A stretch of 64,000 bases of DNA. It comes from a virus. Below the pieces are notes generated by a model, which was not told where the DNA came from, ran no database searches, and saw only the letters and a program-made list of their open reading frames with translations. Each line of letters opens with the position of its first letter. Positions within the stretch are counted from its first letter, which is position 1. This document shows positions 1-64,000 of the stretch, in pieces. Location of the stretch: positions 64,001 to 128,000 of the IMG/VR virus record IMGVR_UViG_3300036790_000419. One strand, given 5' to 3'. A program made the position numbers and the translations under genes.

Positions 1-45
1 GCGTTCGAAGACATCCTGGGCGACTAGGTGCCGGGAACTGCGGGG

Positions 46-76
46 AAGGGCTGCCCGGTGAACCCGGGCAGCCCTT
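46..76 (+). terminator. GC-rich hairpin after upstream gene (which ends at 27)
   Basis: 13-bp inverted repeat aagggctgcccgg/ccgggcagccctt. Confidence 0.55.
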
Positions 77-89
77 ACGGGGAGGCGCC

Positions 90-674
90 ATGAGGGCGCT
101 CGGGCTCGACCCGTCGCTGAACAGCGCCGGGGGAGCGAAGATCGACTCCCTGGGCAGCCCGGCCGCCCTCTTCCTCTGGAAGCCGCCTGCCAGGCTGCGC
201 GGCCCGGAGCGGATGGCCTGGCACCTGGACCAGCTGGCCGAGGTGGCGGAAGAGTGCGACCTGGTCCTCATCGAGGGCATCGCCGGCAGCGGGGTCCTGG
301 GCGTTTCGGCGCACCTGGAGCTGGCCGGCCTGCACTGGGTCATCCGGCACTGGCTCCACAAGGCCGGCATCCCGTGCGCCGTCGTCCAGCCGTCCCTGCG
401 GCAGATGTACCTGACCGGCAAGGGCAACGCGAAGAAGGAAGACTGCCTGCTGGCCGCCGAGCGGCGCTGGCCGGACGTCGGCTTCACCGGCACCGACGAC
501 GCTGACGCCTACACCCTGGCCCACATGGGCGCGGACCACCTCGGCTTCGCGCCGGTCCGGATGCCAGCGGACCGGCGCGCGGTCCTGACCAGGATCGTGC
601 CCGCCAAGAAGACCAAGCCCGCTCATCCGGCCATTGCCTGGCCCGTGCTCAAGGAGGCCGTCAGTGCCGGCTAA
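90..674 (+). CDS. ruvC: RuvC-like Holliday junction resolvase
   Basis: [22 protein letters not shown] and DDADA motifs; SD gggagg. Confidence 0.85.
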
Positions 675-1773
675 GCCGCAGGGGAAGGACCCGCTTGAAG
701 AGGCGCTCGCGAAGATCAGGCGCGAGCACGGCCAAGGTGCCATCATGCGCCTGGGCGACGAGGAGCGCGTGCCGGCGGAGGTCATCGACTCCGGCTCCCT
801 CGCGCTGAACAGGGCGCTCGGCATCAACGGGCTGCCCCGTGGCCGGATCGTGGAGATTTACGGCCCGGAGAGCAGCGGCAAGACCAGCCTCGCGCTGCAC
901 GCCGCCGCCAGCGTGCAGAAGGCCGGCGGCCTGGTGGCGTTCATCGACGCGGAGCACGCGCTGGACCCGGTCTGGGCGAACATTCTGGGCGTGGACGTGG
1001 GCGAGGACTACAAGGGGGCCGTGGACTACGAGAGCGGCGCCATGTACGTCTCCCAGCCGGACACCGGCGAGCAGGGGCTGGAGATCACGGACACGCTGGT
1101 CAAGTCGGGGGCGTTCGCGCTCATCATCGTCGACTCGGTGGCGGCGCTGGTGCCCAAGGCCGAGATCGAGGGCGAGATGGGCGACAGCCACGTCGGCCTC
1201 CAGGCCCGCCTCATGTCCCAGGCCCTGCGCAAGCTCACCGGCGCGTGCAGCGACACGAAGACCACGATCATCTTCATCAACCAGCTGCGCGAGAAGATCG
1301 GGGTCATGTTCGGCAGCCCTGAGACGACCACGGGAGGCAAGGCGCTCAAGTTCTACGCCTCCATCCGGCTGGACGTCCGGCGGATCGAGACGCTCAAGGA
1401 CGGGGGCGACGTCACCGGCTACCGGGCGCGGGTCAAGGTGGTGAAGAACAAGATGTCGTCGCCCTTCAAGACCGCCGAGTTCGAGTTCCTGGCTGGCGAG
1501 GGCATCTCCCGGGCCGGCGAGCTTATCGACCTGGGCATCGAGGCGGGCATCGTCCGCAAGGCCGGGGCCTGGTACAACTACGGCGACCTGCAGCTTGGCC
1601 AGGGCAAGGAGAAGGCCCGGCTGTTCCTGCGGGACAACCCGGAGACGGCTCTGGAGATCGAGGTCAGGATCCTCACCGGGAGCGACAGCGTGAAGGTTCT
1701 GCCCGCCGGGAGGGCCGAGCCGGCTGACCTCCGCGCGCCGTGGGAAATGGACGACGCCCCGGTGAAGGCCTGA
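664..1773 (+). CDS. recA: RecA recombinase
   Basis: GPESSGKT Walker [30 protein letters not shown]; GTG 664 after SD aaggagg. Confidence 0.97.
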
Positions 1774-1788
1774 TAATTCGCGCCCGTC

Positions 1789-1795
1789 CGTAGTA
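1789..1795 (+). promoter_or_regulatory. CGTAGTA-class promoter element
   Basis: Recurring motif upstream of gene 1826. Confidence 0.5.
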
Positions 1796-1825
1796 GGTGG
1801 AGTCAGGCCAACGCGAGGAGGTCAC

Positions 1826-3013
1826 GTGGACTTCACCACCGTTTCATTCGGCGGCGCCGGCCAGCTGCTCACCGTGGCGCAGGCCCGGGAGCAGCTGGCG
1901 GTCACCGACCAGCTCGGCTTCACCACTTTCTGGACCGGTGAGCTGCCTATTACGGCCGAGTACGGCAAGGGCTGGTTCGAGGGAATGTCGACCGCGCCCG
2001 CGCCGGCGTGGCTCACCCTGGCGGAGGGCACTTACCAGCTCACCCACCAGGCGGCCAAGCAGCTCGGCTCAACGTGCCGGGCCAACCAGAAGTACCAGGA
2101 GTTCATCCCCCCGGAGATGCTGTCGCGGCAGGTCACCTGGGCGCTGAGGGAAGGCCTGCACAAGAAGAACGGCGACGGGCTGGAGCTGAAGCTGCTGCTC
2201 AGCGACCAGTCTGGCCGGAATGCCGACGACACGGCGGACGTCCCGCTGGCGGTCGCGCAGACCCGCGCCACGGTTGAGCCGTTCTCCAACGTCCGGCTGC
2301 TCGACGTCATCCTGCTCGCGATCCGGGCCAAATTGGGTAATGAGGCAGCGGCTGGCGCCCTGATCGACTACAAACTGTTCCATGACCTGGAGCACACCAG
2401 CTTCCGGGTCGTCGTCCCCCTGGCCCAGGCGGTCATCGGGGGGACGGGCACCGGGGACGACGCGTGGTGCTACGGCATCGAGGTGTCCAACTCGCTGATC
2501 GGGCTCAAGCAGACGGTCATCTCCGGGTACCTGCTCCGGTTCGCCACCACGGCGGGCCTGACGGACGTGGAGCACGGGGCCGGCGGGTTCAGCCGCCGCG
2601 GGTCCACCCCGGAGGCGGTCTACGCCTGGGCCGCCGAGGCCGCCGAGGACATCCTCGGCGGGATGGAGTCGGCGTTCAACGGGCTGCGGGTCCTGCCGGG
2701 CCGCGTGGTGGACGGCGAGTACGGCTCGGTGATGGAGCAGTACTTCCTGCTCAGGCCGGTGAGCAGGGACTTGCAGCTCCGGATCGTGACTGACCTGGAG
2801 GAGTCCCCGGCCGGCGAGCTGACCATGTACGACCTGGCCACCGTGTCGGCCGACGCGGCCAACCTGGACGGTTCCACCTGGCGGGACGTGCGCACCGTGC
2901 ACGACCTGGCGGGGTTCATCGTCCACCAGGGCGGCGGCATGTGCGACGGCTCGCTGGCGAACGGGTGCCGGCGACTGCTGCCCGAGGGCTGGGAAGCCCC
3001 GGAGGCTTCCTGA
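1826..3013 (+). CDS. DUF932-like protein
   Basis: PFSNxxLLD and GIEVSNSLIG...GYLLRFATTAGL resemble DUF932 core; SD gaggagg. Confidence 0.55.
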   Translation: MDFTTVSFGGAGQLLTVAQAREQLAVTDQLGFTTFWTGELPITAEYGKGWFEGMSTAPAPAWLTLAEGTYQLTHQAAKQLGSTCRANQKYQEFIPPEMLSRQVTWALREGLHKKNGDGLELKLLLSDQSGRNADDTADVPLAVAQTRATVEPFSNVRLLDVILLAIRAKLGNEAAAGALIDYKLFHDLEHTSFRVVVPLAQAVIGGTGTGDDAWCYGIEVSNSLIGLKQTVISGYLLRFATTAGLTDVEHGAGGFSRRGSTPEAVYAWAAEAAEDILGGMESAFNGLRVLPGRVVDGEYGSVMEQYFLLRPVSRDLQLRIVTDLEESPAGELTMYDLATVSADAANLDGSTWRDVRTVHDLAGFIVHQGGGMCDGSLANGCRRLLPEGWEAPEAS

Positions 3014-3019
3014 GAGACT

Positions 3020-3066
3020 GCGGCGGGGTCCAGCGCCTGGCGTTAGGGCCCCGCTGCCGCATTTAT
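3020..3066 (+). terminator. Intrinsic terminator
   Basis: gcggcggggtcc/gggccccgctgc stem followed by AT-rich tail. Confidence 0.55.
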
Positions 3067-3068
3067 TG

Positions 3069-3098
3069 CTTGACTCTAGTTAAGAGAATGGGTAGTGT
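3069..3098 (+). promoter_or_regulatory. sigA-type promoter with palindromic operator over the -35
   Basis: TTGACT-17-TAGTGT; CTTGAC-tcta-GTTAAG at 3069-3084; ATG 6 nt after the -10 (leaderless). Confidence 0.75.
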
Positions 3099-3104
3099 GA
3101 ACCT

Positions 3105-3266
3105 ATGAAGATCTCTGCCTCGAAGGTGATCGTTCGCCGTCAGTACCTGGTTGACTGCAAGGTCTGCGGGGAGGGCGTTGAGACTGACGAGGAGTTCTGG
3201 GACCGCCAGTCGGCCGAAGAGGCCGTCAAGCGCCACCTGGATGAGCATGAGCGGGGGGAATGGTAG
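3105..3266 (+). CDS. 53-aa C2H2-like zinc-finger protein (not in ORF track)
   Basis: MKISASK...CKVC...HLDEH; leaderless start after promoter. Confidence 0.65.
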   Translation: MKISASKVIVRRQYLVDCKVCGEGVETDEEFWDRQSAEEAVKRHLDEHERGEW

Positions 3267-3478
3267 CCGTGTTTCCGCCGGAACTACAGGTTAAGCAGTA
3301 CGTGGCTCGGCTGAAAGGTGCTTTCGGACTTCACTGGTATGTCTACAGGACCGGATCTGACCGGCACTACCTGTTTGTTTGCGCTGAGAACTCGAATATC
3401 CAGATGCCGGTGCTCAAGTCCAGCCTGAAGGACGACGTGCGCAGCGCCCTGGCGAGCGGGTGGGGCCATGCCGGCTGA
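3260..3478 (+). CDS. Hypothetical protein, lower GC
   Basis: Overlaps both neighbouring genes. Confidence 0.5.
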   Translation: MVAVFPPELQVKQYVARLKGAFGLHWYVYRTGSDRHYLFVCAENSNIQMPVLKSSLKDDVRSALASGWGHAG

Positions 3479-3668
3479 GCCCCGCATCCTGGTGGCGGTC
3501 ATCCGCTGCCCGCTGCGGCTATGCGGGTCCGAGCTGGAGGGCACGTGGCTGGAGCCGGAGGACGCGGAGGAAGACACCCCGGAGAAGGCCCTGCAACTGT
3601 GCCCGGAGTGCGGCCACCGGTGGGCGGCGGAATGGCCGGGTTTTTCCTTTAAGACGGAGGCGGGCTAG
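3468..3668 (+). CDS. Small zinc-ribbon protein
   Basis: CPLRLC...CPEC. Confidence 0.65.
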   Translation: MPAEPRILVAVIRCPLRLCGSELEGTWLEPEDAEEDTPEKALQLCPECGHRWAAEWPGFSFKTEAG

Positions 3669-3676
3669 TGGCCGGG

Positions 3677-3847
3677 ATGAGTGACGCTGACTGGGAGCGC
3701 CTTGACGCCCTGGCGCTAAACACGGAAGTCGAGTTCGAGGTACCGCTGGGCTTCCTGGAGCTGCCGCGCCCGCCGCGAGTGCAGCGCCTCATAGACGACG
3801 AGATGGTGCGTGACCTGCAGGAGCGCCGGCGTGCTGAACCGCATTGA
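3677..3847 (+). CDS. 56-aa hypothetical protein (not in ORF track)
   Basis: MSDADWERLDALAL...; fills gap, GC3-rich codons. Confidence 0.5.
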   Translation: MSDADWERLDALALNTEVEFEVPLGFLELPRPPRVQRLIDDEMVRDLQERRRAEPH

Positions 3848-4772
3848 GGTCCGCAACTACCAGAGCCTGCGCGAGGCGGATATCCCGCTCGGGTGGTTCA
3901 CCGTCATCACCGGGCCGACCAACTCCGGCAAGAGCGCGCTGTTCCGCGCGGTGCGGATGCTCGCGCTCAACGCCCGGGGCACCGGCTACGTCAGCCGGGG
4001 GCAGAAGTCGTGCAGCGTGGCGGCCGGCGACGGCCAGTGGATCGTCCGCCTCACCCGGTCGGCCGCGCGCGGCGGGAAGAACGAGTACCAGGCGGCCGTG
4101 CGCGAGGACGGCGGCTGGCAGGTCTCGAAGGACACCAAGCTGGGCGGCCAGGTGCCGCAGCGGGTGGCGGGGCTACTGAACCTGACCGAGCTGAACTTCG
4201 CCTGCCAGCTTGACCCGCCGTACCTGCTGAGCCTGCCGGGCACGGAGATCGCGCGGAGGCTGGGCGACCTGACCAATGTCTCGCTGGTGCTGGGTGCCGC
4301 CGCCGCGGCGAACCGGGTCCGCAAGCAGCACCAGCGGGACCTGGACGCCGCCCGCGGGCGGCGCGAGGCCCTGCTGGAGGAGGCACAGGAGTTCGCCGGG
4401 ATCAGGGAGCGCCGCAGGGCCTGCACAGCGGCCGAGCAGGCCCTGGCCCTGGCCCAGGCTACGGAGGCGTCCGCCGGGCGGCTGCGGAGCCTGGCGGGCC
4501 GCCTGGAGGCCGCTGAGCGGGCTGCCGCCGCCGCCCGGGCTGAGGCAGCCCGCCAGGCTCCGCCGTCGCTGGCGAAGCTGGACGCGCTCGCGGGCAGGCG
4601 CCTCCGCCTCCGGGAGATGACGGCAGCGCTGGCCGCGGCCGAGCGCGACGCGCACCGGTACCGCGAGGAGGCCGGGCGCGAGCGCGGGCACGAGGCGGGC
4701 GCGGAGAAGCTGCTGCACGGCGTCCTGGCCGAGGCCGGCCAGTGCCCGGTCTGCGGGAGCATCGTCGCCTAG
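3831..4772 (+). CDS. Rad50/SbcC-like ATPase, N-terminal half
   Basis: IEVRNYQS, Walker A GPTNSGKS, Q-loop ACQLD, coiled coil ending in zinc hook CPVC. Confidence 0.85.
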   Translation: MLNRIEVRNYQSLREADIPLGWFTVITGPTNSGKSALFRAVRMLALNARGTGYVSRGQKSCSVAAGDGQWIVRLTRSAARGGKNEYQAAVREDGGWQVSKDTKLGGQVPQRVAGLLNLTELNFACQLDPPYLLSLPGTEIARRLGDLTNVSLVLGAAAAANRVRKQHQRDLDAARGRREALLEEAQEFAGIRERRRACTAAEQALALAQATEASAGRLRSLAGRLEAAERAAAAARAEAARQAPPSLAKLDALAGRRLRLREMTAALAAAERDAHRYREEAGRERGHEAGAEKLLHGVLAEAGQCPVCGSIVA

Positions 4773-4813
4773 TTCCCGATACTGCCTGCTGAGTCGACAG
4801 GCGGGAGCCCGGG

Positions 4814-5815
4814 ATGTCCAACGCGGCCGGGGAAGACCGGAGCAGCTTCCAGAGGGTCAGCTCCTGGGGCGGGAACGCGTTCGCGTTCGCTAAGGCCACC
4901 GAGGGGACTAACTGGTCTGATCCCGCGTTCGCGTCCAACTGGGCGGGCGCGGCGGCCCAGGGCAAGGTCCGCGGGGCCTATCACTTCTTCCACCCCGCCG
5001 ACAGCCCGTCGGCGCAGGCGCAGTTCTTCGTGTCGTCCGTCAAGGCTCACGGCCTGCGCGCGGGCGACGTCCTCATCGCGGACGTGGAGATCGCGGTCGG
5101 CGAGAGAACGGAGACTTACGGCACCTGGCAGGCCTCGGCCCGCTCGCACGAGGGGCTGAAGGGCGCCGCGCCGCACCTGAGTGCCGCCTCGGTGGGGCCG
5201 GGCGCGCTGCAGTTCCTGCAGGACGTGGCGGCCCTGGCCGGGCCGCACTGCAAGGTGCTGCTCTATACCGACGTCTCCATGGCGCAGAGCCTGCTGGGGG
5301 CGTGCTCGGGCTACCCGCTGTTCATCGCTTACTACGCGTCCGCCCCGGTCGCGCCCGCGCCGTGGAAGACGTGGACCTTCTGGCAGAACGGGGCCAAGGG
5401 CCCGGGCGGCGGGGACCTCGACTACTTCAACGGGAACGAGGCCGCGCTGGCGAAGTGGGCGAATCCGGCCCCTGCCCCCCTGCCGCCCGGCTGGGTGTAC
5501 CCGCCGGTGCAGAAGCTGACCGCGGCCGGCGGGGAGACCAGCGTACGGCTGAGCTGGGACGCGCCCGTCCAGCCGCCCGGTGAGGCCCCGATGCCTGGCA
5601 TCGGCTGGTACCAGGTCGCCGTTACGCGGGGCCCGAGGCTGGAGGGAGCGCAGCTGGCGAGCTACCCGAGGTGGGTGCGCAAGGGCAGCAACCCCGAGGC
5701 GTGGCAGGGCGGCTCGATCCCGCGCGGGACGCAGTGCACGGCGGGCGTGCGCGCGGCTGACGAGAGCAAGCAGCACGCCCCGGCGTGGGAGACGGTGACG
5801 TTCAGCACGACGTAG
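4814..5815 (+). CDS. GH25 muramidase endolysin with C-terminal FN3-like domain
   Basis: FAKATEG, GAYHFF, DVE, WTFWQ, DLDYFNG. Confidence 0.85.
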   Translation: MSNAAGEDRSSFQRVSSWGGNAFAFAKATEGTNWSDPAFASNWAGAAAQGKVRGAYHFFHPADSPSAQAQFFVSSVKAHGLRAGDVLIADVEIAVGERTETYGTWQASARSHEGLKGAAPHLSAASVGPGALQFLQDVAALAGPHCKVLLYTDVSMAQSLLGACSGYPLFIAYYASAPVAPAPWKTWTFWQNGAKGPGGGDLDYFNGNEAALAKWANPAPAPLPPGWVYPPVQKLTAAGGETSVRLSWDAPVQPPGEAPMPGIGWYQVAVTRGPRLEGAQLASYPRWVRKGSNPEAWQGGSIPRGTQCTAGVRAADESKQHAPAWETVTFSTT

Positions 5816-5817
5816 TC

Positions 5818-5824
5818 CGTACTA
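5818..5824 (+). promoter_or_regulatory. CGTAGTA-class element (CGTACTA), leaderless
   Basis: 6 nt before GTG 5831. Confidence 0.55.
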
Positions 5825-5830
5825 AACAGC

Positions 5831-6832
5831 GTGAGCCTGATTCTCGCTGTCAACGACATCCACGCCACCAGGCGACCGCCGAGCAGCTGCACTGGCAGCT
5901 ACTGGCCCGACCTGCTGAACCTGCTGCACCAGACGGTCGGCGTCGCCCGTGAGCGCGGGGCCAGCGCCGTGGTGTGGGCCGGCGATGTCCTGCACCACAA
6001 GGAGCCGCGCCGGACCGACCACGGCCTGATGCAGGACCTCATCCGGGTCATCCAGGCCCACCCGTGCCCGCTGTTCATCGTGCCGGGCAACCATGACCTC
6101 CGCTTTGACCGGCTGGACTCGATCGAGGACACCCAGCCGCTCGGGGTGCTCTACCTGGCCGGCGCGCGCCGCCTGGAAGGGTGGGCTGACGACGCGGAAG
6201 GTGCCCTGGAGTTCCCGCTGTACGGCGTGCCGTGGCAGCAGCAGTGGAGCCGGGAGGCACTCGGCACGGCCCTGCGCGGCTACACGGACCCGACTGGCGG
6301 GGAGTGGAACCGCCCGGTCCTGGTCGTCGCCCACGCGCCGCTCTACCCACCGGGCCGGGAGCCCGGCTACGAGGGAGCCGAGTTTACCCCGGCGTCCTGG
6401 TGGGCGGACGCTATGGGCGGGGCCGGGCACCTGCTGTACGGGCACATCCACGAGCCGCACGGGGTGTGGCGGTACGGCACCGGTAAGGGCGTGACGTTCT
6501 GCAACTTCGGGGCGCTGAGCCGGGGCAGCCTGGACGAGTACAACCTGGAGCGCGAGGTGGGTGCCGCCCTGTGGGACAGCGAGACCGGCGGGTTCGAGTT
6601 CGTGCCGCTGAAGGCGAGGCCCGCCTCGGAGGTGTTCCGGCTGGCGGAGCACGAGCAGGCTGTCACCGCGCAGCGCCGCATGGACGGCTTCCGGGCCGCG
6701 GTCAGCGCGGTGACGCTGGGCGTGCTGAGCGTGGAGTCGGTCATCGCGCACATCCGGACGCTTGGTGTCGGCCGCCCGGTGGAGAACCTGGCCGAGGAGC
6801 TGCTCACGGCCCAGCTGGGGGGTACACGGTGA
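5831..6832 (+). CDS. Mre11/SbcD-like metallophosphoesterase nuclease
   Basis: NDIH, AGD, PGNHD, AH, YGHIH motifs. Confidence 0.88.
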   Translation: MSLILAVNDIHATRRPPSSCTGSYWPDLLNLLHQTVGVARERGASAVVWAGDVLHHKEPRRTDHGLMQDLIRVIQAHPCPLFIVPGNHDLRFDRLDSIEDTQPLGVLYLAGARRLEGWADDAEGALEFPLYGVPWQQQWSREALGTALRGYTDPTGGEWNRPVLVVAHAPLYPPGREPGYEGAEFTPASWWADAMGGAGHLLYGHIHEPHGVWRYGTGKGVTFCNFGALSRGSLDEYNLEREVGAALWDSETGGFEFVPLKARPASEVFRLAEHEQAVTAQRRMDGFRAAVSAVTLGVLSVESVIAHIRTLGVGRPVENLAEELLTAQLGGTR

Positions 6833-7341
6833 ACCGCGGAGACCTGAAGACGGCCGTACTGTTCGACCTGGACAGCTGCCTGGCCGACACACGGCACCGC
6901 TGGCACCTGTCGCCGATGGCCGACCCGTCGTCTACCTGGGCGCGGTACTGCGCGGCCCGGATAGGCGACACGCCCATTCCCGGCACCGTGACCGCGGCCC
7001 GGCTGCACTACCCGCACCACCAGGTGAACATCTGCTCAGGCAGCGAGGCGTCGGCTGAGCAGGTCACGCGGATCTGGCTGGACCGGCACCGCGTCCCGTA
7101 CGACGGGCTGGCACTGCGCACCGACCCGGACGCCTCGAACGCGGACTGCAAGGTCCGCTACATCGAGTTCCTGCGGTCGCTCGGCATCGAGACGGTGCTG
7201 TTCTACGAGGACCACCCGGACGTGGCCAGGGATATCGAGGAGCGTACCGGCGTGCCCGTGGCCTGCGTTAACGCGCGCTACCCGGAGGACGCGCACAAGT
7301 TCCGGCAGACGGCGTTCGACAACAGGGGCGGTGGCCTGTGA
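6829..7341 (+). CDS. HAD-family phosphatase (PNKP phosphatase-like)
   Basis: LFDLDSCL DxD motif, CSG, FYEDH; GTGA overlap. Confidence 0.75.
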   Translation: MNRGDLKTAVLFDLDSCLADTRHRWHLSPMADPSSTWARYCAARIGDTPIPGTVTAARLHYPHHQVNICSGSEASAEQVTRIWLDRHRVPYDGLALRTDPDASNADCKVRYIEFLRSLGIETVLFYEDHPDVARDIEERTGVPVACVNARYPEDAHKFRQTAFDNRGGGL

Positions 7342-8177
7342 GCGACGACGGGGCCCTGCGGCTTAGCTGGTCGCGGCTTCGAAATCACGACGAGTGCCCG
7401 GCCAAGGGCGACCTGCTGCGCCGGCATAAGTCGCCGGCCACCAACATCCGCGACTTCTACCACGGCAACGTGGTCGACCTGGCCATGCGCCGCTGGCTGG
7501 GCCAGGAGCACCCGGAGCCGGGGTGGATGGCCGCGCAGGTCGACGCGATCTTCGAGGAATCCGAGGTGATCGCGAAAGACACCGGTGACGGGGTCGTCCA
7601 CTGGAAGTCGCCGACCGACAAGTCCGAGACGCTGGACTTCTGCCGCGAGCTGGTGACCCGGCTGGAGCCCATCCTGGTGAAGTACGCGCTGCCGTTCACC
7701 TGGCAGCCGGCGGTGCGGTTCAAGGTGCCCGTCCGGATCCAGGACCTGGACGGGCACTGGCGCGAGGTCGTCCTCATCGGCGAGATGGACCTGCTGGTGC
7801 GCGACGTGAACGGCCGGCTAGCGGTGTGGGACCTGAAGGCCACCCGCAACAACGCCTACTACAAGAAGGTGCTCGGCCAGCTCGCGTTCTACGCCATCGC
7901 CGTGAAGGCACTGCACGGGCAGTTCCCGGCGATGACAGGGCTTATCCAGCCGATGTGCGACCAGCGGGTGCTCCCGGTCACCGTCGACCACGACGCGGTC
8001 GCGCAGATGGCCGGGCGCATCACCAAGGCCGCGCGCGACATCCTGGCCGGCCGACTTGCCCCAAAAGCTGACCGGCACGATTGCACGGGGCCGTACGGCT
8101 GCCCCGTGCTGCACGCCTGCCCGGCGTTCAGGGTGGGCTCGGGCAAGCCGGGCCGCCTGTCACGGGCTGCGGCGTAG
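7338..8177 (+). CDS. Cas4/RecB-like PD-(D/E)xK exonuclease
   Basis: LSWS..CP, GEMDLL, WDLK, QLAFYA, three C-terminal Cys. Confidence 0.8.
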   Translation: MSDDGALRLSWSRLRNHDECPAKGDLLRRHKSPATNIRDFYHGNVVDLAMRRWLGQEHPEPGWMAAQVDAIFEESEVIAKDTGDGVVHWKSPTDKSETLDFCRELVTRLEPILVKYALPFTWQPAVRFKVPVRIQDLDGHWREVVLIGEMDLLVRDVNGRLAVWDLKATRNNAYYKKVLGQLAFYAIAVKALHGQFPAMTGLIQPMCDQRVLPVTVDHDAVAQMAGRITKAARDILAGRLAPKADRHDCTGPYGCPVLHACPAFRVGSGKPGRLSRAAA

Positions 8178-8179
8178 TA
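8173..8179 (+). promoter_or_regulatory. CGTAGTA-class element, leaderless
   Basis: 5 nt before ATG 8185. Confidence 0.55.
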
Positions 8180-8184
8180 CGGGC

Positions 8185-8436
8185 ATGGGCATCGAGGAGA
8201 CGGTAGCGCGACTGCGCGAGGACGTGACCGCCGCCCAGCGCCGGCATGCCGGCGCGGACGCGCGAGCCACTCAGGCTGAGGCGCGCGCGGCGGCGGCCCG
8301 GGAGGACATGCAGGCTGAATTCGGCGTGAGCACCGTGCCGGCGGCCCGGCAGCGGCTCGCTGACCTGGAGCGGCAGCTTGAGGAAGAGGCGGCCGGGGTG
8401 CGCGAGCAGCTCGAACTAGCGGGAGGCACAGTATGA
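8185..8436 (+). CDS. 83-aa coiled-coil protein (possible Rad50 middle segment)
   Basis: MGIEETVARLREDV... heptad pattern. Confidence 0.7.
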   Translation: MGIEETVARLREDVTAAQRRHAGADARATQAEARAAAAREDMQAEFGVSTVPAARQRLADLERQLEEEAAGVREQLELAGGTV

Positions 8437-9590
8437 GCGAGGCTCCGGGCAAGGCTGACTACGGCTCGCTGGAGTTCACCGCGCGGAGGTTCCAGATCGC
8501 GCAACTGGCTGAGTGGGCGCTGCCCGCCGTCCCGTCGTCGCCGACCCTGGCGGTGAACGGCTGCTTCCAGGTCTCAGTGAGCCCGGAGCGGCTGCGCGTG
8601 GCGGCCACCGACCAGCAGACCGCCGTCTTCGCCGAGGTGCCGGCGGTCATCACGCAGTCGACAGGCGAGGTTTTCATCCCCGCGCGGAAGCTGCGGGCCA
8701 TCCTGGCCGAGGCCTGCGAGGGCGACGTCACTATCGCGGTCAAGGGCAGTACCGCGCTGGTGACCGCGGGCCCGTCCACCTGGAGCCTGCGCCTGCCGCC
8801 CCCGGACCGTTACACGGGGCTGCCGGACCTGGCCGCCGCCAGCTTCGCCCCCGTCAGTCGCGAGGTGCTGCTGACAGCGCTGGGCACGGTGCGGCACGCG
8901 GTCGGCAAGGACCAGGGGCGCCCGACGTACACCCAGGTCCGCGTCGGCCCTGACAGCGACGGAACGTTCGCCTGCGCGGCCTCCACCAGCCAGTTCGCCC
9001 GCGCGCCGGTGCCCGGCTTTCCCGGTGAGATGCTCATCCCCGGGCACGCGCTCGATGACCTGGTCAAGCTCCTGTCTAAGGTTCCGGTGGACAACGCTGA
9101 GGTGGCCGAGGCAGGGCCGTACGCGGTGTTCCGCGCCGGGGAGGTCACGCTGGCCGCGCTGCGGGTGGCGAAGAAGTTCCCGGACGTCGGCCAGTTGTTC
9201 CTGCAGCAGGTTCAGGGCAACGACATGGTGCTGAAAGTCGACCGGGAGCAACTGACCGCCGCGCTGCGCCGGGTGCGGATCAATTCCGACGCGAGCACCT
9301 CGGCGGTCGCGCTCATCGCCGACGACGGCCGGCTGACCGTCACGTCCCGGGACAAGGACGCCAGCAGCGCCGAGGAGGTCATCCCGGCGGCGTGGGAGGG
9401 CGGCCAGCGCATCCTGGTCGTCAACGCGGTGTTCTTGCTGGCCATGCTCGCCGCGCACCCGTCGGCCACCTGCGACTTCCGGGTGGGCAAGGACCGCGGC
9501 AAGGCCCGCGCCCCCCTGGTGCTGGAGGACAGCGAGAAGAAGGTCACCGGGATCTGCACGTCGATGCCCCCGGCACTGGTGGGCTATTAG
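8433..9590 (+). CDS. dnaN: DNA polymerase III beta sliding clamp
   Basis: 385 aa; ATD, IPARKL, FPDV, LTAALRRV patterns. Confidence 0.85.
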   Translation: MSEAPGKADYGSLEFTARRFQIAQLAEWALPAVPSSPTLAVNGCFQVSVSPERLRVAATDQQTAVFAEVPAVITQSTGEVFIPARKLRAILAEACEGDVTIAVKGSTALVTAGPSTWSLRLPPPDRYTGLPDLAAASFAPVSREVLLTALGTVRHAVGKDQGRPTYTQVRVGPDSDGTFACAASTSQFARAPVPGFPGEMLIPGHALDDLVKLLSKVPVDNAEVAEAGPYAVFRAGEVTLAALRVAKKFPDVGQLFLQQVQGNDMVLKVDREQLTAALRRVRINSDASTSAVALIADDGRLTVTSRDKDASSAEEVIPAAWEGGQRILVVNAVFLLAMLAAHPSATCDFRVGKDRGKARAPLVLEDSEKKVTGICTSMPPALVGY

Positions 9591-9607
9591 AAAGAGAGGC
9601 GAGCAGC

Positions 9608-10054
9608 ATGAGTTACCCGCACTTTTCCGGGGACTGCGACGAGTACCACGAGCTGGTCCGCGACTTCGGCGGCGAGCGCCCGCGCATTGTGTGCCTGTGC
9701 GGCTCAACGCGGTTCTACGCGCAGTTCCAGGAAGCGAACTACCGCCTCACCATGCAGGGCGAGATCGTCCTGTCTGTCGGGTTCTACCCGCACGCGGCGG
9801 CTGAGCACGGTCACGGCGAGGGCGTGGGGCACGACTCGGCGGAGAAGGTCTCGCTTGACGAACTGCACAAGCGCAAGGTCGACCTGGCCGACTACGTGTA
9901 CGTCGTGTCCGAGGGCGGCTACTTCGGCGACTCTACGGCCGGGGAGATCGTCTACGCGGTGAGGAACAGGAAGCAGGTCTTGTTCGCCGAAGAGGTGGCA
10001 CGTGACCGGGCTTACGGGATGGGCTTGCTCGGAGTTGCGCCGGTGAGCCCTTGA
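9608..10054 (+). CDS. Nucleoside 2-deoxyribosyltransferase-like protein
   Basis: CLCGSTRF, LHKRKVDLAD, GYFGDST.GEI.YA. Confidence 0.65.
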   Translation: MSYPHFSGDCDEYHELVRDFGGERPRIVCLCGSTRFYAQFQEANYRLTMQGEIVLSVGFYPHAAAEHGHGEGVGHDSAEKVSLDELHKRKVDLADYVYVVSEGGYFGDSTAGEIVYAVRNRKQVLFAEEVARDRAYGMGLLGVAPVSP

Positions 10055-10704
10055 CCGACCTCGCCGCGCTCGCCGATGCGGTCCAGGCCACCCGCCGGAA
10101 CCTGGACCGCCAGGCGGGCCGCGCGCAGCAGGTGGCCGAGGCCGGCCTGGCGGCCGAGGCTGAGATCGCGCGCCTTGAGGACCTGGCCGGCGTCTGCGCC
10201 AGGACCGCCGCCCTGCTGACGACGATCGGCGAGGAGCGGCAGGAGAGCGCCCGGCAGGCGTTCGAGGACCTGGCGACGCGGGCGCTGCGGGACATCTTCG
10301 GCGAGGACCTGTCGTTTCACCTGGTGCCCGGCGAGACGGGCGGCCAGGTGACCCTGGAGCCGGTTATCCGGTCGGAGTTCGGCGGCGAGGTCCTGGAGAC
10401 CAGCGTGCTCGACGCGCGCGGGGTGGGCATGGCAGTCGTGGTCGGCTTCGTCCTGCGGCTGGTCATGGTGCTGCTCAGTCCGCAGGCACGCAAGGTCCTG
10501 TTCCTGGATGAGACGTTCGCGTTTGTCAGCGCTAGCTACCGGTGCCAGCTGGCCCGGTTCCTGCGTGAGGTGGCCGGCGAGAACGGCGCGCAGGTCGTTA
10601 TGATTACCCACGACCCGGTCTACACCGAGGAGGCCGACGTGCTGGTGCGCCTGGCTCTCGGTCCGGACAAGGTGACCCGGGTGTTCGAAGGGGAGAGTGA
10701 GTAG
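10051..10704 (+). CDS. Rad50/SbcC-like ATPase, C-terminal half
   Basis: Coiled coil, variant signature ARGVG, Walker B LFLDE, H-loop MITH. Confidence 0.82.
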   Translation: MTDLAALADAVQATRRNLDRQAGRAQQVAEAGLAAEAEIARLEDLAGVCARTAALLTTIGEERQESARQAFEDLATRALRDIFGEDLSFHLVPGETGGQVTLEPVIRSEFGGEVLETSVLDARGVGMAVVVGFVLRLVMVLLSPQARKVLFLDETFAFVSASYRCQLARFLREVAGENGAQVVMITHDPVYTEEADVLVRLALGPDKVTRVFEGESE

Positions 10705-10706
10705 CC

Positions 10707-11000
10707 GTGCCGCTGCCAGGTGAAGGCCAGGTGGCCGAGTTCGACCGCGAGGCGGCCCGCAACGTGGTCCGGTGCGTCGTTCTCGCGGCGGACAGCGAGA
10801 TCCGGCGGGCGCCGGTCCCGTTCAGCAGCGTCCGCAACCCGGACGGCTCGCGGCAGGCTGAGACGCAGAGCGAGCGCGAAACCCGGCTGGTCCGCACGGC
10901 GGTCATGCACCTGCTGGAGCAGGGCCTGGTGGTGCTCCCGCCGGACATCGCGGAGATGCTGGACGACTGGATTCCCCTTGAGCGCGCTGGGACGGACTAG
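10707..11000 (+). CDS. Hypothetical protein
   Basis: SD gggag, abuts neighbours. Confidence 0.6.
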   Translation: MPLPGEGQVAEFDREAARNVVRCVVLAADSEIRRAPVPFSSVRNPDGSRQAETQSERETRLVRTAVMHLLEQGLVVLPPDIAEMLDDWIPLERAGTD

Positions 11001-13963
11001 TGACCGGCCGCAGCCCTGACTCAATCGCCCGGTGGCTGGACGGGAATCTGTTCCGGTTCGACGGCCCGTCCCAGATGCTGGGCACCGAGCCGAACGCCGC
11101 CCGCCGCCCGTGGGACGCGGCGAAGACCCGCTGGCTGCTCGCCGCGTCCTGGGACTACAGCCAGGCGGCCGGCAACATGGCGATCCCCGCCGTCTACGAC
11201 GCCATCCACAAGGCGGGGACGTACAGCCTGGCCGACCGCTGGTACCTGCCTGCCACCCCGCGCGACATGGACCTGCTGGAGCGCGGCCAGGTGCCGGCGT
11301 TCGGCATCGAGAGCCGGCGCCAGGCGCTCGACTTTGACGTGGTGGCCACCAGCATCTCCTACACCGTGCTGTTCATGAACTTCTGCAAGACCCTCTCCAT
11401 GAGCGGTATCCCGCTGCGCTGGGAGGACCGCGCGGGCGACCCGGGGGCTTACCCGATGGTCATGGCCGGCGGCCAGGCCTACTGCGCGCCCGAGTTCATG
11501 GCCCCGGTGGCAGACTGCGTATGGCTGGGTGAGGCCGAGGACGAGCCCGGTAACCCCGGCATGGCCGCGGTCTGCGAGGCCATCGCCCAGATGAAGGCGG
11601 ACGGCCTGTGGCGCGAGGAGCGGGCGCTGTGCTACCGGATGCTGGCCCGCGAGTTCAACTTCCTGTACTTCCCGCGCTTCACCGCCGTGGACTACCGCTA
11701 CGAGGACCGCGGGCTGCCTGAGCTGACCAAGATGGTGTCCGGCTACCGCTCGCTGCTGCCGGGCGTCGGCCCGCGCTTCAAGGCCAGGCGGGTGGTCAGC
11801 CTGAATAACGCGGACCTGATGACGTCCGCGCCGGTGCTGTTCGCCGACCCCGGCATGGGCTCGGGCGACGTCGAGGTAGCGCGCGGCTGCCCGGCCTGGT
11901 GCTCGTTTTGCCGTCTCTCGTGGGCCACCAAGCCCTACCGGCAGGAGGACACGGCTCGCTCGCTGGCTCGCGCGAAGACGTGGCGCGACAACATGGGCAG
12001 TACTGACATTTCCCTGGTCGCCCCTGACCCGCCTATGCACACCCAGATGAAGAAACTGGTCGCCGGGCTGCTGGAGAACGTCACCGGCAAGGTGGACGCG
12101 TCCAGCATGCGGATCGATGACTACCTCAGCGACCCGGACCTCTCCCTGCTGCTGCAGGTCTCGGGCACCACCGCGCTCACCCTCGGCCTGGAGGCCGGCG
12201 CGCAGCGGATACGCGACCTGGCCGGCAAGGGCACCAGCGACGACGACGTGGCGAAGGCGGTCACGGCGGCGATCCGGGCCGGCATCAGGAAGATCAAGAT
12301 CTACTTCATCACCAACTGGCCGGGCGAGGAGCAGGCCGACGTGATGAAGGTGGTGGCCCTGGGCAAGCGCCTGGCTGACATCCGTGACAGCTTTGGCGAG
12401 GCCGCGGCCGGGGTGCAGATCATCTTCTCCTGGACGCCGCTGCTGATCGAGGCGCAGACCCCGCTGCAGTGGTTTGCCGTCACCCCGCCGGACTACATGC
12501 TGCAGCAGGCGCTCGACGAACTCCGCGATCACCGGATCTGGGTCAAGATCGGCAGCAAGGCGTCGCCGCCGAAGCTGGCGTTCTTCCAGGCCTGCCAGCG
12601 AGCGAGCCGCGACGCGGGCGAGGCGATCGTAGACGTTATCGAGAATTACGGGACGGCTTCATGGGGCGGCTTCCCGAAGGACATGCGGGAAAAGCTCGAC
12701 GAGGCGATGAGAGTTCACGGTTTCCGCAACGGGCTCGACGACATATTCGGCGAGCGGTTCTACGAGGACCTGCTCGGCTGGGAGATGATCGACACCGGCG
12801 TGAAGCGCTCCCTCATGTGGCGGGCCTACCGGGACATGGTGGAGCTGCTCGAAGGCACGGACGCCGGGACTTACGACAGTGATATCCCCGAGGGATATCA
12901 CGGCAACGAGTGGGTGCCGCGCTGCGACCAGCAGTGCTCGGGCAGTGCGTGCGGGGTGTGCGACCGCGGCGACCTGGAGCTGCGCCGCGAGTACGTTCAG
13001 GCCGTCGACCGGGACCTGGCTGCCGACCCGGTGCGCCCGCTCGACCAGTCCACCGTCGCGCAGCGCGTCCGGCTGCGGGTGGAGCGCCCGGAGGTGTTCC
13101 GCTTCGTCACCGGCACGTTCCTGGAGTACGCGATCCGCCGGGCCGCCTACCGGGCGCACCGCGACGGGTTCCCCGCGCTCGCCGCCGAGTCGGTGCGCCT
13201 GGTGTCGGCGGGAACCGGCTACCGCGAGCGCAGCGCCGGCGTCGACTATGCCGAGTTCGGCCTGACCGCGCCCGCCGACGGTGACGCGGTCGGCGAGTTC
13301 CTGGCCCGCATGGCAGTGCACGTGCACCCGCACTTGCACTGGAGCGGGAACTACGCGGTGCTCCCGGCGGCGGCGAAGCTGCCCGCGCGCCCGGTCGGCC
13401 TGTGGGAGCTGGAGGTGGCCGACGACCCCGCGGTCCTCGCCCGGCGGCTGCGCTGGTGGGACGAGGCGGAGGCGGTGCCGGTGCTGATCCGCGCGGACAG
13501 CTTCTACGCCGGCACGACCGCCGGGCCCGGCGACGCCAAGGAGCACGTCACTGATTTCTGGGTGACCCGCGACGGGCAGCGGACCGTGCTGCGCATGCTG
13601 CTGAACGGCCGGCTCGGCCCGTACCAGGCGTACGCCGCGCTGTCCGGCAAGGCCAGCTGGCTTGAGGCCGCGCGTTACACCGCCCGCCGACTGGAGTTCT
13701 TCAGCGGCGGCGCTCAGCCGTGCGAAGGGTGCGGGCTGCCCGTGCCGGCCAGCCTGCTCGACGTTCCCTGGAGCGAGCGGTTCTGCCCGCGCTGCGGCGA
13801 CGCAGCCGAAGGGAAGGTTACCGCGGCGCTCTCGGGCGCCGGCGTATTACAGGTACCTGCCTTACGCACACCCTGTGGAGGAACCTGTGGATACTCCCGG
13901 ATACCGGAAGCCCGCTCACCAGTACGGCCAGCCTTACGGCACCTCGCCGGGGGCCGGCGATAG
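11000..13963 (+). CDS. Radical SAM protein (TIGR03960-like) fused to DUF2344-like domain and zinc ribbon
   Basis: CPAWCSFC CxxxCxxC; FGIESRR..DFDVV, AGGQAYCAPE, WLGEAE; QRVRLRVERPEVFRFV..AIRRA; CEGC..CPRC. Confidence 0.82.
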   Translation: MTGRSPDSIARWLDGNLFRFDGPSQMLGTEPNAARRPWDAAKTRWLLAASWDYSQAAGNMAIPAVYDAIHKAGTYSLADRWYLPATPRDMDLLERGQVPAFGIESRRQALDFDVVATSISYTVLFMNFCKTLSMSGIPLRWEDRAGDPGAYPMVMAGGQAYCAPEFMAPVADCVWLGEAEDEPGNPGMAAVCEAIAQMKADGLWREERALCYRMLAREFNFLYFPRFTAVDYRYEDRGLPELTKMVSGYRSLLPGVGPRFKARRVVSLNNADLMTSAPVLFADPGMGSGDVEVARGCPAWCSFCRLSWATKPYRQEDTARSLARAKTWRDNMGSTDISLVAPDPPMHTQMKKLVAGLLENVTGKVDASSMRIDDYLSDPDLSLLLQVSGTTALTLGLEAGAQRIRDLAGKGTSDDDVAKAVTAAIRAGIRKIKIYFITNWPGEEQADVMKVVALGKRLADIRDSFGEAAAGVQIIFSWTPLLIEAQTPLQWFAVTPPDYMLQQALDELRDHRIWVKIGSKASPPKLAFFQACQRASRDAGEAIVDVIENYGTASWGGFPKDMREKLDEAMRVHGFRNGLDDIFGERFYEDLLGWEMIDTGVKRSLMWRAYRDMVELLEGTDAGTYDSDIPEGYHGNEWVPRCDQQCSGSACGVCDRGDLELRREYVQAVDRDLAADPVRPLDQSTVAQRVRLRVERPEVFRFVTGTFLEYAIRRAAYRAHRDGFPALAAESVRLVSAGTGYRERSAGVDYAEFGLTAPADGDAVGEFLARMAVHVHPHLHWSGNYAVLPAAAKLPARPVGLWELEVADDPAVLARRLRWWDEAEAVPVLIRADSFYAGTTAGPGDAKEHVTDFWVTRDGQRTVLRMLLNGRLGPYQAYAALSGKASWLEAARYTARRLEFFSGGAQPCEGCGLPVPASLLDVPWSERFCPRCGDAAEGKVTAALSGAGVLQVPALRTPCGGTCGYSRIPEARSPVRPALRHLAGGRR
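13843..13849 (+). promoter_or_regulatory. CGTAGTA-class element (CGTATTA)
   Basis: Upstream of the 13887 operon. Confidence 0.4.
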
Positions 13964-14036
13964 CGACTGGGCCGGCGAGGGCTACAGCAAGGTGCCGGAT
14001 CCTGAGGTACTGGAGCCCGTTGACCAGCCTGCCTGA
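13887..14036 (+). CDS. 49-aa protein resembling the decoration-protein N-terminus
   Basis: SD ggagg; DTPGYRKPAHQYGQPYG. Confidence 0.65.
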   Translation: MDTPGYRKPAHQYGQPYGTSPGAGDSDWAGEGYSKVPDPEVLEPVDQPA

Positions 14037-14256
14037 GCCGCTAGTCGAGCGGGGTGCCGGCTGTCCTTACTGCGGCGGTTCCGCCGAGCCCGAGCAGGAC
14101 GGCGACGTCGTGTACTTCGCCTGCCCGGCGTGCGAGGGCGAGTTCGGCCACCGCAAGGCTGACCGGGGCACGTTCTGCGCGGCCGGCCTGCCCGTTGCCG
14201 GGCCACCGCCCGGCCCCCCGGTCATCGCGGCCACCATCAGGAGGAGACCCGAGTGA
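14020..14256 (+). CDS. Zinc-ribbon protein (Lar-like CPYCGG)
   Basis: CPYCGG...CPAC; TTG start after ggag. Confidence 0.6.
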   Translation: MTSLPEPLVERGAGCPYCGGSAEPEQDGDVVYFACPACEGEFGHRKADRGTFCAAGLPVAGPPPGPPVIAATIRRRPE

Positions 14257-15401
14257 GCGAGCCCCTGCACCTGAAGTACCGGCCCCGGACGTTCGCCGAT
14301 GTCGCCGGGCAGCGCCCGTCTGTCGCCGTCTTGTACCGGATGTGCAAGCTGGGCAGCGTGCCCGGCGGGATGCTCTTCTACGGCGAGCGGGGCTGCGGCA
14401 AGACGACGATGGCCCGGATCGTGGCCAAGGCCCTCAACTGCGAGGCGGGCCCCGGGCCGGCCGGGAGCTGGCCGTGCGGGGCATGCGCGAGCTGCGAGGC
14501 GGTTGACGGCGACACCAGCCCGGACGTGGAGGAGCTGGACGCCGCGAGCAACGGCGGAGTCGAGCAGGTCCGGGACATCCGCACCAGGGCCTACTACGGC
14601 GCCGTCGGCGGCGGCCGGAAGGTCTACATCGTCGACGAGGCGCACGGCCTGTCCGGGCCCGCGTTCGAGTCCCTCCTGAAGGTCCTGGAGGAGCCGCCGC
14701 CCGGCGTGGTGTTCATCTTGGTCACCACTCAGCTCAGCGCTATCCCCCGCACGGTGCGCAGCCGGTGCAGCCCGTTCCGGTTCGACCCGCTGCCAGTCGG
14801 GGTCATCCGGGACCGGCTGGCGGCCATCTGCCAGGCTGAGGGGACCGCCGCCGAGCCCGCGCTGCTGACCGCCATCGCCGAGGCCGCCCGCGGCGGCATG
14901 CGCGACGCCGTGGTCCGGCTTGACCAGGTGTCCTCGGTCGGCATCACCTCGCTGTCCATGTGGCGCGAGCTGACCGGGGAGACCGATTTCGCCCCTGCCC
15001 TGCTGGCCGCGGCGGCTGACGGCGACCCGGGGGCCATGTACGCCGCGATGGACCGCGCGCTGGCCACGTACGGCGACCCGGGGCAGGTCGCCCGCGAGGT
15101 CGTCTTCTGCCTGCGCGACCTGCTGGTGCTGTCGTGCGGCGCCGACGTCGCCGCGCAGGGCGAGGCGCTGGCGGCCCGCCGCGAGCTTGCCGGCCGCCTC
15201 GGCGTGCCCCGGGTGCAGGCGGCGATGGCCGTGCTGTGGGACCTGCAGACCAGGACCCGGGTTGATGACCGGGAGACCGCCCTGACCCTCGCGCTGTCCG
15301 TGGTCGCCCGGAAGCTGGGCCAGCAGCCCCCGCCGATTGCCGCCAGCGGGAGCCAGAAGGCCTCCTTTGATGAGATCAAGGATGCCCTGGGGGCACTGTG
15401 A
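14253..15401 (+). CDS. dnaX: DNA polymerase III gamma/tau clamp loader
   Basis: KYRP.TFADV.GQ, GERGCGKTT, ELDAASN, IVDEAH, LLK.LEEPP, SRC. Confidence 0.95.
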   Translation: MSEPLHLKYRPRTFADVAGQRPSVAVLYRMCKLGSVPGGMLFYGERGCGKTTMARIVAKALNCEAGPGPAGSWPCGACASCEAVDGDTSPDVEELDAASNGGVEQVRDIRTRAYYGAVGGGRKVYIVDEAHGLSGPAFESLLKVLEEPPPGVVFILVTTQLSAIPRTVRSRCSPFRFDPLPVGVIRDRLAAICQAEGTAAEPALLTAIAEAARGGMRDAVVRLDQVSSVGITSLSMWRELTGETDFAPALLAAAADGDPGAMYAAMDRALATYGDPGQVAREVVFCLRDLLVLSCGADVAAQGEALAARRELAGRLGVPRVQAAMAVLWDLQTRTRVDDRETALTLALSVVARKLGQQPPPIAASGSQKASFDEIKDALGAL

Positions 15402-15631
15402 GCGCTAGCTGGGAGACCCGCCACCCGTCGGTTCGCGAGAAGTGCCGCTGGCTTGAGCCGAACCCGAACCTTCCGCCGGGCGTGCCGGCCACCGTGGCCG
15501 GCATGTTCCGCGACATGAGGAACCAGCTGCTGGCGGTGCTCGACGACGGTCCCCAGCTCTCGCTCGGGCTGCAGCACCTGGTCGACGGCAAGGACTGCCT
15601 GGTGCGCCAGGCCCTCGCGGACACCGACTAG
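15398..15631 (+). CDS. Small helical-hairpin protein, possible Acb2/Tad1-like
   Basis: NLPP...DGPQLSLGLQHLVDGKDCLVRQAL. Confidence 0.55.
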   Translation: MSASWETRHPSVREKCRWLEPNPNLPPGVPATVAGMFRDMRNQLLAVLDDGPQLSLGLQHLVDGKDCLVRQALADTD

Positions 15632-16186
15632 ATGGCCCTCTGCTTCAACGAGGAGTGGATGAGCCAGGGCCAGCTCGACGTGCTGGCGGCCCTGGCCCAG
15701 TCCACCGGCTACCTTGACGGCGCGGCCGTCGAGATCGGCACCTGGCAGGGCCGTAGCGCTATCCCTATCGCCAACGCGATCCGCCCGAGGACCCTGCACG
15801 TCGTCGACCACTGGGAGGGCGACGGCCCGGAGTCGGCCGCGGCCGGCATCGGCATCGACCCGGAGCTGGTCAAGCGGGACAACTACGGGATCTTCCTGGC
15901 CAACGTCGCCGAGGCCACGCAGGGCAACGTCCAGGTCTGGAAGGCGGACTGGCGGGAGTTCGCGGCCAAGTGGGACCGCCCGATCGGGTTCCTGCACCTG
16001 GACGCCGCGCACACCACGGCGGAGGTGTCCGACTGCATCGCCGCGCTGCTGCCGCACGCCGTGCCCGGCGCCGTCTTCGCCGGCGACGACTGGAACTTCC
16101 CGACGGTGGCGGCCGGGGTCCGCGAGCAGTTCCCGGACAGCCAGCTCAGCGTCCAGTTCGGCAAGCTCTGGTGGGTGACCCTGTGA
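15632..16186 (+). CDS. Class I SAM methyltransferase (Methyltransf_24-like)
   Basis: VEIGTWQGRS, FLHLDAAHT, GDDW. Confidence 0.85.
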   Translation: MALCFNEEWMSQGQLDVLAALAQSTGYLDGAAVEIGTWQGRSAIPIANAIRPRTLHVVDHWEGDGPESAAAGIGIDPELVKRDNYGIFLANVAEATQGNVQVWKADWREFAAKWDRPIGFLHLDAAHTTAEVSDCIAALLPHAVPGAVFAGDDWNFPTVAAGVREQFPDSQLSVQFGKLWWVTL

Positions 16187-16998
16187 AACTGTGGGATACC
16201 TGCATGCTCCGCGATGAGCTGGACATCCTCGAATGCCACCTGACGGAGTACGAGGACACTGACATCTGGCGGCACGTCATCGTGGAGGCCCCGCTGACGT
16301 TCACCGGCCAGCCGAAGCCGTTGTACTTCGCGGAGAACAGGGAACGGTTCGCCCCGTGGGCTGACCGGATCGTCCACCTGGTCGACGACGAGCTGCCGGA
16401 GACGCACGACCCCTGGGTCCGCGAGCGCCACCAGCGCGACTTCGCCATGCGCGGCCTGGAGGGCTCGACACCCGATGACGTCCTCATCGTCGCCGACGTC
16501 GATGAGCTGCTCTTCCGCGAGACCCTGAGGGTGCGGCCCGACCCGCTGCTCGGGGTGGGCCTGCAGCTGCTGTACGGCGCGGTGGACCGGCTCGGGAACG
16601 TGCAGGTCATGTCGTCGCTGGCCCGGCGGGGCGTGGTCTCCTCGCTGAATGAGGTGCGCGAGCGCCGGGAGTCCTACCCGAGGGTTGAGCTGGGCGGCTG
16701 GCACTTGTCCTGGCTGGGCGGCCCGGAGGTGATCCGGCGCAAGGCACTGTCGTTCAGCCACACCGAGGCGGTGCCGAAGATCTGCGGGGACAGTGCCTCG
16801 CCGGGTATCGCTTACGAGATGTGGGCGAAAGGCTGGGTGGAGGCGGACGGGGAGACTTACCCTGGCACCACCGACGTGGACCCGGACGCGACCTGGCCCA
16901 AGTGGATCTGGCAGTCCTGGGACCCGGTGCGGCGGCGCCGCCGCCGGCACGGACCCGCGCCGGCCTCCTGGTTCCGCCCGAGGGAGAGCGCATGCTGA
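16183..16998 (+). CDS. GT17-like glycosyltransferase
   Basis: ELDILE, VEA..TFTG.PKPLYF, DVDE, GGWHLSW, FSHTE. Confidence 0.85.
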   Translation: MKLWDTCMLRDELDILECHLTEYEDTDIWRHVIVEAPLTFTGQPKPLYFAENRERFAPWADRIVHLVDDELPETHDPWVRERHQRDFAMRGLEGSTPDDVLIVADVDELLFRETLRVRPDPLLGVGLQLLYGAVDRLGNVQVMSSLARRGVVSSLNEVRERRESYPRVELGGWHLSWLGGPEVIRRKALSFSHTEAVPKICGDSASPGIAYEMWAKGWVEADGETYPGTTDVDPDATWPKWIWQSWDPVRRRRRRHGPAPASWFRPRESAC

Positions 16999-17771
16999 AT
17001 GACACCGCCCTGCTCATCACCGCCTGGAAGCGGCCGGAGTACCTGCGCCGTACCCTCGCCTCGTGGGCCGCCGCCGCGGACGTGGGCGAGCTGCGCATGG
17101 TCGCCGTCGCCCTCGGCTGGTCGAGTCACATGGATGACCAGATGGACGTCATCGCCGAAGCCGAGCAGGTACTGGGCCGCAAGGTCGTCGTGCTGAAGGA
17201 CAGCACGGAGGCCGCGCACGGTTCCGGCATGCACCGCGCGCTTGGCGAGGCCATAGACCGGGTACTCGACGGGTTCAGCCCGGAGTTCGTGCTCTGCGGC
17301 GAAGAGGACGTCATCGTCTCCAGTGACGTGCTGCGCTACATGGCCTGGGCGCAGGCCCAGTACACCGACAACGTGCTGTGCATCTGCGCGCACAACCGCG
17401 GCGGGGCAGGCTGGGACGGCCTGAGCGCGCCGCGCCAGGACGACGAGGCCGACCAGTCGGCGGTGCGGCTGCTGCCGTACTTCAACCCCTGGGTGTGGTG
17501 CACCTGGCAGCACACCTGGAAGGCGACGATCCGCCCGGTGTGGGACTGGGACTGCGACAGCGGCGTCGCGTTCAACGAGTCCGGCTACGACTGGAACCTG
17601 CAGCGGCTGTCCGGCACCGGGCCATGGCTGAACCTGGTGCCGGACGCCGCGCGCAGCCAGACCATCGGGGAGTACGCCGGGGTGTACTCGAACCCGGGTA
17701 TCTTCCCGCTGCAGCAGGCCCGGTCGTTCCGCGAGGAGCGCGAGAACGTGCGGTACTGGCTGAAAGACTAG
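16992..17771 (+). CDS. GT-A fold glycosyltransferase
   Basis: ITAWKRPEYL..TL.SW, EED, F.PWVW.TW. Confidence 0.75.
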   Translation: MLNDTALLITAWKRPEYLRRTLASWAAAADVGELRMVAVALGWSSHMDDQMDVIAEAEQVLGRKVVVLKDSTEAAHGSGMHRALGEAIDRVLDGFSPEFVLCGEEDVIVSSDVLRYMAWAQAQYTDNVLCICAHNRGGAGWDGLSAPRQDDEADQSAVRLLPYFNPWVWCTWQHTWKATIRPVWDWDCDSGVAFNESGYDWNLQRLSGTGPWLNLVPDAARSQTIGEYAGVYSNPGIFPLQQARSFREERENVRYWLKD

Positions 17772-17776
17772 GGCTG

Positions 17777-17929
17777 ATGGACCTGCCCGACGATGAGAAG
17801 CAGGGCCTGGGCGAATGGGAGCTGGACTGCGCGGCCCGGCTGCAGTCCGAGTACGGCGTCAGTTACGGCAAGGGCTGGGTGCGCCTGACGACAGAGCCCG
17901 GCTGCCCGCATCACGGGGCGCCCGATTAG
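17777..17929 (+). CDS. 50-aa hypothetical protein
   Basis: MDLPDDEK...GCPHHGAPD; fills gap. Confidence 0.45.
   Translation: MDLPDDEKQGLGEWELDCAARLQSEYGVSYGKGWVRLTTEPGCPHHGAPD
17922..17928 (+). promoter_or_regulatory. Late CCGATTA element, leaderless
   Basis: 7 nt before GTG 17936. Confidence 0.7.
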
Positions 17930-17935
17930 AGGTGC

Positions 17936-18376
17936 GTGGCTAGCAACTGGGACAAGTTCGACGGGCTGTTCACCTGCCCGAAGAGCGTAGAGGACGGCGA
18001 CCTGCGCACCTCTTACGAGGAGTTCTACTCGACCGCGCGCGGCGAGTGCGAGGGCCTGGACATGTCGTCGGCACAGGTCATGCGCACCAGTGTGATGCTC
18101 AACTGGTTCTTCAAGCACCAGCAGACTTCCCGGCGCGGCTACGGCACCGACGACGGCTACCAGCACCCGGGCCAGGAGAAGGACGCGATCCTGGCCTGGG
18201 AGCAGATCGCCAAGACCTGGGACGACGTCCGGCTGAAGAGCCGCCGCGCCGACCCCGGCGGCATGGCCCCGGAGAAGGTCCGCGACGTCTTCCTGCTGGT
18301 GCTCAGCCAGGTGGAGGACCCTGGCCTGCGCGCCGTGCTGCAGGACAAGTTCGTTGAGGCGCTGAGCGGGGCCTGA
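17936..18376 (+). CDS. Hypothetical late protein (terminase small subunit candidate)
   Basis: Late motif, helical, upstream of terminase large subunit. Confidence 0.55.
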   Translation: MASNWDKFDGLFTCPKSVEDGDLRTSYEEFYSTARGECEGLDMSSAQVMRTSVMLNWFFKHQQTSRRGYGTDDGYQHPGQEKDAILAWEQIAKTWDDVRLKSRRADPGGMAPEKVRDVFLLVLSQVEDPGLRAVLQDKFVEALSGA

Positions 18377-18426
18377 TAGACAGCCGATCAGAGTACGTAT
18401 ACGTTGCCTGTACGTACTCTGATCGG
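18377..18426 (+). promoter_or_regulatory. sigA-type promoter flanked by a 16-bp perfect inverted repeat
   Basis: TAGACA-17-TACGTT; ccgatcagagtacgta (18384-18399) / tacgtactctgatcgg (18411-18426). Confidence 0.75.
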
Positions 18427-18434
18427 AGGCTGCT

Positions 18435-18839
18435 GTGTCCAACACCACCGTTTCCCTCCCGGACGACCTGCGCGGCTACGCCAGGGCTGCCGGGGTCAAC
18501 CTGTCCGGTCTGCTGCAGCAGGCCGTCCGCGCGCACCGGGCCGAGCACGACAGCCTGGAGGCGAAGTTCCGCGAGGAGCTGGAGAAGTACCGCAGCGACC
18601 CGGAGCGCCAGGCTGAGTTTGCGCGCCTTGGGGCAGGCAACGGGCTCGCCCAGTTCAGGCCGTGCCCGGCCTGCGGTACCGCGGTGGACGAGGCCGAGGG
18701 CTGCATGGCCATGTTCGAGCCGTACGACGCCGCTCCGGTGGCCTTGCTCGCGCACTACCCCGACGACATGCGCCGGGCGAACCTGCGGTACTGGGCGGAC
18801 AGCGGCTGCGCGGATGTCACCCTGGGCATGCCGGAGTAA
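18435..18839 (+). CDS. CcdA-like ribbon-helix-helix protein with C-terminal Cys domain
   Basis: TTVSLPDDL..YARAAGVNLSGLLQQAV; CPAC. Confidence 0.7.
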   Translation: MSNTTVSLPDDLRGYARAAGVNLSGLLQQAVRAHRAEHDSLEAKFREELEKYRSDPERQAEFARLGAGNGLAQFRPCPACGTAVDEAEGCMAMFEPYDAAPVALLAHYPDDMRRANLRYWADSGCADVTLGMPE

Positions 18840-18861
18840 GCCGCCGGGCGATTACCAGGGC

Positions 18862-20397
18862 ATGGCGGGAGCCCTGGAGCTGCTGGAGGCCGAGCACGAG
18901 ACGCGCGAGGCGCACGGGCACCTCATGCGCGAGTGCCCGTGGTACCAGCACGTCGCCAAGGGCGGCCGGGACCATCCTGACCTGCATTGCAGGCCCGCAA
19001 CAGGTGGTGAGGGCGGCGCGCTGGTCAAGTTCACCCCGCGCACCCCGGAGGCGTCCACGGTCGTCAAGCCGACGGTGCCCCCGGGCGGCCCCGGCCTGTT
19101 CCACATGAAGGGCCATCATCTTCCCGCCTACGTGGAGCACCTGTACCCGCACCTGGTAGCCAGGTACGGCAAGCAGGAGGCGTACAAAGTTGCCGTCGGG
19201 GTGGTCAAGAAATGGGCAGCGGGCGTCAACCCGGGCGGTAAGCGCCCGACGAAGACGCATCCCGATGTCCGGGCCGCCGCCGCGAAGAACGTGGCCGAGT
19301 GGGAGAAAGAGAAAGCCGAGGCGCACGAGCACCGTGCCGCCACCTCGGCCGTCGAGCTGGCGGTGGCGACCGCTCCGGGTGCGCGCCCGTTCCTCCTGCC
19401 GTCGCCACCTGGCGGACGGTATTCCCAGTACGGGATGTACCAGAACCCGGTGCAGGCCGTCAGTCCCAGCCCGCCGCTGCCGCCGGCCGTGACCCTGCCG
19501 ACCGCGGCCGAGGTGCGCGCGGTCATCCCGCTGGTGCCTGACTGCAGCGATGCCAGCCTGTCGGCGACCGCGCGCAAGTTCCTGGAGCAGGCCGCCTGGA
19601 AGCTGAACAAGGACGACCCGCTCGCGGCCCTCGCCGTGATGCGCAGCGCCGAGACGGCCCTGTACGCCGCGCACAAGGCCGACCAGGGGAACATGCTGCC
19701 CTCGGCTTACACCGCCAACGTGTTCACCCGCGTCCCGCCGGCCGCCCAGTCGTCGGCGACCACGGTGATGAAGCAGGGCTACGACAAGATGCTGGCGTGG
19801 CGGAAGGCGGAGCAGGCGCTGGGCGCGCTGTCCGACCGCATCCGCAAGCGGTACTTCCACGGTGTTTTCTCGGGCCCTTCGCAGATGGCCCGGATGACGG
19901 AGGGTGACATGAGCGCACTGGACAAGCTCGCGCTGGCCGTGGTGACGGGCAAGGACGTCTCCGAGCCCGCGGAGTCCGACACCTCGGGCGCGGCGCCGCT
20001 CATCCAGCCGCCCGAGGACCTGCTGAACATCACCGACCCGGACGCGTCGCGCGAGCTGGCCGCGCTGCCCGTGCTCGACAAGGCACGGGTGAGTGCCTAC
20101 CTGGCCAGGGCCCGGGACATGCGCCGCACCAACCCGGCCGGGGCCGCCCAGTCCGCGATGCGGGCCGCCATGGTCGCGAAGGAGTCCGGGGCGCACGACC
20201 TGGCCCGGCACATCCGCCACCACGTCCAGGCGCTGGCTGACACGGGCAACATGACCGTCACCGCGGACGCCGCCGGGCGGATGCAGGCCGGCGGGAAGGC
20301 CGTCAGCCCGCGTGACAGCCCGGGGCCGTCCTCCGACAACCCGAACGGCCCGGCGAAGCTGAGCGCGGTGGACGCGCTGCTCGCCGCTGCCCGGTAG
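18862..20397 (+). CDS. Hypothetical late (virion-associated?) protein
   Basis: gCGATTA-N7-ATG start; LPAYVEHL...VKKWAAG...HPDVRAAAAK. Confidence 0.7.
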   Translation: MAGALELLEAEHETREAHGHLMRECPWYQHVAKGGRDHPDLHCRPATGGEGGALVKFTPRTPEASTVVKPTVPPGGPGLFHMKGHHLPAYVEHLYPHLVARYGKQEAYKVAVGVVKKWAAGVNPGGKRPTKTHPDVRAAAAKNVAEWEKEKAEAHEHRAATSAVELAVATAPGARPFLLPSPPGGRYSQYGMYQNPVQAVSPSPPLPPAVTLPTAAEVRAVIPLVPDCSDASLSATARKFLEQAAWKLNKDDPLAALAVMRSAETALYAAHKADQGNMLPSAYTANVFTRVPPAAQSSATTVMKQGYDKMLAWRKAEQALGALSDRIRKRYFHGVFSGPSQMARMTEGDMSALDKLALAVVTGKDVSEPAESDTSGAAPLIQPPEDLLNITDPDASRELAALPVLDKARVSAYLARARDMRRTNPAGAAQSAMRAAMVAKESGAHDLARHIRHHVQALADTGNMTVTADAAGRMQAGGKAVSPRDSPGPSSDNPNGPAKLSAVDALLAAAR

Positions 20398-20440
20398 TCC
20401 GATTACCCGGAGCGGAATCCGCACGCTCCCGGGAGGCACG

Positions 20441-21253
20441 GTGTCACTGGATAAGATCCTCGCCCTGGCTGGGGCTGTCCCCGAGGCCCCGGACCTGGAC
20501 GCTGAGCTGCTGCTCGCTGTCCAGGTGGCGAGCGGGGAGCTGGCCCTGCTGCTGGCGTCCGATGACGACAGCGGCGATGAAGACCGAGGCCGCGGGGACA
20601 AGTCCGGCAAAGACGGCGACGACGAGGACAGCAGCGGCGGAGAGCATTCTGGCCACGCTACCTACAAGGCGATGGTCAAGAGGAACATCCCGCCGAAGAG
20701 GGCCGCGGCGATGTGCGCCAAGTCAGACAAGAACGTCAAGGCCTCCCAGCTGGCGAATTCGCTGGCGGTGCTGCTGGCCGGCGAGCCGGGCCGGGACATC
20801 TCGCTGGTCACCCTTACCCCGGACAGCGAGACCGCCGAAGGGCGCAAGAAGGCCGCCTCCTCCGGGCATGCCCTGGCCGACGGGTCATATCCAATAGAGG
20901 ACAAGAAGCACCTGCACTCGGCCGCGGTGCTCGCTGCTTCCGGGCACGGCAACGCCTCGGCCGCCAAGGCGCTGATCCGCAAGCGGGCCAGGGAGCTGGG
21001 GGTGGACGTGAACACGCTGCCCGGGTTCGGGGGGTCCGGCAAGGAGAACGACAAGGCCGCCGCGTCGATGGTGGCCCTGGCCAAGCAGGCGGGCGGCGGG
21101 GTCGCGATGCACCACGCGCCGATGACCGGCACCCACAGCCACGCGCACGCGGTCGGCGCGACGCACGAGCACGACCACCAGCACTTCGGCGACAACAACC
21201 ACAGCGGCGGCCCGCTGCACCGTCCGGGCTCCGAGCCGCGAAGGGACTGGTAA
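20441..21253 (+). CDS. Hypothetical late protein with DGSYPI domain and His-rich tail
   Basis: CCGATTA at 20399; SD gggagg. Confidence 0.75.
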   Translation: MSLDKILALAGAVPEAPDLDAELLLAVQVASGELALLLASDDDSGDEDRGRGDKSGKDGDDEDSSGGEHSGHATYKAMVKRNIPPKRAAAMCAKSDKNVKASQLANSLAVLLAGEPGRDISLVTLTPDSETAEGRKKAASSGHALADGSYPIEDKKHLHSAAVLAASGHGNASAAKALIRKRARELGVDVNTLPGFGGSGKENDKAAASMVALAKQAGGGVAMHHAPMTGTHSHAHAVGATHEHDHQHFGDNNHSGGPLHRPGSEPRRDW

Positions 21254-21255
21254 CC

Positions 21256-21438
21256 GTGTTCGGCTGGCTGTCCTCGCTGTTCTTCGCCATCGCGTTCATC
21301 CTGTACGCGGCCAAGGCCGGCACCTCGCTGCCCTGGACCCCGGAGGGCTTCACGATCCTCGGCCTGCTGTGCCTGGCCCTGCACGTGGCGTTCTGGTGGT
21401 ACCCGGTCGGCCGCCGCCCCGGGCCGCCGGTCGCGTGA
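21256..21438 (+). CDS. 60-aa two-TM membrane protein (holin candidate)
   Basis: Two hydrophobic segments, basic C-terminus. Confidence 0.65.
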   Translation: MFGWLSSLFFAIAFILYAAKAGTSLPWTPEGFTILGLLCLALHVAFWWYPVGRRPGPPVA

Positions 21439-23402
21439 CCGCCGCCGGCGCGGCTGCCGCGGCCCTGCTCGGGTCGTCCGGCGGCGCGGGCACGTCCGCT
21501 ACCGGGCCCGGCATCTTCGAGGAGGAGCCGGTCCCGCTTGACGTCTTCGTCCGGGACCGGGCCTACCTGGCCAACCCGCCGCTGAGCGAGGTCCAGTACG
21601 AGGCGGTCCGGCACGCTGAGCGGGTCTACTACCTGCCGACCTACGAGCTGCTGGCGGCCAGCGCCGACAAGGAGGTGAGGAACTACTGGTCGCAGCCGAC
21701 GCGCATGGTCAACTTCCTGGAGCTGGAGTGGGGGAAGGGCGGGGGCAAGGACCACACCTGCCGGATGATCGCCATGCGGGTCTGCTACCTGCTGCTGTGC
21801 CTGAAGTCCCCGCAGGATTACTACCAGATGCCCGAGCAGGATTCGATTCACGTCCTGAATGTCGCATCATCTTCGAAGCAGGCCCAGCGCGCGTTCTTCG
21901 CCCCCATGCGCCGCGCGGTGCAGCGGCCGGGCTGCTGGTTCCAGCGCAAGGCCGGCATCGACATCATCGACGCCGCCGCCCGCCAGCAGCGCGGCGCCCG
22001 CGGGGAGCGCACCGTCACGCTGCTGGACACCATCCGGTTCGAGCACAACATCGAGGCTGTCTCCGGCCACTCCGACGCCGACAGCCAGGAGGGGCTCAAC
22101 CTCATCCTCGGCATCGCCGACGAGATCGACGCGTTCCGCTCGGCCGCGGAGCTGGCTCGCAACGCCTCGGCCAAGCAGCGCGAGTCGTCCTCCTCGGCCG
22201 AGGCGATCCTCGACATGATCCGGACCAGTGCCACCACCCGGTTCCCGGAGACCTTCAAGAACGTGCACATCTCCTACCCGCGCTACCTGGGCAGCACCAT
22301 CCAGCAACTGGTCGCCAAGGGCAAGGCTGACAACGAGGCGCGCGGTGAGCGGAGCCGCTACTACGTGTCCGGCCCGCTGGCTACCTGGGAGGCCAATCCC
22401 CGCATCAGCGGGAAAGAGGCGTTCGCGGAGGACTACGAGAAGGACCCGGCGCTGGCCGAGGCGAAGTACGAGTGCAAGCCGCGCCGCGCGATTAACCCGT
22501 ACTTCGCCAACGAGGAGGCCATCCGCGACTGCCTGGTGGAGTACGCCCAGCCGCCGGTGAGCGTGGCCTACGTGCGCGAGGGCGCGACCTGGAGGCCGCT
22601 CTACACCTTCAGCCCCGGGTTCTTCCCGGTCAAGGGTGCCTTGTACGCCATGCACGCTGACCTGGCGGCCACCGGCGACCGGGCCGGCGTGACGATGGCG
22701 CACGTCAAGCGCTGGCAGGACCACGCCCTTGTCGGCTACGACGAGGAAGGCCTGGAGATCAAGGTCCAGGAGCGCCGCCCGGTGGTGAAAGCCGACTTCA
22801 CCATCAGCTACGAGGCGGACGCCGGCGCGAGGCCGCCGATGGAGATCCAGATTCGCTGGGCGAGGATGTTGTGCCTTGAGCTGCGCCGGATGGGATTTCC
22901 GGTAGTTTTCTTCTCATTCGATCAGTGGCAGTCAAAAGACTCCATGCAGATCCTGGAATCGCACGGAATAGAGACTGACCGGTTCTCCACCGACGTGTCC
23001 GAGGAGGGCTGGCGGACGCTGCGGGACGTCATGTACGAGGGCCGCCTGGAGATGCCCGCGCGCGAGCTGACCGTCATCGAGCTGCTCGGGCTGTCGCGGC
23101 TGCCGAACGGCAAGATCGACCACCTGGGTGACAGCTCCAAGGACGAGGCCGACTCCCTGGCCGGCGCGGTTTCCGGCGCGCTGAGGACCGGCGGCCAGGA
23201 GGACGCGAGCGGCAAGCGCGCCTACCCCGGCCAGGCCTCGTTCTACGGCCCGGCCGCTGAGATCCCCTCCCCGGCTGGAATGCCCGCGGCGATGTCAGTG
23301 CTCGGCCCGGATAACTTCATGCCGGCGGACCGCCCCGGCATGGAGTACGGCAGCAGCTACCTGGACGACTGGGGCTCGGCCAGCGGGGACTACCAGCAGT
23401 AA
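21435..23402 (+). CDS. terL: Terminase large subunit
   Basis: WGKGGGKD Walker A, IADEID Walker B, HADLA, SFDQWQS, KIDH...KDEADS. Confidence 0.9.
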   Translation: MTAAGAAAAALLGSSGGAGTSATGPGIFEEEPVPLDVFVRDRAYLANPPLSEVQYEAVRHAERVYYLPTYELLAASADKEVRNYWSQPTRMVNFLELEWGKGGGKDHTCRMIAMRVCYLLLCLKSPQDYYQMPEQDSIHVLNVASSSKQAQRAFFAPMRRAVQRPGCWFQRKAGIDIIDAAARQQRGARGERTVTLLDTIRFEHNIEAVSGHSDADSQEGLNLILGIADEIDAFRSAAELARNASAKQRESSSSAEAILDMIRTSATTRFPETFKNVHISYPRYLGSTIQQLVAKGKADNEARGERSRYYVSGPLATWEANPRISGKEAFAEDYEKDPALAEAKYECKPRRAINPYFANEEAIRDCLVEYAQPPVSVAYVREGATWRPLYTFSPGFFPVKGALYAMHADLAATGDRAGVTMAHVKRWQDHALVGYDEEGLEIKVQERRPVVKADFTISYEADAGARPPMEIQIRWARMLCLELRRMGFPVVFFSFDQWQSKDSMQILESHGIETDRFSTDVSEEGWRTLRDVMYEGRLEMPARELTVIELLGLSRLPNGKIDHLGDSSKDEADSLAGAVSGALRTGGQEDASGKRAYPGQASFYGPAAEIPSPAGMPAAMSVLGPDNFMPADRPGMEYGSSYLDDWGSASGDYQQ

Positions 23403-23405
23403 GAA

Positions 23406-23435
23406 AGGGAGGCTGGCCCGCGGGCCAGCCTCCCT
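23406..23435 (+). terminator. 30-bp perfect palindrome / terminator hairpin
   Basis: agggaggctggcccg|cgggccagcctccct. Confidence 0.6.
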
Positions 23436-23573
23436 CGCTTCGCCATCTGCCCATGCCCGCCCGTGCGACCGGAAAGGCACTTCCAGTGTGCAGCCTCCGG
23501 AGGCCGTTGTCGCCCGCGCGAACGATTCCGAACGAAGGAAAACGCCCGCGTACGGAACTGGTAGGTTCCGGTC

Positions 23574-23777
23574 GTGCCGTGGTTCCGCCGCAAGCCGTTC
23601 CGGCTCCTGTGCCCGTACTGCGGCAGCTGCTTCTTCTGGGCCCGGGTCAGCCTGGCACGCAAGGGGTACGACCGGCCCCCGGCCATCACCTCGCTGCGCT
23701 ATGACCTGACGTGTGACGATTGCGGCTTCGTGGCCGATTACCAGGATTTCATTGACCAGCACCGGGGCTGGCTGTGA
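23574..23777 (+). CDS. Small zinc-ribbon protein
   Basis: CPYC...CDDC. Confidence 0.55.
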   Translation: MPWFRRKPFRLLCPYCGSCFFWARVSLARKGYDRPPAITSLRYDLTCDDCGFVADYQDFIDQHRGWL

Positions 23778-24055
23778 GTATCCCGTTCGAGGCACTGGTT
23801 GAGTACGCGGCCGGCCTTGCCGAGGAGGACATGGAGGAGGGCCTGGACCAGCTCGCGGCGCGGGCCGGGACCGTGCCCGGGCGGCTGGCCGACGCGATGG
23901 TCGCGGCCAGGCTGGTGCGGCTGAACCCGGCGGAGGTCCGCGCGTCCGTGCACCCGGCGGTCCGCAGGGCGGTGGAGGCCGACCGGGGCGGGGTGGCTAG
24001 CGGCGCCGCGGCCAGCCTCTTTACCCAGCCAGAAATTCCCCTGGATTTAGCTTGA
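23774..24055 (+). CDS. Hypothetical protein
   Basis: GTGA overlap with upstream gene. Confidence 0.45.
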   Translation: MSIPFEALVEYAAGLAEEDMEEGLDQLAARAGTVPGRLADAMVAARLVRLNPAEVRASVHPAVRRAVEADRGGVASGAAASLFTQPEIPLDLA

Positions 24056-24084
24056 CACCAGTCAAGCAGGGTAGTAACGTAGTA
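24051..24084 (+). promoter_or_regulatory. tRNA-array promoter: sigA-type with perfect operator, plus CGTAGTA element
   Basis: TTGACA-17-TAACGT; CTTGAC-acca-GTCAAG 24051-24066; CGTAGTA 24078-24084. Confidence 0.78.
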
Positions 24085-24302
24085 GCTACCCGGGATGCGA
24101 CCCAACCAGCCGCACCCGGGGTTCACCGCAAAGAACTGGCGCGGGTTAGGCCCGCTCCGCTACCGTAAGGATCATGATGTCAAGGTCATCGAGTAAGCAG
24201 TGGCAGCGAGGGCACGAGCCCTTCGCAGCCGCCGTGCTGCCCGAAGACAACTGCATCCCGGCGAACAAGGCGGTCGTTGTGTAGCGGCCAACCTGCACCA
24301 GC

Positions 24303-24339
24303 AGACCGCCTCGGGAGAAGCCTCCTGAAGGCGGTTTTT
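24303..24339 (+). terminator. Terminator-like hairpin in the tRNA leader
   Basis: agaccgcctcgggag/ctcctgaaggcggtt plus T-run. Confidence 0.5.
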
Positions 24340-24357
24340 AGTTGGACAACTCAACAT

Positions 24358-24430
24358 AGGGACGTAGTTCAGCGGCCAGAACGGCAGCTTCCAACACTGC
24401 GCGCCGGGGGTTCGAGTCCTCCCGTCCCTG
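24358..24430 (+). tRNA. tRNA-Trp(CCA)
   Basis: Cloverleaf, loop ttCCAac, C31:A39, G73. Confidence 0.8.
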
Positions 24431-24728
24431 CGACCGTCAGCAACGGCGAGAGCCCGCGCAGGCGCATGTCAATGCAGCTTGAGAACTCCACAGCGTGAGC
24501 ATCAGCGGCGGGCGCCATCCCGTCGCACATGACTGGCAGCCGGGTGCGCTCACACCGTGCCCGGCTGCCGATCAACGCCCGGTTCACGGCATGCCGTGAC
24601 GATGGGCAAGCACCGTGCCGTCCGCCGGCCTCCGGGCTCGCGTTCCACCGTAGGGGTGTGCGGCCTGGCTCCGGCCAGGTGGCGGCGGTACTTGGTGTCA
24701 AGAGTTTTTGCACGATATGCAAAGCAAT

Positions 24729-24801
24729 GGGGCCTTAGCTCAGCTGGTAGAGCATCTGCTCGGCAGACAGAAGGTCGGGGGTTCGATCCCCCCAGGCTCC
24801 A
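24729..24801 (+). tRNA. tRNA-Ala(GGC)
   Basis: G3:U70, loop tcGGCag (C33), C31:A39. Confidence 0.85.
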
Positions 24802-24803
24802 CA

Positions 24804-24874
24804 GCGGCGGGTTGCCGGTTCGAATCCGGTCCGGTCCACGCATGGGCTGGTAGCTCAAATGGACAGAGTGTCGC
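24804..24874 (+). ncRNA. Circularly permuted tRNA-like element (YrlA-like)
   Basis: T arm, then loop-closed acceptor helix, then D arm. Confidence 0.75.
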
Positions 24875-24878
24875 ATCT

Positions 24879-24951
24879 GGGGACGTAGCTCAGCTGGTAG
24901 AGCAGCCGCCTCGCAAGCGGCGTGTCGCGGGTTCGATTCCCGCCTTCTCCA
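24879..24951 (+). tRNA. tRNA-Ala(CGC)
   Basis: G3:U70, loop ctCGCaa. Confidence 0.9.
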
Positions 24952-25107
24952 CTTAGGGCACTACTGCCGCGCGTCGGCCGGCGCAAGGCGAGAGAGGGCA
25001 GCTGACCTCTCTGGTGCCTTACCGTTCACCCGTGCGGTAAAACCGGGGACCAGCGGAGCCGAATGTCCGGGGCACCGGGCTGAGGGTGGGGTAAGCCTCC
25101 GCAACAT

Positions 25108-25185
25108 CGGGGTGTGGCGCAGCTTGGCTAGCGCGCTACGTTCGGGACGTAGAGGTCGTGAGTTCAAATCTCACCACTCCGACCA
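25108..25185 (+). tRNA. tRNA-Pro(CGG)
   Basis: Loop ttCGGga, CCA encoded. Confidence 0.92.
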
Positions 25186-25245
25186 GGATCTCAATGGCTC
25201 AAGTGAGGCGGCAGTAAAGGGCCACGCCCTGCCGGAGATCCGTAA

Positions 25246-25317
25246 CGGGATGTAGTTCAGTGGAAGAGCGCCTGGTTTGGGACCAGGATGTCGCGGGTTC
25301 GAGCCCTGCCATCCCGA
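25246..25317 (+). tRNA. tRNA-Pro(TGG)
   Basis: Loop ttTGGga. Confidence 0.92.
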
Positions 25318-25319
25318 CT

Positions 25320-25390
25320 GCTGGTCAGAGCCGCGTGGCGTGCGGGCCCTTAGCGGGGCACTCAGGGTTCGAGTCCCTGCCTGGTCAGCC
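25320..25390 (+). ncRNA. Degenerate tRNA-like element with shrunken anticodon arm
   Basis: Long terminal helix gctggtcag/ctggtcagc, intact T arm caggg-ttcgagt-ccctg. Confidence 0.5.
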
Positions 25391-25466
25391 GCTCCGGTAA
25401 TAGGGACGCCAGCAGCGGACGCGCGCTGGCGGTCGGTGAAACCCCGTTGCGAATCCGGAGCACCCT

Positions 25467-25539
25467 GGGGCCTTAGCTCAGATGGCAGAGCGCCCGGTTG
25501 AAACCCGGAAGGTCGGAGTCTCGGAATCTCCAGGTCCCG
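25467..25539 (+). tRNA. tRNA-Phe(GAA), aberrant T loop
   Basis: Loop ttGAAac, C27:A43, T loop tctcggaat. Confidence 0.7.
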
Positions 25540-25553
25540 CGCAGTAACACAAT

Positions 25554-25626
25554 GGGGATGTGGCCGAACGGTTACAGGCACTTGCCTTCCAAGCAAGCTA
25601 CGCGGGTTCGACCCCCGTCATCCCCT
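25554..25626 (+). tRNA. tRNA-Gly(TCC)
   Basis: Loop ctTCCaa, U73. Confidence 0.9.
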
Positions 25627-25754
25627 CTGGTACGGGCCGGACTCATACTCCGGTTGCGTGCAAGTAACCGGTCCGCGGCTGTCGGGCTGCGGACCGGGAG
25701 CGCCTGGGCTGCCCGGAGGGGCCGACACCCTCTCCGGGGGCACCAGTACTCAAT

Positions 25755-25826
25755 GCGCCGCGAGCATGTACGGCTATGCAGCGGACTCTTAATCCACGGA
25801 ACGGGGTTCAAGTCCCTGGCGGCGCA
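25755..25826 (+). tRNA. tRNA-Lys(CTT)
   Basis: Loop ctCTTaa, C28:A42. Confidence 0.85.
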
Positions 25827-25870
25827 CTTCACCTGGCTTCGCCGATTTTCGGCAGAGTTCGGTGTTATTC

Positions 25871-25945
25871 GGGCGAGTAGAGCAACCTGGCAGACCCTCC
25901 GCTCCCAAAAAGCGGGATGTGCGGGTTCGAATCCCGCCTCGCCCA
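25871..25945 (+). tRNA. tRNA with CAA anticodon (Leu), short variable loop
   Basis: Loop ccCAAaa (C33), no variable arm. Confidence 0.7.
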
Positions 25946-26049
25946 CGCCGGCTGGCAAGGCCGTCCTGCGAATCCTTGCCCGGCCTCTCCTGTGGGGAGA
26001 GCAAAGGCCGTTACAGGAGGGGGAGAAAAGGCCCCTCCCGTCAATTCAG

Positions 26050-26122
26050 TGGGGTATGGCGCAATTGGCAGCGCAGGTGCGTCTGGTGCACAAGGTTCTA
26101 GGTTCGAGTCCTGGTACCCCAG
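26050..26122 (+). tRNA. tRNA-Gln(CTG)
   Basis: U1-A72, loop gtCTGgt. Confidence 0.88.
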
Positions 26123-26125
26123 CGA

Positions 26126-26198
26126 GCTGGAGAATGCGGGTTCGAATCCTGCCCGGCGAGAGAGATCTCGCCGGTGGCTTAATCGGCAAAGCGCCAGC
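26126..26198 (+). ncRNA. Circularly permuted tRNA-like element (YrlA-like)
   Basis: T arm, acceptor helix closed by GAGA tetraloop, D arm, gctgg/ccagc closing stem. Confidence 0.8.
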
Positions 26199-26234
26199 AA
26201 CCCCGGGCACGGACGGTATCCCGGCCCGGGGCCC

Positions 26235-26308
26235 GCCCTTGTAGCTCATCTGGCAAGAGCGCCCGCCCCGTAAGCGGAAGGTCCCGCGTTCGACTCGCGG
26301 CAAGGGCT
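26235..26308 (+). tRNA. tRNA-Thr(CGT)
   Basis: Loop ccCGTaa (C33), C27:A43. Confidence 0.85.
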
Positions 26309-26419
26309 CGTAGTGTCCCGCCGAAGGCGTCACAGGCCCTCATGCCGGCTCCGTTCCAGGTGCCGTGCGGGGTTCGAGTTCTGCTCGTTTCTCCCTCGAT
26401 CGCGCGTCGCGATCATTAT

Positions 26420-26493
26420 GCCCGGATAGCTCAGACGGCGAGAGCGTATCCCCGGTACGGATGAGGCCCCGAGTTCGATTCTCGGTCCGGGCT
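26420..26493 (+). tRNA. tRNA-Thr(GGT)
   Basis: Loop ccGGTac (C33). Confidence 0.85.
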
Positions 26494-26504
26494 CGCAAGT
26501 TCAC

Positions 26505-26578
26505 GCGGATGTAGCTCAGTTGGTTAGAGCGTGACGTTGCCAACGTCAAGGTCGCCGGTTCGAGTCCGGTTATCCGCT
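26505..26578 (+). tRNA. tRNA-Gly(GCC)
   Basis: Loop ttGCCaa. Confidence 0.93.
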
Positions 26579-26579
26579 C

Positions 26580-26662
26580 GGGTGAGTGGCGTAATGGCAG
26601 CCGCGCACGGTTCAGGCCCGTGTGTCCGCAAGGACGTGAGGGTTCAAGTCCCTCCTCGCCTA
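26580..26662 (+). tRNA. tRNA-Leu(CAG)
   Basis: Loop ttCAGgc, variable arm. Confidence 0.92.
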
Positions 26663-26772
26663 CTTCGAGGTTGTCCACCGTGGCCGCGGGCCGCTGCGCC
26701 TGCCGTGCGAGAGCACGGGTTCCAGGACGGCGGTTAGTTTCCCTGCTAGCGGGAGCGAACGGTGACCTACAC

Positions 26773-26856
26773 GGACGCGTGGCTCAGTGGCTACAGCAGC
26801 GCCCTGCTAAGGCGTACAGGGGTAACCCTGCGGAGGTTCGAGTCCTCCCGCGTCCG
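26773..26856 (+). tRNA. tRNA-Ser(GCT)
   Basis: Loop ctGCTaa, variable arm. Confidence 0.92.
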
Positions 26857-26941
26857 CTTCTGCGCCGGATACCAGCCGAGTCCGTCAGGTGGTGACGCAG
26901 GCGCAGTGCCCGTGGGGGACGGCAACCCGCGACGGGCGCCC

Positions 26942-27029
26942 GGAAGCGTAAGTCGAGCCGGCCTACCGACAGCGGTCCCGAAAACCGTGAGGGGTAACTC
27001 CCGTGTGGGTTCGAGTCCCACCGCTTCCT
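26942..27029 (+). tRNA. tRNA-Ser(CGA)
   Basis: Loop ccCGAaa (C33), variable arm. Confidence 0.85.
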
Positions 27030-27196
27030 CCGCACATGATTGAGGCGGCACCCACGGGCCGCTTGCGGGTACCGCCTCAATGTGTAATCAGCCAGGCTGG
27101 TGATCCAGTCCAGAAGGAAGGAACCACGTGCCTTTACGAGCAGCCTAGTTTACTGCTCGCGTTCGCAAGCATACGCACAGTCACAGTGATTGTCGA

Positions 27197-27273
27197 GGGC
27201 GGGTAGCTCAGCAGGTTGGAGCACTTCCCTGATAAGGAAGAGGCCGCTGGTTCGATCCCAGCCTCGCCCACCA
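27197..27273 (+). tRNA. tRNA-Ile(GAT)
   Basis: Loop ctGATaa, CCA encoded. Confidence 0.93.
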
Positions 27274-27274
27274 C

Positions 27275-27349
27275 GGCGGTATAGCTCAGCCGGTGAGAGC
27301 GCCCCGCTCATAACGGGAGAGGCCGGGGGTTCGAGCCCCTCTACCGCTA
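27275..27349 (+). tRNA. tRNA-Met/Ile2(CAT)
   Basis: Loop ctCATaa, C27:A43. Confidence 0.85.
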
Positions 27350-27350
27350 C

Positions 27351-27424
27351 GGGCCGCTAGCTCAACTGCGCAGAGCGGCTGACCTTTAATCAGCGGGTTC
27401 GGGGTTCGAGTCCCCGGCGGCCCA
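27351..27424 (+). tRNA. tRNA-Lys(TTT)
   Basis: Loop ccTTTaa (C33). Confidence 0.88.
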
Positions 27425-27432
27425 CTAGCCTG

Positions 27433-27588
27433 GTGCGCGTGAGGAACCTCGCGCTCCGGGCAGCTGAGCGCCTGCACGTCATCTTCGACGCCGTCCCGGT
27501 TTACGAGGACGAGCGGTGGTACAGGTACGGAGACTGGGGCTGCCGGGCGTCCAACTGGGTGCGCCGGCAGCGGAACAAGCGCCGGTAG
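27433..27588 (+). CDS. 51-aa protein inside the tRNA array
   Basis: Coding-like codons; stop overlaps 5' end of tRNA-Arg(TCT). Confidence 0.4.
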   Translation: MRVRNLALRAAERLHVIFDAVPVYEDERWYRYGDWGCRASNWVRRQRNKRR

Positions 27589-27655
27589 CTCAGTCGGACA
27601 GAGCAGGCGGCTTCTAACCGCCAGGCCGCGGGTTCGAGCCCCGCCTGGCGCACCA
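27579..27655 (+). tRNA. tRNA-Arg(TCT)
   Basis: Loop ctTCTaa, CCA encoded. Confidence 0.93.
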
Positions 27656-27658
27656 CAC

Positions 27659-27731
27659 GGTCCTGTCGTCTAGCGGCCCAGGATGCCTGATTCTCGATCA
27701 GGTCGCGCGAGTTCGAATCTCGCCAGGACCA
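27659..27731 (+). tRNA. tRNA-Glu(CTC)
   Basis: Loop ttCTCga. Confidence 0.9.
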
Positions 27732-27825
27732 CGCAGAGCCTGCTACGCGGGAGACGGCCATTGCCAAAGCAGGTACTCTGAGGTCCGCGCCGGGAGCTGG
27801 CTGAAATCCGCTCGGCAGGACGCAA

Positions 27826-27899
27826 GCCCCTCTCGACTAGCGGTCCAGGTCGCCTGCCTTTCAAGCAGGATGACACCGGTTCGAATCCGGTGGGGGGAA
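27826..27899 (+). tRNA. tRNA-Glu(TTC)
   Basis: Loop ctTTCaa, G1:A72 mismatch. Confidence 0.85.
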
Positions 27900-27930
27900 C
27901 GAGGGCCTCCGGGGTAACCTGGGGGCGCGA

Positions 27931-28008
27931 CGCGGAGTAGGGGAGTTCGGTTGTCCCCGCGGCGCTTTCATAACGCCGAGATCGCGGGTCCGAATCCCGC
28001 CTCCGCCA
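27931..28008 (+). tRNA. Initiator-like tRNA-Met(CAT) with 9-nt anticodon loop
   Basis: C1:C72 mismatch, loop ctttCATaa, T loop TCCGAAT. Confidence 0.7.
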
Positions 28009-28099
28009 CGAGGCCCGGCACTGGCGGCCGGCGAAAGCCCCGGGGAATACGTGGCTGGCCCTGCTGGATAAGGGCTAAACAGCCGGGGGCCTCAGTCGA

Positions 28100-28172
28100 T
28101 CCGGCGTAGCTCAATCGGCAGAGCAGCGTCCCGTTAAGGCGAGGGTTCCCAGTTCGAGTCTGGGCGCCGGAG
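28100..28172 (+). tRNA. tRNA-Asn(GTT)
   Basis: Loop ccGTTaa (C33). Confidence 0.87.
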
Positions 28173-28277
28173 CGCGTCAGTCTGGGATACGAGGGGCAGC
28201 AGCCCTGCCGCGGCCCGCGCGGCGGTCGCCGAAGCGGGACGAGTGCCGGGGCTCCCCAGTCAGCCGCCGGCACACAT

Positions 28278-28353
28278 GGTCTTGTAGGGGAGCCTGGCCG
28301 TCCCCGCCGCCCCGTCAAGGCGAAGATCGCGGGTTCGAATCCCGCCAGGACCG
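28278..28353 (+). tRNA. tRNA-Asp(GTC)
   Basis: Loop ccGTCaa (C33), C27:A43. Confidence 0.87.
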
Positions 28354-28377
28354 CTTTCTCACCCGGGGCCGGGGCGT

Positions 28378-28512
28378 TTAGACACCGGAGCGCTTGCGCC
28401 GCTCGCCCAGCTCGGTCCGCCCGAGCCGGTACAGGGCGCGGTAGCCGCCGAGCCTCAGCCCGATCCAGATGCCGGAGCCGAAGGCGATGACCAGGAGGAT
28501 GAAAATGCCCAC
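28378..28512 (-). CDS. 44-aa single-TM membrane protein (not in ORF track)
   Basis: MGIFILLVIAFGSGIWIGLRLGGYRALY...; own promoter. Confidence 0.65.
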   Translation of the reverse strand: MGIFILLVIAFGSGIWIGLRLGGYRALYRLGRTELGERRKRSGV

Positions 28513-28520
28513 GTGATTAA

Positions 28521-28549
28521 ACGGTACCTGGTTCTTTACCAGTGTCTAG
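28521..28549 (-). promoter_or_regulatory. sigA-type promoter with operator
   Basis: TAGACA-16-TACCGT on minus strand; CTAGAC-actg-GTAAAG 28534-28549. Confidence 0.6.
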
Positions 28550-28554
28550 GCACT

Positions 28555-28629
28555 GCCCCTGTAGCTCAACGGGAGAGCGCCGTCTCGACAAGGCGGAGGG
28601 AGGTGGTCCGACACCACCTAGGGGCACCA
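28555..28629 (+). tRNA. tRNA-Val(GAC)
   Basis: Loop tcGACaa (C33), T loop TCCGACA, CCA encoded. Confidence 0.82.
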
Positions 28630-28630
28630 T

Positions 28631-28704
28631 GCACTAGTAGCTCAGCGGACAAGAGCAGCGGCCTACGGAGCCGCGTGGCGGGGGTTCGAGTCCCTCCTAG
28701 TGCA
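28631..28704 (+). tRNA. tRNA-Arg(ACG)
   Basis: Loop ctACGga. Confidence 0.92.
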
Positions 28705-28715
28705 CGCGAGTACAA

Positions 28716-28787
28716 GGGCGCATAGCTCAGCGGAAGAGCGCTCGGTTCACACCCGAGAGGCCGGCGGTTCGATCCCTTCTGCGCCCA
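28716..28787 (+). tRNA. tRNA-Val(CAC)
   Basis: Loop ttCACac. Confidence 0.88.
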
Positions 28788-28788
28788 C

Positions 28789-28863
28789 GGTCGGTATAGC
28801 TCAACGGCAGAGCGCTGGACTGTGGCTCCAGACATACGAGTTCGATTCTCGTTACCAACCCCA
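28789..28863 (+). tRNA. tRNA-His(GTG)
   Basis: G-1/C73, loop ctGTGgc, C3:A70, CCA encoded. Confidence 0.9.
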
Positions 28864-28864
28864 T

Positions 28865-28948
28865 GGCGGAGTGACCCGAGATGGCAAGGGGGCCGGCTGT
28901 AAACCGGCTGCGCGAGCATGGCAGGTTCGAGCCCTGCGTCCGTCACCA
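28865..28948 (+). tRNA. tRNA-Tyr(GTA)
   Basis: Loop ctGTAaa, variable arm, CCA encoded. Confidence 0.9.
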
Positions 28949-28949
28949 A

Positions 28950-29023
28950 GGTCTCATAGCTCAGTGGAACAGAGCACCCGCCTCCGGAGCGGGGGGCCGG
29001 CGGTTCGAGTCCGTCTGAGACCA
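28950..29023 (+). tRNA. tRNA-Arg(CCG)
   Basis: Loop ctCCGga. Confidence 0.92.
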
Positions 29024-29111
29024 CGACTGAGTTCACCGCCGTGACCTGGCAGCGGGTAGCGGTGGGCCAGTAAAGCGGGGCGTGCTGCCGGCTACGCCTG
29101 CCCCGTCCAAT

Positions 29112-29187
29112 GGCGGTATGGCCGAGTGGTACAGGCGCACGCCTGCAAAACGTGCTTACCCGGGTCCGATTCCCGGTGCCGCCTCCA
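29112..29187 (+). tRNA. tRNA-Cys(GCA)
   Basis: Loop ctGCAaa, C31:A39, T loop TCCGATT, U73, CCA encoded. Confidence 0.87.
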
Positions 29188-29188
29188 G

Positions 29189-29261
29189 GACCCTGTAGCT
29201 CAGCGGACAGAGCTGCTTCCCCCTAAGGAGCGAGTCGCTGGTTCGAGTCCAGCCAGGGCCG
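29189..29261 (+). tRNA. tRNA-Arg(CCT)
   Basis: Loop ccCCTaa (C33), A2:C71. Confidence 0.85.
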
Positions 29262-29394
29262 CCTTCGGTGCTCACGCTGTGGCAGCCTGGAGACGGGAGA
29301 CCGGGTACGGGCTCGGCTTCGCGGGTCTGAGATCGTTTCCGGTCTCCCGTCACACCAGGGTACATGCACATCACTGCGTTACGCTGGCCCTATT

Positions 29395-29431
29395 ACTCCC
29401 TGTTGTCCTCTTGAGGCTGACAGGGGTTTTT
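29395..29431 (+). terminator. Intrinsic terminator ending the tRNA array
   Basis: ccctgttg...tgacagggg plus T-run. Confidence 0.65.
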
Positions 29432-29542
29432 GCGTTCCGGTCACGTTTTGAGGGAAACAGTTCCGCCGGCCGGCGGGGTGCGACATAGTGGACTGTTTCC
29501 CCGTGACAAGCACAGGGGGCCTATGAGTGAGGGGTTTTACCT

Positions 29543-30478
29543 ATGAAGCTCAGCAGGCGGCTTGCTGCCGTCATTGCGGTACCTGCCCTGGCGCTGGGGA
29601 CCGGGCTGGCCGCGGCCGGCACCGCGCACGCCGCGCCAGGTGTCACCCAGCCCGCTGTGACCGACACCTGGGGTTTCGCCGGCGACGAGGCCGCGGCTAA
29701 CTCCGGGACCAATTTCACCCACTTCTCCGCCCTGGTCGGCGCGGGCACGCAGTACAGCGCGGCCAACCCGGCGCTGCCGTCTGTCGGCAGCGTGCTGAAC
29801 GGCGCGGGCTCCGCCTGGCACCCGGTACCGCTGAGCGGCTCGCTGGGCAGGGCGCTGGCCTCGGTTGAGGCTGCGGGCCTGCAGTTCGGCGCGCACGGCA
29901 GCGAGACCGCCTCGCTGGGCGTGCTGCGGGCTGGCAGCCGCAATGACGTGGTGGCCGTCATCACCGGCCACGGCAGCCTTTCCTACGCGGTGCTGGCCTC
30001 CTACCCGGTGGCGGACACCGTCGGCCTGGACCTGCTGCACGACGGCAGATCGGCCTACACGTTCCGTGGCCGGCACATCCAGGCTGGCGCGGTGGCGTTC
30101 AGCACCGAGGACGTCCGCGCCGGCATCAGCTCGGTGAAGACGATCGACAGCTCGCACGTCAGCGGCGGCGTCATCAGCGGCGGCTTCCACACCGCCCTGG
30201 GCGGCATCCTGTCCGGTGCCCGCGCGGCGCAGGGCGGCGTCAGCGCGTTCGCCTCTGACCCGGTGCCCGACACCGCCGGCGGCATCGTGGTCCGGCTGGC
30301 GCACCTGCACCTGGACGCCAACGCCACCGCGGGCGAGACCTTCTCCGAGGGCTTCCAGTCCGGCGCGGCCTGGGCGGTCATCCCGTACGCGGCCTCGGTG
30401 AGCAACCGCACCGTCGCGGAGTCCACCGTCTTCGCCTCCGACCACATCTCGGTCGCGGAGCTGAGCACGCAGCACTAG
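29543..30478 (+). CDS. Secreted protein of unknown function
   Basis: Signal peptide MKLSRRLAAV...AHA; SD gagggg. Confidence 0.75.
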   Translation: MKLSRRLAAVIAVPALALGTGLAAAGTAHAAPGVTQPAVTDTWGFAGDEAAANSGTNFTHFSALVGAGTQYSAANPALPSVGSVLNGAGSAWHPVPLSGSLGRALASVEAAGLQFGAHGSETASLGVLRAGSRNDVVAVITGHGSLSYAVLASYPVADTVGLDLLHDGRSAYTFRGRHIQAGAVAFSTEDVRAGISSVKTIDSSHVSGGVISGGFHTALGGILSGARAAQGGVSAFASDPVPDTAGGIVVRLAHLHLDANATAGETFSEGFQSGAAWAVIPYAASVSNRTVAESTVFASDHISVAELSTQH

Positions 30479-30493
30479 CCAGCCCTGTCTCAC

Positions 30494-30531
30494 GCGGGCA
30501 GCCCCGGGCGACGTCGCCCGGGGCTGCCTGT
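30494..30531 (+). terminator. GC hairpin / terminator
   Basis: gggcagccccgggcga/tcgcccggggctgcct. Confidence 0.6.
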
Positions 30532-30550
30532 GCTTCCCGATTAACCGGGC

Positions 30551-30850
30551 ATGCACCTCACGGGAATGTGGCACGAGTTCATGGCCGCCGCCGGCAATGC
30601 CCCGGGCGCGCAGAAGGGTGACGTCATCGTCACCCTGATGGACCCGGTCGGCGGGGTCGGCGAGGTCACGGTCCCCAGCAGTGACGTGACCATCGCGGCC
30701 GAGGCCGGCAACCTGATCGGCGTGCAGCTCAAGATGCCGGACGGGCGCCGCCTGTTCGTGTCCGCAGCCAACCTGGCCGGCATGATCGACGCGCCGCGCG
30801 AGGAGGCCCGGGAGGACAAGCCGGCCCGGGCGCGGCAGCCTGGCAGGTAG
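30551..30850 (+). CDS. Hypothetical late protein
   Basis: CCGATTA(30537)-N7-ATG. Confidence 0.7.
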   Translation: MHLTGMWHEFMAAAGNAPGAQKGDVIVTLMDPVGGVGEVTVPSSDVTIAAEAGNLIGVQLKMPDGRRLFVSAANLAGMIDAPREEAREDKPARARQPGR

Positions 30851-30866
30851 CCCCGATTAAGGGGGC

Positions 30867-32465
30867 ATGACTACACCGGGCGGCGGGCAGGGCTCCTACA
30901 GCTCCAGCGTGCAGCCGCCTGGTGGCCTCGGGGTTAGCAGTCAGGGCTACGGCCAGGAGGGCTACGTCCTGCAGGACGAGCAGACGCTTGTCCAGCCGCC
31001 CGACGAAGCTCTCAATTTTGCCACCGGCGTCCCGTACTTCCTCCCCTTCGCCACCCCGTACCGGGACTCGTGGGAGGTCTTCCGCGACGACCCGGTCAGC
31101 ATCCGCCAGCTGGTCACCATGCGCCGCCGCGACGGCCAGGCCAGGGCGCTGTACCGGCTGCTGACCAAGCCGCTGCTGAGCGCGATGAAGAACGCCGACG
31201 TGGTGCCCGCCGACGGGGTGACCGGCGGGGTGGAGGAGGCCCGGTTCTGCAAGGACCTGCTGTTCGCGCCGCGGGCGCAGGGCGGCATGTCTCAGTCGTT
31301 TGACAAATTCGTCAAGCAGATGCTGCTCGCGCTGTTCAACGGGTTCAGCGCCTGGGAGATGGTCTACTGGGTCCCCAAGACCGGGCCGAACAAGGGCAAG
31401 TGGACGCTGCGCAAGATGGACTGGCGCCCTTCGGAGACCCTCACCTTCCTGCTTGACGGCCAGGGCGAGTTCAACGGCTTCCGGCAGCGCACGTTCTTCC
31501 AGGGCCGGACGATCGACGTCAAGATCGCGAAAGAGACCGCGCTGTACTACGCGCACGAGGAAGCCGAGCGGCCGTTCTACGGCGTGTCCATGTTCGAGAG
31601 CGCCTTCTACCACTACGACAAGAAGGAGAAGCTCTACTACATCGCTCACCTGGCGGCGCAGCGGGCCGCGGTGGGCCTGCGGGTGGGCACGATGGTGCCG
31701 AATGCCCCGGCTGAGGACAAGAACAACTTCATCCGGGCGCTGGCCCAGCTCGGGCTCGCGCAGTACATCGCGCTGCCCACCGCCGACTGGACGGTGCAGA
31801 CCCTCAACGAGTCAGCCAGCCGGTTCGACTTCCTGGGGCTGATCAACCACCACAACAGCCAGATGTCCAAGAGCGTTCTCGCCCAGTGGTTCGACAACGA
31901 GCAGGGAGGCGGCCAGGGGGACAGCACGCTGGTCGACTTCGGCAAGCAGGACGACGTCACCTACTTCCTGATGCTGGAGGGCATCCTGGAGGAGATGGCC
32001 GGGATCATCACCGACCACATCTTCCCGCGCTTCGTCGACTGGAACTTCGGCTCCGGCAAGTACCCGCAGTTCAAGTGGGGCCCGCTGACCGAGGAGGCCA
32101 AGGCCGCCATCCAGGACACGTTCGACAAGCTGGCCACCGCCGGCCAGCAGGCCAACGTCACGCCGGAGTTCATGCTCGACCTGGAGCAGCGGATGGCCGT
32201 CGACTTCGGGTTCGACATCGACTACGACAAGATCAAGGCGGACCGCGAGAAGCAGCAGAAGCAGATGGCCGCCCAGCAGAAGCAGATGGCCGCCCAGGCC
32301 CAGCAGCAGGCGCAGAACCCGGTCCAGGCCGGGAAGGGCGGGTCCCCCCAGCAGCCGGTGGTGCACATCAAGGTCCCGGTCGGCTCCCAGACTTCCGCCA
32401 CCGGCACGTCGGCCTCCGGCGGCAGCGCGGTCGGCCAGCGCAGCGGGAACGGGCTAGACAGGTGA
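30867..32465 (+). CDS. Portal protein (DUF935/Mu gp29-like)
   Basis: ALFNGFSAWE, PFYGVSM..AF, SKSVLAQ, V.WNFG...P; CCGATTA(30853)-N7-ATG. Confidence 0.88.
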   Translation: MTTPGGGQGSYSSSVQPPGGLGVSSQGYGQEGYVLQDEQTLVQPPDEALNFATGVPYFLPFATPYRDSWEVFRDDPVSIRQLVTMRRRDGQARALYRLLTKPLLSAMKNADVVPADGVTGGVEEARFCKDLLFAPRAQGGMSQSFDKFVKQMLLALFNGFSAWEMVYWVPKTGPNKGKWTLRKMDWRPSETLTFLLDGQGEFNGFRQRTFFQGRTIDVKIAKETALYYAHEEAERPFYGVSMFESAFYHYDKKEKLYYIAHLAAQRAAVGLRVGTMVPNAPAEDKNNFIRALAQLGLAQYIALPTADWTVQTLNESASRFDFLGLINHHNSQMSKSVLAQWFDNEQGGGQGDSTLVDFGKQDDVTYFLMLEGILEEMAGIITDHIFPRFVDWNFGSGKYPQFKWGPLTEEAKAAIQDTFDKLATAGQQANVTPEFMLDLEQRMAVDFGFDIDYDKIKADREKQQKQMAAQQKQMAAQAQQQAQNPVQAGKGGSPQQPVVHIKVPVGSQTSATGTSASGGSAVGQRSGNGLDR

Positions 32466-32764
32466 GCGCGCACGAGGCCATGGCGGCGCTCGCCCGCGAC
32501 CTGGTCGAGGAGCTGGCGGCCGGGCGGGCACTGGAGCTGGCCGCTCAGGCCCAGGGGCCGGGGGCGCCCCCGGCCGCGCCCTTGCCCCCGGTACCGCCCG
32601 CGAAGACCGGGGCCGGGGCCGTGTACCCGCAGCTCGGCAGCGCGCTGCTGGTCCCGCCCGGCGATACCATCTCCGGCCTTGCCTACGCGCACCTGCAGCC
32701 GCCTCAGCCGCCTGGTGCCCCGGGCGGCCAGCCGGGCGCGCGGCCTCCGATTGCCGGTCAGTGA
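32462..32764 (+). CDS. Pro-rich hypothetical protein
   Basis: GTGA overlap with portal; 100 aa. Confidence 0.55.
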   Translation: MSAHEAMAALARDLVEELAAGRALELAAQAQGPGAPPAAPLPPVPPAKTGAGAVYPQLGSALLVPPGDTISGLAYAHLQPPQPPGAPGGQPGARPPIAGQ

Positions 32765-33219
32765 CCGACGACCGTCTGATGCGCCAGCAGGCCCCGTATC
32801 CCGAAGCCCTCGCTTACCTGGTGGAGCGCCTTGAGTACCGGCCAGGCTGGGAGTTCCGCCTTGCGGACGCCGACCGGGGCCAGGGTAGCGCGGGCCTCAC
32901 CCTGACCATCACGACACGGGGGTACGACAGCAGGCACCCTGACCGGGGTGAGAACTACCGGGTGGACCACTACATGCTGGTGCCGCCGGCCGCCTACGAC
33001 CTCCGGTCGTGGCAGCACTGGCTATTTGAGCAGCTGCTCCTCGTTGAGCGGCACGAGGCCATGGAGTTCTTCGCCGTTCACGACTCGCCGGGCAGCGAGC
33101 ACCTGGTGCGCCCGCTGTCCCCGAGTCACGGGCCGGGTAACGATCCTTACCTTGTCCGTGAGGTCGGTACTGATGTTGACCAGCGCACCAGCTTTCGCGG
33201 CGTCCTGAACCCGGGGTAG
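32761..33219 (+). CDS. Hypothetical protein
   Basis: CCGATTG(32747)-N7-GTG. Confidence 0.7.
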   Translation: MTDDRLMRQQAPYPEALAYLVERLEYRPGWEFRLADADRGQGSAGLTLTITTRGYDSRHPDRGENYRVDHYMLVPPAAYDLRSWQHWLFEQLLLVERHEAMEFFAVHDSPGSEHLVRPLSPSHGPGNDPYLVREVGTDVDQRTSFRGVLNPG

Positions 33220-34226
33220 TGGCGGACCCCGGGCAGCAGGCCGCGGCAGCCGTGCGCCAGTCGGCGGCGGGGGCGGCCGGGTACCTCGCGTTGGTCACCC
33301 GCAGCAACCCGCTCGGCTCGGCCGACGACCTGCTGCGCCGCCCCGACACTGACGCGGTCCTGCGGCAGGCACTGGACGAGGCGCGCTCGGCGGCGGGTGA
33401 ACTAGTCCGCCAGGCCTGGGACGACTCGGGCGCCGTGAGCGGCGACGACGAGACACTGAACGACCTGCTGGACGACATCGGCAAGATCTTCGGTGAACTA
33501 GCCCGCCTGCGCGGCCTTGTCCGGCACGCCCACGCCTCGGTCCCGCCGCGCGTCTTTATCCGCGGCGTGCACTCCCCGGGCGAGCACCCGTCCCAGAGAG
33601 CCGCCGAGGAGCGCGCGGACGCCGTGCGGGACGCTCTCCTCGGCTGGGGCCGCCAGGCTGCCCTGAGGGCCCGCATGGCCGCGCACGCAGCCGCTGGCGC
33701 CGGCGCGTCGGCTGCGGTTCTCGCCGGCGGCCTGGCCCGCGAGGCCGCCGGCGAGAAGCTGCGCAAGCGGTGGCGGGCGCACGCCGAGAGCCCGTCGTGC
33801 TGCTACTGGTGCCGGAAGCTGAACGGGGTGACGATTGGCCTGCGCGAGTCGTTCGCCCCGTACCTGGGAGGCCCGGTGGCGATGCCGCAGTCCCGCGAGC
33901 GGCGCGTGGCCACGCGAGCGGGGGCCGCGCGGTACGGCCTGCCGGCGGGCTCTAGGATCGTCTACACGCACCCGCCGCGCCCGTACCACGGTAAGCTTCA
34001 GGGACCGTTGCTCCACCCCTTCTGCAGGTGCTGGCTGGAAATCGTACGTACTGGCGATTCCGTCAGGGTGCCTGTGGACGGCGGCCCGGCACCGGAGAAG
34101 TTCATGTCCGCGGACGACATCCGGGACATGCCCGAAGACGGCTACCAGGCTGACCTCGCGTTCCTGCGGGCGGCCGTCCACGAGCTGGACCAGGTACTGA
34201 AGAGACTGGCTGAGGGTGGTGGCTGA
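33219..34226 (+). CDS. MuF-like head morphogenesis protein
   Basis: KRW...CYWCRKLNG...LHPFCRC. Confidence 0.78.
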   Translation: MADPGQQAAAAVRQSAAGAAGYLALVTRSNPLGSADDLLRRPDTDAVLRQALDEARSAAGELVRQAWDDSGAVSGDDETLNDLLDDIGKIFGELARLRGLVRHAHASVPPRVFIRGVHSPGEHPSQRAAEERADAVRDALLGWGRQAALRARMAAHAAAGAGASAAVLAGGLAREAAGEKLRKRWRAHAESPSCCYWCRKLNGVTIGLRESFAPYLGGPVAMPQSRERRVATRAGAARYGLPAGSRIVYTHPPRPYHGKLQGPLLHPFCRCWLEIVRTGDSVRVPVDGGPAPEKFMSADDIRDMPEDGYQADLAFLRAAVHELDQVLKRLAEGGG

Positions 34227-34452
34227 CAAGACGCGCCAGTGGTTCGCGGACAGTACCGTTTCCTACGCGCTGGGCGTGCTCGCACTGTTCGAGTACGCGA
34301 GGGCACACGGGGTGAAGTACGTTTTCGGGCCGCTGGACACGCACTCGATGACCGACGGGGGACTCACCGTCTCCGGTGCCGAGCACGACCTGGACCAGGC
34401 CGCCGCCGTGCTCGCCGGGGTTCCCGGGCTGGTGGAGTACGAGCCCGATTAG
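34216..34452 (+). CDS. Hypothetical protein
   Basis: Overlaps MuF end. Confidence 0.55.
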   Translation: MVADKTRQWFADSTVSYALGVLALFEYARAHGVKYVFGPLDTHSMTDGGLTVSGAEHDLDQAAAVLAGVPGLVEYEPD

Positions 34453-34458
34453 CTGTCC

Positions 34459-34863
34459 GTGGACAGCGAGTGGGCGATCCGGGACGACGGGGAGTGGGCG
34501 GTCAGGGAAGAGCCGCCGCCGGAAGACGAAAGCAGCTCCCGGGCCGGCGATGACCCGGGAGCTGCTAGCGCTGACGGTACTGCGGCCCCTGACGCTGGCG
34601 AGTTACGAGCCGAGCTTGTCGAACTCACCCTTGTTCACGCCACCGAGGAAGGCGTGCCACTCATCCGGAGTGAAGCGGAGCACCGCCCCGTCCCGGTCAC
34701 GGCTGTTGCGGACGCCCACTACCCCGTTGCCGAGGTCCGCCGCTTCCACGCAGTTGCCGTTCGCGAAGCTCAGGGAACTCTTGACCCATTCAGGATCGGG
34801 TGCCATACACATTCTCCTGCCGTAGCTACCGAAAGTTGCAGCAGAGCCCATCTTGCCTGCTAA
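34459..34863 (+). CDS. Possible late leaderless ORF antisense to DUF397
   Basis: CCGATTA(34445)-N7-GTG; C-terminal part is the antisense shadow of DUF397. Confidence 0.3.
   Translation: MDSEWAIRDDGEWAVREEPPPEDESSSRAGDDPGAASADGTAAPDAGELRAELVELTLVHATEEGVPLIRSEAEHRPVPVTAVADAHYPVAEVRRFHAVAVREAQGTLDPFRIGCHTHSPAVATESCSRAHLAC
34603..34806 (-). CDS. DUF397 (BldB-family) protein
   Basis: WVKSSLS..NGNCVE...VGVRNSRD...LRFTPDEW.AFL.GV..GEFD; SD aggag. Confidence 0.92.
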   Translation of the reverse strand: MAPDPEWVKSSLSFANGNCVEAADLGNGVVGVRNSRDRDGAVLRFTPDEWHAFLGGVNKGEFDKLGS

Positions 34864-34879
34864 CTAGACTCAAGTCAAG
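34850..34879 (-). promoter_or_regulatory. sigA-type promoter with operator for DUF397
   Basis: TTGACT-17-CAAGAT on minus strand; CTTGAC-ttga-GTCTAG 34864-34879. Confidence 0.65.
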
Positions 34880-34886
34880 AGGAAGC

Positions 34887-35102
34887 ATGATCGCCAAGTC
34901 CCGCGAGGGCATACCGGCCGAAGCAGCCGAGATCGCTGACCGCCTGGAAGCGGCCGGGCTGGACGACGCGGCGGCCAGCGTGCGCCGGGCCGCGCGGGTG
35001 GCGAGGACCGATCCCGCGCTGGCGGAGTCCATCCTGCGCGAGGCGGCCGATGACCTCATGGCCCGCAGTCCCGCCTACAGCCACCGGCGCAAAACCCCGT
35101 AG
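34887..35102 (+). CDS. Small helical hypothetical protein
   Basis: SD gagga; MIAKSREG... Confidence 0.55.
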   Translation: MIAKSREGIPAEAAEIADRLEAAGLDDAAASVRRAARVARTDPALAESILREAADDLMARSPAYSHRRKTP

Positions 35103-35117
35103 TCCGATAACAGGGGC

Positions 35118-36233
35118 ATGCTCGATGACCTGCGCTGCATCATCCCGTCGCCTTCGGAGCAGACGTTTTCTCCTGTCGATGACGTGCCTGTAGCGCTGGC
35201 ACGCACCAGGCGGGTGACCGGCAGGCTCTTTGAGAAGCACATCCTCAACATGGGCGACCTGATCCACCCCAAGACCGGGGAGAAGATCCGGGTCGACGAC
35301 GCCTTCGTGGCGTCGCTGCAGGACAACTTCACCCGGGGCGTGTGCGACATCGTGCAGGTCCCGCTGGCCAACGACCAGAACCAGCACGTGGAGAACCCGG
35401 GCGCCAACCTGGGCGAGGTCGTCGGCATCAGCGCGCGCGGCAAGAAGGTGTACGCGCTGCTCGACGCGCGCCAGGACGCGGAGAAGTTCGGCAAGACCTA
35501 CCTGGGCGCCTCAGCGTTCCTGAGCACGAACTACACCGACAGCGCGACCGGCAAGAAGGCAGGCCCCACCCTGCTGCACGTGGCGGTCACCAACCGGCCC
35601 TACGTGACCGGCCTGGACGACTACAAGGAAGTCCTGGCCGCGTCGGCCGATAGCACAGGCGAAGTTGTCGTCCTGACTCCCGCGCCGCCGGAGGAAACCG
35701 TGCCGCTTACCAGGGAAGAGCTGCTCGCCGCTCTGAAGAACGAGCACGGCATCGACGTGGCCGCGCTGCAGGCCGCTGCCCCGCCCGCGCCGGACACCGC
35801 CGCGCTGACCGCCTCCGTCGTGCAGGCGCTCAAGGACGCCGGCATGGTGGGCCTGAGCGCTGATCCCGGCCAGGTGAGCCTGTCCGACGTCACCGCCGCG
35901 GTGGTCGAGCTGGCCGGCAGCAACAAGGGCCTGCGCAGCGAGGTGGACGGGCTGAAGCTGGCCGCCGCCGCGACCGAGGTGGACGGCTACATCGGCGCCG
36001 GCCGGCTGCTGCCGAAGACGCGCGAGACCGCCATCGAGATGGCACTGTCCAACCGTGCCGGGCTGGACTCGATCCTCGCTCCCGAGGACAAGCCCTACGT
36101 CGCCCTCGGCGTGCAGAAGGGCGTCTCCGGCCCGGACGGCGAGCAGCGCCAGGAGCAGGACGTCGATGCTGAGCTGGCGCGGCTGGCCGCGGAGCACAAG
36201 GAGTTCTTCACTCCGGACGGCACCCGGAACTGA
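35118..36233 (+). CDS. Capsid maturation protease/scaffold (Mu I-like)
   Basis: LLHVAVTNRPYV; CCGATAA(35104)-N7-ATG. Confidence 0.8.
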   Translation: MLDDLRCIIPSPSEQTFSPVDDVPVALARTRRVTGRLFEKHILNMGDLIHPKTGEKIRVDDAFVASLQDNFTRGVCDIVQVPLANDQNQHVENPGANLGEVVGISARGKKVYALLDARQDAEKFGKTYLGASAFLSTNYTDSATGKKAGPTLLHVAVTNRPYVTGLDDYKEVLAASADSTGEVVVLTPAPPEETVPLTREELLAALKNEHGIDVAALQAAAPPAPDTAALTASVVQALKDAGMVGLSADPGQVSLSDVTAAVVELAGSNKGLRSEVDGLKLAAAATEVDGYIGAGRLLPKTRETAIEMALSNRAGLDSILAPEDKPYVALGVQKGVSGPDGEQRQEQDVDAELARLAAEHKEFFTPDGTRN

Positions 36234-36261
36234 CCGGGTTTAGCGACGAGGAGCGCGGCAG

Positions 36262-36951
36262 ATGCCATCCAACGACAGCTTCGAGTTCGACTACCCGCCG
36301 GGTTACGTCAAGCCGACGCACGAGTACGGCCAGTCGTACGGCGACGAGTTCCACGCTGAGGCGGTTCAGGAACTCCTGCTGTCCTATGCCGGCTTCACCC
36401 AGCGGGGCGTCACCCTGGCGGCCGGGCAGGGCGTGCTGCCGACTGGCTGCATCATCGCCCGGCACGTCGCCTCCGGCCGGTACTTCTCCTACCAGGCGGG
36501 CGCCACCGACGGGCGGCAGGTCCCGGTCGGCGTGCTGCGCGACTCCCGTGACACCGGCGGCCCCGGCGCGGCGAGCCTGTCCGCCTTCAACGCCGGCACC
36601 AACGGCGTGAACCCGGACGGCATCACGCTGGTCGGCGGCGCGGTCGTCTTCCCGGCGAGCCCGGGCGGCAAGGTGGCGACCGACGCGCTCGGCAACATGG
36701 TGGTGCGCGGCATCCTCAACGGCAACGTGGTCTCCGGCACCGACACGACCAACATCATCAACGGGCGCGGCCTCGGCTCCGGGGTCGGCCAGTCGATGGT
36801 GCTGCTCGGCGCGCGGTACGTGCCCTACGGCGGCGCGGTCTCCGGTGCCTCCCTCGGTGCCCCGTTCCCCGGCGGCCCGATGGACGGCGTGCCGCCGAGC
36901 AACGCGGGCGTGGTGCCGACCGGCGTCGGGGTCTCGGCGTTTATTTTCTGA
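36262..36951 (+). CDS. Head decoration protein
   Basis: GVTLAAGQGVLPTG.II.R; position between scaffold and capsid. Confidence 0.7.
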   Translation: MPSNDSFEFDYPPGYVKPTHEYGQSYGDEFHAEAVQELLLSYAGFTQRGVTLAAGQGVLPTGCIIARHVASGRYFSYQAGATDGRQVPVGVLRDSRDTGGPGAASLSAFNAGTNGVNPDGITLVGGAVVFPASPGGKVATDALGNMVVRGILNGNVVSGTDTTNIINGRGLGSGVGQSMVLLGARYVPYGGAVSGASLGAPFPGGPMDGVPPSNAGVVPTGVGVSAFIF

Positions 36952-37277
36952 TGGCTGACGGGCTGCTGTGGGCCTACAGCGGGCCTGCGCTCACGCAGGC
37001 GAAGAGCCCGCTCAACTCACCGTGGTTCGCGCTAGGGGGGCCACAGCTTTCTGCCAACAGCATCAGCCAGGCCCTGCTCTCATGGGCTGCGGCCGGGGGC
37101 ACCACCACGGTGACCGTGCAGGGCAGCTTTGACGGGGTGAACGTGGACGCGGACCTCACCTACACGGTGACGACAGGTACGCCGTTCAGCATCATTACCC
37201 CGTACTTCCGAGTGAACGTGGCACAGACCGTGGCAGATGCGACCAAGACCAAACTGGTTCTCGTTGGAAGGTCCTGA
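36951..37277 (+). CDS. Hypothetical structural protein
   Basis: TGATG overlap, beta-rich. Confidence 0.65.
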   Translation: MADGLLWAYSGPALTQAKSPLNSPWFALGGPQLSANSISQALLSWAAAGGTTTVTVQGSFDGVNVDADLTYTVTTGTPFSIITPYFRVNVAQTVADATKTKLVLVGRS

Positions 37278-37280
37278 CCG

Positions 37281-37598
37281 GTGATTTACGCGCAAGTAAT
37301 TAGCATTCCTGCGAGTTCGGTCGTCGAGGTCTTCACGGAGATGGGTATCGACCCTCTCCGCTGCGAAGTCATTGTTCAGTTCGAGAGCCCGGTCGTTACC
37401 GGGATCGTGCTGTTTCTCGCGCAGGACGCTGCCGGAACCAATGTCGGGCCAGCGCTTGACACGGAGGCCGTGGGCAGCGGGGGGGCTGCGCTCCCGCTGG
37501 CTACCTCCCGTTTCTGCACGGATAAGGACCCGGTGTACCTCCAGAACACGCACAGCTCCGCAATTAACGTGGCAGTCGCGCTCACTGACCACCCCTAA
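37281..37598 (+). CDS. Hypothetical protein
   Basis: Abuts upstream gene. Confidence 0.55.
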   Translation: MIYAQVISIPASSVVEVFTEMGIDPLRCEVIVQFESPVVTGIVLFLAQDAAGTNVGPALDTEAVGSGGAALPLATSRFCTDKDPVYLQNTHSSAINVAVALTDHP

Positions 37599-37617
37599 CC
37601 CCGCCGATAGCCCGGTC

Positions 37618-37959
37618 GTGTGGGTTCCGTGGAGGACTCTTCAGGTCGTGCTCCAGAAGATGGAGGCACGGCTCGACCAGCGGCTGTCACAGCTTGACAG
37701 CAGACTAGGAGCTGTAATGGCATCGCAGGATGACATCGACGCGGCAGTCACGCAGATCAACACCACGCTGGGCGACCTGCAGGCGCAGTCGACGGCCATC
37801 GGCACGGACGTGACCGCCATCCAGGCCGCGCTCGCGGCCCTCCCGGCGGACGTGGACACCTCGGCCCTCAACGCCGCGGTGGCCTCGCTCGCGCAGAACC
37901 AGGCGAGCCTGGACACCTCGGTCGGCGGCCTGTCCGCCGTGGTGCCGCCTGTCTCCTGA
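37618..37959 (+). CDS. Coiled-coil protein (alternative start ATG 37717)
   Basis: CCGATAG(37604)-N7-GTG; internal SD taggag. Confidence 0.65.
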   Translation: MWVPWRTLQVVLQKMEARLDQRLSQLDSRLGAVMASQDDIDAAVTQINTTLGDLQAQSTAIGTDVTAIQAALAALPADVDTSALNAAVASLAQNQASLDTSVGGLSAVVPPVS

Positions 37960-37988
37960 GATTGACGGTTGCGCAGTACACCGCCAGT

Positions 37989-38026
37989 GCCAGCCCCCGG
38001 ACCCACCCTCCGGGGGCCGGCTTTTT
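37989..38026 (+). terminator. Intrinsic terminator
   Basis: gcccccgga/tccgggggc plus ttttt. Confidence 0.7.
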
Positions 38027-38045
38027 GCTATAGCCCTGTTCTGCG

Positions 38046-38861
38046 CTAGGGCTCTGTTCGAACTGTCGGCCGGGCTTTTCGCGACCGAGGTACCTGTGTC
38101 CGGACTGGCCAAGCATGCCAGGGCTGCGGGCAGGCGTCGTTTCTGTGGCGCTCGATGTAGTCGGCTGCGGCCCGGAGCCAGTCCGGGTTGTCGTCGAACA
38201 GCCCGATCCCCTGGTTGTGCCGGTGGCACAGCAGGTCCCGGAGATGATCAGTAGCGTGGTCGTGGTCGACCGGCAGGCCCCAGTTCCCTTCTCGCCAGTT
38301 CTGCGTAGGGGGAGGTGACGGCGGTTCCCCGCAGATCGCGCAGCGGTTGCCCTGGGCCGCGACCATCTCCTGGTACTGCTCGGGCGTGACCCCGTAACGA
38401 CGGAAGCGCTCACTGAGCCGCCATGGTGCGTTTATCTCCCGGCAGCTTCTTGAGCAGTACGCCTGATTTCCTTTACCGTGGCTGTTTCCTTTAACGACGA
38501 ATTCGCGGGAGAGCAGGTGCCGTCCGTCCTCATCACGTTCGGGTAGCTCACAGCGTGGGTTGGCGCACACGAGTGTGAAGTCTGGGCGGCCAGGGCAGTC
38601 TGCTCCGCAGGTCTTGCTGTCTGCCCTGGACGGCTGATACGTGCGCTGGCATTTCTCGCACTGCCGTGGTCCGGGCTTCAGGTCTTCGAACATGCCCGCG
38701 CTGTCTCGGGTCCCTCCGCGTTTCCTGTTTGAGAGGGTCATCGCGCAGTTCCGGCCGGTTGAAGGCGGGCATGCCTCTTGCTTCCTGCGTACTGGTGTGA
38801 ACTCTGCTTGGCAGATCACGCAGTTTCTGGGTTGAGCCCCAGCTAGTCGTCCCTGTGCCAT
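38046..38861 (-). CDS. Free-standing HNH endonuclease (endonuclease VII-like) with Cys-rich repeats
   Basis: YGVT...CAIC...VDHDH...LLC..HN.GIGLF.DN. Confidence 0.88.
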   Translation of the reverse strand: MAQGRLAGAQPRNCVICQAEFTPVRRKQEACPPSTGRNCAMTLSNRKRGGTRDSAGMFEDLKPGPRQCEKCQRTYQPSRADSKTCGADCPGRPDFTLVCANPRCELPERDEDGRHLLSREFVVKGNSHGKGNQAYCSRSCREINAPWRLSERFRRYGVTPEQYQEMVAAQGNRCAICGEPPSPPPTQNWREGNWGLPVDHDHATDHLRDLLCHRHNQGIGLFDDNPDWLRAAADYIERHRNDACPQPWHAWPVRTQVPRSRKARPTVRTEP

Positions 38862-38992
38862 GGTTCTTCTCCCCGCCGATTAGACACGCGTAAAGGCCAG
38901 CCATGTGGCCCGGTGATTCGGGCGGCGCAGGCCGGGCACCCGCAGGTGTCGCTGCTACAGACATTTATTAGTCTACACCAGCTCACTAAGGG

Positions 38993-40201
38993 GTGGTCGA
39001 GATTCCTGACATAAGTCTACTCGAACCGGTAGTGCTACGCGGAGTAGTCGAGAAGTTCGTGACTCCGGAGACCCTGCTGCTGCTGAACAGGCTCGACCAG
39101 ACCCCCTGGCCTTTCCCCAGCGCCACCTGGGACGTGGTGAAGGGCAGCCGCGCGGTCGCCAAGCCGAACGTGCCCAACAGCGAGGCGCACATCATCTCCC
39201 GGCTCGGCCGCAGCCAGGAGTCCGCGAGCTTCATCTACCTGCGCGAGAAGAAGGTCTTCGAGCCGACCACGCTGCACTGGCTGAGGACGCCGGGCGAGAT
39301 CGCCCGCATCAACGCCGAGCAGGCGGTGCTGCGCGAGATCAACGACCTCAACCAGCGGTTCGACAACTTCGCGGAGTGGAGCTGCTGGCAGGCCCTGGGC
39401 GGGGCGATCCAGTACAACTACGCGGACATCCAGGCGACGGTCGACTACAAGTTCCCGTCGAGCCACTTCGTAACGCCCGCCGTGCCGTGGGTCACCAACA
39501 CCGCGCTGGGCTACTACACCACCGGCGGCACGTCGGTGAACAGCGGGGCGCCGGGCAGCGCGGCAACGCTCGGCCAGGCCAACACGAACCTGAACACCGG
39601 CGGTGCCGGCGGCATCACCTACGCCACCCCGGTCGGCATCATCGAGGACGTCCGGTCCTGGAAGAGGCTGCTGCAGGTGCACGGCCGGGTGCCCGCCAAG
39701 GAGACCTTCGGTACCTCGGTCACCATGGCGGGCCTGATGGAGGCCTGGGTGAGTGCCACGCAGGCCTCCACCGTGTCCATCCCGGCGACCATGCTGTCCG
39801 ACCGGATGAAGGACGAGTACTACTCGACCGGCATCATGACCGGCTTCATGGGCTTGACCTGGACCACGGTGGAGCAGGTCTTCGAGTCTGACCTCGGCAA
39901 CCTGACGTTCTTCGTCCCGGACGGCCAGCTCTACATCGGGAACTACACCGACCAGCGGCCGGTGGAGATCCTGGTGGGCCCGACGGCCGATGACGAGGCG
40001 CCCCAGGGCTTCACCGGCAAGTACGCGAAGACCTGGAAGGAGAAGGACCCGTCGGCCAGGCAGTACCTCCTGGAATGGCACCTCCTGCCGATCGTGACCA
40101 GGCCGGAGCAGATGCTGGTGGCCACCAACGTCATCTCGGCCGGCGAGGACAACGCCGCGCCCGCGGGCTACTACAACGGCGGCGCCGGGTCGGTCGACTA
40201 A
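38993..40201 (+). CDS. Major capsid protein (lambda E-like)
   Basis: Size, position, EWSCWQAL.G, W.EKDPS..YL...LP; CCGATTA at 38876. Confidence 0.85.
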   Translation: MVEIPDISLLEPVVLRGVVEKFVTPETLLLLNRLDQTPWPFPSATWDVVKGSRAVAKPNVPNSEAHIISRLGRSQESASFIYLREKKVFEPTTLHWLRTPGEIARINAEQAVLREINDLNQRFDNFAEWSCWQALGGAIQYNYADIQATVDYKFPSSHFVTPAVPWVTNTALGYYTTGGTSVNSGAPGSAATLGQANTNLNTGGAGGITYATPVGIIEDVRSWKRLLQVHGRVPAKETFGTSVTMAGLMEAWVSATQASTVSIPATMLSDRMKDEYYSTGIMTGFMGLTWTTVEQVFESDLGNLTFFVPDGQLYIGNYTDQRPVEILVGPTADDEAPQGFTGKYAKTWKEKDPSARQYLLEWHLLPIVTRPEQMLVATNVISAGEDNAAPAGYYNGGAGSVD

Positions 40202-40233
40202 GCTGAGGCCAGCTCTGCCCTAGAGCTGCGGTT

Positions 40234-40273
40234 GCGGAGAGCCCCCGGTAGTAGACGGCCGGGGGCTCTCCGC
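40234..40273 (+). terminator. Hairpin terminator after capsid gene
   Basis: gcggagagcccccgg/ccgggggctctccgc. Confidence 0.65.
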
Positions 40274-40563
40274 GCCCGGGCGTAGTAGTTACCGTGCCGC
40301 GGCACGGGCCCTCCTCCCCGGACCCGGCACCGGGAATGAGGGAGGGGCGGAGGCAAACTGCTGGCCCGGAACGAGACACGCCGGCCCCGGCCGACGGCGA
40401 GGATCTCCGGGCAGAGCCGCTAGCCGTCCCTCCCGATTTCCGGGTATGCTCCGTGACTGCTAAGGGGATTCACCGTCAGGGCCGCCTTGCCCGCTAAGCC
40501 CTGGCCTCGAAGGGGCCCGGCCCGCAACCGGGCCCCTCTCGTGTTTCCGCCGATTGCCCTCGC

Positions 40564-41274
40564 ATGGCAGGACTGAGCGGCGAGCAGGCCGTTATCGACG
40601 TGGTGGCCCTCTCCGAGCGGCTGTGCCCCAGCACCTCCAACGAAACCGCCGCAAGACTGGAACTGCCGCCCGAGGTTCCAGCGGAAATTGGGCCCTCCTG
40701 CGCGCTCGGGCACCCCAACGCGCCCGGCATGCGGTTCTGCGGCGCGTGCGGGCTGCCGGTCGGCGCGTCCATCCCGGTGCGCGGCGAGCCCCAGCGGCCC
40801 AAGCCGGCCGGCCAGCTGACCCCGGCGGAGAAAGCGGAGCGCGAGCGGCAGCACGCTGAGGCCGTGGCCGCCGCCGCGCGGTTCGAGAACCAGCCCCAGC
40901 GGTTCGTGCCGGCTGAGGGCGAGGCCGTGCTCATCCACTTCGTGGCCGACGGGCTGACCGCGTTCGGCCAGGTCTGGTACCGCGGGCAGGAGCTGCAGAT
41001 CGGCCCGGATCACCCGCGCTGGGCCGAGGCCCTGGGGTGGATCACCCTTAACCGCTTCCAGCAGGCCAGTCGCTGGGGTGAGCAGAAGTTCGACTTCGGC
41101 CCCTGGCCCGGCCGCCGCCACGTCGATGCCCTGGGCAGCTTCGAGCAGCTGACCGGCACCGACCCTCAGGGCAACAAGGTGGCCATCACCGGGCCGACCG
41201 AGCAGCAACTGCGCGACGCGGACGCGGCGGAGCGCAGGCGCGGCCGGGCGGTGCCCGCCCCGGCGTTCGGGTAA
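40564..41274 (+). CDS. Hypothetical late protein with zinc ribbon
   Basis: CCGATTG(40550)-N7-ATG; C..GH.N....FCGACG. Confidence 0.75.
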   Translation: MAGLSGEQAVIDVVALSERLCPSTSNETAARLELPPEVPAEIGPSCALGHPNAPGMRFCGACGLPVGASIPVRGEPQRPKPAGQLTPAEKAERERQHAEAVAAAARFENQPQRFVPAEGEAVLIHFVADGLTAFGQVWYRGQELQIGPDHPRWAEALGWITLNRFQQASRWGEQKFDFGPWPGRRHVDALGSFEQLTGTDPQGNKVAITGPTEQQLRDADAAERRRGRAVPAPAFG

Positions 41275-41279
41275 CCGCC

Positions 41280-42815
41280 GTGGCGCTGCCGGGCGGCCTG
41301 GCCACGGTCGAGGTCACCGGGCTGAACCTGCTGTCGCTGGACGGCACGCCGCTGTCCGGCACCGTAATCTTCAGCGTTGACGGGCCGGTCGCCGCTCCGG
41401 CGGTCAGCGCGCTGCTGGAGGGCTCGGCCGCGGCGGAAGTGCAGGACGGGGTGATGGAGCCGCTGGTCATCCCGGCTACCGACTGCGTCTCCCCCGGCTT
41501 CTCCTACACGGTCACGCAGCGGCTGACCACCCCGGACGGGCCGGGCGGCAACCCGGTGCCGTCCGCCGGGGTGGCCATCCCGTCGAGCCTGGGCCCGTCG
41601 GTCGACCTGTCGTCCCTGGTGCCGTCGGCTCCTGTCCCCCCGCCGTCGGCATTCGGCACGGCCAACACCTGGGCGCAGACCCAGGCCTTTGAGGGCTCCC
41701 CGCCCCTGCTCGTGCCTGAGGGCGCAGCGGACGGCTACGTGTGGACCTCGGACGCTGACGGGGGCGGCAGCTGGCAGCCGGCCGGCGGTGGCGTCCCCGG
41801 CTCCGGCACGGTCACCTCGGTCAGCGTCGCGAGCGCCAACGGGTTCGCCGGCACGGTCGCCAACCCGGGCACCGTGCCGCAGCTCACGCTCAAGACCACG
41901 GTCACGGGGCTGCTGAAGGGCAGCAGCGCCGCCGGCGCGGTCGCCGCCGCGGCCGCGGGTACCGACTACCTCGCGCCGGGCGGCTCGGGCGCGGCCCTGA
42001 CGGGCATCACCGCCGCGCAGGCCGGCGCGGACGCCGCCGGCGCTGCCGCCAGTGCCCAGGCGGCCAGCCTGCAGAAGTCCGCCAGCCTGGGCGACGTCGC
42101 CTCGCCCGCCACGGCCAGGGCTAACCTGGGCCTCGGGTCGGCGGCGGTCCAGTCGTCCGCCGCATTCGACGCGGCGGGCGCCGCGTCGGCCGTCGAGGCC
42201 CTGGCGCTGCTCATCGCGAGCAACCTGTCAGACCTGCAGTCGGCGGCGACCGCTCGCTCCAACCTGGGGCTCGGCACCGCTGCCACCCAGGCGTCGGGCG
42301 CGTTCGACGCGGCAGGCGCGGCGGCTTCGGCGCAGTCAGCGGCCGAGGCTTTCGCGTCCGGGCTGCAGCCGTCCTCAGGCAGCCCGCTGGCGGTCACTGA
42401 CGGCGGCACCGGCCTGTCGGCTGCGTCGCTGGCCGTGCTGCTCGCCAGCCTGCTCGCGGCCGGCGGCGGGGCGATGGGCGCGGGCCTCGCGCCGAAGGTC
42501 GTCTCGCTGTCCCAGTCGGGCGGGTCGGTCGCCGTTGACGCGAGCGCCGGCAACGCGCTCAACCTGACGCTCACCGCTTCCGGCTGGACGATAGCCAACC
42601 CGTCCGGCCCCGCCGACGCGGAGGTGATCCGCTTCCGGATCACGCAGGGCGCCGGCGGCTCGTTCACCGTGGCGTGGGGCAGCGCCTACGACTTCGGGTC
42701 TGGCAGTGCCCCGACGCTGAGCACCGCCGCCGGCAAGGTCGACATCATCGCCTTCGAGTACGTCAGCTCCAACAGCAAGTGGTGCTGCCTTAACAACGGG
42801 GGCCTGGATTACTGA
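41280..42815 (+). CDS. Fibre/minor structural protein
   Basis: Repeated ATAR.NLGLG.AA.Q...AFDAAGAA; Gly/Ala-rich. Confidence 0.75.
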   Translation: MALPGGLATVEVTGLNLLSLDGTPLSGTVIFSVDGPVAAPAVSALLEGSAAAEVQDGVMEPLVIPATDCVSPGFSYTVTQRLTTPDGPGGNPVPSAGVAIPSSLGPSVDLSSLVPSAPVPPPSAFGTANTWAQTQAFEGSPPLLVPEGAADGYVWTSDADGGGSWQPAGGGVPGSGTVTSVSVASANGFAGTVANPGTVPQLTLKTTVTGLLKGSSAAGAVAAAAAGTDYLAPGGSGAALTGITAAQAGADAAGAAASAQAASLQKSASLGDVASPATARANLGLGSAAVQSSAAFDAAGAASAVEALALLIASNLSDLQSAATARSNLGLGTAATQASGAFDAAGAAASAQSAAEAFASGLQPSSGSPLAVTDGGTGLSAASLAVLLASLLAAGGGAMGAGLAPKVVSLSQSGGSVAVDASAGNALNLTLTASGWTIANPSGPADAEVIRFRITQGAGGSFTVAWGSAYDFGSGSAPTLSTAAGKVDIIAFEYVSSNSKWCCLNNGGLDY

Positions 42816-43504
42816 TGGCTGTCAGCTTCCCCGCGACTGCCAGCGACGTCACTGTCGTGCAGGGGCTGGCGACCATGGCCGGAGCGCCGCCGGCGAACAC
42901 GGCCGACGGGGACGTGCTGGTCGCGGTCGCCTCCACCCGCACCGGGGCCGTTACCCCGCCGGCCGGGTGGACGAGCGTGGCGCCCCTGTTCGGGGTGGAC
43001 GGCGGCGCGGTCGTCCACGTGCTGCCCGTGCCTGCCACGGGGTCGCTGCCCGGGAGCTGGACATGGTCGGCGGGTTCGGCCCGGTCGTCGCTGATCATCG
43101 CCCGGGTGGCCGGCGCGTCGCTGGCCAGCCCGGTGTCACAGGCGGGGACGCCGGGCTCGGGCGGGACCGACAGCCCGAACGGGCTGCCGCTGGTGCTGCC
43201 CGGCGTCACCGCGGGCGGCGGCGTGCTCGCGTTCGTGTTCACCTACTTCACCGCCACCGCCCCGCCGACGGCGTACGTGCCGGGGATGACGCAACTGGCG
43301 GTCGCGACCACCGCCGGATCCAACAGGTCGGGTACCGGCCTGTGGGGGATGACCGCCACCGGGGCAACCGGCGACGTCACCTGCGCGGACACCTCCACCT
43401 GGGCGTCCGGCGCGGCGACAGGCCAGTCGGGCGTGCTGGTCGGCATCGCCGCCGCCTCCGCGCCGGCCGCTCCCTCCGGCCTGCTCATGACCGGGATCAT
43501 CTGA
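42815..43504 (+). CDS. Minor structural protein
   Basis: GDVLVAV..TPPAGWT; beta-rich. Confidence 0.65.
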   Translation: MAVSFPATASDVTVVQGLATMAGAPPANTADGDVLVAVASTRTGAVTPPAGWTSVAPLFGVDGGAVVHVLPVPATGSLPGSWTWSAGSARSSLIIARVAGASLASPVSQAGTPGSGGTDSPNGLPLVLPGVTAGGGVLAFVFTYFTATAPPTAYVPGMTQLAVATTAGSNRSGTGLWGMTATGATGDVTCADTSTWASGAATGQSGVLVGIAAASAPAAPSGLLMTGII

Positions 43505-43542
43505 CTGTCCGATTAGCGGTGCATGGCGTTCGCGAGGCTGCC

Positions 43543-44121
43543 GTGACCTGGCCGGTGCCGACCGTCACGGAGCTGGCCGAGTACACCGGCCGGCCGGTAA
43601 CCGGCTACACCAGCTACGTCAATTCGGCGCTGCTGCAGTCCGCGATGATGTTCACCGTCCTGGCTGAGCTGGGCGCGGACGACTACGGGGGCATGCGACC
43701 GGACTTCCAGGCCCTGGCGAACATGGGCATCATGGCGATGGGGGACTACCTGTACCTGCGCTGGCCGTACGCGCAGGCCCTGGCGAGCCCGATGCAGAGC
43801 GAGACGATCGGCTCCTACTCCTACTCCAAGCCGGTCGAGCAGATGGCCCGCAACGCGCAGGCCATCGAGGTGACCTCGGAGAAGACCGGGGTTGACATGT
43901 TCGACCTGGCGGTACGCCGCCTGGCCCGGCGGCGCTCGATGAACGGCGTGTTCTTCGGGCAGATCACAGGCTTCGAAAAGCGCGCCCGCGAAGACCTGGC
44001 GTACGTCAAGTGGGATCCTGACGAGGAGCGCATGGTGCTGGTCGGGCCGGCGGATAGAGATCAAATTGATTTCCAGTTCTTCAGCATCAGCTCCGAGTCC
44101 TTCCCCGGCGATCCTGCGTAG
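43543..44121 (+). CDS. Head-to-tail adaptor
   Basis: PTV.EL..YTG, QSETIGSYSYS. Confidence 0.75.
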   Translation: MTWPVPTVTELAEYTGRPVTGYTSYVNSALLQSAMMFTVLAELGADDYGGMRPDFQALANMGIMAMGDYLYLRWPYAQALASPMQSETIGSYSYSKPVEQMARNAQAIEVTSEKTGVDMFDLAVRRLARRRSMNGVFFGQITGFEKRAREDLAYVKWDPDEERMVLVGPADRDQIDFQFFSISSESFPGDPA

Positions 44122-44141
44122 ATGTCATATACACTGACGCT

Positions 44142-44924
44142 ATGCCTAGTGGAAGACCGCCAACTATTCACCTGACACCTGGCCAGCGCATTGGCCGGGG
44201 TGTCGTCATCGATCCGGAAATCCGGCTAGCTCGCACGGCTGCGATGCCGAAAGGGCGGCGCGGCGCGAGACTCCAGTGCGATTGCGGCACGGTCTACGAG
44301 GCCGACATAGGCAGTCTGGTGGAGCGCAAGGGCCGGATCAACACCACGTCCTGCGGCTGCGTGCAGCGGGAAACCTCAGCCCGTATCGGGCGGCAGACCG
44401 TGCTGTACGCACAGACGGCCCGCTGGCAAGCTCGCGGGCTGGATGGCCTTTGTGCTGCGCGGAAGTCGGACTACCAGCGCTGGTCGAACATGATGGCACG
44501 CTGTTATAACCCGGAGTACCCGAGGTACCCGGATTGGGGCGGCCGGGGCATCCGGGTCTGCGAGCGCTGGCACGACTTCCGCTTGTTCCTGGAGGACATC
44601 GACCGGCTGCTTGGCCCTTGTCCGGACGGTTACACACTGGACCGGACCGACAACAACAGCGGTTACGCACCAGGCAAGGTCCGGTGGGCTTCCTACTCAA
44701 CGCAGAACCGGAACCGGCGCAAGAACAAGGGCGCAACCTCTCAGTACCGGGGGGTTAGCTGGGATACGAGCCGACGTAGGTGGCAAGCCAAGATTCAGGT
44801 AGCTGGCCGTACCGTATCGCTGGGCCGGTTCACTGATGAAGAAGACGCGCACAAGGCATACCTGGCAGCAGTGCGCGGCCTGCCTGGCGATCCGGGCTTA
44901 GCACGTAGTACGGGGCATGAGTGA
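44142..44924 (+). CDS. HNH endonuclease with AP2 domain
   Basis: M..RCYNP...WGGRGI.VCERW, TLDR.DN...Y.PG.VRWA, S.YRGVSW...LGRF..E..A..AY; leaderless after TACACT. Confidence 0.9.
   Translation: MPSGRPPTIHLTPGQRIGRGVVIDPEIRLARTAAMPKGRRGARLQCDCGTVYEADIGSLVERKGRINTTSCGCVQRETSARIGRQTVLYAQTARWQARGLDGLCAARKSDYQRWSNMMARCYNPEYPRYPDWGGRGIRVCERWHDFRLFLEDIDRLLGPCPDGYTLDRTDNNSGYAPGKVRWASYSTQNRNRRKNKGATSQYRGVSWDTSRRRWQAKIQVAGRTVSLGRFTDEEDAHKAYLAAVRGLPGDPGLARSTGHE
44904..44910 (+). promoter_or_regulatory. CGTAGTA-class element, leaderless
   Basis: 6 nt before ATG 44917. Confidence 0.6.
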
Positions 44925-45162
44925 TTCACTGAGTGCTGAGAACGACGCCCTGGCCGCCGCGCTGCTATGGCTGAAGGACGCCCCGCAAGATGACCGGCTG
45001 TACGAGGCCGAGTTCGGCCGGTTCGCGAACAGCTCGGGCTGCTGGTGGTACCTGAAGCTGGTCACCGAGGTGCGCAACGGCGAGGTCCTGGCGAGCCCGG
45101 AGGACGACGAGAAGAAGTACCTGGCGGTCATCGAAGCCTGGCGCAAGGCCTACCAAGCATGA
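44917..45162 (+). CDS. Hypothetical protein
   Basis: Leaderless start after CGTAGTA. Confidence 0.65.
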   Translation: MSDSLSAENDALAAALLWLKDAPQDDRLYEAEFGRFANSSGCWWYLKLVTEVRNGEVLASPEDDEKKYLAVIEAWRKAYQA

Positions 45163-45605
45163 CCGAGCCGCGCCGCCGCCTGCTGGTCACCGGCTCACAG
45201 GACTGGGATGACGCGGTTACCGTCCGGCGGGTGCTGAAGGCCGTGTGGATGTACGACCCGGAGACGCTGCTGGTGTCCGGGGCCTGCCCGCGCGGCGCTG
45301 ACCTGATCTGCGAGGCGTACTGGGGCATGTTTCTGCACGGCGACGCCGAGCGGCACCCGGCGGACTGGTACCCGGGCGGGAAGTACGACGGCACGGCCGG
45401 CATCCGGCGGAACCAGGCGATGGCAGACCTGGGCGCATGGGGCTGCGTAGCCTTCGGGCTGCCCTGCGAGCGCGTGACGTGCAGGGGCAGGCAGCCCGAC
45501 CCTGGCTGGCCGTTCCACGTAACGCACGGGACGGGGGGCTGCGCGCGCTACGCTGAGGCTCGCGGCATCCCGGTGAAAAGGTACGTGCCGATCCTGGCGG
45601 CATGA
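45159..45605 (+). CDS. SLOG/DUF2493 (YspA-like) protein
   Basis: LVTGS.DW, VSGACPRGAD, HPADW, AGIRRN..M. Confidence 0.8.
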   Translation: MTEPRRRLLVTGSQDWDDAVTVRRVLKAVWMYDPETLLVSGACPRGADLICEAYWGMFLHGDAERHPADWYPGGKYDGTAGIRRNQAMADLGAWGCVAFGLPCERVTCRGRQPDPGWPFHVTHGTGGCARYAEARGIPVKRYVPILAA

Positions 45606-45721
45606 GCGGGCTTTGGCAGTACTTCGGCCCTTCAGGCTGGTGGTCGCAGTGGTACTGGCCCGAGGGCGTGCACGGCTGCGTCTACAACTTCTTTCACGGG
45701 AACGGGTGGCAGGTGACGTGA
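45602..45721 (+). CDS. 39-aa Trp-rich peptide (not in ORF track)
   Basis: ATGA and TGATG overlaps on both sides. Confidence 0.55.
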   Translation: MSGLWQYFGPSGWWSQWYWPEGVHGCVYNFFHGNGWQVT

Positions 45722-45861
45722 TGGTGCACCGCGGTATCCCTGAGCACGGTCCCTGGTGGAAGCTCGGCCGCGACCTGCTGTTCCTCATCATCGCCGCAGG
45801 CATCTTCGCCGCGCTGTTCATCCTCCTGAGCCTGGCCCTGCGCGGTACGGTCAACTGGTGA
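45721..45861 (+). CDS. 46-aa single-TM protein
   Basis: LLFLIIAAGIFAALFILLSLAL. Confidence 0.6.
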   Translation: MVHRGIPEHGPWWKLGRDLLFLIIAAGIFAALFILLSLALRGTVNW

Positions 45862-46127
45862 GTATCCCGTTCGACGCGGGCACCCGCCAGCGGGCGGCCC
45901 GGCTAGCCATTTACCTCTACTACCCGGACGGCTCATCGGCGGTGGCGGAGGGCACGGACCTGACGGTCGACTCCGAGTTCGACTACGGCGGGCGGGTGAC
46001 CGACATCCAGGCGGCACCGGAGCTGACGTCCCGGCTGACCCCGGCCATGCGCCTGCGCATCTACCCGGCACAGCCCGGCCGGGCCACGCTGCGGGTGACG
46101 AAGCGCCCTCCGATTAGCGAGACGTGA
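45858..46127 (+). CDS. Hypothetical protein
   Basis: GTGA overlaps. Confidence 0.6.
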   Translation: MSIPFDAGTRQRAARLAIYLYYPDGSSAVAEGTDLTVDSEFDYGGRVTDIQAAPELTSRLTPAMRLRIYPAQPGRATLRVTKRPPISET

Positions 46128-46618
46128 CCACGCCGCAGCCTTACCAGCCTTTCGCGCCTGGCCAGGGCCTGCGGATGTTCTATTCCTCGGTCTGCCAGGT
46201 GCTGCGCCTCAACCCCTCGCTCAGTGCGGGCGGCGGCATGTCATTCACCTGGGACCTGGTGAGCGACGTGGTGGACCACTACCTGAACGAGCCAGGCCTG
46301 CTGCAGTGCCGCCTTGACCTGACGTTCCTGCGCCCGGGCAAGGACCAGCCTGCCCCCGTCGTGGCCGGCCGCGCCCCGGACCGGACGGGCGTCTGCTACT
46401 TTGACCCCGCGCCCGACGCCAACGGCGCGTCGCTGGTCAAGGCGGGGGACCGGCTGCAGTGCGTGAGCGGCCCCGTCTTCGGGACATTTGAAATCAGGTT
46501 GATTCCAGATGTTGCACAAGGCTTGACCGGTGCACATCACATCGAAGTCCAAGTAGTGGAAGTCTCGCAGATGCTCAAGCCCGGCACATCGCCAACGCCG
46601 TTCGGCACTCCGGAGTGA
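46124..46618 (+). CDS. Head-tail stopper-like protein
   Basis: CRLD, KAGDRL, HHIEVQV; CCGATTA(46110)-N7-GTG. Confidence 0.7.
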   Translation: MTTPQPYQPFAPGQGLRMFYSSVCQVLRLNPSLSAGGGMSFTWDLVSDVVDHYLNEPGLLQCRLDLTFLRPGKDQPAPVVAGRAPDRTGVCYFDPAPDANGASLVKAGDRLQCVSGPVFGTFEIRLIPDVAQGLTGAHHIEVQVVEVSQMLKPGTSPTPFGTPE

Positions 46619-46621
46619 GCC

Positions 46622-47050
46622 GTGGCTGAGTACTTCGCGGTCTACCTGGACGGCGCGGGCGGGGAGCTGGACCGCCTGGCGCGCGGCCCGGACGCCCGCA
46701 CCATCGCCGCGATGGAGGCGGCACTGCTGGAGGGCTACGCCATTACCGAGGGGCGCGTGCACGTCATCACCGGCGGCCTGCTGGAGTCCGGCCACCCGCA
46801 GTCGAGCTTCGACAGGTACACCTGGTCCGGGGAGATCGACTTCGCGCGGGACCCCGGCATCTTCGAGCTGGCGCGCGGCGACGCCCCGACGGAGCACCAC
46901 CCCGCGCCCGCGGGCCATTATTTCTTTGGCCCGGGCGGTCACGAGTTCGAGTCCGGCGTACGGCAGGCGTTCTGGGACTGGGTGACCGGCTACAAGGGCG
47001 GCAAGGCTCCCTCGGGCGGGCTGCCGTGGAAGTCCGGCGGCGACGATTAG
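46622..47050 (+). CDS. Tail completion/neck protein (HK97 gp10-like)
   Basis: VHVITG.L..SG; position. Confidence 0.6.
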   Translation: MAEYFAVYLDGAGGELDRLARGPDARTIAAMEAALLEGYAITEGRVHVITGGLLESGHPQSSFDRYTWSGEIDFARDPGIFELARGDAPTEHHPAPAGHYFFGPGGHEFESGVRQAFWDWVTGYKGGKAPSGGLPWKSGGDD

Positions 47051-47057
47051 CGCCGGC

Positions 47058-47237
47058 ATGGACAGTGATTCGACCGCGCACGCCGAGATCCGCGAGCTGG
47101 TCAGCCTGGAGGAGGCGGACGCCTTCGTGCTCGGCTGGAAAGAGCGCGTCTTCTACGAGCTGGACCAGATGCGGAAGCAGATGCCCTACGCGGACACGCT
47201 TGAGCTGCGCCTGACCAGCACGAGGCGGCCCGATTAA
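47058..47237 (+). CDS. 59-aa late protein (not in ORF track)
   Basis: aCGATTA-N8-ATG; MDSDSTAHAEIREL... Confidence 0.6.
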   Translation: MDSDSTAHAEIRELVSLEEADAFVLGWKERVFYELDQMRKQMPYADTLELRLTSTRRPD

Positions 47238-47243
47238 CCCGGC

Positions 47244-47765
47244 GTGGACGACGTAGCGACCGGGAGCGTCAAGTACCTGACCGGGTTCAGCGACGTCACC
47301 TCGCTGCTCGGCTCCTACCCGCCGACCGACCCGCCCGGCTTCGCGAACAAGCCGTGGCTGTTCAGCGACATGAACCAGGGCGTGCTCAAGGTCATGGAGG
47401 GCACCTCGGCCGCGGCCATCGTGTGCGCCGACTTCGGCGGCTGGGAGGTGCCGGTGCCCGGCTCCAGTGCCCGGTACCGGCGGCTGCGCACGGACATCTG
47501 GATCGACCCGCAGCGCGACGCGGGCCAGAACGTGACGGAGTCCTCCTCCGTCACCGCCAACCGGGGCATGGCGGTGTTCAACGCGGTCCAGCGCCGCCTC
47601 CACCGGCTCGACCCTGACGCGGTGCTCTGGGGCGACCTGTGCACCGTGGGCTGCCAGCTGCTCACCGAGCCTGTCTTCCAGCCGGTGACCGACGGCGATT
47701 ACCTGCTGCGCGGTACTGCCTACTTTGGGGTGGAGTACAGCGGCTGGACGGATGCGACCGAATAG
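47244..47765 (+). CDS. Tail terminator-like protein
   Basis: CCGATTA(47230)-N7-GTG; RLRTDIW.D; position. Confidence 0.65.
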   Translation: MDDVATGSVKYLTGFSDVTSLLGSYPPTDPPGFANKPWLFSDMNQGVLKVMEGTSAAAIVCADFGGWEVPVPGSSARYRRLRTDIWIDPQRDAGQNVTESSSVTANRGMAVFNAVQRRLHRLDPDAVLWGDLCTVGCQLLTEPVFQPVTDGDYLLRGTAYFGVEYSGWTDATE

Positions 47766-47837
47766 TTACCCGCAGCCGCGTCATTACCGCCGGCGCGGCG
47801 CGTGAAGTCATCGCGAGCGTAAGGGGGAGAGCCTGAA

Positions 47838-49058
47838 GTGCCAGCTGACCGGCCGTTGAAGATCTTGATTAAGTCGCCGTTCTCTGAATACAGCGGCTAC
47901 GGCCGGGACGGCTACGGCCTCGCCCGCGCACTGCACCACTGGGGCTGCGACGTCTACCTGCAGCCGACCTGGCTGGACGTCCCGGTGCCGCGCGACCTGC
48001 TGCCACTGTTCGCCAAGGAGCTGCGTGCCCCGTTCGACCTGCTCATCAACCACTGGGACCCGTCGCACCTGTTCATCACCCCCGAGGCCCGCCAGTGCGC
48101 CCGGGTAGCGGTGGCCTGGACCATGTGGGAGTTCGCCGGCGGCCCCGGCAAGGGCGGCAAGGGCGTGTCCGGGCTGGTGCCGCACTGCGAGCAGCGGTCC
48201 AAGCTGCGCGCCTCGCTGCGCTGGTTCGACCTGGTGCTGGGCTACGACCAGGTGAGCCTGGACGCGCTGGAGCCTTACATTCCGGCGAGGGTGCACCGCG
48301 GCATCCTGCAGGGCGGCTACGACGCGGGCGAGTGGAAGCGGGCTGAGCGGGACTGGTTCAGCGAGCGGTTCGGCTTCATCATGCACGGCGCGCTCAACGA
48401 CCGGAAGTGCCCGTGGACGGCGATCGAGGCGTTCCAGCAGCTGAAGTTCGAGAAAGGCGCGGACTTCGAGGGCGCGACGCTGGCGCTGCACACTAACGCC
48501 CCCGGCAAGCTGTTCCCCGAGTTGAACGAGCCGTTCAGGAACACCAAGATCCGGGTGTTCGTAGAGGCGTTCGACCGGCCCACGCTAGATGACTTCTACG
48601 CGGCCGGGCACTGCCTGCTCGCCCCGTCCCGCGGCGAGGGCAAGAACCTGCCGGCGCTGGAGTTCCAGACGACCGGCGGCGTGGTGGCGGCCACCAACTT
48701 CGGCGGTCACACGCAGTGGCTGAACGGCGACTACGCCTATCCGCTGGACTACGCCCTGACTCCCACTTTCCCGGATAAGCCCTGGGCTGCGCACGACGCC
48801 CGGGTGAGCGTGGGGCACCTGAAGGAGGTCATCTGGCACATCTACACCCACCGGGCCGAGGCCAGGGAGAAGGGGAACCTGGCCGCGCGGCTCATCCCGC
48901 AGATGTGCGACTGGTCAGTGGTCACGGAGAACCTGTTCCGGCGCATCGGCGACCAGGTGGCCGGCCCCGGGCCCGAGGTGGCTGCCCAGGCGTTCGCCTG
49001 CCGGCGCGAGCCTGAGCCGGGCCCGTCGGCCGCGCTGCCCGGCTGGCACCAGCCGTGA
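47838..49058 (+). CDS. GT4 (GT-B) glycosyltransferase
   Basis: SGYG, PSRGEGKNLPALE. Confidence 0.88.
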   Translation: MPADRPLKILIKSPFSEYSGYGRDGYGLARALHHWGCDVYLQPTWLDVPVPRDLLPLFAKELRAPFDLLINHWDPSHLFITPEARQCARVAVAWTMWEFAGGPGKGGKGVSGLVPHCEQRSKLRASLRWFDLVLGYDQVSLDALEPYIPARVHRGILQGGYDAGEWKRAERDWFSERFGFIMHGALNDRKCPWTAIEAFQQLKFEKGADFEGATLALHTNAPGKLFPELNEPFRNTKIRVFVEAFDRPTLDDFYAAGHCLLAPSRGEGKNLPALEFQTTGGVVAATNFGGHTQWLNGDYAYPLDYALTPTFPDKPWAAHDARVSVGHLKEVIWHIYTHRAEAREKGNLAARLIPQMCDWSVVTENLFRRIGDQVAGPGPEVAAQAFACRREPEPGPSAALPGWHQP

Positions 49059-49318
49059 CCGTGGAAGAGGTCGAGATCCGCTGCCCGGTGCCGCAGCCGC
49101 TTCCCGGGGGAGAGTGCAAACCGGGGAAGCTGCTGATGAAGCTGCTGGTATCCGGCCGGCCGCCCTCGTTCGTGCACCCCGACAACCTCATCGAGCTGGC
49201 CTGCGACGACTGCCGGGCGCAACTGCGCAGGCGGGGGGTCCGCGTGAGGCGCGTGCTGCACCGGTTTGACCTCAGCGGCTCGCTGGTTGAGACACTGACT
49301 GACGGCCAGGTGATATAG
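49055..49318 (+). CDS. Small Cys-containing protein
   Basis: EIRCP...KLL.KL...ELACDDC. Confidence 0.65.
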   Translation: MTVEEVEIRCPVPQPLPGGECKPGKLLMKLLVSGRPPSFVHPDNLIELACDDCRAQLRRRGVRVRRVLHRFDLSGSLVETLTDGQVI

Positions 49319-49342
49319 CGGTAACCTCGCCGCGGAGGCGAT

Positions 49343-49813
49343 TTGATGAACAGGAGCGCGCGCGGGCTGCGGGTCATCCCGACCGAGGCCGCTGAGCTGG
49401 CCAGCCACATGGCGGCGATCGAGGACCACGAGGTGGAGTGCCGCGCCGGGCACCACGGCTTCGAGCTGGACACCTGGAAGATCAGCGACCCGCTGCCTGC
49501 CTCGGTGTACGCCCGCCCGGCCAAGGACGGCTGCTACGAGCTGGTCAGCCCCTGCGACAACTGCGGGGCGAAGCTCATCATCACCACCGGCCCGGGCGGC
49601 AGCCTGGACGGCGCGCTGCCGCGCCGCATCGACTACGACGGAACCTGGTACCACCTGCCCTCGCACCTGCCCCGGGGCAAGCGGGCGTTCCGGCGCGAGA
49701 AGTTCAAGCGGGGCCAGCCCAAGATCCAGGCCCGCATCCGCTCAGCCGCGCTGACAGAGGAGGCCGGGGCGTACAGGCCCGTGCCGGCGGTCACGTTCCG
49801 GGGTACCCGCTAG
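49343..49813 (+). CDS. Hypothetical zinc-binding protein
   Basis: CRAGHH, CDNC; SD ggagg. Confidence 0.65.
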   Translation: MMNRSARGLRVIPTEAAELASHMAAIEDHEVECRAGHHGFELDTWKISDPLPASVYARPAKDGCYELVSPCDNCGAKLIITTGPGGSLDGALPRRIDYDGTWYHLPSHLPRGKRAFRREKFKRGQPKIQARIRSAALTEEAGAYRPVPAVTFRGTR

Positions 49814-50077
49814 TTGGGCGGGATGAAGTTCACCCCGGCCGGGGTACACCGCGAGCCCCAGGGCGTGAAGCGGCCGGCTGAGTGGTACGTCGTCTGGCTG
49901 GGCCGGCCGCACGCCGAGGGCAGCGTCATCATCGGCCGGACCAGGCGGCTGCGGCGGCACCTGTGGCACCGCTGCTTCCCTGAGTCGGGCGGCGCGTGCC
50001 GCGACGTCAAGGGCCACACGGCGGGCGTCGAGTGGCTGCTGGAGATGTACCGGGCGGCCGTCCCGGCGCCCGATTAA
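49814..50077 (+). CDS. Hypothetical protein
   Basis: Fills gap; ends in PD* at a late motif. Confidence 0.5.
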   Translation: MGGMKFTPAGVHREPQGVKRPAEWYVVWLGRPHAEGSVIIGRTRRLRRHLWHRCFPESGGACRDVKGHTAGVEWLLEMYRAAVPAPD

Positions 50078-50083
50078 GCGGGC

Positions 50084-50668
50084 GTGCACCGTGCTCCCCC
50101 CGCTGGCTGGCCCGCTCCTGTCGTGATGGCTCAGCCGCGGCCCGGGGACTTCTGCTGCGTTCCCGTCAGCGGCCCGGTCGGCTTCAGCATCACCGTCGGG
50201 CAGTGGCTGGACGGCGACGCCTTCCAGTTCTACGACCACGCCGAGGTCTACGTGGGCAGGGCCGACAAGGCGGGCCCGTACGGCTACACGGTCAGCACCT
50301 ACCCCAGCGGGGGCGGCAAGCGCGCGCTGCCCTGCCCGCCGGCGAGGCTGCCGGGCTCCCTGTGGTCCAGCGGCCTGATCGACCTCACCGGCACCCAGCG
50401 GGTCGGCATCACCGGGTGGGCGCTCGCGCACCAGGGCACCGGTTACTCGTTCGCCGACTACGGCGCGCTGTTCCTGCGCATGATGCGCGTGCCGGCCCCG
50501 GGCCTGCGCGAGTACATCGCGAGCACGAGGCACCAGATCTGCTCGCAGTACACCGACGCGGCCTACCTGGCCAACGGCGTGCACCTGTTCGACGACGGGC
50601 GCTGGGAGGGCTATGTAAAGCCAGGTGACCTGGCACGGGTGCTGCAGGCCCGGATCCGGGTCGTCTAG
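50084..50668 (+). CDS. Permuted papain-like NlpC/P60 (YiiX-like) enzyme
   Basis: PGDF, DHAEVYVG, GT.YS, ICSQY; CCGATTA(50070)-N7-GTG. Confidence 0.75.
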   Translation: MHRAPPAGWPAPVVMAQPRPGDFCCVPVSGPVGFSITVGQWLDGDAFQFYDHAEVYVGRADKAGPYGYTVSTYPSGGGKRALPCPPARLPGSLWSSGLIDLTGTQRVGITGWALAHQGTGYSFADYGALFLRMMRVPAPGLREYIASTRHQICSQYTDAAYLANGVHLFDDGRWEGYVKPGDLARVLQARIRVV

Positions 50669-50826
50669 CGGTTCCCCTGCGGCCTTCGTGATCTTGGTGT
50701 TACCGTCACCTGGTCCGCACCTGACCGCCAGCATGCCCGGTGGCCGGGCGCCCCGCGCCCCCCTGACCCCGGGGTGCCCGCCGGAGGGAGCCGGCACGGC
50801 GCTCACCGCCTGGCCGGGAGACACCT

Positions 50827-51507
50827 ATGCACGCACGCCTAGCGTCCCTTCTTCCGCCTGTCGCCTTGTCCGTCGCCGTCGCCGCGGCAGCACCCCTGGT
50901 CCCGCACCAGGCCGCAGTCGTCCCGGAGCCCGCCGTTGACGAGGCTCACGTTCAGCACGCCACCCTGGCCGTTCCCGCCGCGCACGTGCGCCGGGCGGCC
51001 CCGGGCACCTATACCGTCCGTGCCGGCGACACCCTGTCCGCCATCGCCGGCAGCCTCTGCGGCGACCCGGGCGACTACCTTGCCCTGGCCTACAACAACC
51101 AGGTCGCCAACCCTGACCTCATCTACGCCGGGCAGGTGTTCAGGGCGGCCTGCCAGGCTGCCGCGCAGGCCGTCGCCGGCCGGTACGCCCTGCCGCCTAG
51201 TTCGCCGCCCGCGCGCCGTTACACGGCCCCCGCCGCGCGGGCGACGGAGACCCTCGGGGCAGGCACCTACCACGGTGACAGCGGCATGCAGGCGTGCATC
51301 ATCGCCCGCGAGTCCGGCGGTAACAGCCAGGTGACGAACTCATCGGGCCACTACGGCCTTTACCAGTTCAGCGAGCAGACCTGGGCCGCGCACGGCGGCA
51401 ACCCAGCCGACTTCGGTCACGCTTCTATCGCGGAGCAGAACCAGGTGTACGCGCAGACAGTGCATGACGACGGGTACTCAGACTGGAGCCAGTACGACGG
51501 CTGCTAG
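50827..51507 (+). CDS. Secreted LysM plus Rpf-like lytic transglycosylase
   Basis: YTVRAGDTLS.IA, NPDLIY.GQ; CII.RESGGN...YGLYQF...TW. Confidence 0.88.
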   Translation: MHARLASLLPPVALSVAVAAAAPLVPHQAAVVPEPAVDEAHVQHATLAVPAAHVRRAAPGTYTVRAGDTLSAIAGSLCGDPGDYLALAYNNQVANPDLIYAGQVFRAACQAAAQAVAGRYALPPSSPPARRYTAPAARATETLGAGTYHGDSGMQACIIARESGGNSQVTNSSGHYGLYQFSEQTWAAHGGNPADFGHASIAEQNQVYAQTVHDDGYSDWSQYDGC

Positions 51508-51580
51508 CCGGCCTTTTCCTGACCCGATTAAGAGGGCGTCCCGGACTTCCCGGGACGCCCTTCGTCGTGCAGGAGGCGGC

Positions 51581-52378
51581 ATGCCGCGGCAGGCAGGCAA
51601 GTACGGACGTCTCCGGCCCGACCCGGGCCGGCCCAGGCTGATCCTGGAGAAGTACCTGGACCCGCGGGCCCCGCTGCAGCTGGCCGGCCTGCCCGCGGTC
51701 CCGCTGACCGAGGACGTGGACCGGGCCAGCGAGGTGACCAGCTGGCCCATGTACCTGAACGACCAGCTCGGGGACTGCACCATCGCCGCCGTCGGGCACA
51801 TGTACGGCGCCTGGACCCGCTACGCGGGCCGCACCGAGGCGCTGTTCGCCGACGGCCAGGTGCAGTCGGTGTACTCGCGGGTCGGCGGCTACGTGCCCGG
51901 CCAGCCCGACACCGACCAGGGATGCGTCATGCAGGACGTGCTGGCCGACCAGAAGTCCGTCGGCATGACCGACGCCGACGGCCGGGTGCACAAGGTCGCG
52001 GGCTACGCGGCGCTGGGCAACCCGCACGACGCCATGCTGCTCGGCCAGGTGCTGGAGGTGTTCGGCTCGGTCTACGTCGGCATCGAGGTCCAGCAGGAGA
52101 TGGAGACCGAGTTCGCGCAGGGCAAGCCCTGGAGCTGGAAGGCCGGCTCGGAGGTCATCGGCGGGCACGCGATCTGCCTGCAGCGCCGCCTGGGCAAGGG
52201 CGCCGCCCCGTACGAGTACGTCACCTGGGGCGCGCTGCAGCCGGCCACCAAGAAGTTCCAGGCCGACGCCGTCGAGGAGGCCTGGGCGGTGGTCACCGAG
52301 GACTGGCTGAACGACCAGAGCGTCACCGCCGAGGGCCTGGACCTGGACCAGCTGCTCGCCGACATGAGGCACGTCTGA
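51581..52378 (+). CDS. C1-like papain cysteine peptidase
   Basis: NDQLGDCTIAA, GGHAI, VTWG; CCGATTA at 51524, SD aggagg. Confidence 0.8.
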   Translation: MPRQAGKYGRLRPDPGRPRLILEKYLDPRAPLQLAGLPAVPLTEDVDRASEVTSWPMYLNDQLGDCTIAAVGHMYGAWTRYAGRTEALFADGQVQSVYSRVGGYVPGQPDTDQGCVMQDVLADQKSVGMTDADGRVHKVAGYAALGNPHDAMLLGQVLEVFGSVYVGIEVQQEMETEFAQGKPWSWKAGSEVIGGHAICLQRRLGKGAAPYEYVTWGALQPATKKFQADAVEEAWAVVTEDWLNDQSVTAEGLDLDQLLADMRHV

Positions 52379-52381
52379 GCC

Positions 52382-52912
52382 GTGAACGGGGCCGCGCTCG
52401 CCCTGGTCCTGAGCGTCGCGGGGGCATTCCTCGGCGGCGTCGGGACCTTCCTGGGCTACCTGTACGCGCGCTCGCGCAACGCCCGGGACGACGTGAAGGC
52501 GGAGACCCGGGCGCAGGCGGAGGCCAAGGCCGAGCGCGAGGTCACGCACGCCCTCGCGCAGTCAGCCCACGACCTGGCCACCTCGGCGAGGGCGGAGACC
52601 CGCGGGCTGCGCTCGGAGATGACCGCGCAGGACTCCCGGGTCTCCATCCTCGAATCGAAGATGGAGGTCTTCTGGCGGAATGTGGCATTCGACGTGAGCA
52701 AGATCCTGCACAGCCCGCACCCCGGGTGGGAGAACCTGGACGCACTGCTGGAGAAATTCCGGGACGAGGCCATCACGGCCACGGAGATGGCTGACCTGGA
52801 AACCCAGCTGCGGGACATGGTGGAAGGCCGGTGGACCCCGGCCGAGGTGACGCGCGCGGACCAGGTGGCGGCCTCGCTGCTGCTGCGCGCGATCGAGCAG
52901 ACGAGGGTGTGA
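52382..52912 (+). CDS. N-terminal TM coiled-coil protein (lysis accessory/holin-like candidate)
   Basis: Hydrophobic N-terminus then heptads. Confidence 0.65.
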   Translation: MNGAALALVLSVAGAFLGGVGTFLGYLYARSRNARDDVKAETRAQAEAKAEREVTHALAQSAHDLATSARAETRGLRSEMTAQDSRVSILESKMEVFWRNVAFDVSKILHSPHPGWENLDALLEKFRDEAITATEMADLETQLRDMVEGRWTPAEVTRADQVAASLLLRAIEQTRV

Positions 52913-52915
52913 AGG

Positions 52916-53278
52916 ATGTCGGAGGCTGCCTCGCACAACCTGCAGCGGACCGTTGACGAGATCACCGGGTACCGCAAGCGCACCCGGAAGCTGGTCATCG
53001 GGCTCATCGCCGTCACGGTCGTCGCTGTCGTGCTGGCCGTGGCGGCGGTCTACCTCTACATCCGCCAGCACGACAGCAACGTGGGCAACTGCGTGGCGGG
53101 CAACCAGACCCGGATCCAGCAGGAGCAGCTGTGGAACACGCTGTTCACCCTGGCGTCCAAGAACACCAGCGGCACGCCGCCGACCGCCAAGACGGTGCAA
53201 CTGACAAAAGAGTTCCTGGGCGACGTGAAGAAGACTTACGCGCCGGTGGACTGCGGCGCGCGCTACCCGTTCTGGTGA
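52916..53278 (+). CDS. Single-TM membrane protein
   Basis: LVIGLIAVTVVAVVLAVAAVYLYI; two Cys. Confidence 0.7.
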   Translation: MSEAASHNLQRTVDEITGYRKRTRKLVIGLIAVTVVAVVLAVAAVYLYIRQHDSNVGNCVAGNQTRIQQEQLWNTLFTLASKNTSGTPPTAKTVQLTKEFLGDVKKTYAPVDCGARYPFW

Positions 53279-53338
53279 GCTTCCGGCCTCGCCGATTAGA
53301 CGTGCGAAGACCACGGGCTACCGGGAGGTCGCGCGACC

Positions 53339-54001
53339 ATGCCTACCGCCAGCAACACTTTCGCGGGCACGCCGTTTGAGGGTTTCTCCCTCTCGCACGC
53401 GGCCATCCTCAACGGCAGCACCGGCGCTGAGGGCGCGACCGTTTACGGTGTCCGCAACGGCACCATCAGCACGGACCAGGGCAACTTTGAGAACACTGGT
53501 GACGACGTAGTTCTCAGTGAACATTTTTGGATCAACTTTGCGAATGTGACCATTGAGGAGGGCTACATCCCCTTCTCGACGATCGCGTACATCACCGGCA
53601 CGCAGGTCACCAGCTCGGGCGCGGCGGGCGCGGACTACTACGCCATCCCGCTGTGGACCCTGGCCTCCATGAACCAGGTCACCCAGCCGCTGGCCATCCG
53701 CGTGCCGTCCAAGGACGCCGGCGGACAGATCCGGACGCTGGACTTCATCCTGTACCGCGTGCAGTTCCAGCCGTTCAACTTCACGGGCCCCAGTTACAAA
53801 ACTGGCCTGAGCTGCAGCATCGCGGGCCGCGCGCTGTTCTCCACCGTCAACGAGATCGGCACCGCGCTGCCCTCCGCCTACGGTGGCACCTCCGGCTCGG
53901 CCGGCAACGCCATCGGCCGCCTGGTGTCCCTGCCCGGCACCGAGACCGGCGCGTTCGTACCCGAGCCGTTCCAGAGCACTGGCTCCGGGGGCATTGTCTA
54001 G
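53339..54001 (+). CDS. Major tail tube protein
   Basis: ENTGDD, FILYRVQF; upstream of chaperone; CCGATTA at 53292. Confidence 0.8.
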   Translation: MPTASNTFAGTPFEGFSLSHAAILNGSTGAEGATVYGVRNGTISTDQGNFENTGDDVVLSEHFWINFANVTIEEGYIPFSTIAYITGTQVTSSGAAGADYYAIPLWTLASMNQVTQPLAIRVPSKDAGGQIRTLDFILYRVQFQPFNFTGPSYKTGLSCSIAGRALFSTVNEIGTALPSAYGGTSGSAGNAIGRLVSLPGTETGAFVPEPFQSTGSGGIV

Positions 54002-54002
54002 C

Positions 54003-54671
54003 GTGGGCCATGACATCGTGGTGTCTTCGCTGGACGCCAATAAGGGCTACGCTCCGTATCCGGATACGCTCAGTACTTTTTCCACGGCTTCCGTGTCTGC
54101 TGATGCAGGAGACCTCCTGATCTTTTGGATAGCTTCGACGTCAGGCGGCGGTAACTCGTCCAGTATCTCGGGTATTTCCGGGCTGACCTGGGAGAAGCAG
54201 GCTGCGCGGTCGTCTGATCCTGGGGGCCAGAGCCTTCTAGAATGCTGGACCGCCGCTGTCCCTTCTGGTGGTGTGTCCGGGTCGTTGACCGTGGAGTTCG
54301 CTGTCGGGACGAGCCAGTACAACTACGACCTGGATGTGGCCGAGCATGTGTGTTACCTCGTACCCGTAGTCGCCGGTAACGTCCAGACGGCTAGCGAAAA
54401 CGGGAATCCCTCTTCGCTTACGTTCGACACTGCCGCAGACGTCGAGAACTTGTTCCTGTTCGGTTGCATGATCGAGTCCAACTCCGGTCAGACGCCTGAA
54501 GAGAGCCCGGCCTGGTCTGTTGTGGCCGATGTTTACCAAGTAGGTTCTTACACTCTTGGGCTGGAGACACAATTGTCGCCGGATGCCACTGATACCACGG
54601 CGTCTTCTTCGTGGTCTACGAATCCGGGCGACCGATGGGCCGGCATCGGCCTTGAGCTGGCGGCATGCTGA
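54003..54671 (+). CDS. Minor tail/accessory protein, lower GC
   Basis: AGDLLIF, GLTW; beta-rich. Confidence 0.6.
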   Translation: MGHDIVVSSLDANKGYAPYPDTLSTFSTASVSADAGDLLIFWIASTSGGGNSSSISGISGLTWEKQAARSSDPGGQSLLECWTAAVPSGGVSGSLTVEFAVGTSQYNYDLDVAEHVCYLVPVVAGNVQTASENGNPSSLTFDTAADVENLFLFGCMIESNSGQTPEESPAWSVVADVYQVGSYTLGLETQLSPDATDTTASSSWSTNPGDRWAGIGLELAAC

Positions 54672-54698
54672 ATGCGTGCAGATAGGGCGGGGCTGTAA

Positions 54699-54929
54699 GT
54701 GGCGGGCAAGCACCGCAAGAAGACCCGTGATGAGGTAGCAGCGGACGACCTTCTGGAAGTTGAGCCTCAGCCGGGCATCGCAGCCATGGCCCAAGGGTTG
54801 CCGGAGGCCGGGGTTAGCCCGGCTGAGGAGTCACCAGAGCAGCCGGACAACCTGGCCACCGGCGGCGAGGCCCTGGAAGAGCAGCAGCAGAACCCGGACC
54901 TGGACGACACCTCCGGGGCGCACCCGTAG
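54699..54929 (+). CDS. Acidic hypothetical protein
   Basis: 76-aa ORF. Confidence 0.5.
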   Translation: MAGKHRKKTRDEVAADDLLEVEPQPGIAAMAQGLPEAGVSPAEESPEQPDNLATGGEALEEQQQNPDLDDTSGAHP

Positions 54930-54979
54930 CCTGCGCCGATTGTCCCGGCATCTGATCCCGAGAGGCCCAGGAGGCCCGC

Positions 54980-55591
54980 ATGCCGGATGACAGCGAATTG
55001 GATCGTATCGATCCACAGCCGGAGACCTGCAAGCTGTCGACCGGCTTCGAGGTCGACATCGTGCGGATGCGCACCCGCCAGTTCTTCCGCCTGCTGCGCG
55101 TGCTCACCCACGGGGCCGGCCCGGCGCTCACCCAGGCCGGGCTCGACTTCTCGGCCGGGGCGGAAGAGTTCGGCCAGAAGCTGCTGATGCTGGTGGTCAT
55201 GTCCATCCCCGACGCCGAGCAGGAGGCGATCGGCTTCCTCGCCTCCATGTGCCGTCCGGCGGGGGTCGTGGACAAGCCGGCCAGCCAGCTCACCAAGCAG
55301 GAGAACGAGGCCAACCAGGTCCTGTGGGACCGGTACGGCACCGAGCTGCACAACCCGGACCTGGAAGACACCCTTGACCTGATTGAGGTCATCGTCCGCC
55401 AGGAGGCCCCGGAGCTGCAGGCCCTGGGAAAAAAGCTGCAGCGGACACTGGAGGTGTTCCGCAAGACGGGCCAGGACAAGCAGCCGCCGGAGCCGGAGCC
55501 GGGCCCGCAGGAGATCAACTTGCCGGCGCGTTCGCGGCGGCGTTCGACGGCCTCAGCCATGAGTACGGATGGACCGACGAGTACGTCCTAG
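54980..55591 (+). CDS. Tail assembly chaperone (short form)
   Basis: Between tail tube and tape measure genes; slippery G GGA AAA AAG at 55426-55435. Confidence 0.85.
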   Translation: MPDDSELDRIDPQPETCKLSTGFEVDIVRMRTRQFFRLLRVLTHGAGPALTQAGLDFSAGAEEFGQKLLMLVVMSIPDAEQEAIGFLASMCRPAGVVDKPASQLTKQENEANQVLWDRYGTELHNPDLEDTLDLIEVIVRQEAPELQALGKKLQRTLEVFRKTGQDKQPPEPEPGPQEINLPARSRRRSTASAMSTDGPTSTS

Positions 55592-55989
55592 ACCTCCCGG
55601 TCTGCCGGCTGAGGCAGTGCCTGGAGGCCGCGGGGGCGCGACGCCGGCGGGAGCAGCTGGCACGGCTGCGGCTGGCCGAGTGGCAGGTGAAGACAGTGTG
55701 CCAGTTCATCGGCGCGCAGGCCGCGATCGACACGTCCAAGACCGGCGGGCGCAACCCGCTGGTGGAGATGGCCGCCTCCATTGACATCTTCGGCGACAAG
55801 TCGCCCGAGGAGCAGGAGCTGGACCGCATCCGCGGCCCGAAGGTCGCTGACTCGGTCGAAGACGACCCGCGGTTCGGCAAGGTGGCCGCTGACCCGGATG
55901 CCGGGATCGAGGCCAGCAACTCGGCCGGCTCGTACGAGGCGTTCATGACGCTCATGGGCGGCCCGCCGCCTGTCCCGGGAAGGGGGTGA
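54980..55989 (+). CDS. Tail assembly chaperone, -1 frameshift long form
   Basis: -1 frame open from 55426 to 55989 with FDGLSHEYGWTDEYVLDLP. Confidence 0.8.
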
Positions 55990-55998
55990 CGCCCCGCC

Positions 55999-56061
55999 AT
56001 GGCTTACGAAGGTCCGTCTTACTGGTACGTGATCTACAAGGCCGTGGGTTTACCCAGGTGA
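55999..56061 (+). CDS. 20-aa ORF, probable true N-terminus of the tape measure protein
   Basis: SD agggggtg; MAYEGPSYWYVIYKAVGLPR*. Confidence 0.55.
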   Translation: MAYEGPSYWYVIYKAVGLPR

Positions 56062-56074
56062 CTTCAGCGACCTG

Positions 56075-59000
56075 ATGCGGGACGCGGCCGAGGCCAAGGC
56101 CGCGCTGCAGGGCATGTCCGACGCGGTCAAGGCGGAAACCGCCGCTGAGGTGACCGGCTCTACGCAAGCCGCCACCGCGCGCCAGAAAGACATCGTCTCC
56201 ATCCAGCAGGAGACGCAGGCCCTGTCCCAGCTGGCCAACTCCGCCAAGCAGACCAACGTTCAGCTGCTCTACGGCGGCCGGAACGACATGACCCAGCACC
56301 TGAGCGACATGGCCCAGGAGCTGAATTACACCACGCTGCTCAACCGCCAGAAGTGGCTCGGGTTCTCCAGCGTGCAGCAGGCCATGTCGTACCGCCAGCA
56401 GATGTACAACCTGGCACTTCTCGAAAACAAGGCCCACTTTGCCGGGTACCTGACGGCCGACCAGTACCTGGGCTTCCTGCAGCGGGAGACCGCGCAGACC
56501 GCCGCGCTGTCCGCCGCCATCCGCGACCGCACCGCCGCCATCGGGTCCGAGACGGCGATGCTGCTCGCGCACACCAACGCCCTGCAGGGCACCAGTCAGA
56601 CGGCGGGCAGCCTCGGCGAGGGGCTGACCGCGGTCGGTGCCTACAACGCGGCGCTGGTCGGGCTGCCGGACACGGTGACCACCAAGGCCGTGCTGGACGA
56701 CAGCCAGGCGATGGCGCAGCTCGCCGCCTACCGGGCGGCGCTGACCGGGCTCCCGCACGCCGAGCGGATGGACATCGTGTCGGCGGCCACGCGCGCGGGA
56801 GGGGTCCCGCTCACCCCGCAGCGCGCCGCGGCGCCGGTCGCCGCGCACCCGGGCATCGACTACGCGTCGGTCAACCGCATGCTGTCGCAGGCGGCCAGCC
56901 AGGCCCGCCCGGCCGCGAGCGCGCCACTGGCCCTCGGCGCCGCCGGGCAGTCCGGTGACGCCTTGTCGGCTGCCTCCGGCGAGGCCAGCGCGCTCGCGGC
57001 GTCGGTGTCGGCACTGAGCGACAAGGCCGCTGTCTCCGCCGACGCGATCCGCAAGTTCCAGGACTCGCTCATGCTCGCCGCGGTGGACGCCCGCGCGCTG
57101 GAGCAGGGGCTGGGCCGCCTGACCGCCGCCGAGCAACTGCTCAGCGAGGCCAGCGGCAAGTTCGGCAGCGCCCAGGTGGGGCGCAGCAACCGGCGCAGGC
57201 AGCTCAGCCCGCAGGAGAGCCAGCAGGGTATCGCGGACGTCGCCGGGCTGCAGGACATCACCGGGGCGCTGCGCGGCGGGGAGATGTCCAATGCGCCGCG
57301 CGGCTACCCGCTGCCCGCGCCCGGCATGCGGATTGTCCCGCCCGCGCAGGGGGGCGGGGAGCAGGACCTGTGGGGCGCGCTCAGCAAGTACATGCAGCCG
57401 GCCAAGGCGGCAGCGCAGGTCAGCGTCGAGGGCGGCGAGCAGTCCGAGGCCGTGCTGGACAAGATCGCCGTCCAGATGCAGTGGCTGGACAAGGAGGACG
57501 CCCGGCCGCGCCTGGACCTGGAGGGCGGCCAGCAGGCCGTTACCGAGGCGGACCTGCTGGCCCGCGAGCTGGCCGAGCTGGACACGCGGTCGCGGCTGAA
57601 CGTCGGCATCGGCTTCGAGGAGGTCGAGCAGGCCCGCCTGGAGACGGAGGCACTGGGCGAGGACCTGGCCGGCCTGCCCCGGGAAGTGGACACCGTGCTG
57701 GTGGTCGAGTCCAGCGGCGCGACGCGCGAAGTCCGCGACTACACCCGCGACATCCAGGACATCGAGCGCGAAGTGGGCACCCGCGCCGACTTCGAGGACG
57801 CTGACGCCGAGAACGGCCTGTCGCGGTACCTGACGGCGCTCATCGAGGCGGTGCAGCACAAGTACGAGTTCTACGCCAGCTTCGATGACACCGCCGCCAA
57901 GGAGGAGCTGAGCGGCTGGATCCGGGAACTGGAGGAGGCCCGGGCGCAGGAGAACCGCATCACCGCCGGCATGGGCGGTGCCTCCGGCGGCGGGGGCGGG
58001 GGCGGGCCGCCAGCGGGAGCAGCCGGCGCGGGCGACGCGCCAGACCCGGGTGACGCCCGGGCGTGGGAGGAAATCGCCAAGGCGATGCGCGACGCGGACC
58101 AGTCCGCGATCGACGCCAACCGCGCCCTGTACGACGTCAAGGCCGGGCTCGGCGGGATGGCCGACCCCGCCGCCAAGGCTGCCTCCGCGCTGAAGGCCGA
58201 GGGCGACGCCGCCGTCTACATGGGCTGGCGCATCGGGCTGCTGCGCACGCAGGTCCAGCTCTGGTCGGGCGTCTTCGGGGACACCAAGCTCATCGGCGAG
58301 GTGGCCCTGTGGCACATCCTGCTGGACAGCGTCGTGGAGGTGCTGGCCCTGTGGGTGCCCGCCCTGGCGACCGCCGCGGCCGGGCTCATCGCGTTCGGCG
58401 CGGCCGGCTACCAGTCTTTTAAAGAGATAACCCAGCAGTGGATGACCCTGAGCACGGTCGGCACCGCGCTCAACACGACGATCCCGCCGCTGACTGACAG
58501 CTTCGCCAAGCTGCAGGCCGCGGTCCGGCCGCAGGTTTACGAGCTGCTCGGCGACTACCTGACCGCAGCGGGCGACAAGACCGGCGTCCTCGGCCAGCTC
58601 ATCAACGAGACTGGCAGCTACCTCGACAAGTTCGCCGCCAAGGTCGTCGTCGCCATGCAGTCCGGCGGGACCGGGCTGCAGGACTTCCTGTCGGCCGGCG
58701 CGAAGGACCTCGCGCTCATCGGCCAGGGGTTCGCATCCCTGGGCGTCATCGTCGTCAAGTTCATCCAGGCCACGGCCATCACGCACATCGCCGAGGACCT
58801 GGCCGCGGTCGGCGACCTCATCCTCAGGGTCGCCGCCGACGTCGTGTCGATCGTGCCGACGCCGGTCCTGGCCCTCGTGCTGGCCCTGCACGGCGTCATC
58901 CTGTGGGGCGGCCTGGCGGCCGATGCCGTGGGCAAGGTGGTCATCGGCGTGGCCGGGCTGGCCGGCAAGCTGCCCGCCCTCAGCGCCGGGGCGGAGGCCG

Positions 59001-62000
59001 TAGCCCGCGCGCTGGGCGCGACCAACACCCAGCTGGTCAGTATCGCCAGGAGCAGCACCGAGGTCAGTGCCGTCTCCGACATGATGGGGGCGAAGGCCAG
59101 CGAGGAGGAGCTGGCCCAGCTCGCGATCTCCATCAAGGCCACCGGGCAGAGCGTCGAGGAGTTCGTGGCCTCGGCCGGCACCACCTCAGCGGCGCGGCTT
59201 GAGAGGTTCAGCACCGGGCTGGACGACGCGGGCAAGAAGTCCGTCGCCCTGGGCATCGCCGCCGGCGCGAGCGACACCCAGCTGGCCGGGATGGCCACCC
59301 GGCTGGGCGGCACCGCTGAGGAAGCGGGCGCGCTGGCCATCGAGGGCGGCGCGGCGGCCGAGGCGGTCGGCGCGGGCGGGGGCGGGCTGCTGGCCGCGCT
59401 CGGCAACCTTGTCCCGGTGCTGGGCAACGCCTACGTCGACCTCGGCCTGCTCGCTGCCGCCCTGGTCGGCCTCGGGGTGTACCTGGGGACCCGGGCCGAC
59501 CAGACTAAGCAGTTCACCGACGCCATGGGGCAGGCCGTCGAGAAGGCGTCGCTGCTCACGGTGATTTCCACCACGGTCGGCAACCTGGCCGAGGTCACCA
59601 CCACCCTCAACAAGGCCCAGGCCACCGGCGTCGGCAACGCCAGCGAGCTGGCCGCCTCCCAGTCCGACCTGTCCGGCAAGCTCCAGGAGGAGCTGACCCA
59701 CGTCGGCGACGTGTCCAAGGCCTACGGGACGAACTTCGTCGGCTCACTGGCACTGATGAACGCCGCCGGCGTCACCACCAACCAGCTGTTCACCACCCAG
59801 GCAGGCGTCTGGGCCGTGGCGATGCAGCAGGTCAAGGGCCTCATCTCCGGCTACCAGGCCATGGGCCAGCAGATGGGGGCGGTCGGCGAGGACCTCAACG
59901 CGCTGAACCTGCAGAACTCGGCGCAGGCCGCGTCGATGGACAAGCTCAACCAGGCCTACGACGCGTGGACCAAGACCGTCGGCCAGGGCCCGAGCGCGTT
60001 CATCTCCATGGCCCAGGGCTTCGCCACCTTCCAGAAGGACGCGGCAGCGGCCGGGGCCTCGATGTCCGGCCTGAGCGCCACCAGCCTCACCCTGCAGAGC
60101 GACTTCCAGGCCAGCTACGGCGATGTCGAGTCCCTGTTCGACGCGTTCCGCAACGACCAGGCGCTCACCGGCACCGGTGACTTCACGTCCTTCGTCAAGG
60201 ACGCCGTCGCCCAGCTGATTCCCATGGCGGGCGGGTCCAAGGAGGCCGCGGCCCAGATCTCGGCGCTGGCCCAGGAGGCCGGCGGCCCGGCCACGACCAG
60301 CATCAAGACCCTGCAGCAGTGGGTCGGCAACATCACTGACCCGCTGCAGAAGATGTACGACGCGACCAACAGCGAGTCGGACGCCGCCTCCAACCTGAGC
60401 CAGGACGCCGCCCGGCTGACTAACACGCTGCAGCAGCAGCTCAACCCCGCCATGGCGAGCGCCATCTTCAACGCGCACGGCGGCCAGGGGGTCTTCAACG
60501 CGTTCGCTGACGCGCTGGCTAAGTCCGGCCCGTCCAGCGCGGCCACCGTGACAGCGGCACACAACGTGGCCGCCGAGCTGCTGGCGGTGTCCGGCACCAG
60601 TGCGAGCGCCAAAGCCAGTTTCGTCGGCTTCGGCGAAGCGATGGGGCTGAGCACCAAGAAGGCCAACGCGCTGTGGGCTCAGGTCACCGCGCTCCCGAAG
60701 AACGTCACGACCACCTACGAGCTGGACGCCACCGAGGCGCTCAAGAAGGCGGCCAAGCTCCAGGCCGAGCTACCGGGACTTACCGGGAAGAAAAAGCTTG
60801 AGGTCGAGGCACAGATCAAGGACCTGAAGCTGCAGGCCCTGCAGGACAAGCTCAAGGCGGCCAAGGGCGACGTCTCCGACCTCGACAACGCGAGCCTGAG
60901 CAAGCTGCGCGGCGAGCTGGCGAAGACGGCCAGCTCCACAGCGAACCTGGTCAAGCCGGGCGAGACCGACACGATTCTCAAGTCGTTCAAGGACGGCACG
61001 TTCTACGAGGCGACGTTCCTCGCCTTCATCCCCCAGGTGCAGCGCGGCCTGGAGGTCATGAACCACGCGATCGGCCAGTTCTTCGTTCACGACATCCCGG
61101 AGGCACTCGGCGTCACCGGCCACGCCTTCGAGGCGGCGTGGGACGGGATGGTCAACTGGTTCACCCAGTCGGTGCCGCACGCGCTGGAAGCCGCCTGGGA
61201 CACGGTCTCCGGCTTCTTTGACCGGGCGTTCACGCACGACATCCCCGAGGCCTGGGACCGGGCCTGGAACGACCTGGTCTCCCCGGTGACCCACGCGTTC
61301 GACTCGGTGAAAACCTGGGTCTCCTCCAATTTCGACAACTGGTGGAAGACTCACGGCAGCGCCGTCGAGGCAGTCTGGAACGCGGTCTGGGGGCAGGTCC
61401 GCGGTGACGCCCTCGCCGCGTGGCACTTCATCGAGTCCGACGCGACTACCGCCTGGCACGTCGTCACCGCCCTGTTCACCAGCGGGCCCGCCAAGCAGCT
61501 CTGGAGCGGGTTCGCCAGTGCCGGCAAGGACGTCTGGAACGGGTTCACCGGGGCTGCCCGGGCCGCCTGGGGCCTGGCGGTCGCCGGCGCCAAGGGCGCG
61601 CTGAGCAACATCGAGGCCGTCTTCAAGGCCGGCTGGGCCGTCGTCGCCGCGCTCGGCAAGTCCGCCTGGGACCTGCTTTCGAATTTCATCGTTGCCGACG
61701 TGAAATCCGCCGCAGCCGTGGTCGAGGCCGTCTTCAAGGTGGCCTGGGCCGTGGTGGAGGCCGCGGGCAAGATCATCTGGGACACCCTGGTCCTGGTAAT
61801 CAACGAGTTCCTGGACATCGTCACCGGCCACTGGCAGACCGCGTGGAAAGACCTGCAGGCCTACGCCGTTCAGGTGTGGAACGCGATCAGGACCGCCGGC
61901 ATCCAGGTGTGGAACGCGCTTTCGAGTGCGGCCACCCAGGTCTGGAACAACATCTGGAACGCGGTCAAGACCTCGGCCACCCAGGTCTGGAACGCGCTGC

Positions 62001-64000
62001 GCACCGGCGGCCAGCAGGCGTGGTCCGCGATCTGGCACTCGCTGGACGCCACGGTCATCCAGCCGATGCAGCGGTTTTTCACCGGCACCGTCCCCGGCTG
62101 GTGGAACTCGCTGGCAGGCAAGTGGAAGTCCATGTGGTCGAGCGCGTGGACCACCTTCAACAGCGACATCCTGAGCCCGATCGAGAAGTTCTTCACCTCA
62201 ACGCTGCCGACCGCGATGGAGAACTCCCTCAAGGGCGGCATCAACCACGTCATCGACGACATCAACAAGGTCATCGGCTTCATCAACGCCGTGACCTCGG
62301 TGGTGGGCGTCCACATCGGCACCATCTCCCACCTGGCGTCGGGCGGCGCGGTGCGGATGGCCGCGGGCTCGGTGCCGGGCACCGGCGACGAGGACGGCAC
62401 GCACATCATCGCCATGGGCGGCGAGTACATGCTGCGCAAGCCCGCCCGGATGGCGCTGCAGCAGGAGTACGGGCCAGGCTTCCTGGACCGCCTGAACCAG
62501 GCGGACAGCTGGCTGGGCGCCGGCTCGCGCGGCAACGCGGCGTCGCAGCGCCGCCCCGGCGGCGGCCGGTACGCCAGTGGCGGCGGGATCCTCGGTGACA
62601 TCGGCAACTGGGTCGGCGACGCGGCCAGCGCCGTGGCGGGGGCGGCCACCGACGTCTGGCACGGGATCAGCGACGCGGCCGGCGAGGTGGCCAAGTTCGG
62701 CGAGAAGGCCGTCTTCAACGCGATGTGGACCGTCTCCGGCGCCCCGGCGGAAAAGGCCATGGAGGCACTCGGCACCCCTGGCGACATGGGCGCGTCCTGG
62801 CTGCAGCAGGTCCACAACGGCGTCGAAACCTGGATGACCGCCCAGACCTCGAAGGCCGCGGCCCAGGCCGGCGGCCCGGCCGGCGGCGCGACCGGCAGCG
62901 ACATGGCCAACGGCCGGGAGCTGTACAACTACCTGCTGAGGAACCTGTTCGGCGGGAACAAGATAGCGGCGGCCGGGGCAGCTGCTAGCATCTGGGGCGA
63001 AAGTTCCTGGAACCCGTTCGCGCAGGGTACCGGGGGCCGCGGCCTGATCGGCTGGACCCCGCCGAGCACCATCAGCGACGCCGACTTCAAGGGCGGCATG
63101 GCCACCCAGCTGCCGGCCATCCTGCGGTTCGTGACCTCCAGCGGGGACGCCGGCGTCATCGCGGAGATGTTCCAGGCTGGCAGCGTGCTGCAGGCGGCCA
63201 ACGAGTGGGGGGTGGGCGTCGAGCGGTTCGGCATCAACGACGTGCACCCGGAGGGCGTCGCGCTGGCGTCCTCGTTCATGGCGGGCGGCGGGCCGGTGGC
63301 GGACGCGATCCGGTCGGTGACCTCCAACCTCAGCAACCAGGAGGCGATGGCAGTCAGCTCCTGGCTGCTGACCAGGATGAACCCGGCCGGGTCTGACACC
63401 GCGCACGGGGCGTACGGCGCGTGGCTGCTGCCGCTGGCCAGGAACAAGGGCCTCACCCAGGCGCAGGCGCAGAACCCGCTGACCGAGGCACGCCTGGTGG
63501 CCCCTGTCTACGCCAAGGCGGTTCTCGGGTCCACCCCGGCCGCCTGGAAGGCGACCCCCGCGCAGGCGGCGGAGAAGGCCTACGCGGCGGCGAGCCAGTC
63601 CCTGGGCGTCCGCTGGGCCACCCCGGCCGCCGGCACCCTGGCGGCGGCCTGGAACGCCGTCTCCCAGGCACTCGGCCCGGCCGTGCCGCAGACCACCGCG
63701 GGCACCAGCTCCGCAAGCACCGCGGCCTACCAGGCCGCCGCCGCGCAGTTGTACCCCGACTGGGAGGGCGCGCTCGGCCCGTGGCACAGCCTGTACGCGC
63801 TAAAGCAGCCCAAGGGCACCCCGGCCGCGGACTGGGCGACGTGGCTGGCGCAGCGCGCCGTCGTGCAGAACCGGGTGGGCACCGCCAGCAGCTACATCGC
63901 GCCGCTGTTCACCGACCTGAAGGCCAACCCGCAGGAGCTGACGGCGGCCACGTGGTCGAACGCCGACTCCTCGGTCCGGCGCTGGCAGGCGGCGATGGAC
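56075..64000 (+). CDS. Tape measure protein (>2600 aa, truncated by window) with tail-lysozyme-like domain
   Basis: Ala-rich frame consistent at spot checks to window end; W-periodic repeats ~61100-62200; ASIWGESSWNP...GRGLIGWT near 62990-63060. Confidence 0.9.
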   Translation, partial: MRDAAEAKAALQGMSDAVKAETAAEVTGSTQAATARQKDIVSIQQETQALSQLANSAKQTNVQLLYGGRNDMTQHLSDMAQELNYTTLLNRQKWLGFSSVQQAMSYRQQMYNLALLENKAHFAGYLTADQYLGFLQRETAQTAALSAAIRDRTAAIGSETAMLLAHTNALQGTSQTAGSLGEGLTAVGAYNAALVGLPDTVTTKAVLDDSQAMAQLAAYRAALTGLPHAERMDIVSAATRAGGVPLTPQRAAAPVAAHPGIDYASVNRMLSQAASQARPAASAPLALGAAGQSGDALSAASGEASALAASVSALSDKAAVSADAIRKFQDSLMLAAVDARALEQGLGRLTAAEQLLSEASGKFGSAQVGRSNRRRQLSPQESQQGIADVAGLQDITGALRGGEMSNAPRGYPLPAPGMRIVPPAQGGGEQDLWGALSKYMQPAKAAAQVSVEGGEQSEAVLDKIAVQMQWLDKEDARPRLDLEGGQQAVTEADLLARELAELDTRSRLNVGIGFEEVEQARLETEALGEDLAGLPREVDTVLVVESSGATREVRDYTRDIQDIEREVGTRADFEDADAENGLSRYLTALIEAVQHKYEFYASFDDTAAKEELSGWIRELEEARAQENRITAGMGGASGGGGGGGPPAGAAGAGDAPDPGDARAWEEIAKAMRDADQSAIDANRALYDVKAGLGGMADPAAKAASALKAEGDAAVYMGWRIGLLRTQVQLWSGVFGDTKLIGEVALWHILLDSVVEVLALWVPALATAAAGLIAFGAAGYQSFKEITQQWMTLSTVGTALNTTIPPLTDSFAKLQAAVRPQVYELLGDYLTAAGDKTGVLGQLINETGSYLDKFAAKVVVAMQSGGTGLQDFLSAGAKDLALIGQGFASLGVIVVKFIQATAITHIAEDLAAVGDLILRVAADVVSIVPTPVLALVLALHGVILWGGLAADAVGKVVIGVAGLAGKLPALSAGAEAVARALGATNTQLVSIARSSTEVSAVSDMMGAKASEEELAQLAISIKATGQSVEEFVASAGTTSAARLERFSTGLDDAGKKSVALGIAAGASDTQLAGMATRLGGTAEEAGALAIEGGAAAEAVGAGGGGLLAALGNLVPVLGNAYVDLGLLAAALVGLGVYLGTRADQTKQFTDAMGQAVEKASLLTVISTTVGNLAEVTTTLNKAQATGVGNASELAASQSDLSGKLQEELTHVGDVSKAYGTNFVGSLALMNAAGVTTNQLFTTQAGVWAVAMQQVKGLISGYQAMGQQMGAVGEDLNALNLQNSAQAASMDKLNQAYDAWTKTVGQGPSAFISMAQGFATFQKDAAAAGASMSGLSATSLTLQSDFQASYGDVESLFDAFRNDQALTGTGDFTSFVKDAVAQLIPMAGGSKEAAAQISALAQEAGGPATTSIKTLQQWVGNITDPLQKMYDATNSESDAASNLSQDAARLTNTLQQQLNPAMASAIFNAHGGQGVFNAFADALAKSGPSSAATVTAAHNVAAELLAVSGTSASAKASFVGFGEAMGLSTKKANALWAQVTALPKNVTTTYELDATEALKKAAKLQAELPGLTGKKKLEVEAQIKDLKLQALQDKLKAAKGDVSDLDNASLSKLRGELAKTASSTANLVKPGETDTILKSFKDGTFYEATFLAFIPQVQRGLEVMNHAIGQFFVHDIPEALGVTGHAFEAAWDGMVNWFTQSVPHALEAAWDTVSGFFDRAFTHDIPEAWDRAWNDLVSPVTHAFDSVKTWVSSNFDNWWKTHGSAVEAVWNAVWGQVRGDALAAWHFIESDATTAWHVVTALFTSGPAKQLWSGFASAGKDVWNGFTGAARAAWGLAVAGAKGALSNIEAVFKAGWAVVAALGKSAWDLLSNFIVADVKSAAAVVEAVFKVAWAVVEAAGKIIWDTLVLVINEFLDIVTGHWQTAWKDLQAYAVQVWNAIRTAGIQVWNALSSAATQVWNNIWNAVKTSATQVWNALRTGGQQAWSAIWHSLDATVIQPMQRFFTGTVPGWWNSLAGKWKSMWSSAWTTFNSDILSPIEKFFTSTLPTAMENSLKGGINHVIDDINKVIGFINAVTSVVGVHIGTISHLASGGAVRMAAGSVPGTGDEDGTHIIAMGGEYMLRKPARMALQQEYGPGFLDRLNQADSWLGAGSRGNAASQRRPGGGRYASGGGILGDIGNWVGDAASAVAGAATDVWHGISDAAGEVAKFGEKAVFNAMWTVSGAPAEKAMEALGTPGDMGASWLQQVHNGVETWMTAQTSKAAAQAGGPAGGATGSDMANGRELYNYLLRNLFGGNKIAAAGAAASIWGESSWNPFAQGTGGRGLIGWTPPSTISDADFKGGMATQLPAILRFVTSSGDAGVIAEMFQAGSVLQAANEWGVGVERFGINDVHPEGVALASSFMAGGGPVADAIRSVTSNLSNQEAMAVSSWLLTRMNPAGSDTAHGAYGAWLLPLARNKGLTQAQAQNPLTEARLVAPVYAKAVLGSTPAAWKATPAQAAEKAYAAASQSLGVRWATPAAGTLAAAWNAVSQALGPAVPQTTAGTSSASTAAYQAAAAQLYPDWEGALGPWHSLYALKQPKGTPAADWATWLAQRAVVQNRVGTASSYIAPLFTDLKANPQELTAATWSNADSSVRRWQAAMD

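What the first reader, a model, noticed from the sequence alone, without database searches (positions are those of the whole stretch)
24804..24874. Circularly permuted, anticodon-less tRNA mimic 1 between two tRNA-Ala genes
Seen in order: gcggc, variable loop, T arm gccgg-TTCGAAT-ccggt, acceptor 3' strand ccggtcca, cgca loop, acceptor 5' strand tgggctgg, TA, D arm gctc-aaatGGaca-gagt, gtcgc pairing back to gcggc. The acceptor end is sealed and the anticodon loop is open. Only 2-4 nt separate it from the flanking tRNAs. Established: bacterial YrlA Y RNAs have this T-acceptor-D order but with a long Ro60-binding stem, absent here; permuted tRNA genes are known in algae and archaea. Inference: a minimal tRNA-elbow decoy or a permuted tRNA precursor.
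Basis: partly seen in the sequence, partly recalled or inferred. Interest (0 to 1): 0.85.

Follow-up and report, generated by a model that had tools for sequence, protein, structure and literature searches.

The report
Handle-less phage tRNA mimic RNA
Between two alanine tRNA genes, this soil actinobacterial phage encodes a real, conserved 71-base RNA that is a tRNA written back to front, with no anticodon loop: it is the tRNA-like half of a known Y RNA (YrlA) but lacks the Ro60-binding half and the Ro60 gene, so it is probably a free tRNA look-alike, not a tRNA.

Summary
Window 24804-24874 folds as a circularly permuted cloverleaf, 2 nt after tRNA-Ala(GGC) and 4 nt before tRNA-Ala(CGC).

It is not chance. 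A strict descriptor finds two such elements in the window and none in 100 shuffles. Eight related modules keep 96% of pairs, and 10 of 22 pairs show changes on both sides.

Its core is sequence-homologous to Ro60-linked phage Y RNAs of the YrlA type, with 90.6% identity over 53 nt to an unannotated RNA of Streptomyces phage BRock. It still fails YrlA membership:
- 30 bits against a cut-off of 69;
- no room for a Ro60-binding handle;
- no handle motif and no TROVE/Ro60 gene in the 98%-complete phage.

One clade relative does carry Ro60 plus four handle-bearing Y RNAs just after its tRNA array. Its Ala-Ala module is handle-less too.

Best reading: a stand-alone tRNA-body mimic released by RNase Z and RNase P. 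RNase P possibly reopens it, as it does M. smegmatis YrlA. The binding target is unknown.

A permuted tRNA precursor is very unlikely. The alanine identity set (G3:U70, A73) is real but not conserved across the family.

This scan has already noted sealed permuted tRNA mimics on other DNA (293 notes, at least 257 genomes), including the sibling at 26126-26198.

The parts
24729..24801 (+). tRNA-Ala(GGC), upstream neighbour. 3' processing after its discriminator A24801 would set the 5' end of the mimic.
   Evidence: ARAGORN; Rfam tRNA 58.9 bits; no encoded CCA
24802..24803 (+). 2-nt spacer (CA)
24804..24808 (+). 3' strand of the anticodon-stem equivalent; pairs with 24870-24874
   Evidence: helix 1
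24809..24813 (+). variable-loop equivalent. Its last base, U48, can form the Levitt pair with A15.
   Evidence: 15:48 tabulated and by hand
24814..24830 (+). T arm: 5-bp stem and 7-nt loop TTCGAAT
24831..24838 (+). acceptor 3' strand (positions 66-72) plus A73
24839..24843 (+). closing loop CGCA (its first base is C74) and U(-1), which can pair with A73. By analogy with M. smegmatis YrlA, RNase P would cut after 24843.
   Evidence: precedent PMC4201824; the cleavage itself is inferred
24844..24850 (+). acceptor 5' strand (positions 1-7): G1-C72, G2-C71, G3:U70, C4-G69, U5:G68, G6-C67, G7-C66
24851..24852 (+). U8 and A9 equivalents
24853..24869 (+). D arm: 4-bp stem and 9-nt loop with A14, A15, G18, G19 and A21 equivalents
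24870..24874 (+). 5' strand of the anticodon-stem equivalent. The open end lies where the anticodon loop would be.
24875..24878 (+). 4-nt spacer. It is the leader that RNase P removes from the next tRNA and would be left on the mimic's 3' end.
   Evidence: similar 4-nt spacers ending in a pyrimidine in L006, L007 and L037
24879..24951 (+). tRNA-Ala(CGC), downstream neighbour
   Evidence: ARAGORN; Rfam 64.3 bits
26126..26198 (+). sibling module ('mimic 2') after tRNA-Gln: same architecture, 9-bp acceptor helix capped by a GAGA tetraloop

Best explanation
Window 24804-24874 is a genuine small-RNA gene. It is a stand-alone tRNA-like module of the YrlA (bacterial and phage Y RNA) type.

How it most likely works:
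1. It is transcribed as part of the 33-tRNA operon (inferred).
2. It is cut free by the enzymes that mature its neighbours: RNase Z or other 3' processing after A24801, and RNase P before G24879. The product is an RNA of about 77 nt (inferred).
3. It folds into a tRNA-shaped body with T loop, D loop, elbow and a 12-bp acceptor/T helix (supported here by covariation and conserved tertiary nucleotides).
4. It has no anticodon loop, no Ro60-binding handle and no Ro60 partner gene (shown here). It cannot decode and cannot tether Ro60.
5. It most likely works as a tRNA-body look-alike that occupies proteins which recognise tRNA shape. Candidates are tRNA processing or modification enzymes, or a tRNA-directed host toxin or defence protein (inferred; the target is unknown).
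6. Its acceptor helix is exactly 7 bp with U(-1), G1, A73 and C74. RNase P may therefore open the closing loop and CCA may be added, as shown for M. smegmatis YrlA (about even odds).
For: Structure and chance:
- Every stem was verified.
- The descriptor gives 2 hits in the real window and 0 in 100 shuffles.

Conservation:
- My covariance model R1 separates true modules (37-93 bits) from tandem-tRNA false positives (33 bits or less).
- On 8 modules, 95.9% of cells are paired and 10 of 22 pairs change on both sides. No shuffle out of 500 reaches this. Slid controls give 31-48% paired.
- RNAalifold on a plain MAFFT alignment recovers the T arm, closed acceptor hairpin and D arm without my model.
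- Against L006 and L037, the window copy carries two compensatory double changes: T-stem pair 3, and acceptor pair 1-72.
- Tertiary nucleotides U8, A14, G18, G19 and T54-A58 are present. The 15:48 pair is A:U or G:C in 12 of 17 modules, and all three G15 go with C48 (plus hand parsing).

Homology to YrlA:
- Rfam YrlA aligns to the tRNA-like module only.
- A pattern taken from the core retrieved 5 viral contigs. Four carry a TROVE/Ro60 ORF within about 1 kb of the RNA.
- The best DNA matches among isolates are Streptomyces phages BRock, Kenrey and Francob. In BRock and Kenrey the RNA is unannotated, inside a tRNA cluster and just upstream of a Ro-like protein gene.

Stand-alone status:
- Only 2 and 4 nt separate it from the neighbouring tRNAs.
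- The handle motif is absent from the window.
- No TROVE match by Pfam or with two phage Ro60 proteins as queries.
- None in four relatives, three of them 97-100% complete.
- Relative G010 has Ro60 and four handle-bearing Y-RNA units. Its Ala-Ala module still has no handle.

Independent gene:
- A third module elsewhere in this genome has its own promoter-like site and no tRNA neighbours.

Co-transcription:
- No promoter-like or terminator-like site lies between tRNA-Trp and the mimic.

RNase P precedent: PMC4201824.
Against:
- The folding energy is not better than shuffles.
- The Rfam YrlA score of 30 bits is in the range of tandem-tRNA false positives, 26-28 bits. Rfam alone proves nothing.
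- The Ala-Ala slot is not kept across the clade. Some relatives hold a long-armed version, some another compact type, some unrelated RNA. Any function is therefore accessory.
- No binding partner was identified.
- The decoy role is inferred from shape only.
Confidence: 0.6

Rival explanations
1. A two-piece, anticodon-less alanine acceptor. RNase P (after 24843) and RNase Z or exonucleases (after A73 or C74) remove the closing loop. CCA is added. AlaRS then charges the nicked molecule, because it carries G1-C72, G2-C71, G3:U70 and A73. The Ala-charged mimic would act off the decoding path, for example as a tmRNA-like or AlaRS-titrating molecule.
For: - The acceptor is exactly 7 bp with U(-1), G1, A73 and C74.
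- Among the 33 tRNAs of the array, G3:U70 occurs only in the two tRNA-Ala.
- The Ro60-linked BRock relative has the same acceptor, with a loop of the same length differing at one base.
- M. smegmatis YrlA is cut by RNase P and gains CCA in vivo, and its authors raise possible aminoacylation (PMC4201824).
- AlaRS charges minihelices through G3:U70 (established knowledge, not tested here).
Against: - G3:U70 is not kept in the family. With 3:70 left free, 12 YrlA-like modules show C:G five times, A:U twice, G:U twice, and U:A, U:G and U:U once each.
- In the same slot, L037 has A3-U70, and L003 and L007 have C3-G70.
- The de-permuted mimic is no closer to tRNA-Ala than to Lys, Gly or Arg tRNAs.
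- Sibling modules are sealed by 8-9 bp helices with GNRA caps.
- No cleavage, CCA or charging data exist.
Confidence: 0.12
2. A cis-acting element of the tRNA operon. The tRNA-shaped spacer recruits or paces RNase P and RNase Z, or insulates the folding of the two similar tRNA-Ala precursors. It has no role once released.
For: - It sits 2 and 4 nt from its neighbours.
- It lies between two similar tRNA-Ala genes in a densely packed array.
- The slot almost always holds some structured RNA.
Against: - Relatives fill the same slot with unrelated RNAs of 135-440 nt (L008, L009). No particular shape is therefore needed for processing.
- The same kind of module occurs outside arrays with its own promoter-like site, and at L004:20249-20318.
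- Close sequence relatives are trans-acting Y RNAs.
Confidence: 0.12
3. An evolutionary relic without function: a leftover of a Y RNA that lost its handle, or of a tandem tRNA duplication, drifting neutrally.
For: - Slot content turns over across the clade, and only this phage has this compact version.
- The phage lacks Ro60, while one relative has it.
Against: - All 22 pairs of the four helices are intact and the tertiary nucleotides are kept.
- The window copy differs from L006 and L037 by two compensatory double substitutions.
- Three such modules persist in one genome.
- The family shows covariation.
Confidence: 0.1
4. A Y RNA after all: it works with the host's Ro60 (Rsr) despite lacking the usual handle.
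For: - The core is homologous to Ro60-linked YrlA RNAs.
- M. smegmatis, an actinobacterium, encodes Rsr (PMC4201824).
Against: - No handle motif and no room for one.
- In G010, which has its own Ro60 and four handle-bearing units, the Ala-Ala module is still handle-less.
- The host is unknown.
Confidence: 0.04
5. A circularly permuted tRNA gene. Its ends are ligated to create an anticodon loop, and its acceptor loop is then excised, giving a working tRNA, as in Cyanidioschyzon merolae.
For: The order of the halves is that of permuted tRNA genes.
Against: - The processed ends offer 2 + 4 = 6 nt, not a 7-nt loop.
- Those nucleotides differ among relatives.
- No RtcB or Rnl2-type ligase in the phage.
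- Both alanine isoacceptors are already present next door.
- Homologues are Y RNAs.
Confidence: 0.02

Closest known systems
YrlA, the tRNA-like Y RNA bound by Ro60/Rsr in bacteria and actinophages (Rfam RF02553; Chen et al. 2014, PMC4201824)
   Same: - Same permuted order: stem, variable loop, T arm, loop-closed acceptor helix, D arm, stem.
- Same conserved T-loop and D-loop nucleotides.
- Sequence-level similarity to Ro60-linked phage copies.
- A 7-bp acceptor, like the M. smegmatis form that RNase P opens.
   Different: - No Ro60-binding handle and no space for one.
- No Ro60 gene in the phage.
- Embedded 2-4 nt from tRNAs, so its ends are set by tRNA processing.
- Scores 30 bits against a gathering score of 69.
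Unannotated YrlA-type RNAs of Streptomyces phages BRock, Kenrey and Francob
   Same: - BRock: 90.6% identity over 53 nt.
- BRock has the same acceptor hairpin, including G3:U70, A73 and U(-1), and a loop of the same length differing at one base.
- BRock and Kenrey copies also lie in a tRNA cluster.
   Different: In BRock and Kenrey the RNA lies just upstream of a Ro-like RNA-binding protein gene. BRock's RNA is enclosed by an outer stem.
Circularly permuted tRNA genes of Cyanidioschyzon merolae and other algae or archaea (own knowledge)
   Same: The 3' half precedes the 5' half, and the acceptor ends are joined by a short intervening sequence.
   Different: Here there is no anticodon loop to restore, no ligase is encoded, and the homologues are Y RNAs.
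tRNA-like domain of tmRNA, including two-piece permuted tmRNA (Rfam RF00023, RF01851, RF04321)
   Same: T arm followed by an acceptor helix with G3:U70. In permuted tmRNA genes the acceptor strands are joined by an excised loop.
   Different: Only 8-14 bits, no mRNA-like tag region, and a full D stem is present.
Phage T4 species 1 and 2 RNAs (RNAC, RNAD) of the T4 tRNA cluster
   Same: Small stable non-tRNA RNAs encoded inside a phage tRNA operon and released by tRNA processing enzymes. Their function is still unknown.
   Different: I know of no sequence or architectural relationship. This was not tested here.

Membership tests
YrlA (Rfam RF02553) | tRNA-like module in the order T arm, loop-closed acceptor helix, D arm, bracketed by a stem | tested here: met
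   cmscan aligns 24799-24880 to model positions 17-92 with all helices; MFE fold; covariation
YrlA (Rfam RF02553) | score at or above the curated gathering threshold (69 bits) | tested here: not met
   30 bits. Tandem tRNAs in related loci reach 26-28 bits. The Ro60-linked relatives L064-L067 do not reach 69 bits either.
YrlA (Rfam RF02553) | Ro60-binding handle: a stem formed by the 5' and 3' ends with the conserved GNCGAA-type motif | tested here: not met
   Model positions 1-16 and 93-114 are unmatched. Only 2 and 4 nt separate it from the neighbouring tRNAs. The handle motif of clade relative G010 is absent from the window.
YrlA (Rfam RF02553) | encoded next to a Ro60/Rsr (TROVE) gene; Chen et al. 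accepted candidates within 4 kb | tested here: not met
   No TROVE match in the 98%-complete genome at E up to 1. None with two phage Ro60 proteins as queries. tblastn with G010's Ro60 finds nothing in the window.
YrlA (Rfam RF02553) | physical binding to Ro60, and TruB/DusA modification of the T and D loops | not testable with these tools
   Needs immunoprecipitation and modification mapping.
Functional tRNA (RF00005) | contiguous cloverleaf with a 7-nt anticodon loop and a free 3' acceptor end | tested here: not met
   Not called by ARAGORN or the Rfam tRNA model. There is no anticodon loop, and the acceptor ends are joined by a loop.
Circularly permuted tRNA gene | the ends can be joined to restore a 7-nt anticodon loop, and a ligation pathway is available | tested here: not met
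   Only 6 nt are available and they differ among relatives. No RtcB or Rnl2-type ligase in the phage. A host ligase was not testable.
tmRNA (one-piece or permuted) | tRNA-like domain plus a tag-encoding mRNA-like domain | tested here: not met
   8-14 bits against cut-offs of 47-70. ARAGORN finds no tmRNA.
Alanine-accepting RNA (AlaRS substrate) | G3:U70 with A73 in a 7-bp acceptor helix, and a free CCA 3' end | tested here: inconclusive
   G1-C72, G2-C71, G3:U70, A73 and C74 are present. A free end would need RNase P and CCA addition, which are untested. The identity set is not conserved in the family.

The most novel reading that the evidence does not exclude
The mimic is opened by RNase P and RNase Z, receives CCA, and is charged by AlaRS. 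That would make it a phage-made, anticodon-less, two-piece alanine acceptor. It would share an origin with the BRock-type Y RNA and act off the decoding path, for example by entering stalled ribosomes like a tag-less tmRNA, or by feeding or titrating an Ala-tRNA-dependent enzyme.
Probability: 0.1. Interest if true: 0.85.

Novelty: new variant of a known kind. Interest (0 to 1): 0.55.

Why it matters
Y RNAs of the YrlA type have been defined by their Ro60 partner. [quoted passage not shown]

This element shows that the tRNA-like half also exists alone. It sits inside a phage tRNA operon, in a phage without Ro60, and is maintained by compensatory changes. That separates the function of the tRNA-like module from Ro60, so its unknown role can be tested on a 71-nt RNA.

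It also adds a class of non-tRNA cargo to phage tRNA arrays. Such arrays are currently discussed as a counter to tRNA-targeting host defences (PMC10264068 and PMC11555353, seen).

The compact copy, its long-armed relatives and the Ro60-bearing relative G010 form a natural comparison series.

Tried and rejected
- **Folding energy as evidence.** z = -0.68, so it is not informative. I replaced it with a descriptor-based null.
- **Rfam score as evidence of membership.** The score is at the level of tandem-tRNA false positives.
- **Recent origin from the neighbouring tRNA-Ala genes.** The de-permuted halves are no closer to tRNA-Ala than to the Lys, Gly or Arg tRNAs.
- **Direction of change in the acceptor arm.** I first read the compact form as a deletion derivative of the long-armed relatives. 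The Ro60-linked outgroups (BRock and others) have the same compact hairpin, so the compact state is more likely ancestral and the arm an insertion. This is not resolved.
- **The arm motif as a wider family.** Most of its 35 IMG/VR matches lack a tRNA-like context and recur as a few repeated contexts. Only 6 sit in tRNA-like modules: the L003, L006, L007 and L037 contigs plus two new ones, L088 and L100.
- **Fetching M. smegmatis YrlA by primer words from the paper.** The first word found nothing. The second hit an unrelated MAG with no YrlA. No supplements are held for the paper.
- **Megablast of the array against isolated phages.** No match. The nearest isolate by portal protein, Microbacterium phage Magritte, has no array between terminase and portal.
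- **Phage CCA-adding enzyme or Rnl2-type ligase.** None found.
- **The 108-aa minus-strand ORF 24550-24876**. It runs across tRNA-Ala(GGC) and the mimic. I judged it a high-GC artefact and did not test it further.

Full report
**1. The observation**

The window is part of a 148.9-kb, 98%-complete, high-GC viral record. It holds 33 tRNA genes in one array at 24358-29263. The array lies between the large terminase (21369-23402) and the portal gene (30867-32465).

The order is:
- a 5-nt strand;
- a 5-nt variable loop;
- a T arm with loop TTCGAAT;
- a 7-bp acceptor helix whose strands are joined by A73, the loop CGCA and U(-1);
- U8 and A9;
- a 4-bp D arm with GG in its loop;
- a 5-nt strand that pairs back to the first.

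The unconstrained minimum-free-energy fold is this structure. Two nt separate it from the discriminator of tRNA-Ala(GGC). Four nt separate it from the first base of tRNA-Ala(CGC).

**2. More than chance?**

Energy alone says nothing (z = -0.68). I therefore wrote a strict descriptor for the permuted cloverleaf. It finds two elements in the window, this one and 26126-26198. It finds none on the other strand and none in 100 dinucleotide shuffles. It also finds none in 20 shuffles when any 7-nt T loop is allowed.

**3. Relatives**

The terminase protein retrieved eight related viral loci and a few usable metagenome contigs. All of these that extend into the array show the same Trp, Ala(GGC), Ala(CGC), Pro order. 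The Ala-Ala slot holds one of the following:
- the same kind of module with the acceptor helix prolonged by a 55-75-nt arm (L003, L006, L007, L037). L088 and L100 carry the same long-armed module, but their slot was not fully established;
- a second compact permuted type (L004/L005, L045, L050), which has a compensatory A-U to G-C change in its closing stem;
- unrelated RNA (L008, L009).

A covariance model built from the two window copies scores true modules at 37-93 bits and tandem-tRNA artefacts at 33 bits or less. On the eight best modules:
- 95.9% of cells pair;
- 10 of 22 pairs change on both sides;
- no shuffle out of 500 reaches the observed values;
- sliding the partners drops pairing to 31-48%.

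That alignment is fitted to the model. As an independent check, RNAalifold on a plain MAFFT alignment also returns the T arm, closed acceptor hairpin and D arm.

Against L006 and L037, the window copy has two compensatory double substitutions: T-stem pair 3, and acceptor pair 1-72. The tRNA tertiary nucleotides are present. The 15:48 pair is A:U or G:C in 12 of 17 modules (and hand parsing).

I conclude that this is a structured RNA under selection.

**4. What it is**

Rfam's YrlA model aligns to it over positions 17-92 of 114, which is the tRNA-like module. The score is 30 bits against a cut-off of 69. Tandem tRNAs reach 26-28 bits, so that score is only a lead.

The stronger evidence is homology. 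A pattern taken from the T loop, acceptor base and D arm hit five viral contigs. Four of them carry a TROVE/Ro60 ORF within about 1 kb of the RNA.

Among isolated phages the best DNA matches are three Streptomyces phages:
- BRock, 90.6% over 53 nt;
- Kenrey and Francob, 82.7% each.

In BRock and Kenrey the RNA is unannotated. It sits in a tRNA cluster just upstream of a gene annotated 'RNA-binding protein' or 'Ro-like RNA binding protein'. BRock's acceptor hairpin matches the window's in stem, G3:U70, A73 and U(-1). Its loop has the same length and differs at one base.

**5. Why it is not a YrlA member**

- There is no room for the Ro60-binding handle.
- The handle motif seen in a clade relative is absent from the window.
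- The phage has no TROVE gene by Pfam or by two phage Ro60 queries.
- Four relatives, three of them 97-100% complete, have none either.

One relative is instructive. G010 encodes Ro60 directly after its tRNA array and before the portal gene. The gene is preceded by four tandem handle-bearing Y-RNA units. G010's Ala-Ala module nevertheless has no handle.

Handle-less modules are therefore a class of their own. They are not Y RNAs that happen to have lost a partner.

The window's genome also carries a third module far from the array. It has its own promoter-like site and no tRNA neighbours. This fits independent RNA genes.

**6. How it probably works**

Shown here:
- the architecture;
- its conservation;
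- its homology to YrlA;
- the absence of handle, Ro60, RtcB, Rnl2-type ligase and CCA-adding enzyme in the phage.

Inferred:
- Co-transcription with the array. No promoter-like or terminator-like site lies between tRNA-Trp and the mimic.
- Release by 3' processing of tRNA-Ala(GGC), which encodes no CCA, and by RNase P at tRNA-Ala(CGC).
- Folding into a tRNA-shaped body.
- Action as a look-alike for proteins that read tRNA shape.

The slot's cassette-like turnover suggests an accessory role, possibly in a host-phage conflict. Phage tRNA sets are themselves proposed to counter tRNA-targeting defences (PMC10264068 and PMC11555353). No target can be named from sequence.

**7. Sealed or opened?**

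M. smegmatis YrlA has a 7-bp acceptor helix. It is cut by RNase P at the tRNA-like site and gains CA to complete CCA in vivo. Salmonella YrlA is not cut (PMC4201824).

Mimic 1 has 7 bp, U(-1), G1, A73 and C74. C follows the discriminator in 31 of the 33 tRNAs of the array. I therefore give roughly even odds that the loop is opened.

Sibling modules with 8-9-bp helices and GNRA caps look built to stay closed.

**8. The alanine signal**

G1-C72, G2-C71, G3:U70 and A73 match the alanine identity set. In the array, only the two tRNA-Ala share G3:U70.

With the 3:70 pair left free, 12 YrlA-like modules show mostly C:G and other pairs. The same slot in relatives has A-U or C-G at that position. The de-permuted mimic is not specially close to tRNA-Ala.

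I treat the signal as a trait of the window and BRock lineage. It keeps a charged, anticodon-less alanine acceptor possible, at about 10%, but does not make it likely.

**9. Rejected or unlikely readings**

- A permuted tRNA precursor: only 6 nt for the loop, no ligase, and the homologues are Y RNAs.
- tmRNA: 8-14 bits and no tag region.
- A neutral relic: the helices are intact, there are compensatory changes, and three copies persist in one genome.
- A purely cis-acting processing element: other relatives fill the slot with unrelated RNA, and modules also exist outside arrays.

**10. Novelty and score**

This is a new variant of a known kind: the YrlA tRNA-like module as a free-standing, tRNA-operon-embedded RNA without Ro60. 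I found no paper describing this. The original YrlA survey discarded hits overlapping annotated tandem tRNA genes and reported only those within 4 kb of Ro60.

Within this scan the kind has been noted often. There are 293 notes in at least 257 genomes. They include a follow-up on the sibling at 26126-26198 that reached the same reading.

Interest 0.55.

Noticed in passing
window 26126-26198: Second permuted tRNA-like module after tRNA-Gln(CTG): 9-bp acceptor helix capped by a GAGA tetraloop. Syntenic copies follow tRNA-Gln in L007:15249-15326 and L003:11012-11088.
   Followed up: partly
own genome outside the window, G000:C1:11913-11988 (L114:1501-1576): Third permuted tRNA-like module (38 bits with my model) with no tRNA nearby. 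A sigma-70-like promoter match (10 of 12) ends 11 nt upstream. It resembles the module between the two tRNA-Pro genes of L004 (13394-13468).
   Followed up: partly
L003:9557-9673, L006:13269-13397, L007:13217-13352, L037:501-618 (-), L088 about 1200-1330, L100 about 830-990: In relatives the acceptor helix of the module is prolonged by a 55-75-nt arm. Its tip carries a conserved AGUA / GAA internal loop around a 3-bp stem, which looks like a loop-E or sarcin-ricin-type motif. Among the viral-contig matches to the pattern, only those in this tRNA-like context look meaningful.
   Followed up: partly
L111:4581-6236 (-) and L111:6290-6790 (-) (relative G010): One clade relative encodes a 551-aa TROVE/Ro60 protein between the tRNA array and the portal gene. 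It is preceded by four tandem Y-RNA-like units that share a handle but carry different inserts; one insert is tRNA-like (YrlA, 23.9 bits). The window has an unrelated 1.6-kb stretch at the same place (29264-30866).
   Followed up: partly
L004:13084-13161, L045:7263-7340, L050:6998-7075: A second, unrelated-looking compact permuted tRNA-like type fills the Ala-Ala slot in other relatives: 7-bp closing stem, 6-bp T stem, 7-bp acceptor hairpin. It shows compensatory changes among the three.
   Followed up: partly
L115 (Streptomyces phage BRock, KX925554.1 about 103449-103501) and L116 (Kenrey, OQ995430.1 about 68307-68358): Isolated Streptomyces phages carry unannotated YrlA-type RNAs inside their tRNA clusters, just upstream of Ro-like RNA-binding protein genes.
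   Followed up: partly
window 25321-25388: tRNA-like remnant or odd tRNA mimic between tRNA-Pro(TGG) and tRNA-Phe. It has a good T arm and an 8-nt word at both ends that can pair with itself through two G-U pairs. ARAGORN does not call it, and Rfam gives only a weak mascRNA-like match (21.9 bits).
   Followed up: no
window 26367-26393: A T-arm-like hairpin followed by a T-rich run is the only terminator-like site inside the array, between tRNA-Thr(CGT) and tRNA-Thr(GGT).
   Followed up: no
window 27931-28009: ARAGORN calls a tRNA with anticodon TCA, which would read UGA; Rfam tRNA gives 43 bits. Relatives have a tRNA-Met(CAT) between tRNA-Glu(TTC) and tRNA-Asn.
   Followed up: no
window 24358-29263: 31 of 33 tRNA genes have C directly after the discriminator, but only 7 encode the full CCA. 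Most must therefore be completed by the host CCA-adding enzyme; the phage encodes none.
   Followed up: partly

What the first reader, a model, noticed from the sequence alone, without database searches (positions are those of the whole stretch)
55999..56077. Tape measure N-terminus is out of frame: possible +1 frameshift or hop at TTA CCC AGG TGA
Seen: the SD-led ORF MAYEGPSYWYVIYKAVG ends GGT TTA CCC AGG TGA, while the tape measure frame (GDFSDLMRDAA...) is +1 and its first ATG (56075) has no SD. Removing 10 nt between the two GGT codons gives a seamless KAVGDFSDL. Established: TTA is the rarest codon in GC-rich actinomycetes (bldA control), and CCC or CUU before a hungry AGG or stop promotes +1 shifting. 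The array encodes Pro-TGG and Arg-CCT but no Leu-TAA tRNA. Inference: tRNA-supply-dependent recoding gates tail assembly; alternatives are a mobile-element footprint, an inactivating mutation or an assembly error.
Basis: partly seen in the sequence, partly recalled or inferred. Interest (0 to 1): 0.75.

Follow-up and report, generated by a model that had tools for sequence, protein, structure and literature searches.

The report
Ribosome hop starts tape-measure gene
The tail tape-measure gene of this 149-kb soil phage is broken after codon 17 by ten extra bases that begin with the very rare leucine codon TTA, and comparison with 20 related alleles indicates that ribosomes skip those bases, a rare way of reading a gene so far proposed only for a Streptomyces phage terminase.

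Summary
ATG 55999 opens a 17-codon fragment (MAYEGPSYWYVIYKAVG). It is followed by TTA CCC AGG TGA, and the 2846-codon tape-measure frame continues in +1 from GAC 56060.

Nine unbroken related alleles read (M/V)AYEGPEYWYVIYKA(I/V)(G/A)DFGDLMRDAA in one frame. The window therefore carries a 10-nt insert, GGT[TTACCCAGGT]GAC.

Eleven other distinct alleles carry inserts of 4-16 nt at six sites within the first 20 codons. All begin with an in-frame TTA, none has a length divisible by three, and most end in a copy of the preceding codon. The 5' fragments remain under purifying selection.

The anatomy matches the phiHau3 terminase sites, e.g. GGC[TTACTCCGGT]AAG (PMC10732093). TTA is 0.46 per 1000 codons here. 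Neither this phage nor five relatives encode tRNA-Leu(UAA).

Best reading (about 0.7): UUA-triggered translational bypassing, GGU to GGU. For this allele alone, a +1 shift adding three residues or a restart at ATG 56075 is not excluded.

In relatives the inserts sit beside homing-type nuclease genes (EndoVII or HNH). The window has none, so it may keep a bypass after nuclease loss.

This scan had already reported sister cases on other genomes. Class: new member of a known, rare kind.

The parts
55980..55989 (+). Shine-Dalgarno-like AAGGGGGTGA, overlapping the stop codon (55987-55989) of the upstream tail-assembly-chaperone T frame
   Evidence: Sequence read. The upstream frame is identified.
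55999..56049 (+). Tape-measure 5' coding fragment, codons 1-17 (MAYEGPSYWYVIYKAVG). The last codon, GGT 56047-56049, is the proposed take-off codon.
   Evidence: It is homologous to the N-terminus of unbroken relatives and is under purifying selection.
56050..56059 (+). 10-nt non-coding insert TTACCCAGGT. It consists of the rare codon TTA (56050-52) in the A site, the gap bases CCCA, and the landing codon GGT (56057-59).
   Evidence: It is absent from 9 unbroken alleles. It is present with the same length, TTA start and GGT end in L005. The anatomy matches phiHau3 g6/7 TTACTCCGGT.
56059..56061 (+). Zero-frame stop TGA. It ends the 20-aa product made when TTA is decoded normally.
56060..64000 (+). 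Main tape-measure reading frame, resuming at GAC 56060 (DFSDLMRDAA...). It continues to window-equivalent position 64600. The predicted joined protein is 2863 aa.
   Evidence: One search gives the ORF extent and shows no TTA codon in it. One search gives matches to PHROG tape-measure families (phrog_1272, 1.4e-18; phrog_4200; phrog_167).
56075..56077 (+). First ATG of the main frame (Met in DLMRDAA). This is the start site in the rival 'independent start or reinitiation' reading.
   Evidence: The Met is also conserved in unbroken alleles but is absent in the insert-bearing L023.
54980..55989 (+). Tail assembly chaperone pair G (54980-55591) and the -1 frame T extension (open 55387-55989), with the slippery A_AAA_AAG at 55429-55435. 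This is context showing that the next gene is the tape measure.
   Evidence: (phrog_34893 tail assembly chaperone, 7e-16).
24358..29263 (+). Array of 33 tRNA genes without a UUA decoder. It contains Gly(GCC), which reads the take-off and landing codon GGU.
   Evidence: The arrays of five relatives also lack Leu(UAA).

Best explanation
The tape-measure gene starts at ATG 55999 and is interrupted after codon 17 by a 10-nt non-coding block.

Proposed mechanism. A ribosome carries peptidyl-tRNA-Gly on GGU (56047-49) and meets the very rare codon UUA (56050-52) in its A site. UUA has no phage tRNA and is presumably decoded slowly by the host, so the ribosome stalls. The peptidyl-tRNA lets go of the mRNA, the mRNA slides 10 nt, and the tRNA re-pairs with the next GGU (56057-59). 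Decoding resumes at GAC 56060. The product is a 2863-aa protein with the seamless junction KAVG-DFSDL. Ribosomes that do decode UUA stop three codons later at UGA and release a 20-aa peptide.

Shown: the insert, its absence from relatives, the TTA start and matched-codon rule across the family, and purifying selection on the 5' fragment.

Inferred: the hop itself, its efficiency, and its purpose.

Likely origin. The tape-measure 5' end appears to be a target of homing-type nucleases that sit just upstream in relatives. Bypassable inserts would alter that DNA without changing the protein, as in T4 gene 60. The window would then keep the insert without the nuclease. Dependence on UUA decoding may additionally set or gate the amount of tape-measure protein.
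For: 1. Nine unbroken alleles read the N-terminus in one frame. Deleting the TTA-led inserts restores the same 27-residue sequence in all 21 alleles.

2. There are 15 inserts in 11 distinct broken alleles, at six sites within 20 codons. All start with an in-frame TTA, and their lengths are 4, 7, 10, 13, 14 and 16, never a multiple of 3. In 12 of the 15, the last three bases are identical or synonymous to the codon before the insert (GGT/GGT, GGA/GGT, GGT/GGC, TGG/TGG, TAT/TAC). Where the junction residue is Ala, both codons are GCT (L023).

3. The 14-nt insert needs a +2 change of frame. 11 of 15 inserts have TAA or TAG in the +1 frame at bases 2-4. One-base frameshifting therefore cannot explain the family, while a hop can.

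4. The window and L005 share site, length, TTA and GGT, but only 1 of the 4 inner bases. This fits a gap that is not translated.

5. The 5' fragments of broken alleles show 370 synonymous against 106 non-synonymous pairwise codon differences. Unbroken alleles show 141 against 69.

6. TTA is 0.46 per 1000 codons in 50 long ORFs and is absent from the 2841-codon tape-measure frame. There is no tRNA-Leu(UAA) among 33 phage tRNAs, nor in five relatives.

7. The anatomy matches phiHau3 terminase, GGC[TTACTCCGGT]AAG and TCT[TTAACGGTCC]ACG. For that gene, full-length product in Streptomyces and a junction peptide by mass spectrometry in E. coli (with UAA in place of UUA) are reported (PMC10732093).

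8. In a genome-wide scan this is the only TTA at which the coding frame switches without an ordinary gene start.

9. Nuclease link. EndoVII (PF02945) or HNH genes abut the tape-measure start in L002/3, L004, L010, L011, L019 and L023, and a 48-aa remnant is present in L008. No unbroken allele has one. Retention of a bypass after nuclease loss is described for the gene 60 element (bioRxiv 10.1101/2022.08.31.505936).
Against: No protein, RNA or read data exist for this phage, so the hop is inferred from comparison only.

In this allele the +1 frame through the insert is open (T TAC CCA GGT). A +1 shift giving KAVG-YPG-DFSDL cannot be excluded from sequence.

No significant local RNA structure was found in the window (fold z = +0.6), and no clear stimulator is conserved with L005.

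Three of the 15 inserts lack a matching landing codon: AAG[TTAG]GCC, and GTT[TTAGGCC]ATT in two alleles. The re-pairing rule is therefore not universal.

The host is unknown, so slow decoding of UUA is assumed from codon usage.

The window has no adjacent nuclease, so the homing-immunity origin is by analogy with relatives.
Confidence: 0.7

Rival explanations
1. Programmed +1 frameshifting inside the insert. Either the A site is read out of frame at GGU_U (UAC), or tRNA-Pro slips on CCC_A before the rare AGG. The result is a tape-measure protein with three extra residues (KAVG-YPG-DFSDL or KAVG-LPG-DFSDL).
For: The insert length is 3n+1. In this allele the +1 frame through the insert has no stop. 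CCC followed by the rare AGG and then a stop is a plausible shifty context (established knowledge of +1 shifting at hungry codons; PMC5009743).
Against: The context is not conserved. L005, with the same site and length, has GCT CGG and a +1-frame TAG. 11 of 15 family inserts have a +1-frame stop at bases 2-4, and the 14-nt insert needs +2. The junction residues are conserved in unbroken alleles. In phiHau3 a +1-frame stop placed in the gap raised rather than lowered recoding (PMC10732093).
Confidence: 0.12
2. No recoding. The 20-codon ORF is a leader, and the tape-measure protein starts at ATG 56075, either through the SD-like AGGTGA 13 nt upstream or by termination-reinitiation after TGA 56059-61. 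The protein would lack 22 ancestral residues.
For: ATG 56075 exists and is conserved. AGGTGA (56056-61) can pair with the 16S 3' end. The stop-to-ATG distance is 13 nt.
Against: The 5' fragments of broken alleles stay under purifying selection at the protein level. This includes the middle fragment of double-insert alleles, which has no start codon of its own. L023 has no Met codon at that position; its next start codon is 30 codons downstream. In L010 the zero frame runs 297 codons past the ATG, so reinitiation is not available there. The same Met is conserved in unbroken alleles, so its conservation does not point to a start.
Confidence: 0.1
3. The gene is dead or mis-assembled: a recent inactivating indel, or an assembly or sequencing error in a metagenomic contig.
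For: The record is a metagenome-derived virus contig, and no reads are available.
Against: The same site and length of insert occur in an independent contig whose flanks have diverged by roughly 15% by my count (L005). Eleven other distinct alleles from several samples carry TTA-led inserts. The downstream 2841-codon frame is intact and contains no TTA. The 5' fragment is conserved.
Confidence: 0.03
4. The 10 nt are removed from the mRNA (splicing or editing) rather than skipped by the ribosome.
For: Removal would give the same seamless product.
Against: A 4-16 nt block cannot hold a self-splicing intron. No bulge-helix-bulge or other conserved structure was seen in the window. The invariant in-frame TTA and the matched flanking codons are features of decoding, not of RNA cutting.
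Confidence: 0.02

Closest known systems
UUA-mediated candidate translational bypassing in the large terminase gene of Streptomyces phage phiHau3, and in two Streptomyces prophages (Smith et al. 2013 as cited in, and Antonov et al. 2023, PMC10732093)
   Same: A short frame-breaking insert that is absent from homologues. UUA is the first in-frame codon of the insert. The insert is 10 nt. The take-off and landing codons are synonymous (Hau3 GGC...GGT and TCT...TCC; window GGT...GGT). A zero-frame stop follows within 3 codons. The genome is GC-rich and UUA is very rare. The Hau3 sequences were read directly. TTACTCCGGT and TTACCCAGGT agree at 7 of 10 positions by my comparison.
   Different: The gene is the tape measure, not the terminase, and the site is in the first 20 codons. 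The phage is a 149-kb, tRNA-rich, apparently lytic phage of unknown host, unrelated to Hau3. In the window's family the inserts occur at six sites, range from 4 to 16 nt, and are associated with homing-type nucleases. The parts of the Hau3 paper I read describe no such association. There is no experimental evidence here.
Phage T4 gene 60 bypass cassette with its mobile nuclease (MobA element; bioRxiv 10.1101/2022.08.31.505936; PMC5009743)
   Same: Matched take-off and landing Gly codons. A slow codon (a stop, or in some homologues a rare codon) lies in the A site at take-off. The insert lets DNA near a homing-nuclease site differ without changing the protein. Some genomes keep the bypass after losing the nuclease, as the window appears to do.
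   Different: The gap is 50 nt, with a take-off stem-loop, a nascent-peptide signal and an internal SD. The window has 10 nt and no significant structure. There is no sequence homology. The nuclease is absent from the window and belongs to other families (EndoVII, HNH) in relatives.
Hungry-codon +1 frameshifting and short hops in bacteria (prfB-type shifts and hops at starved codons, reviewed in PMC5009743)
   Same: A slow A-site codon provokes loss of frame by the P-site tRNA.
   Different: Those events move to an overlapping codon or are low-level errors. Here the family pattern requires skipping 4-16 nt to a matched codon, and in most alleles a stop blocks the overlapping +1 codon.

Membership tests
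phiHau3-type UUA-led bypass insert | Short frame-breaking block whose flanks are adjacent in homologues that lack it | tested here: met
   Nine unbroken alleles. Removing 56050-56059 restores KAVG|DFSDL.
phiHau3-type UUA-led bypass insert | UUA is the first codon of the block, in the upstream reading frame | tested here: met
   TTA 56050-52 is in frame with ATG 55999. The same holds for all 15 family inserts and both Hau3 sites.
phiHau3-type UUA-led bypass insert | The landing codon at the 3' end of the block is identical or synonymous to the take-off codon | tested here: met
   GGT 56047-49 and GGT 56057-59. 12 of 15 family inserts match, with a GCT/GCT pair in L023.
phiHau3-type UUA-led bypass insert | Standard decoding of UUA runs into a stop soon afterwards | tested here: met
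   TGA lies 3 codons after TTA. This is not true of all relatives (L010: 297 codons).
phiHau3-type UUA-led bypass insert | UUA is exceptionally rare and its decoder is limiting in the host (bldA-type tRNA) | tested here: inconclusive
   TTA is 0.46 per 1000 codons. There is no phage tRNA-Leu(UAA) in this phage or five relatives. The host and its tRNA supply are unknown. A TraB-like gene (NF041214, 3e-48) hints at a mycelial actinomycete host.
phiHau3-type UUA-led bypass insert | Stimulatory stem-loop and internal Shine-Dalgarno near the site | tested here: inconclusive
   Window fold z = +0.6. There is only a 4-bp UGGG/CCCA mini-hairpin and AGGUGA at the landing site. Neither is conserved in L005.
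phiHau3-type UUA-led bypass insert | A joined protein is made, with a junction peptide lacking insert-encoded residues | not testable with these tools
   This needs mass spectrometry or a reporter.
T4 gene 60 / MobA bypass cassette | About 50-nt gap with take-off stem-loop, nascent-peptide signal and gap SD, homologous to the gene 60 cassette | tested here: not met
   The gap is 10 nt, has no significant structure and has no sequence resemblance.
T4 gene 60 / MobA bypass cassette | Homing nuclease gene adjacent to the bypass | tested here: not met
   Only 9 nt separate the chaperone stop from ATG 55999. tblastn with the relatives' nucleases finds just an unlinked EndoVII-like gene at 38154-38423. 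The feature is met in relatives.
Programmed +1 frameshift site (prfB-like) | Conserved slippery P-site codon followed by a slow codon, with the overlapping +1 codon readable | tested here: not met
   CCC_A is unique to the window. L005 and 10 other inserts have a +1-frame stop, and one insert class needs +2.

The most novel reading that the evidence does not exclude
The first 20 codons of the tape-measure gene in this phage lineage are an arena in which homing nucleases and bypassable TTA-led mini-inserts co-evolve. The inserts would act as protein-neutral immunity alleles against nuclease cleavage. Because they depend on slow UUA decoding, they would also make tail production sensitive to the host's tRNA-Leu(UAA) state. 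The window would then be a nuclease-free immune allele kept by selection, not a relic.
Probability: 0.3. Interest if true: 0.85.

Novelty: new member of a known kind. Interest (0 to 1): 0.68.

Why it matters
Natural translational bypassing is known from very few systems: T4 gene 60 and its homologues, one yeast mitochondrion, and the candidate phiHau3 terminase sites.

The UUA-triggered short-gap type rests on three terminase genes and partial experiments. This window adds a clean second gene family with the same anatomy. Together with its relatives, it forms a natural series of variants. These include gap lengths of 4-16 nt, different take-off codons with co-varying landing codons, presence or absence of a +1-frame stop, and single or double sites. 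Such a series can guide experiments on what a short hop requires.

It also matters for annotation. Gene callers will truncate or split such tape-measure genes.

If the link to homing nucleases and to UUA decoding holds, it would connect selfish-DNA conflict, recoding and host physiology in one 10-nt element.

Tried and rejected
1. Cultured-phage records. DNA (megablast) and protein (tblastn) searches of the tape-measure 5' region found nothing. The nearest cultured phage by portal protein is Microbacterium phage Magritte (50% identity). Its tape measure starts MVDQRTRVIYQALADFSAL with no insert and is too distant to help.

2. Prophage relatives. A scan of 185,579 prokaryote genomes found none, so no host could be assigned this way.

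3. Other sites in this genome. A crude scan of TTA in high-GC3 frames gave about 100 uninformative hits. It was replaced by a codon-usage log-odds scan. That scan found only the tape-measure site plus ordinary gene junctions.

4. Pfam gave no family for the tape measure or the chaperones. PHROGs did.

5. RNA folding of the window site and of L005 showed no significant or shared structure, so I claim no stimulatory structure for the window.

6. The upstream ORFs of L017, L019 and L024 gave no match in the family libraries tried. tblastn showed that L019 encodes an EndoVII relative and L024 has only a weak HNH-like match on the other strand. L017 and L018 remain unassigned.

7. The idea that the ARAGORN 'tRNA-SeC(tca)' might read through the zero-frame UGA was dropped. 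The loop reads TTCATAA, and relatives have Met(CAT) at that array position. Read-through would not reach the tape-measure frame anyway.
Full report
**What is in the sequence**

The window is bases 64001-128000 of a 148,913-bp IMG/VR virus record (70% G+C, CheckV completeness 98%).

- ATG 55999 lies 9 nt after the stop of the preceding gene and behind AAGGGGGTGA. It opens MAYEGPSYWYVIYKAVG.
- This fragment is followed by TTA CCC AGG TGA (56050-56061).
- The +1 frame is open from 56033 and reads ...GDFSDLMRDAA. Its first ATG is at 56075, and it runs 2841 codons to window-equivalent position 64600. It contains no TTA codon.
- The long frame matches PHROG tape-measure families (phrog_1272, 1.4e-18; phrog_4200; phrog_167).
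- The gene before it is a tail assembly chaperone (phrog_34893, 7e-16). Its -1 frame extension ends at 55989, and a classical A_AAA_AAG slippery site lies at 55429-55435.

**Relatives show a 10-nt insert**

Scans of IMG/VR and JGI metagenome contigs returned 25 loci, representing 20 distinct related alleles.

- Nine alleles (L006, L007, L009, L012, L013, L016, L021, L022, L025) read the N-terminus in a single frame: (M/V)AYEGPEYWYVIYKA(I/V)(G/A)DFGDLMRDAA.
- Against these, the window has ten extra bases: GGT[TTACCCAGGT]GAC.
- L005 has GGA[TTAGCTCGGT]GAC at the same place. L005 comes from another contig, and its flanks have diverged from the window's by roughly 15% by my count of invariant columns.
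- The two inserts share the TTA, the length and the final GGT, but only one of the four inner bases.

This rules out an assembly error or a fresh lesion. It also shows that the inner bases are free to drift, as expected if they are not translated.

**The family pattern**

Eleven distinct broken alleles besides the window carry inserts at six positions within the first 20 codons:

| Site | Insert | Alleles |
|---|---|---|
| after Y8 | TAT[TTAC]TGG | L017, L018 |
| after W9 | TGG[TTAGATCGCTTTGG]TAC (14 nt) | L002-L004 |
| after W9 | TGG[TTAGATCGCCTGG]TAC (13 nt) | L008 |
| after W9 | TGG[TTAGCCAATCGCCTGG]TAT (16 nt) | L023 |
| after V11 | GTT[TTAGGCC]ATT | L019, L024 |
| after K14 | AAG[TTAG]GCC | L011 |
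| after G/A17 | 10 nt | window, L005 |
| after G/A17 | GGT[TTAACATTCAGGT]GAC (13 nt) | L002-L004 |
| after G/A17 | GGT[TTAACATCCAGGC]GAC (13 nt) | L008 |
| after G/A17 | GCT[TTAACACGCT]GAC (10 nt) | L023 |
| after G20 | GGT[TTAACCTGGC]GAC | L010 |

- Every insert begins with TTA in the frame of the preceding fragment.
- No insert length is a multiple of three.
- In 12 of the 15 inserts tabulated, the last three bases are identical or synonymous to the codon just before the insert.
- Where the junction residue is Ala instead of Gly, both copies are GCT.
- Deleting the inserts as defined restores the conserved N-terminus in all 21 alleles.

**The 5' fragments are still translated as protein**

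Among broken alleles, codons upstream of site 17 show 370 synonymous against 106 non-synonymous pairwise codon differences. Unbroken alleles show 141 against 69. The non-synonymous counts include ATG/GTG start-codon differences. In double-insert alleles this includes the middle fragment YVIYKAIG, which has no start codon and lies in a third frame. It can only be reached by a change of frame during decoding.

**Hop or frameshift**

A single one-base shift cannot explain the family, for three reasons.

- The 14-nt insert needs +2.
- In 11 of 15 inserts, bases 2-4 are TAA or TAG. This puts a stop in the overlapping +1 codon.

A hop explains all inserts of 10 nt or more, and also TAT[TTAC]TGG. In a hop, the P-site tRNA leaves its codon and re-pairs with a matched codon at the end of the insert.

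Three inserts do not fit a simple re-pairing rule and remain unexplained: AAG[TTAG]GCC, and GTT[TTAGGCC]ATT in two alleles.

For the window alone the +1 frame through the insert is open (TAC CCA GGT). A +1 shift adding Tyr-Pro-Gly therefore cannot be excluded from sequence. I give it about 0.12.

**Restart at ATG 56075**

AGGTGA lies 13 nt upstream of the ATG, and the zero-frame TGA lies 13 nt before it. An independent start or reinitiation is therefore physically possible here. Three observations argue against it as the family's solution.

- L023 has no Met codon at that position, and its next start codon is 30 codons further on.
- In L010 the zero frame runs 297 codons past the ATG.
- The 5' fragments stay conserved.

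I give it about 0.1 for this allele.

**Rarity of UUA**

- TTA makes up 9 of 19,721 codons (0.46 per 1000) in 50 long ORFs.
- The phage's 33 tRNAs include Leu(CAA) and Leu(CAG) but no Leu(UAA). They also include Gly(GCC), which reads GGU.
- The arrays of five relatives (33-37 tRNAs each), broken or unbroken, also lack Leu(UAA).
- A genome-wide scan found no second TTA at which the coding frame switches without an ordinary start.
- The host is unknown. No prophage relative was found, and the closest cultured phage by portal protein infects Microbacterium (50% identity).
- A TraB-like gene at genome 145107-147173 matches NF041214 at 3e-48, below the family's equivalog cut-off.

**Comparison with what is known**

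Antonov et al. 2023 (PMC10732093) describe two 10-nt UUA-led inserts in the phiHau3 terminase gene and one each in two prophages. They report a full-length product in Streptomyces. They also report a junction peptide by mass spectrometry in E. coli, obtained after replacing UUA with UAA.

I read the Hau3 sites directly: GGC[TTACTCCGGT]AAG and TCT[TTAACGGTCC]ACG. They have the same length, the same TTA start, synonymous take-off and landing codons, and a zero-frame stop three codons on. The window's element meets every sequence-level criterion of this kind.

Host tRNA limitation and the joined protein cannot be tested here. No stimulatory structure was found. In the searchable literature, 'translational bypassing' and 'tape measure' co-occur only in a review, where the tape measure appears in the G/GT context.

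**Link to homing nucleases**

In relatives, a roughly 250-aa gene ends on the tape-measure start.

- It is Endonuclease VII family (PF02945, E 1e-12 to 1e-13) in L002/3, L011 and L023. Homologues are present in L004 and L019.
- It is an HNH nuclease in L010.
- L008 keeps only a 48-aa EndoVII remnant, along with both of its inserts.
- No unbroken allele has such a gene. The window and L005 have none either.

On a tree of the first 200 residues after the insert, the window sits in a supported clade with L004, L005, L002, L008 and the unbroken L006. Nearly identical tape measures carry different inserts (L011 and L019; L010 and L017). This points to fast turnover at the 5' end.

This parallels T4 gene 60. 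There the bypass insert protects against the neighbouring mobile nuclease, and some genomes keep the bypass after losing the nuclease (10.1101/2022.08.31.505936).

For the window, this origin is inference by analogy.

**Verdict**

The feature is real. It is most likely a UUA-triggered 10-nt ribosome hop that produces a 2863-aa tape-measure protein. It is a new member of a rare, only partly validated kind.

Sister cases in the same gene of other genomes were already reported by this scan. I reached the hop reading independently before consulting them, and I tested the nuclease link myself.

Noticed in passing
L002:5947-5992 (also L004, L008, L023): In double-insert alleles, the first insert is the reverse complement of the coding sequence just before the second TTA. 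The pairs are GATCGCTTTG/CAAAGCGATC in L002, GATCGCCT/AGGCGATC in L008 and CAATCGCCT/AGGCGATTG in L023. The result is a 8-10 bp hairpin that co-varies with synonymous changes. The L002 fold has z = -4.4. It may act like the 5' stem-loop of T4 gene 60.
   Followed up: partly
L011:3430-3460, L019:690-720, L024: The same 10-mer TTAGGCCATT occurs at two different sites: after K14 in L011 and after V11 in L019 and L024. Neither has a landing codon that matches the take-off codon. These inserts do not fit simple re-pairing and may be skipped by another route, or may add an Ala.
   Followed up: no
window 55429-55435: A canonical -1 slippery heptamer A_AAA_AAG lies in the tail assembly chaperone gene, where the T frame (open 55387-55989) overlaps G (54980-55591). 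Two recoding events are therefore predicted within 650 nt of each other.
   Followed up: partly
window 27931-28009: ARAGORN calls a 79-nt 'tRNA-SeC(tca)'. The loop reads TTCATAA, and relatives have Met(CAT) at this array position. It is probably a tRNA-Met read one base out of register, not a UGA reader.
   Followed up: partly
window 38046-38861 (- strand) and 44142-44924 (+ strand): Two free-standing homing-type nuclease genes lie elsewhere in the structural module. One is an EndoVII-like gene, about 31-34% identical over its domain to the nucleases that abut the tape-measure start in relatives. The other is an HNH endonuclease (phrog_374, 2e-58). No TTA-led frame break was found next to either.
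   Followed up: partly
genome 145107-147173 (L034:5108-7174), beyond the window: A 689-aa protein matches plasmid transfer protein TraB (NF041214, 3.2e-48, below the equivalog cut-off). The neighbouring ORF has DUF2637. This was noted earlier by this scan. Here it is used only as a hint about the host.
   Followed up: partly
window 47838-49058: A glycosyltransferase gene (phrog_2170, 1e-18) lies inside the head-tail structural block. Microbacterium phage Magritte has one too, just before its major tail protein gene.
   Followed up: no
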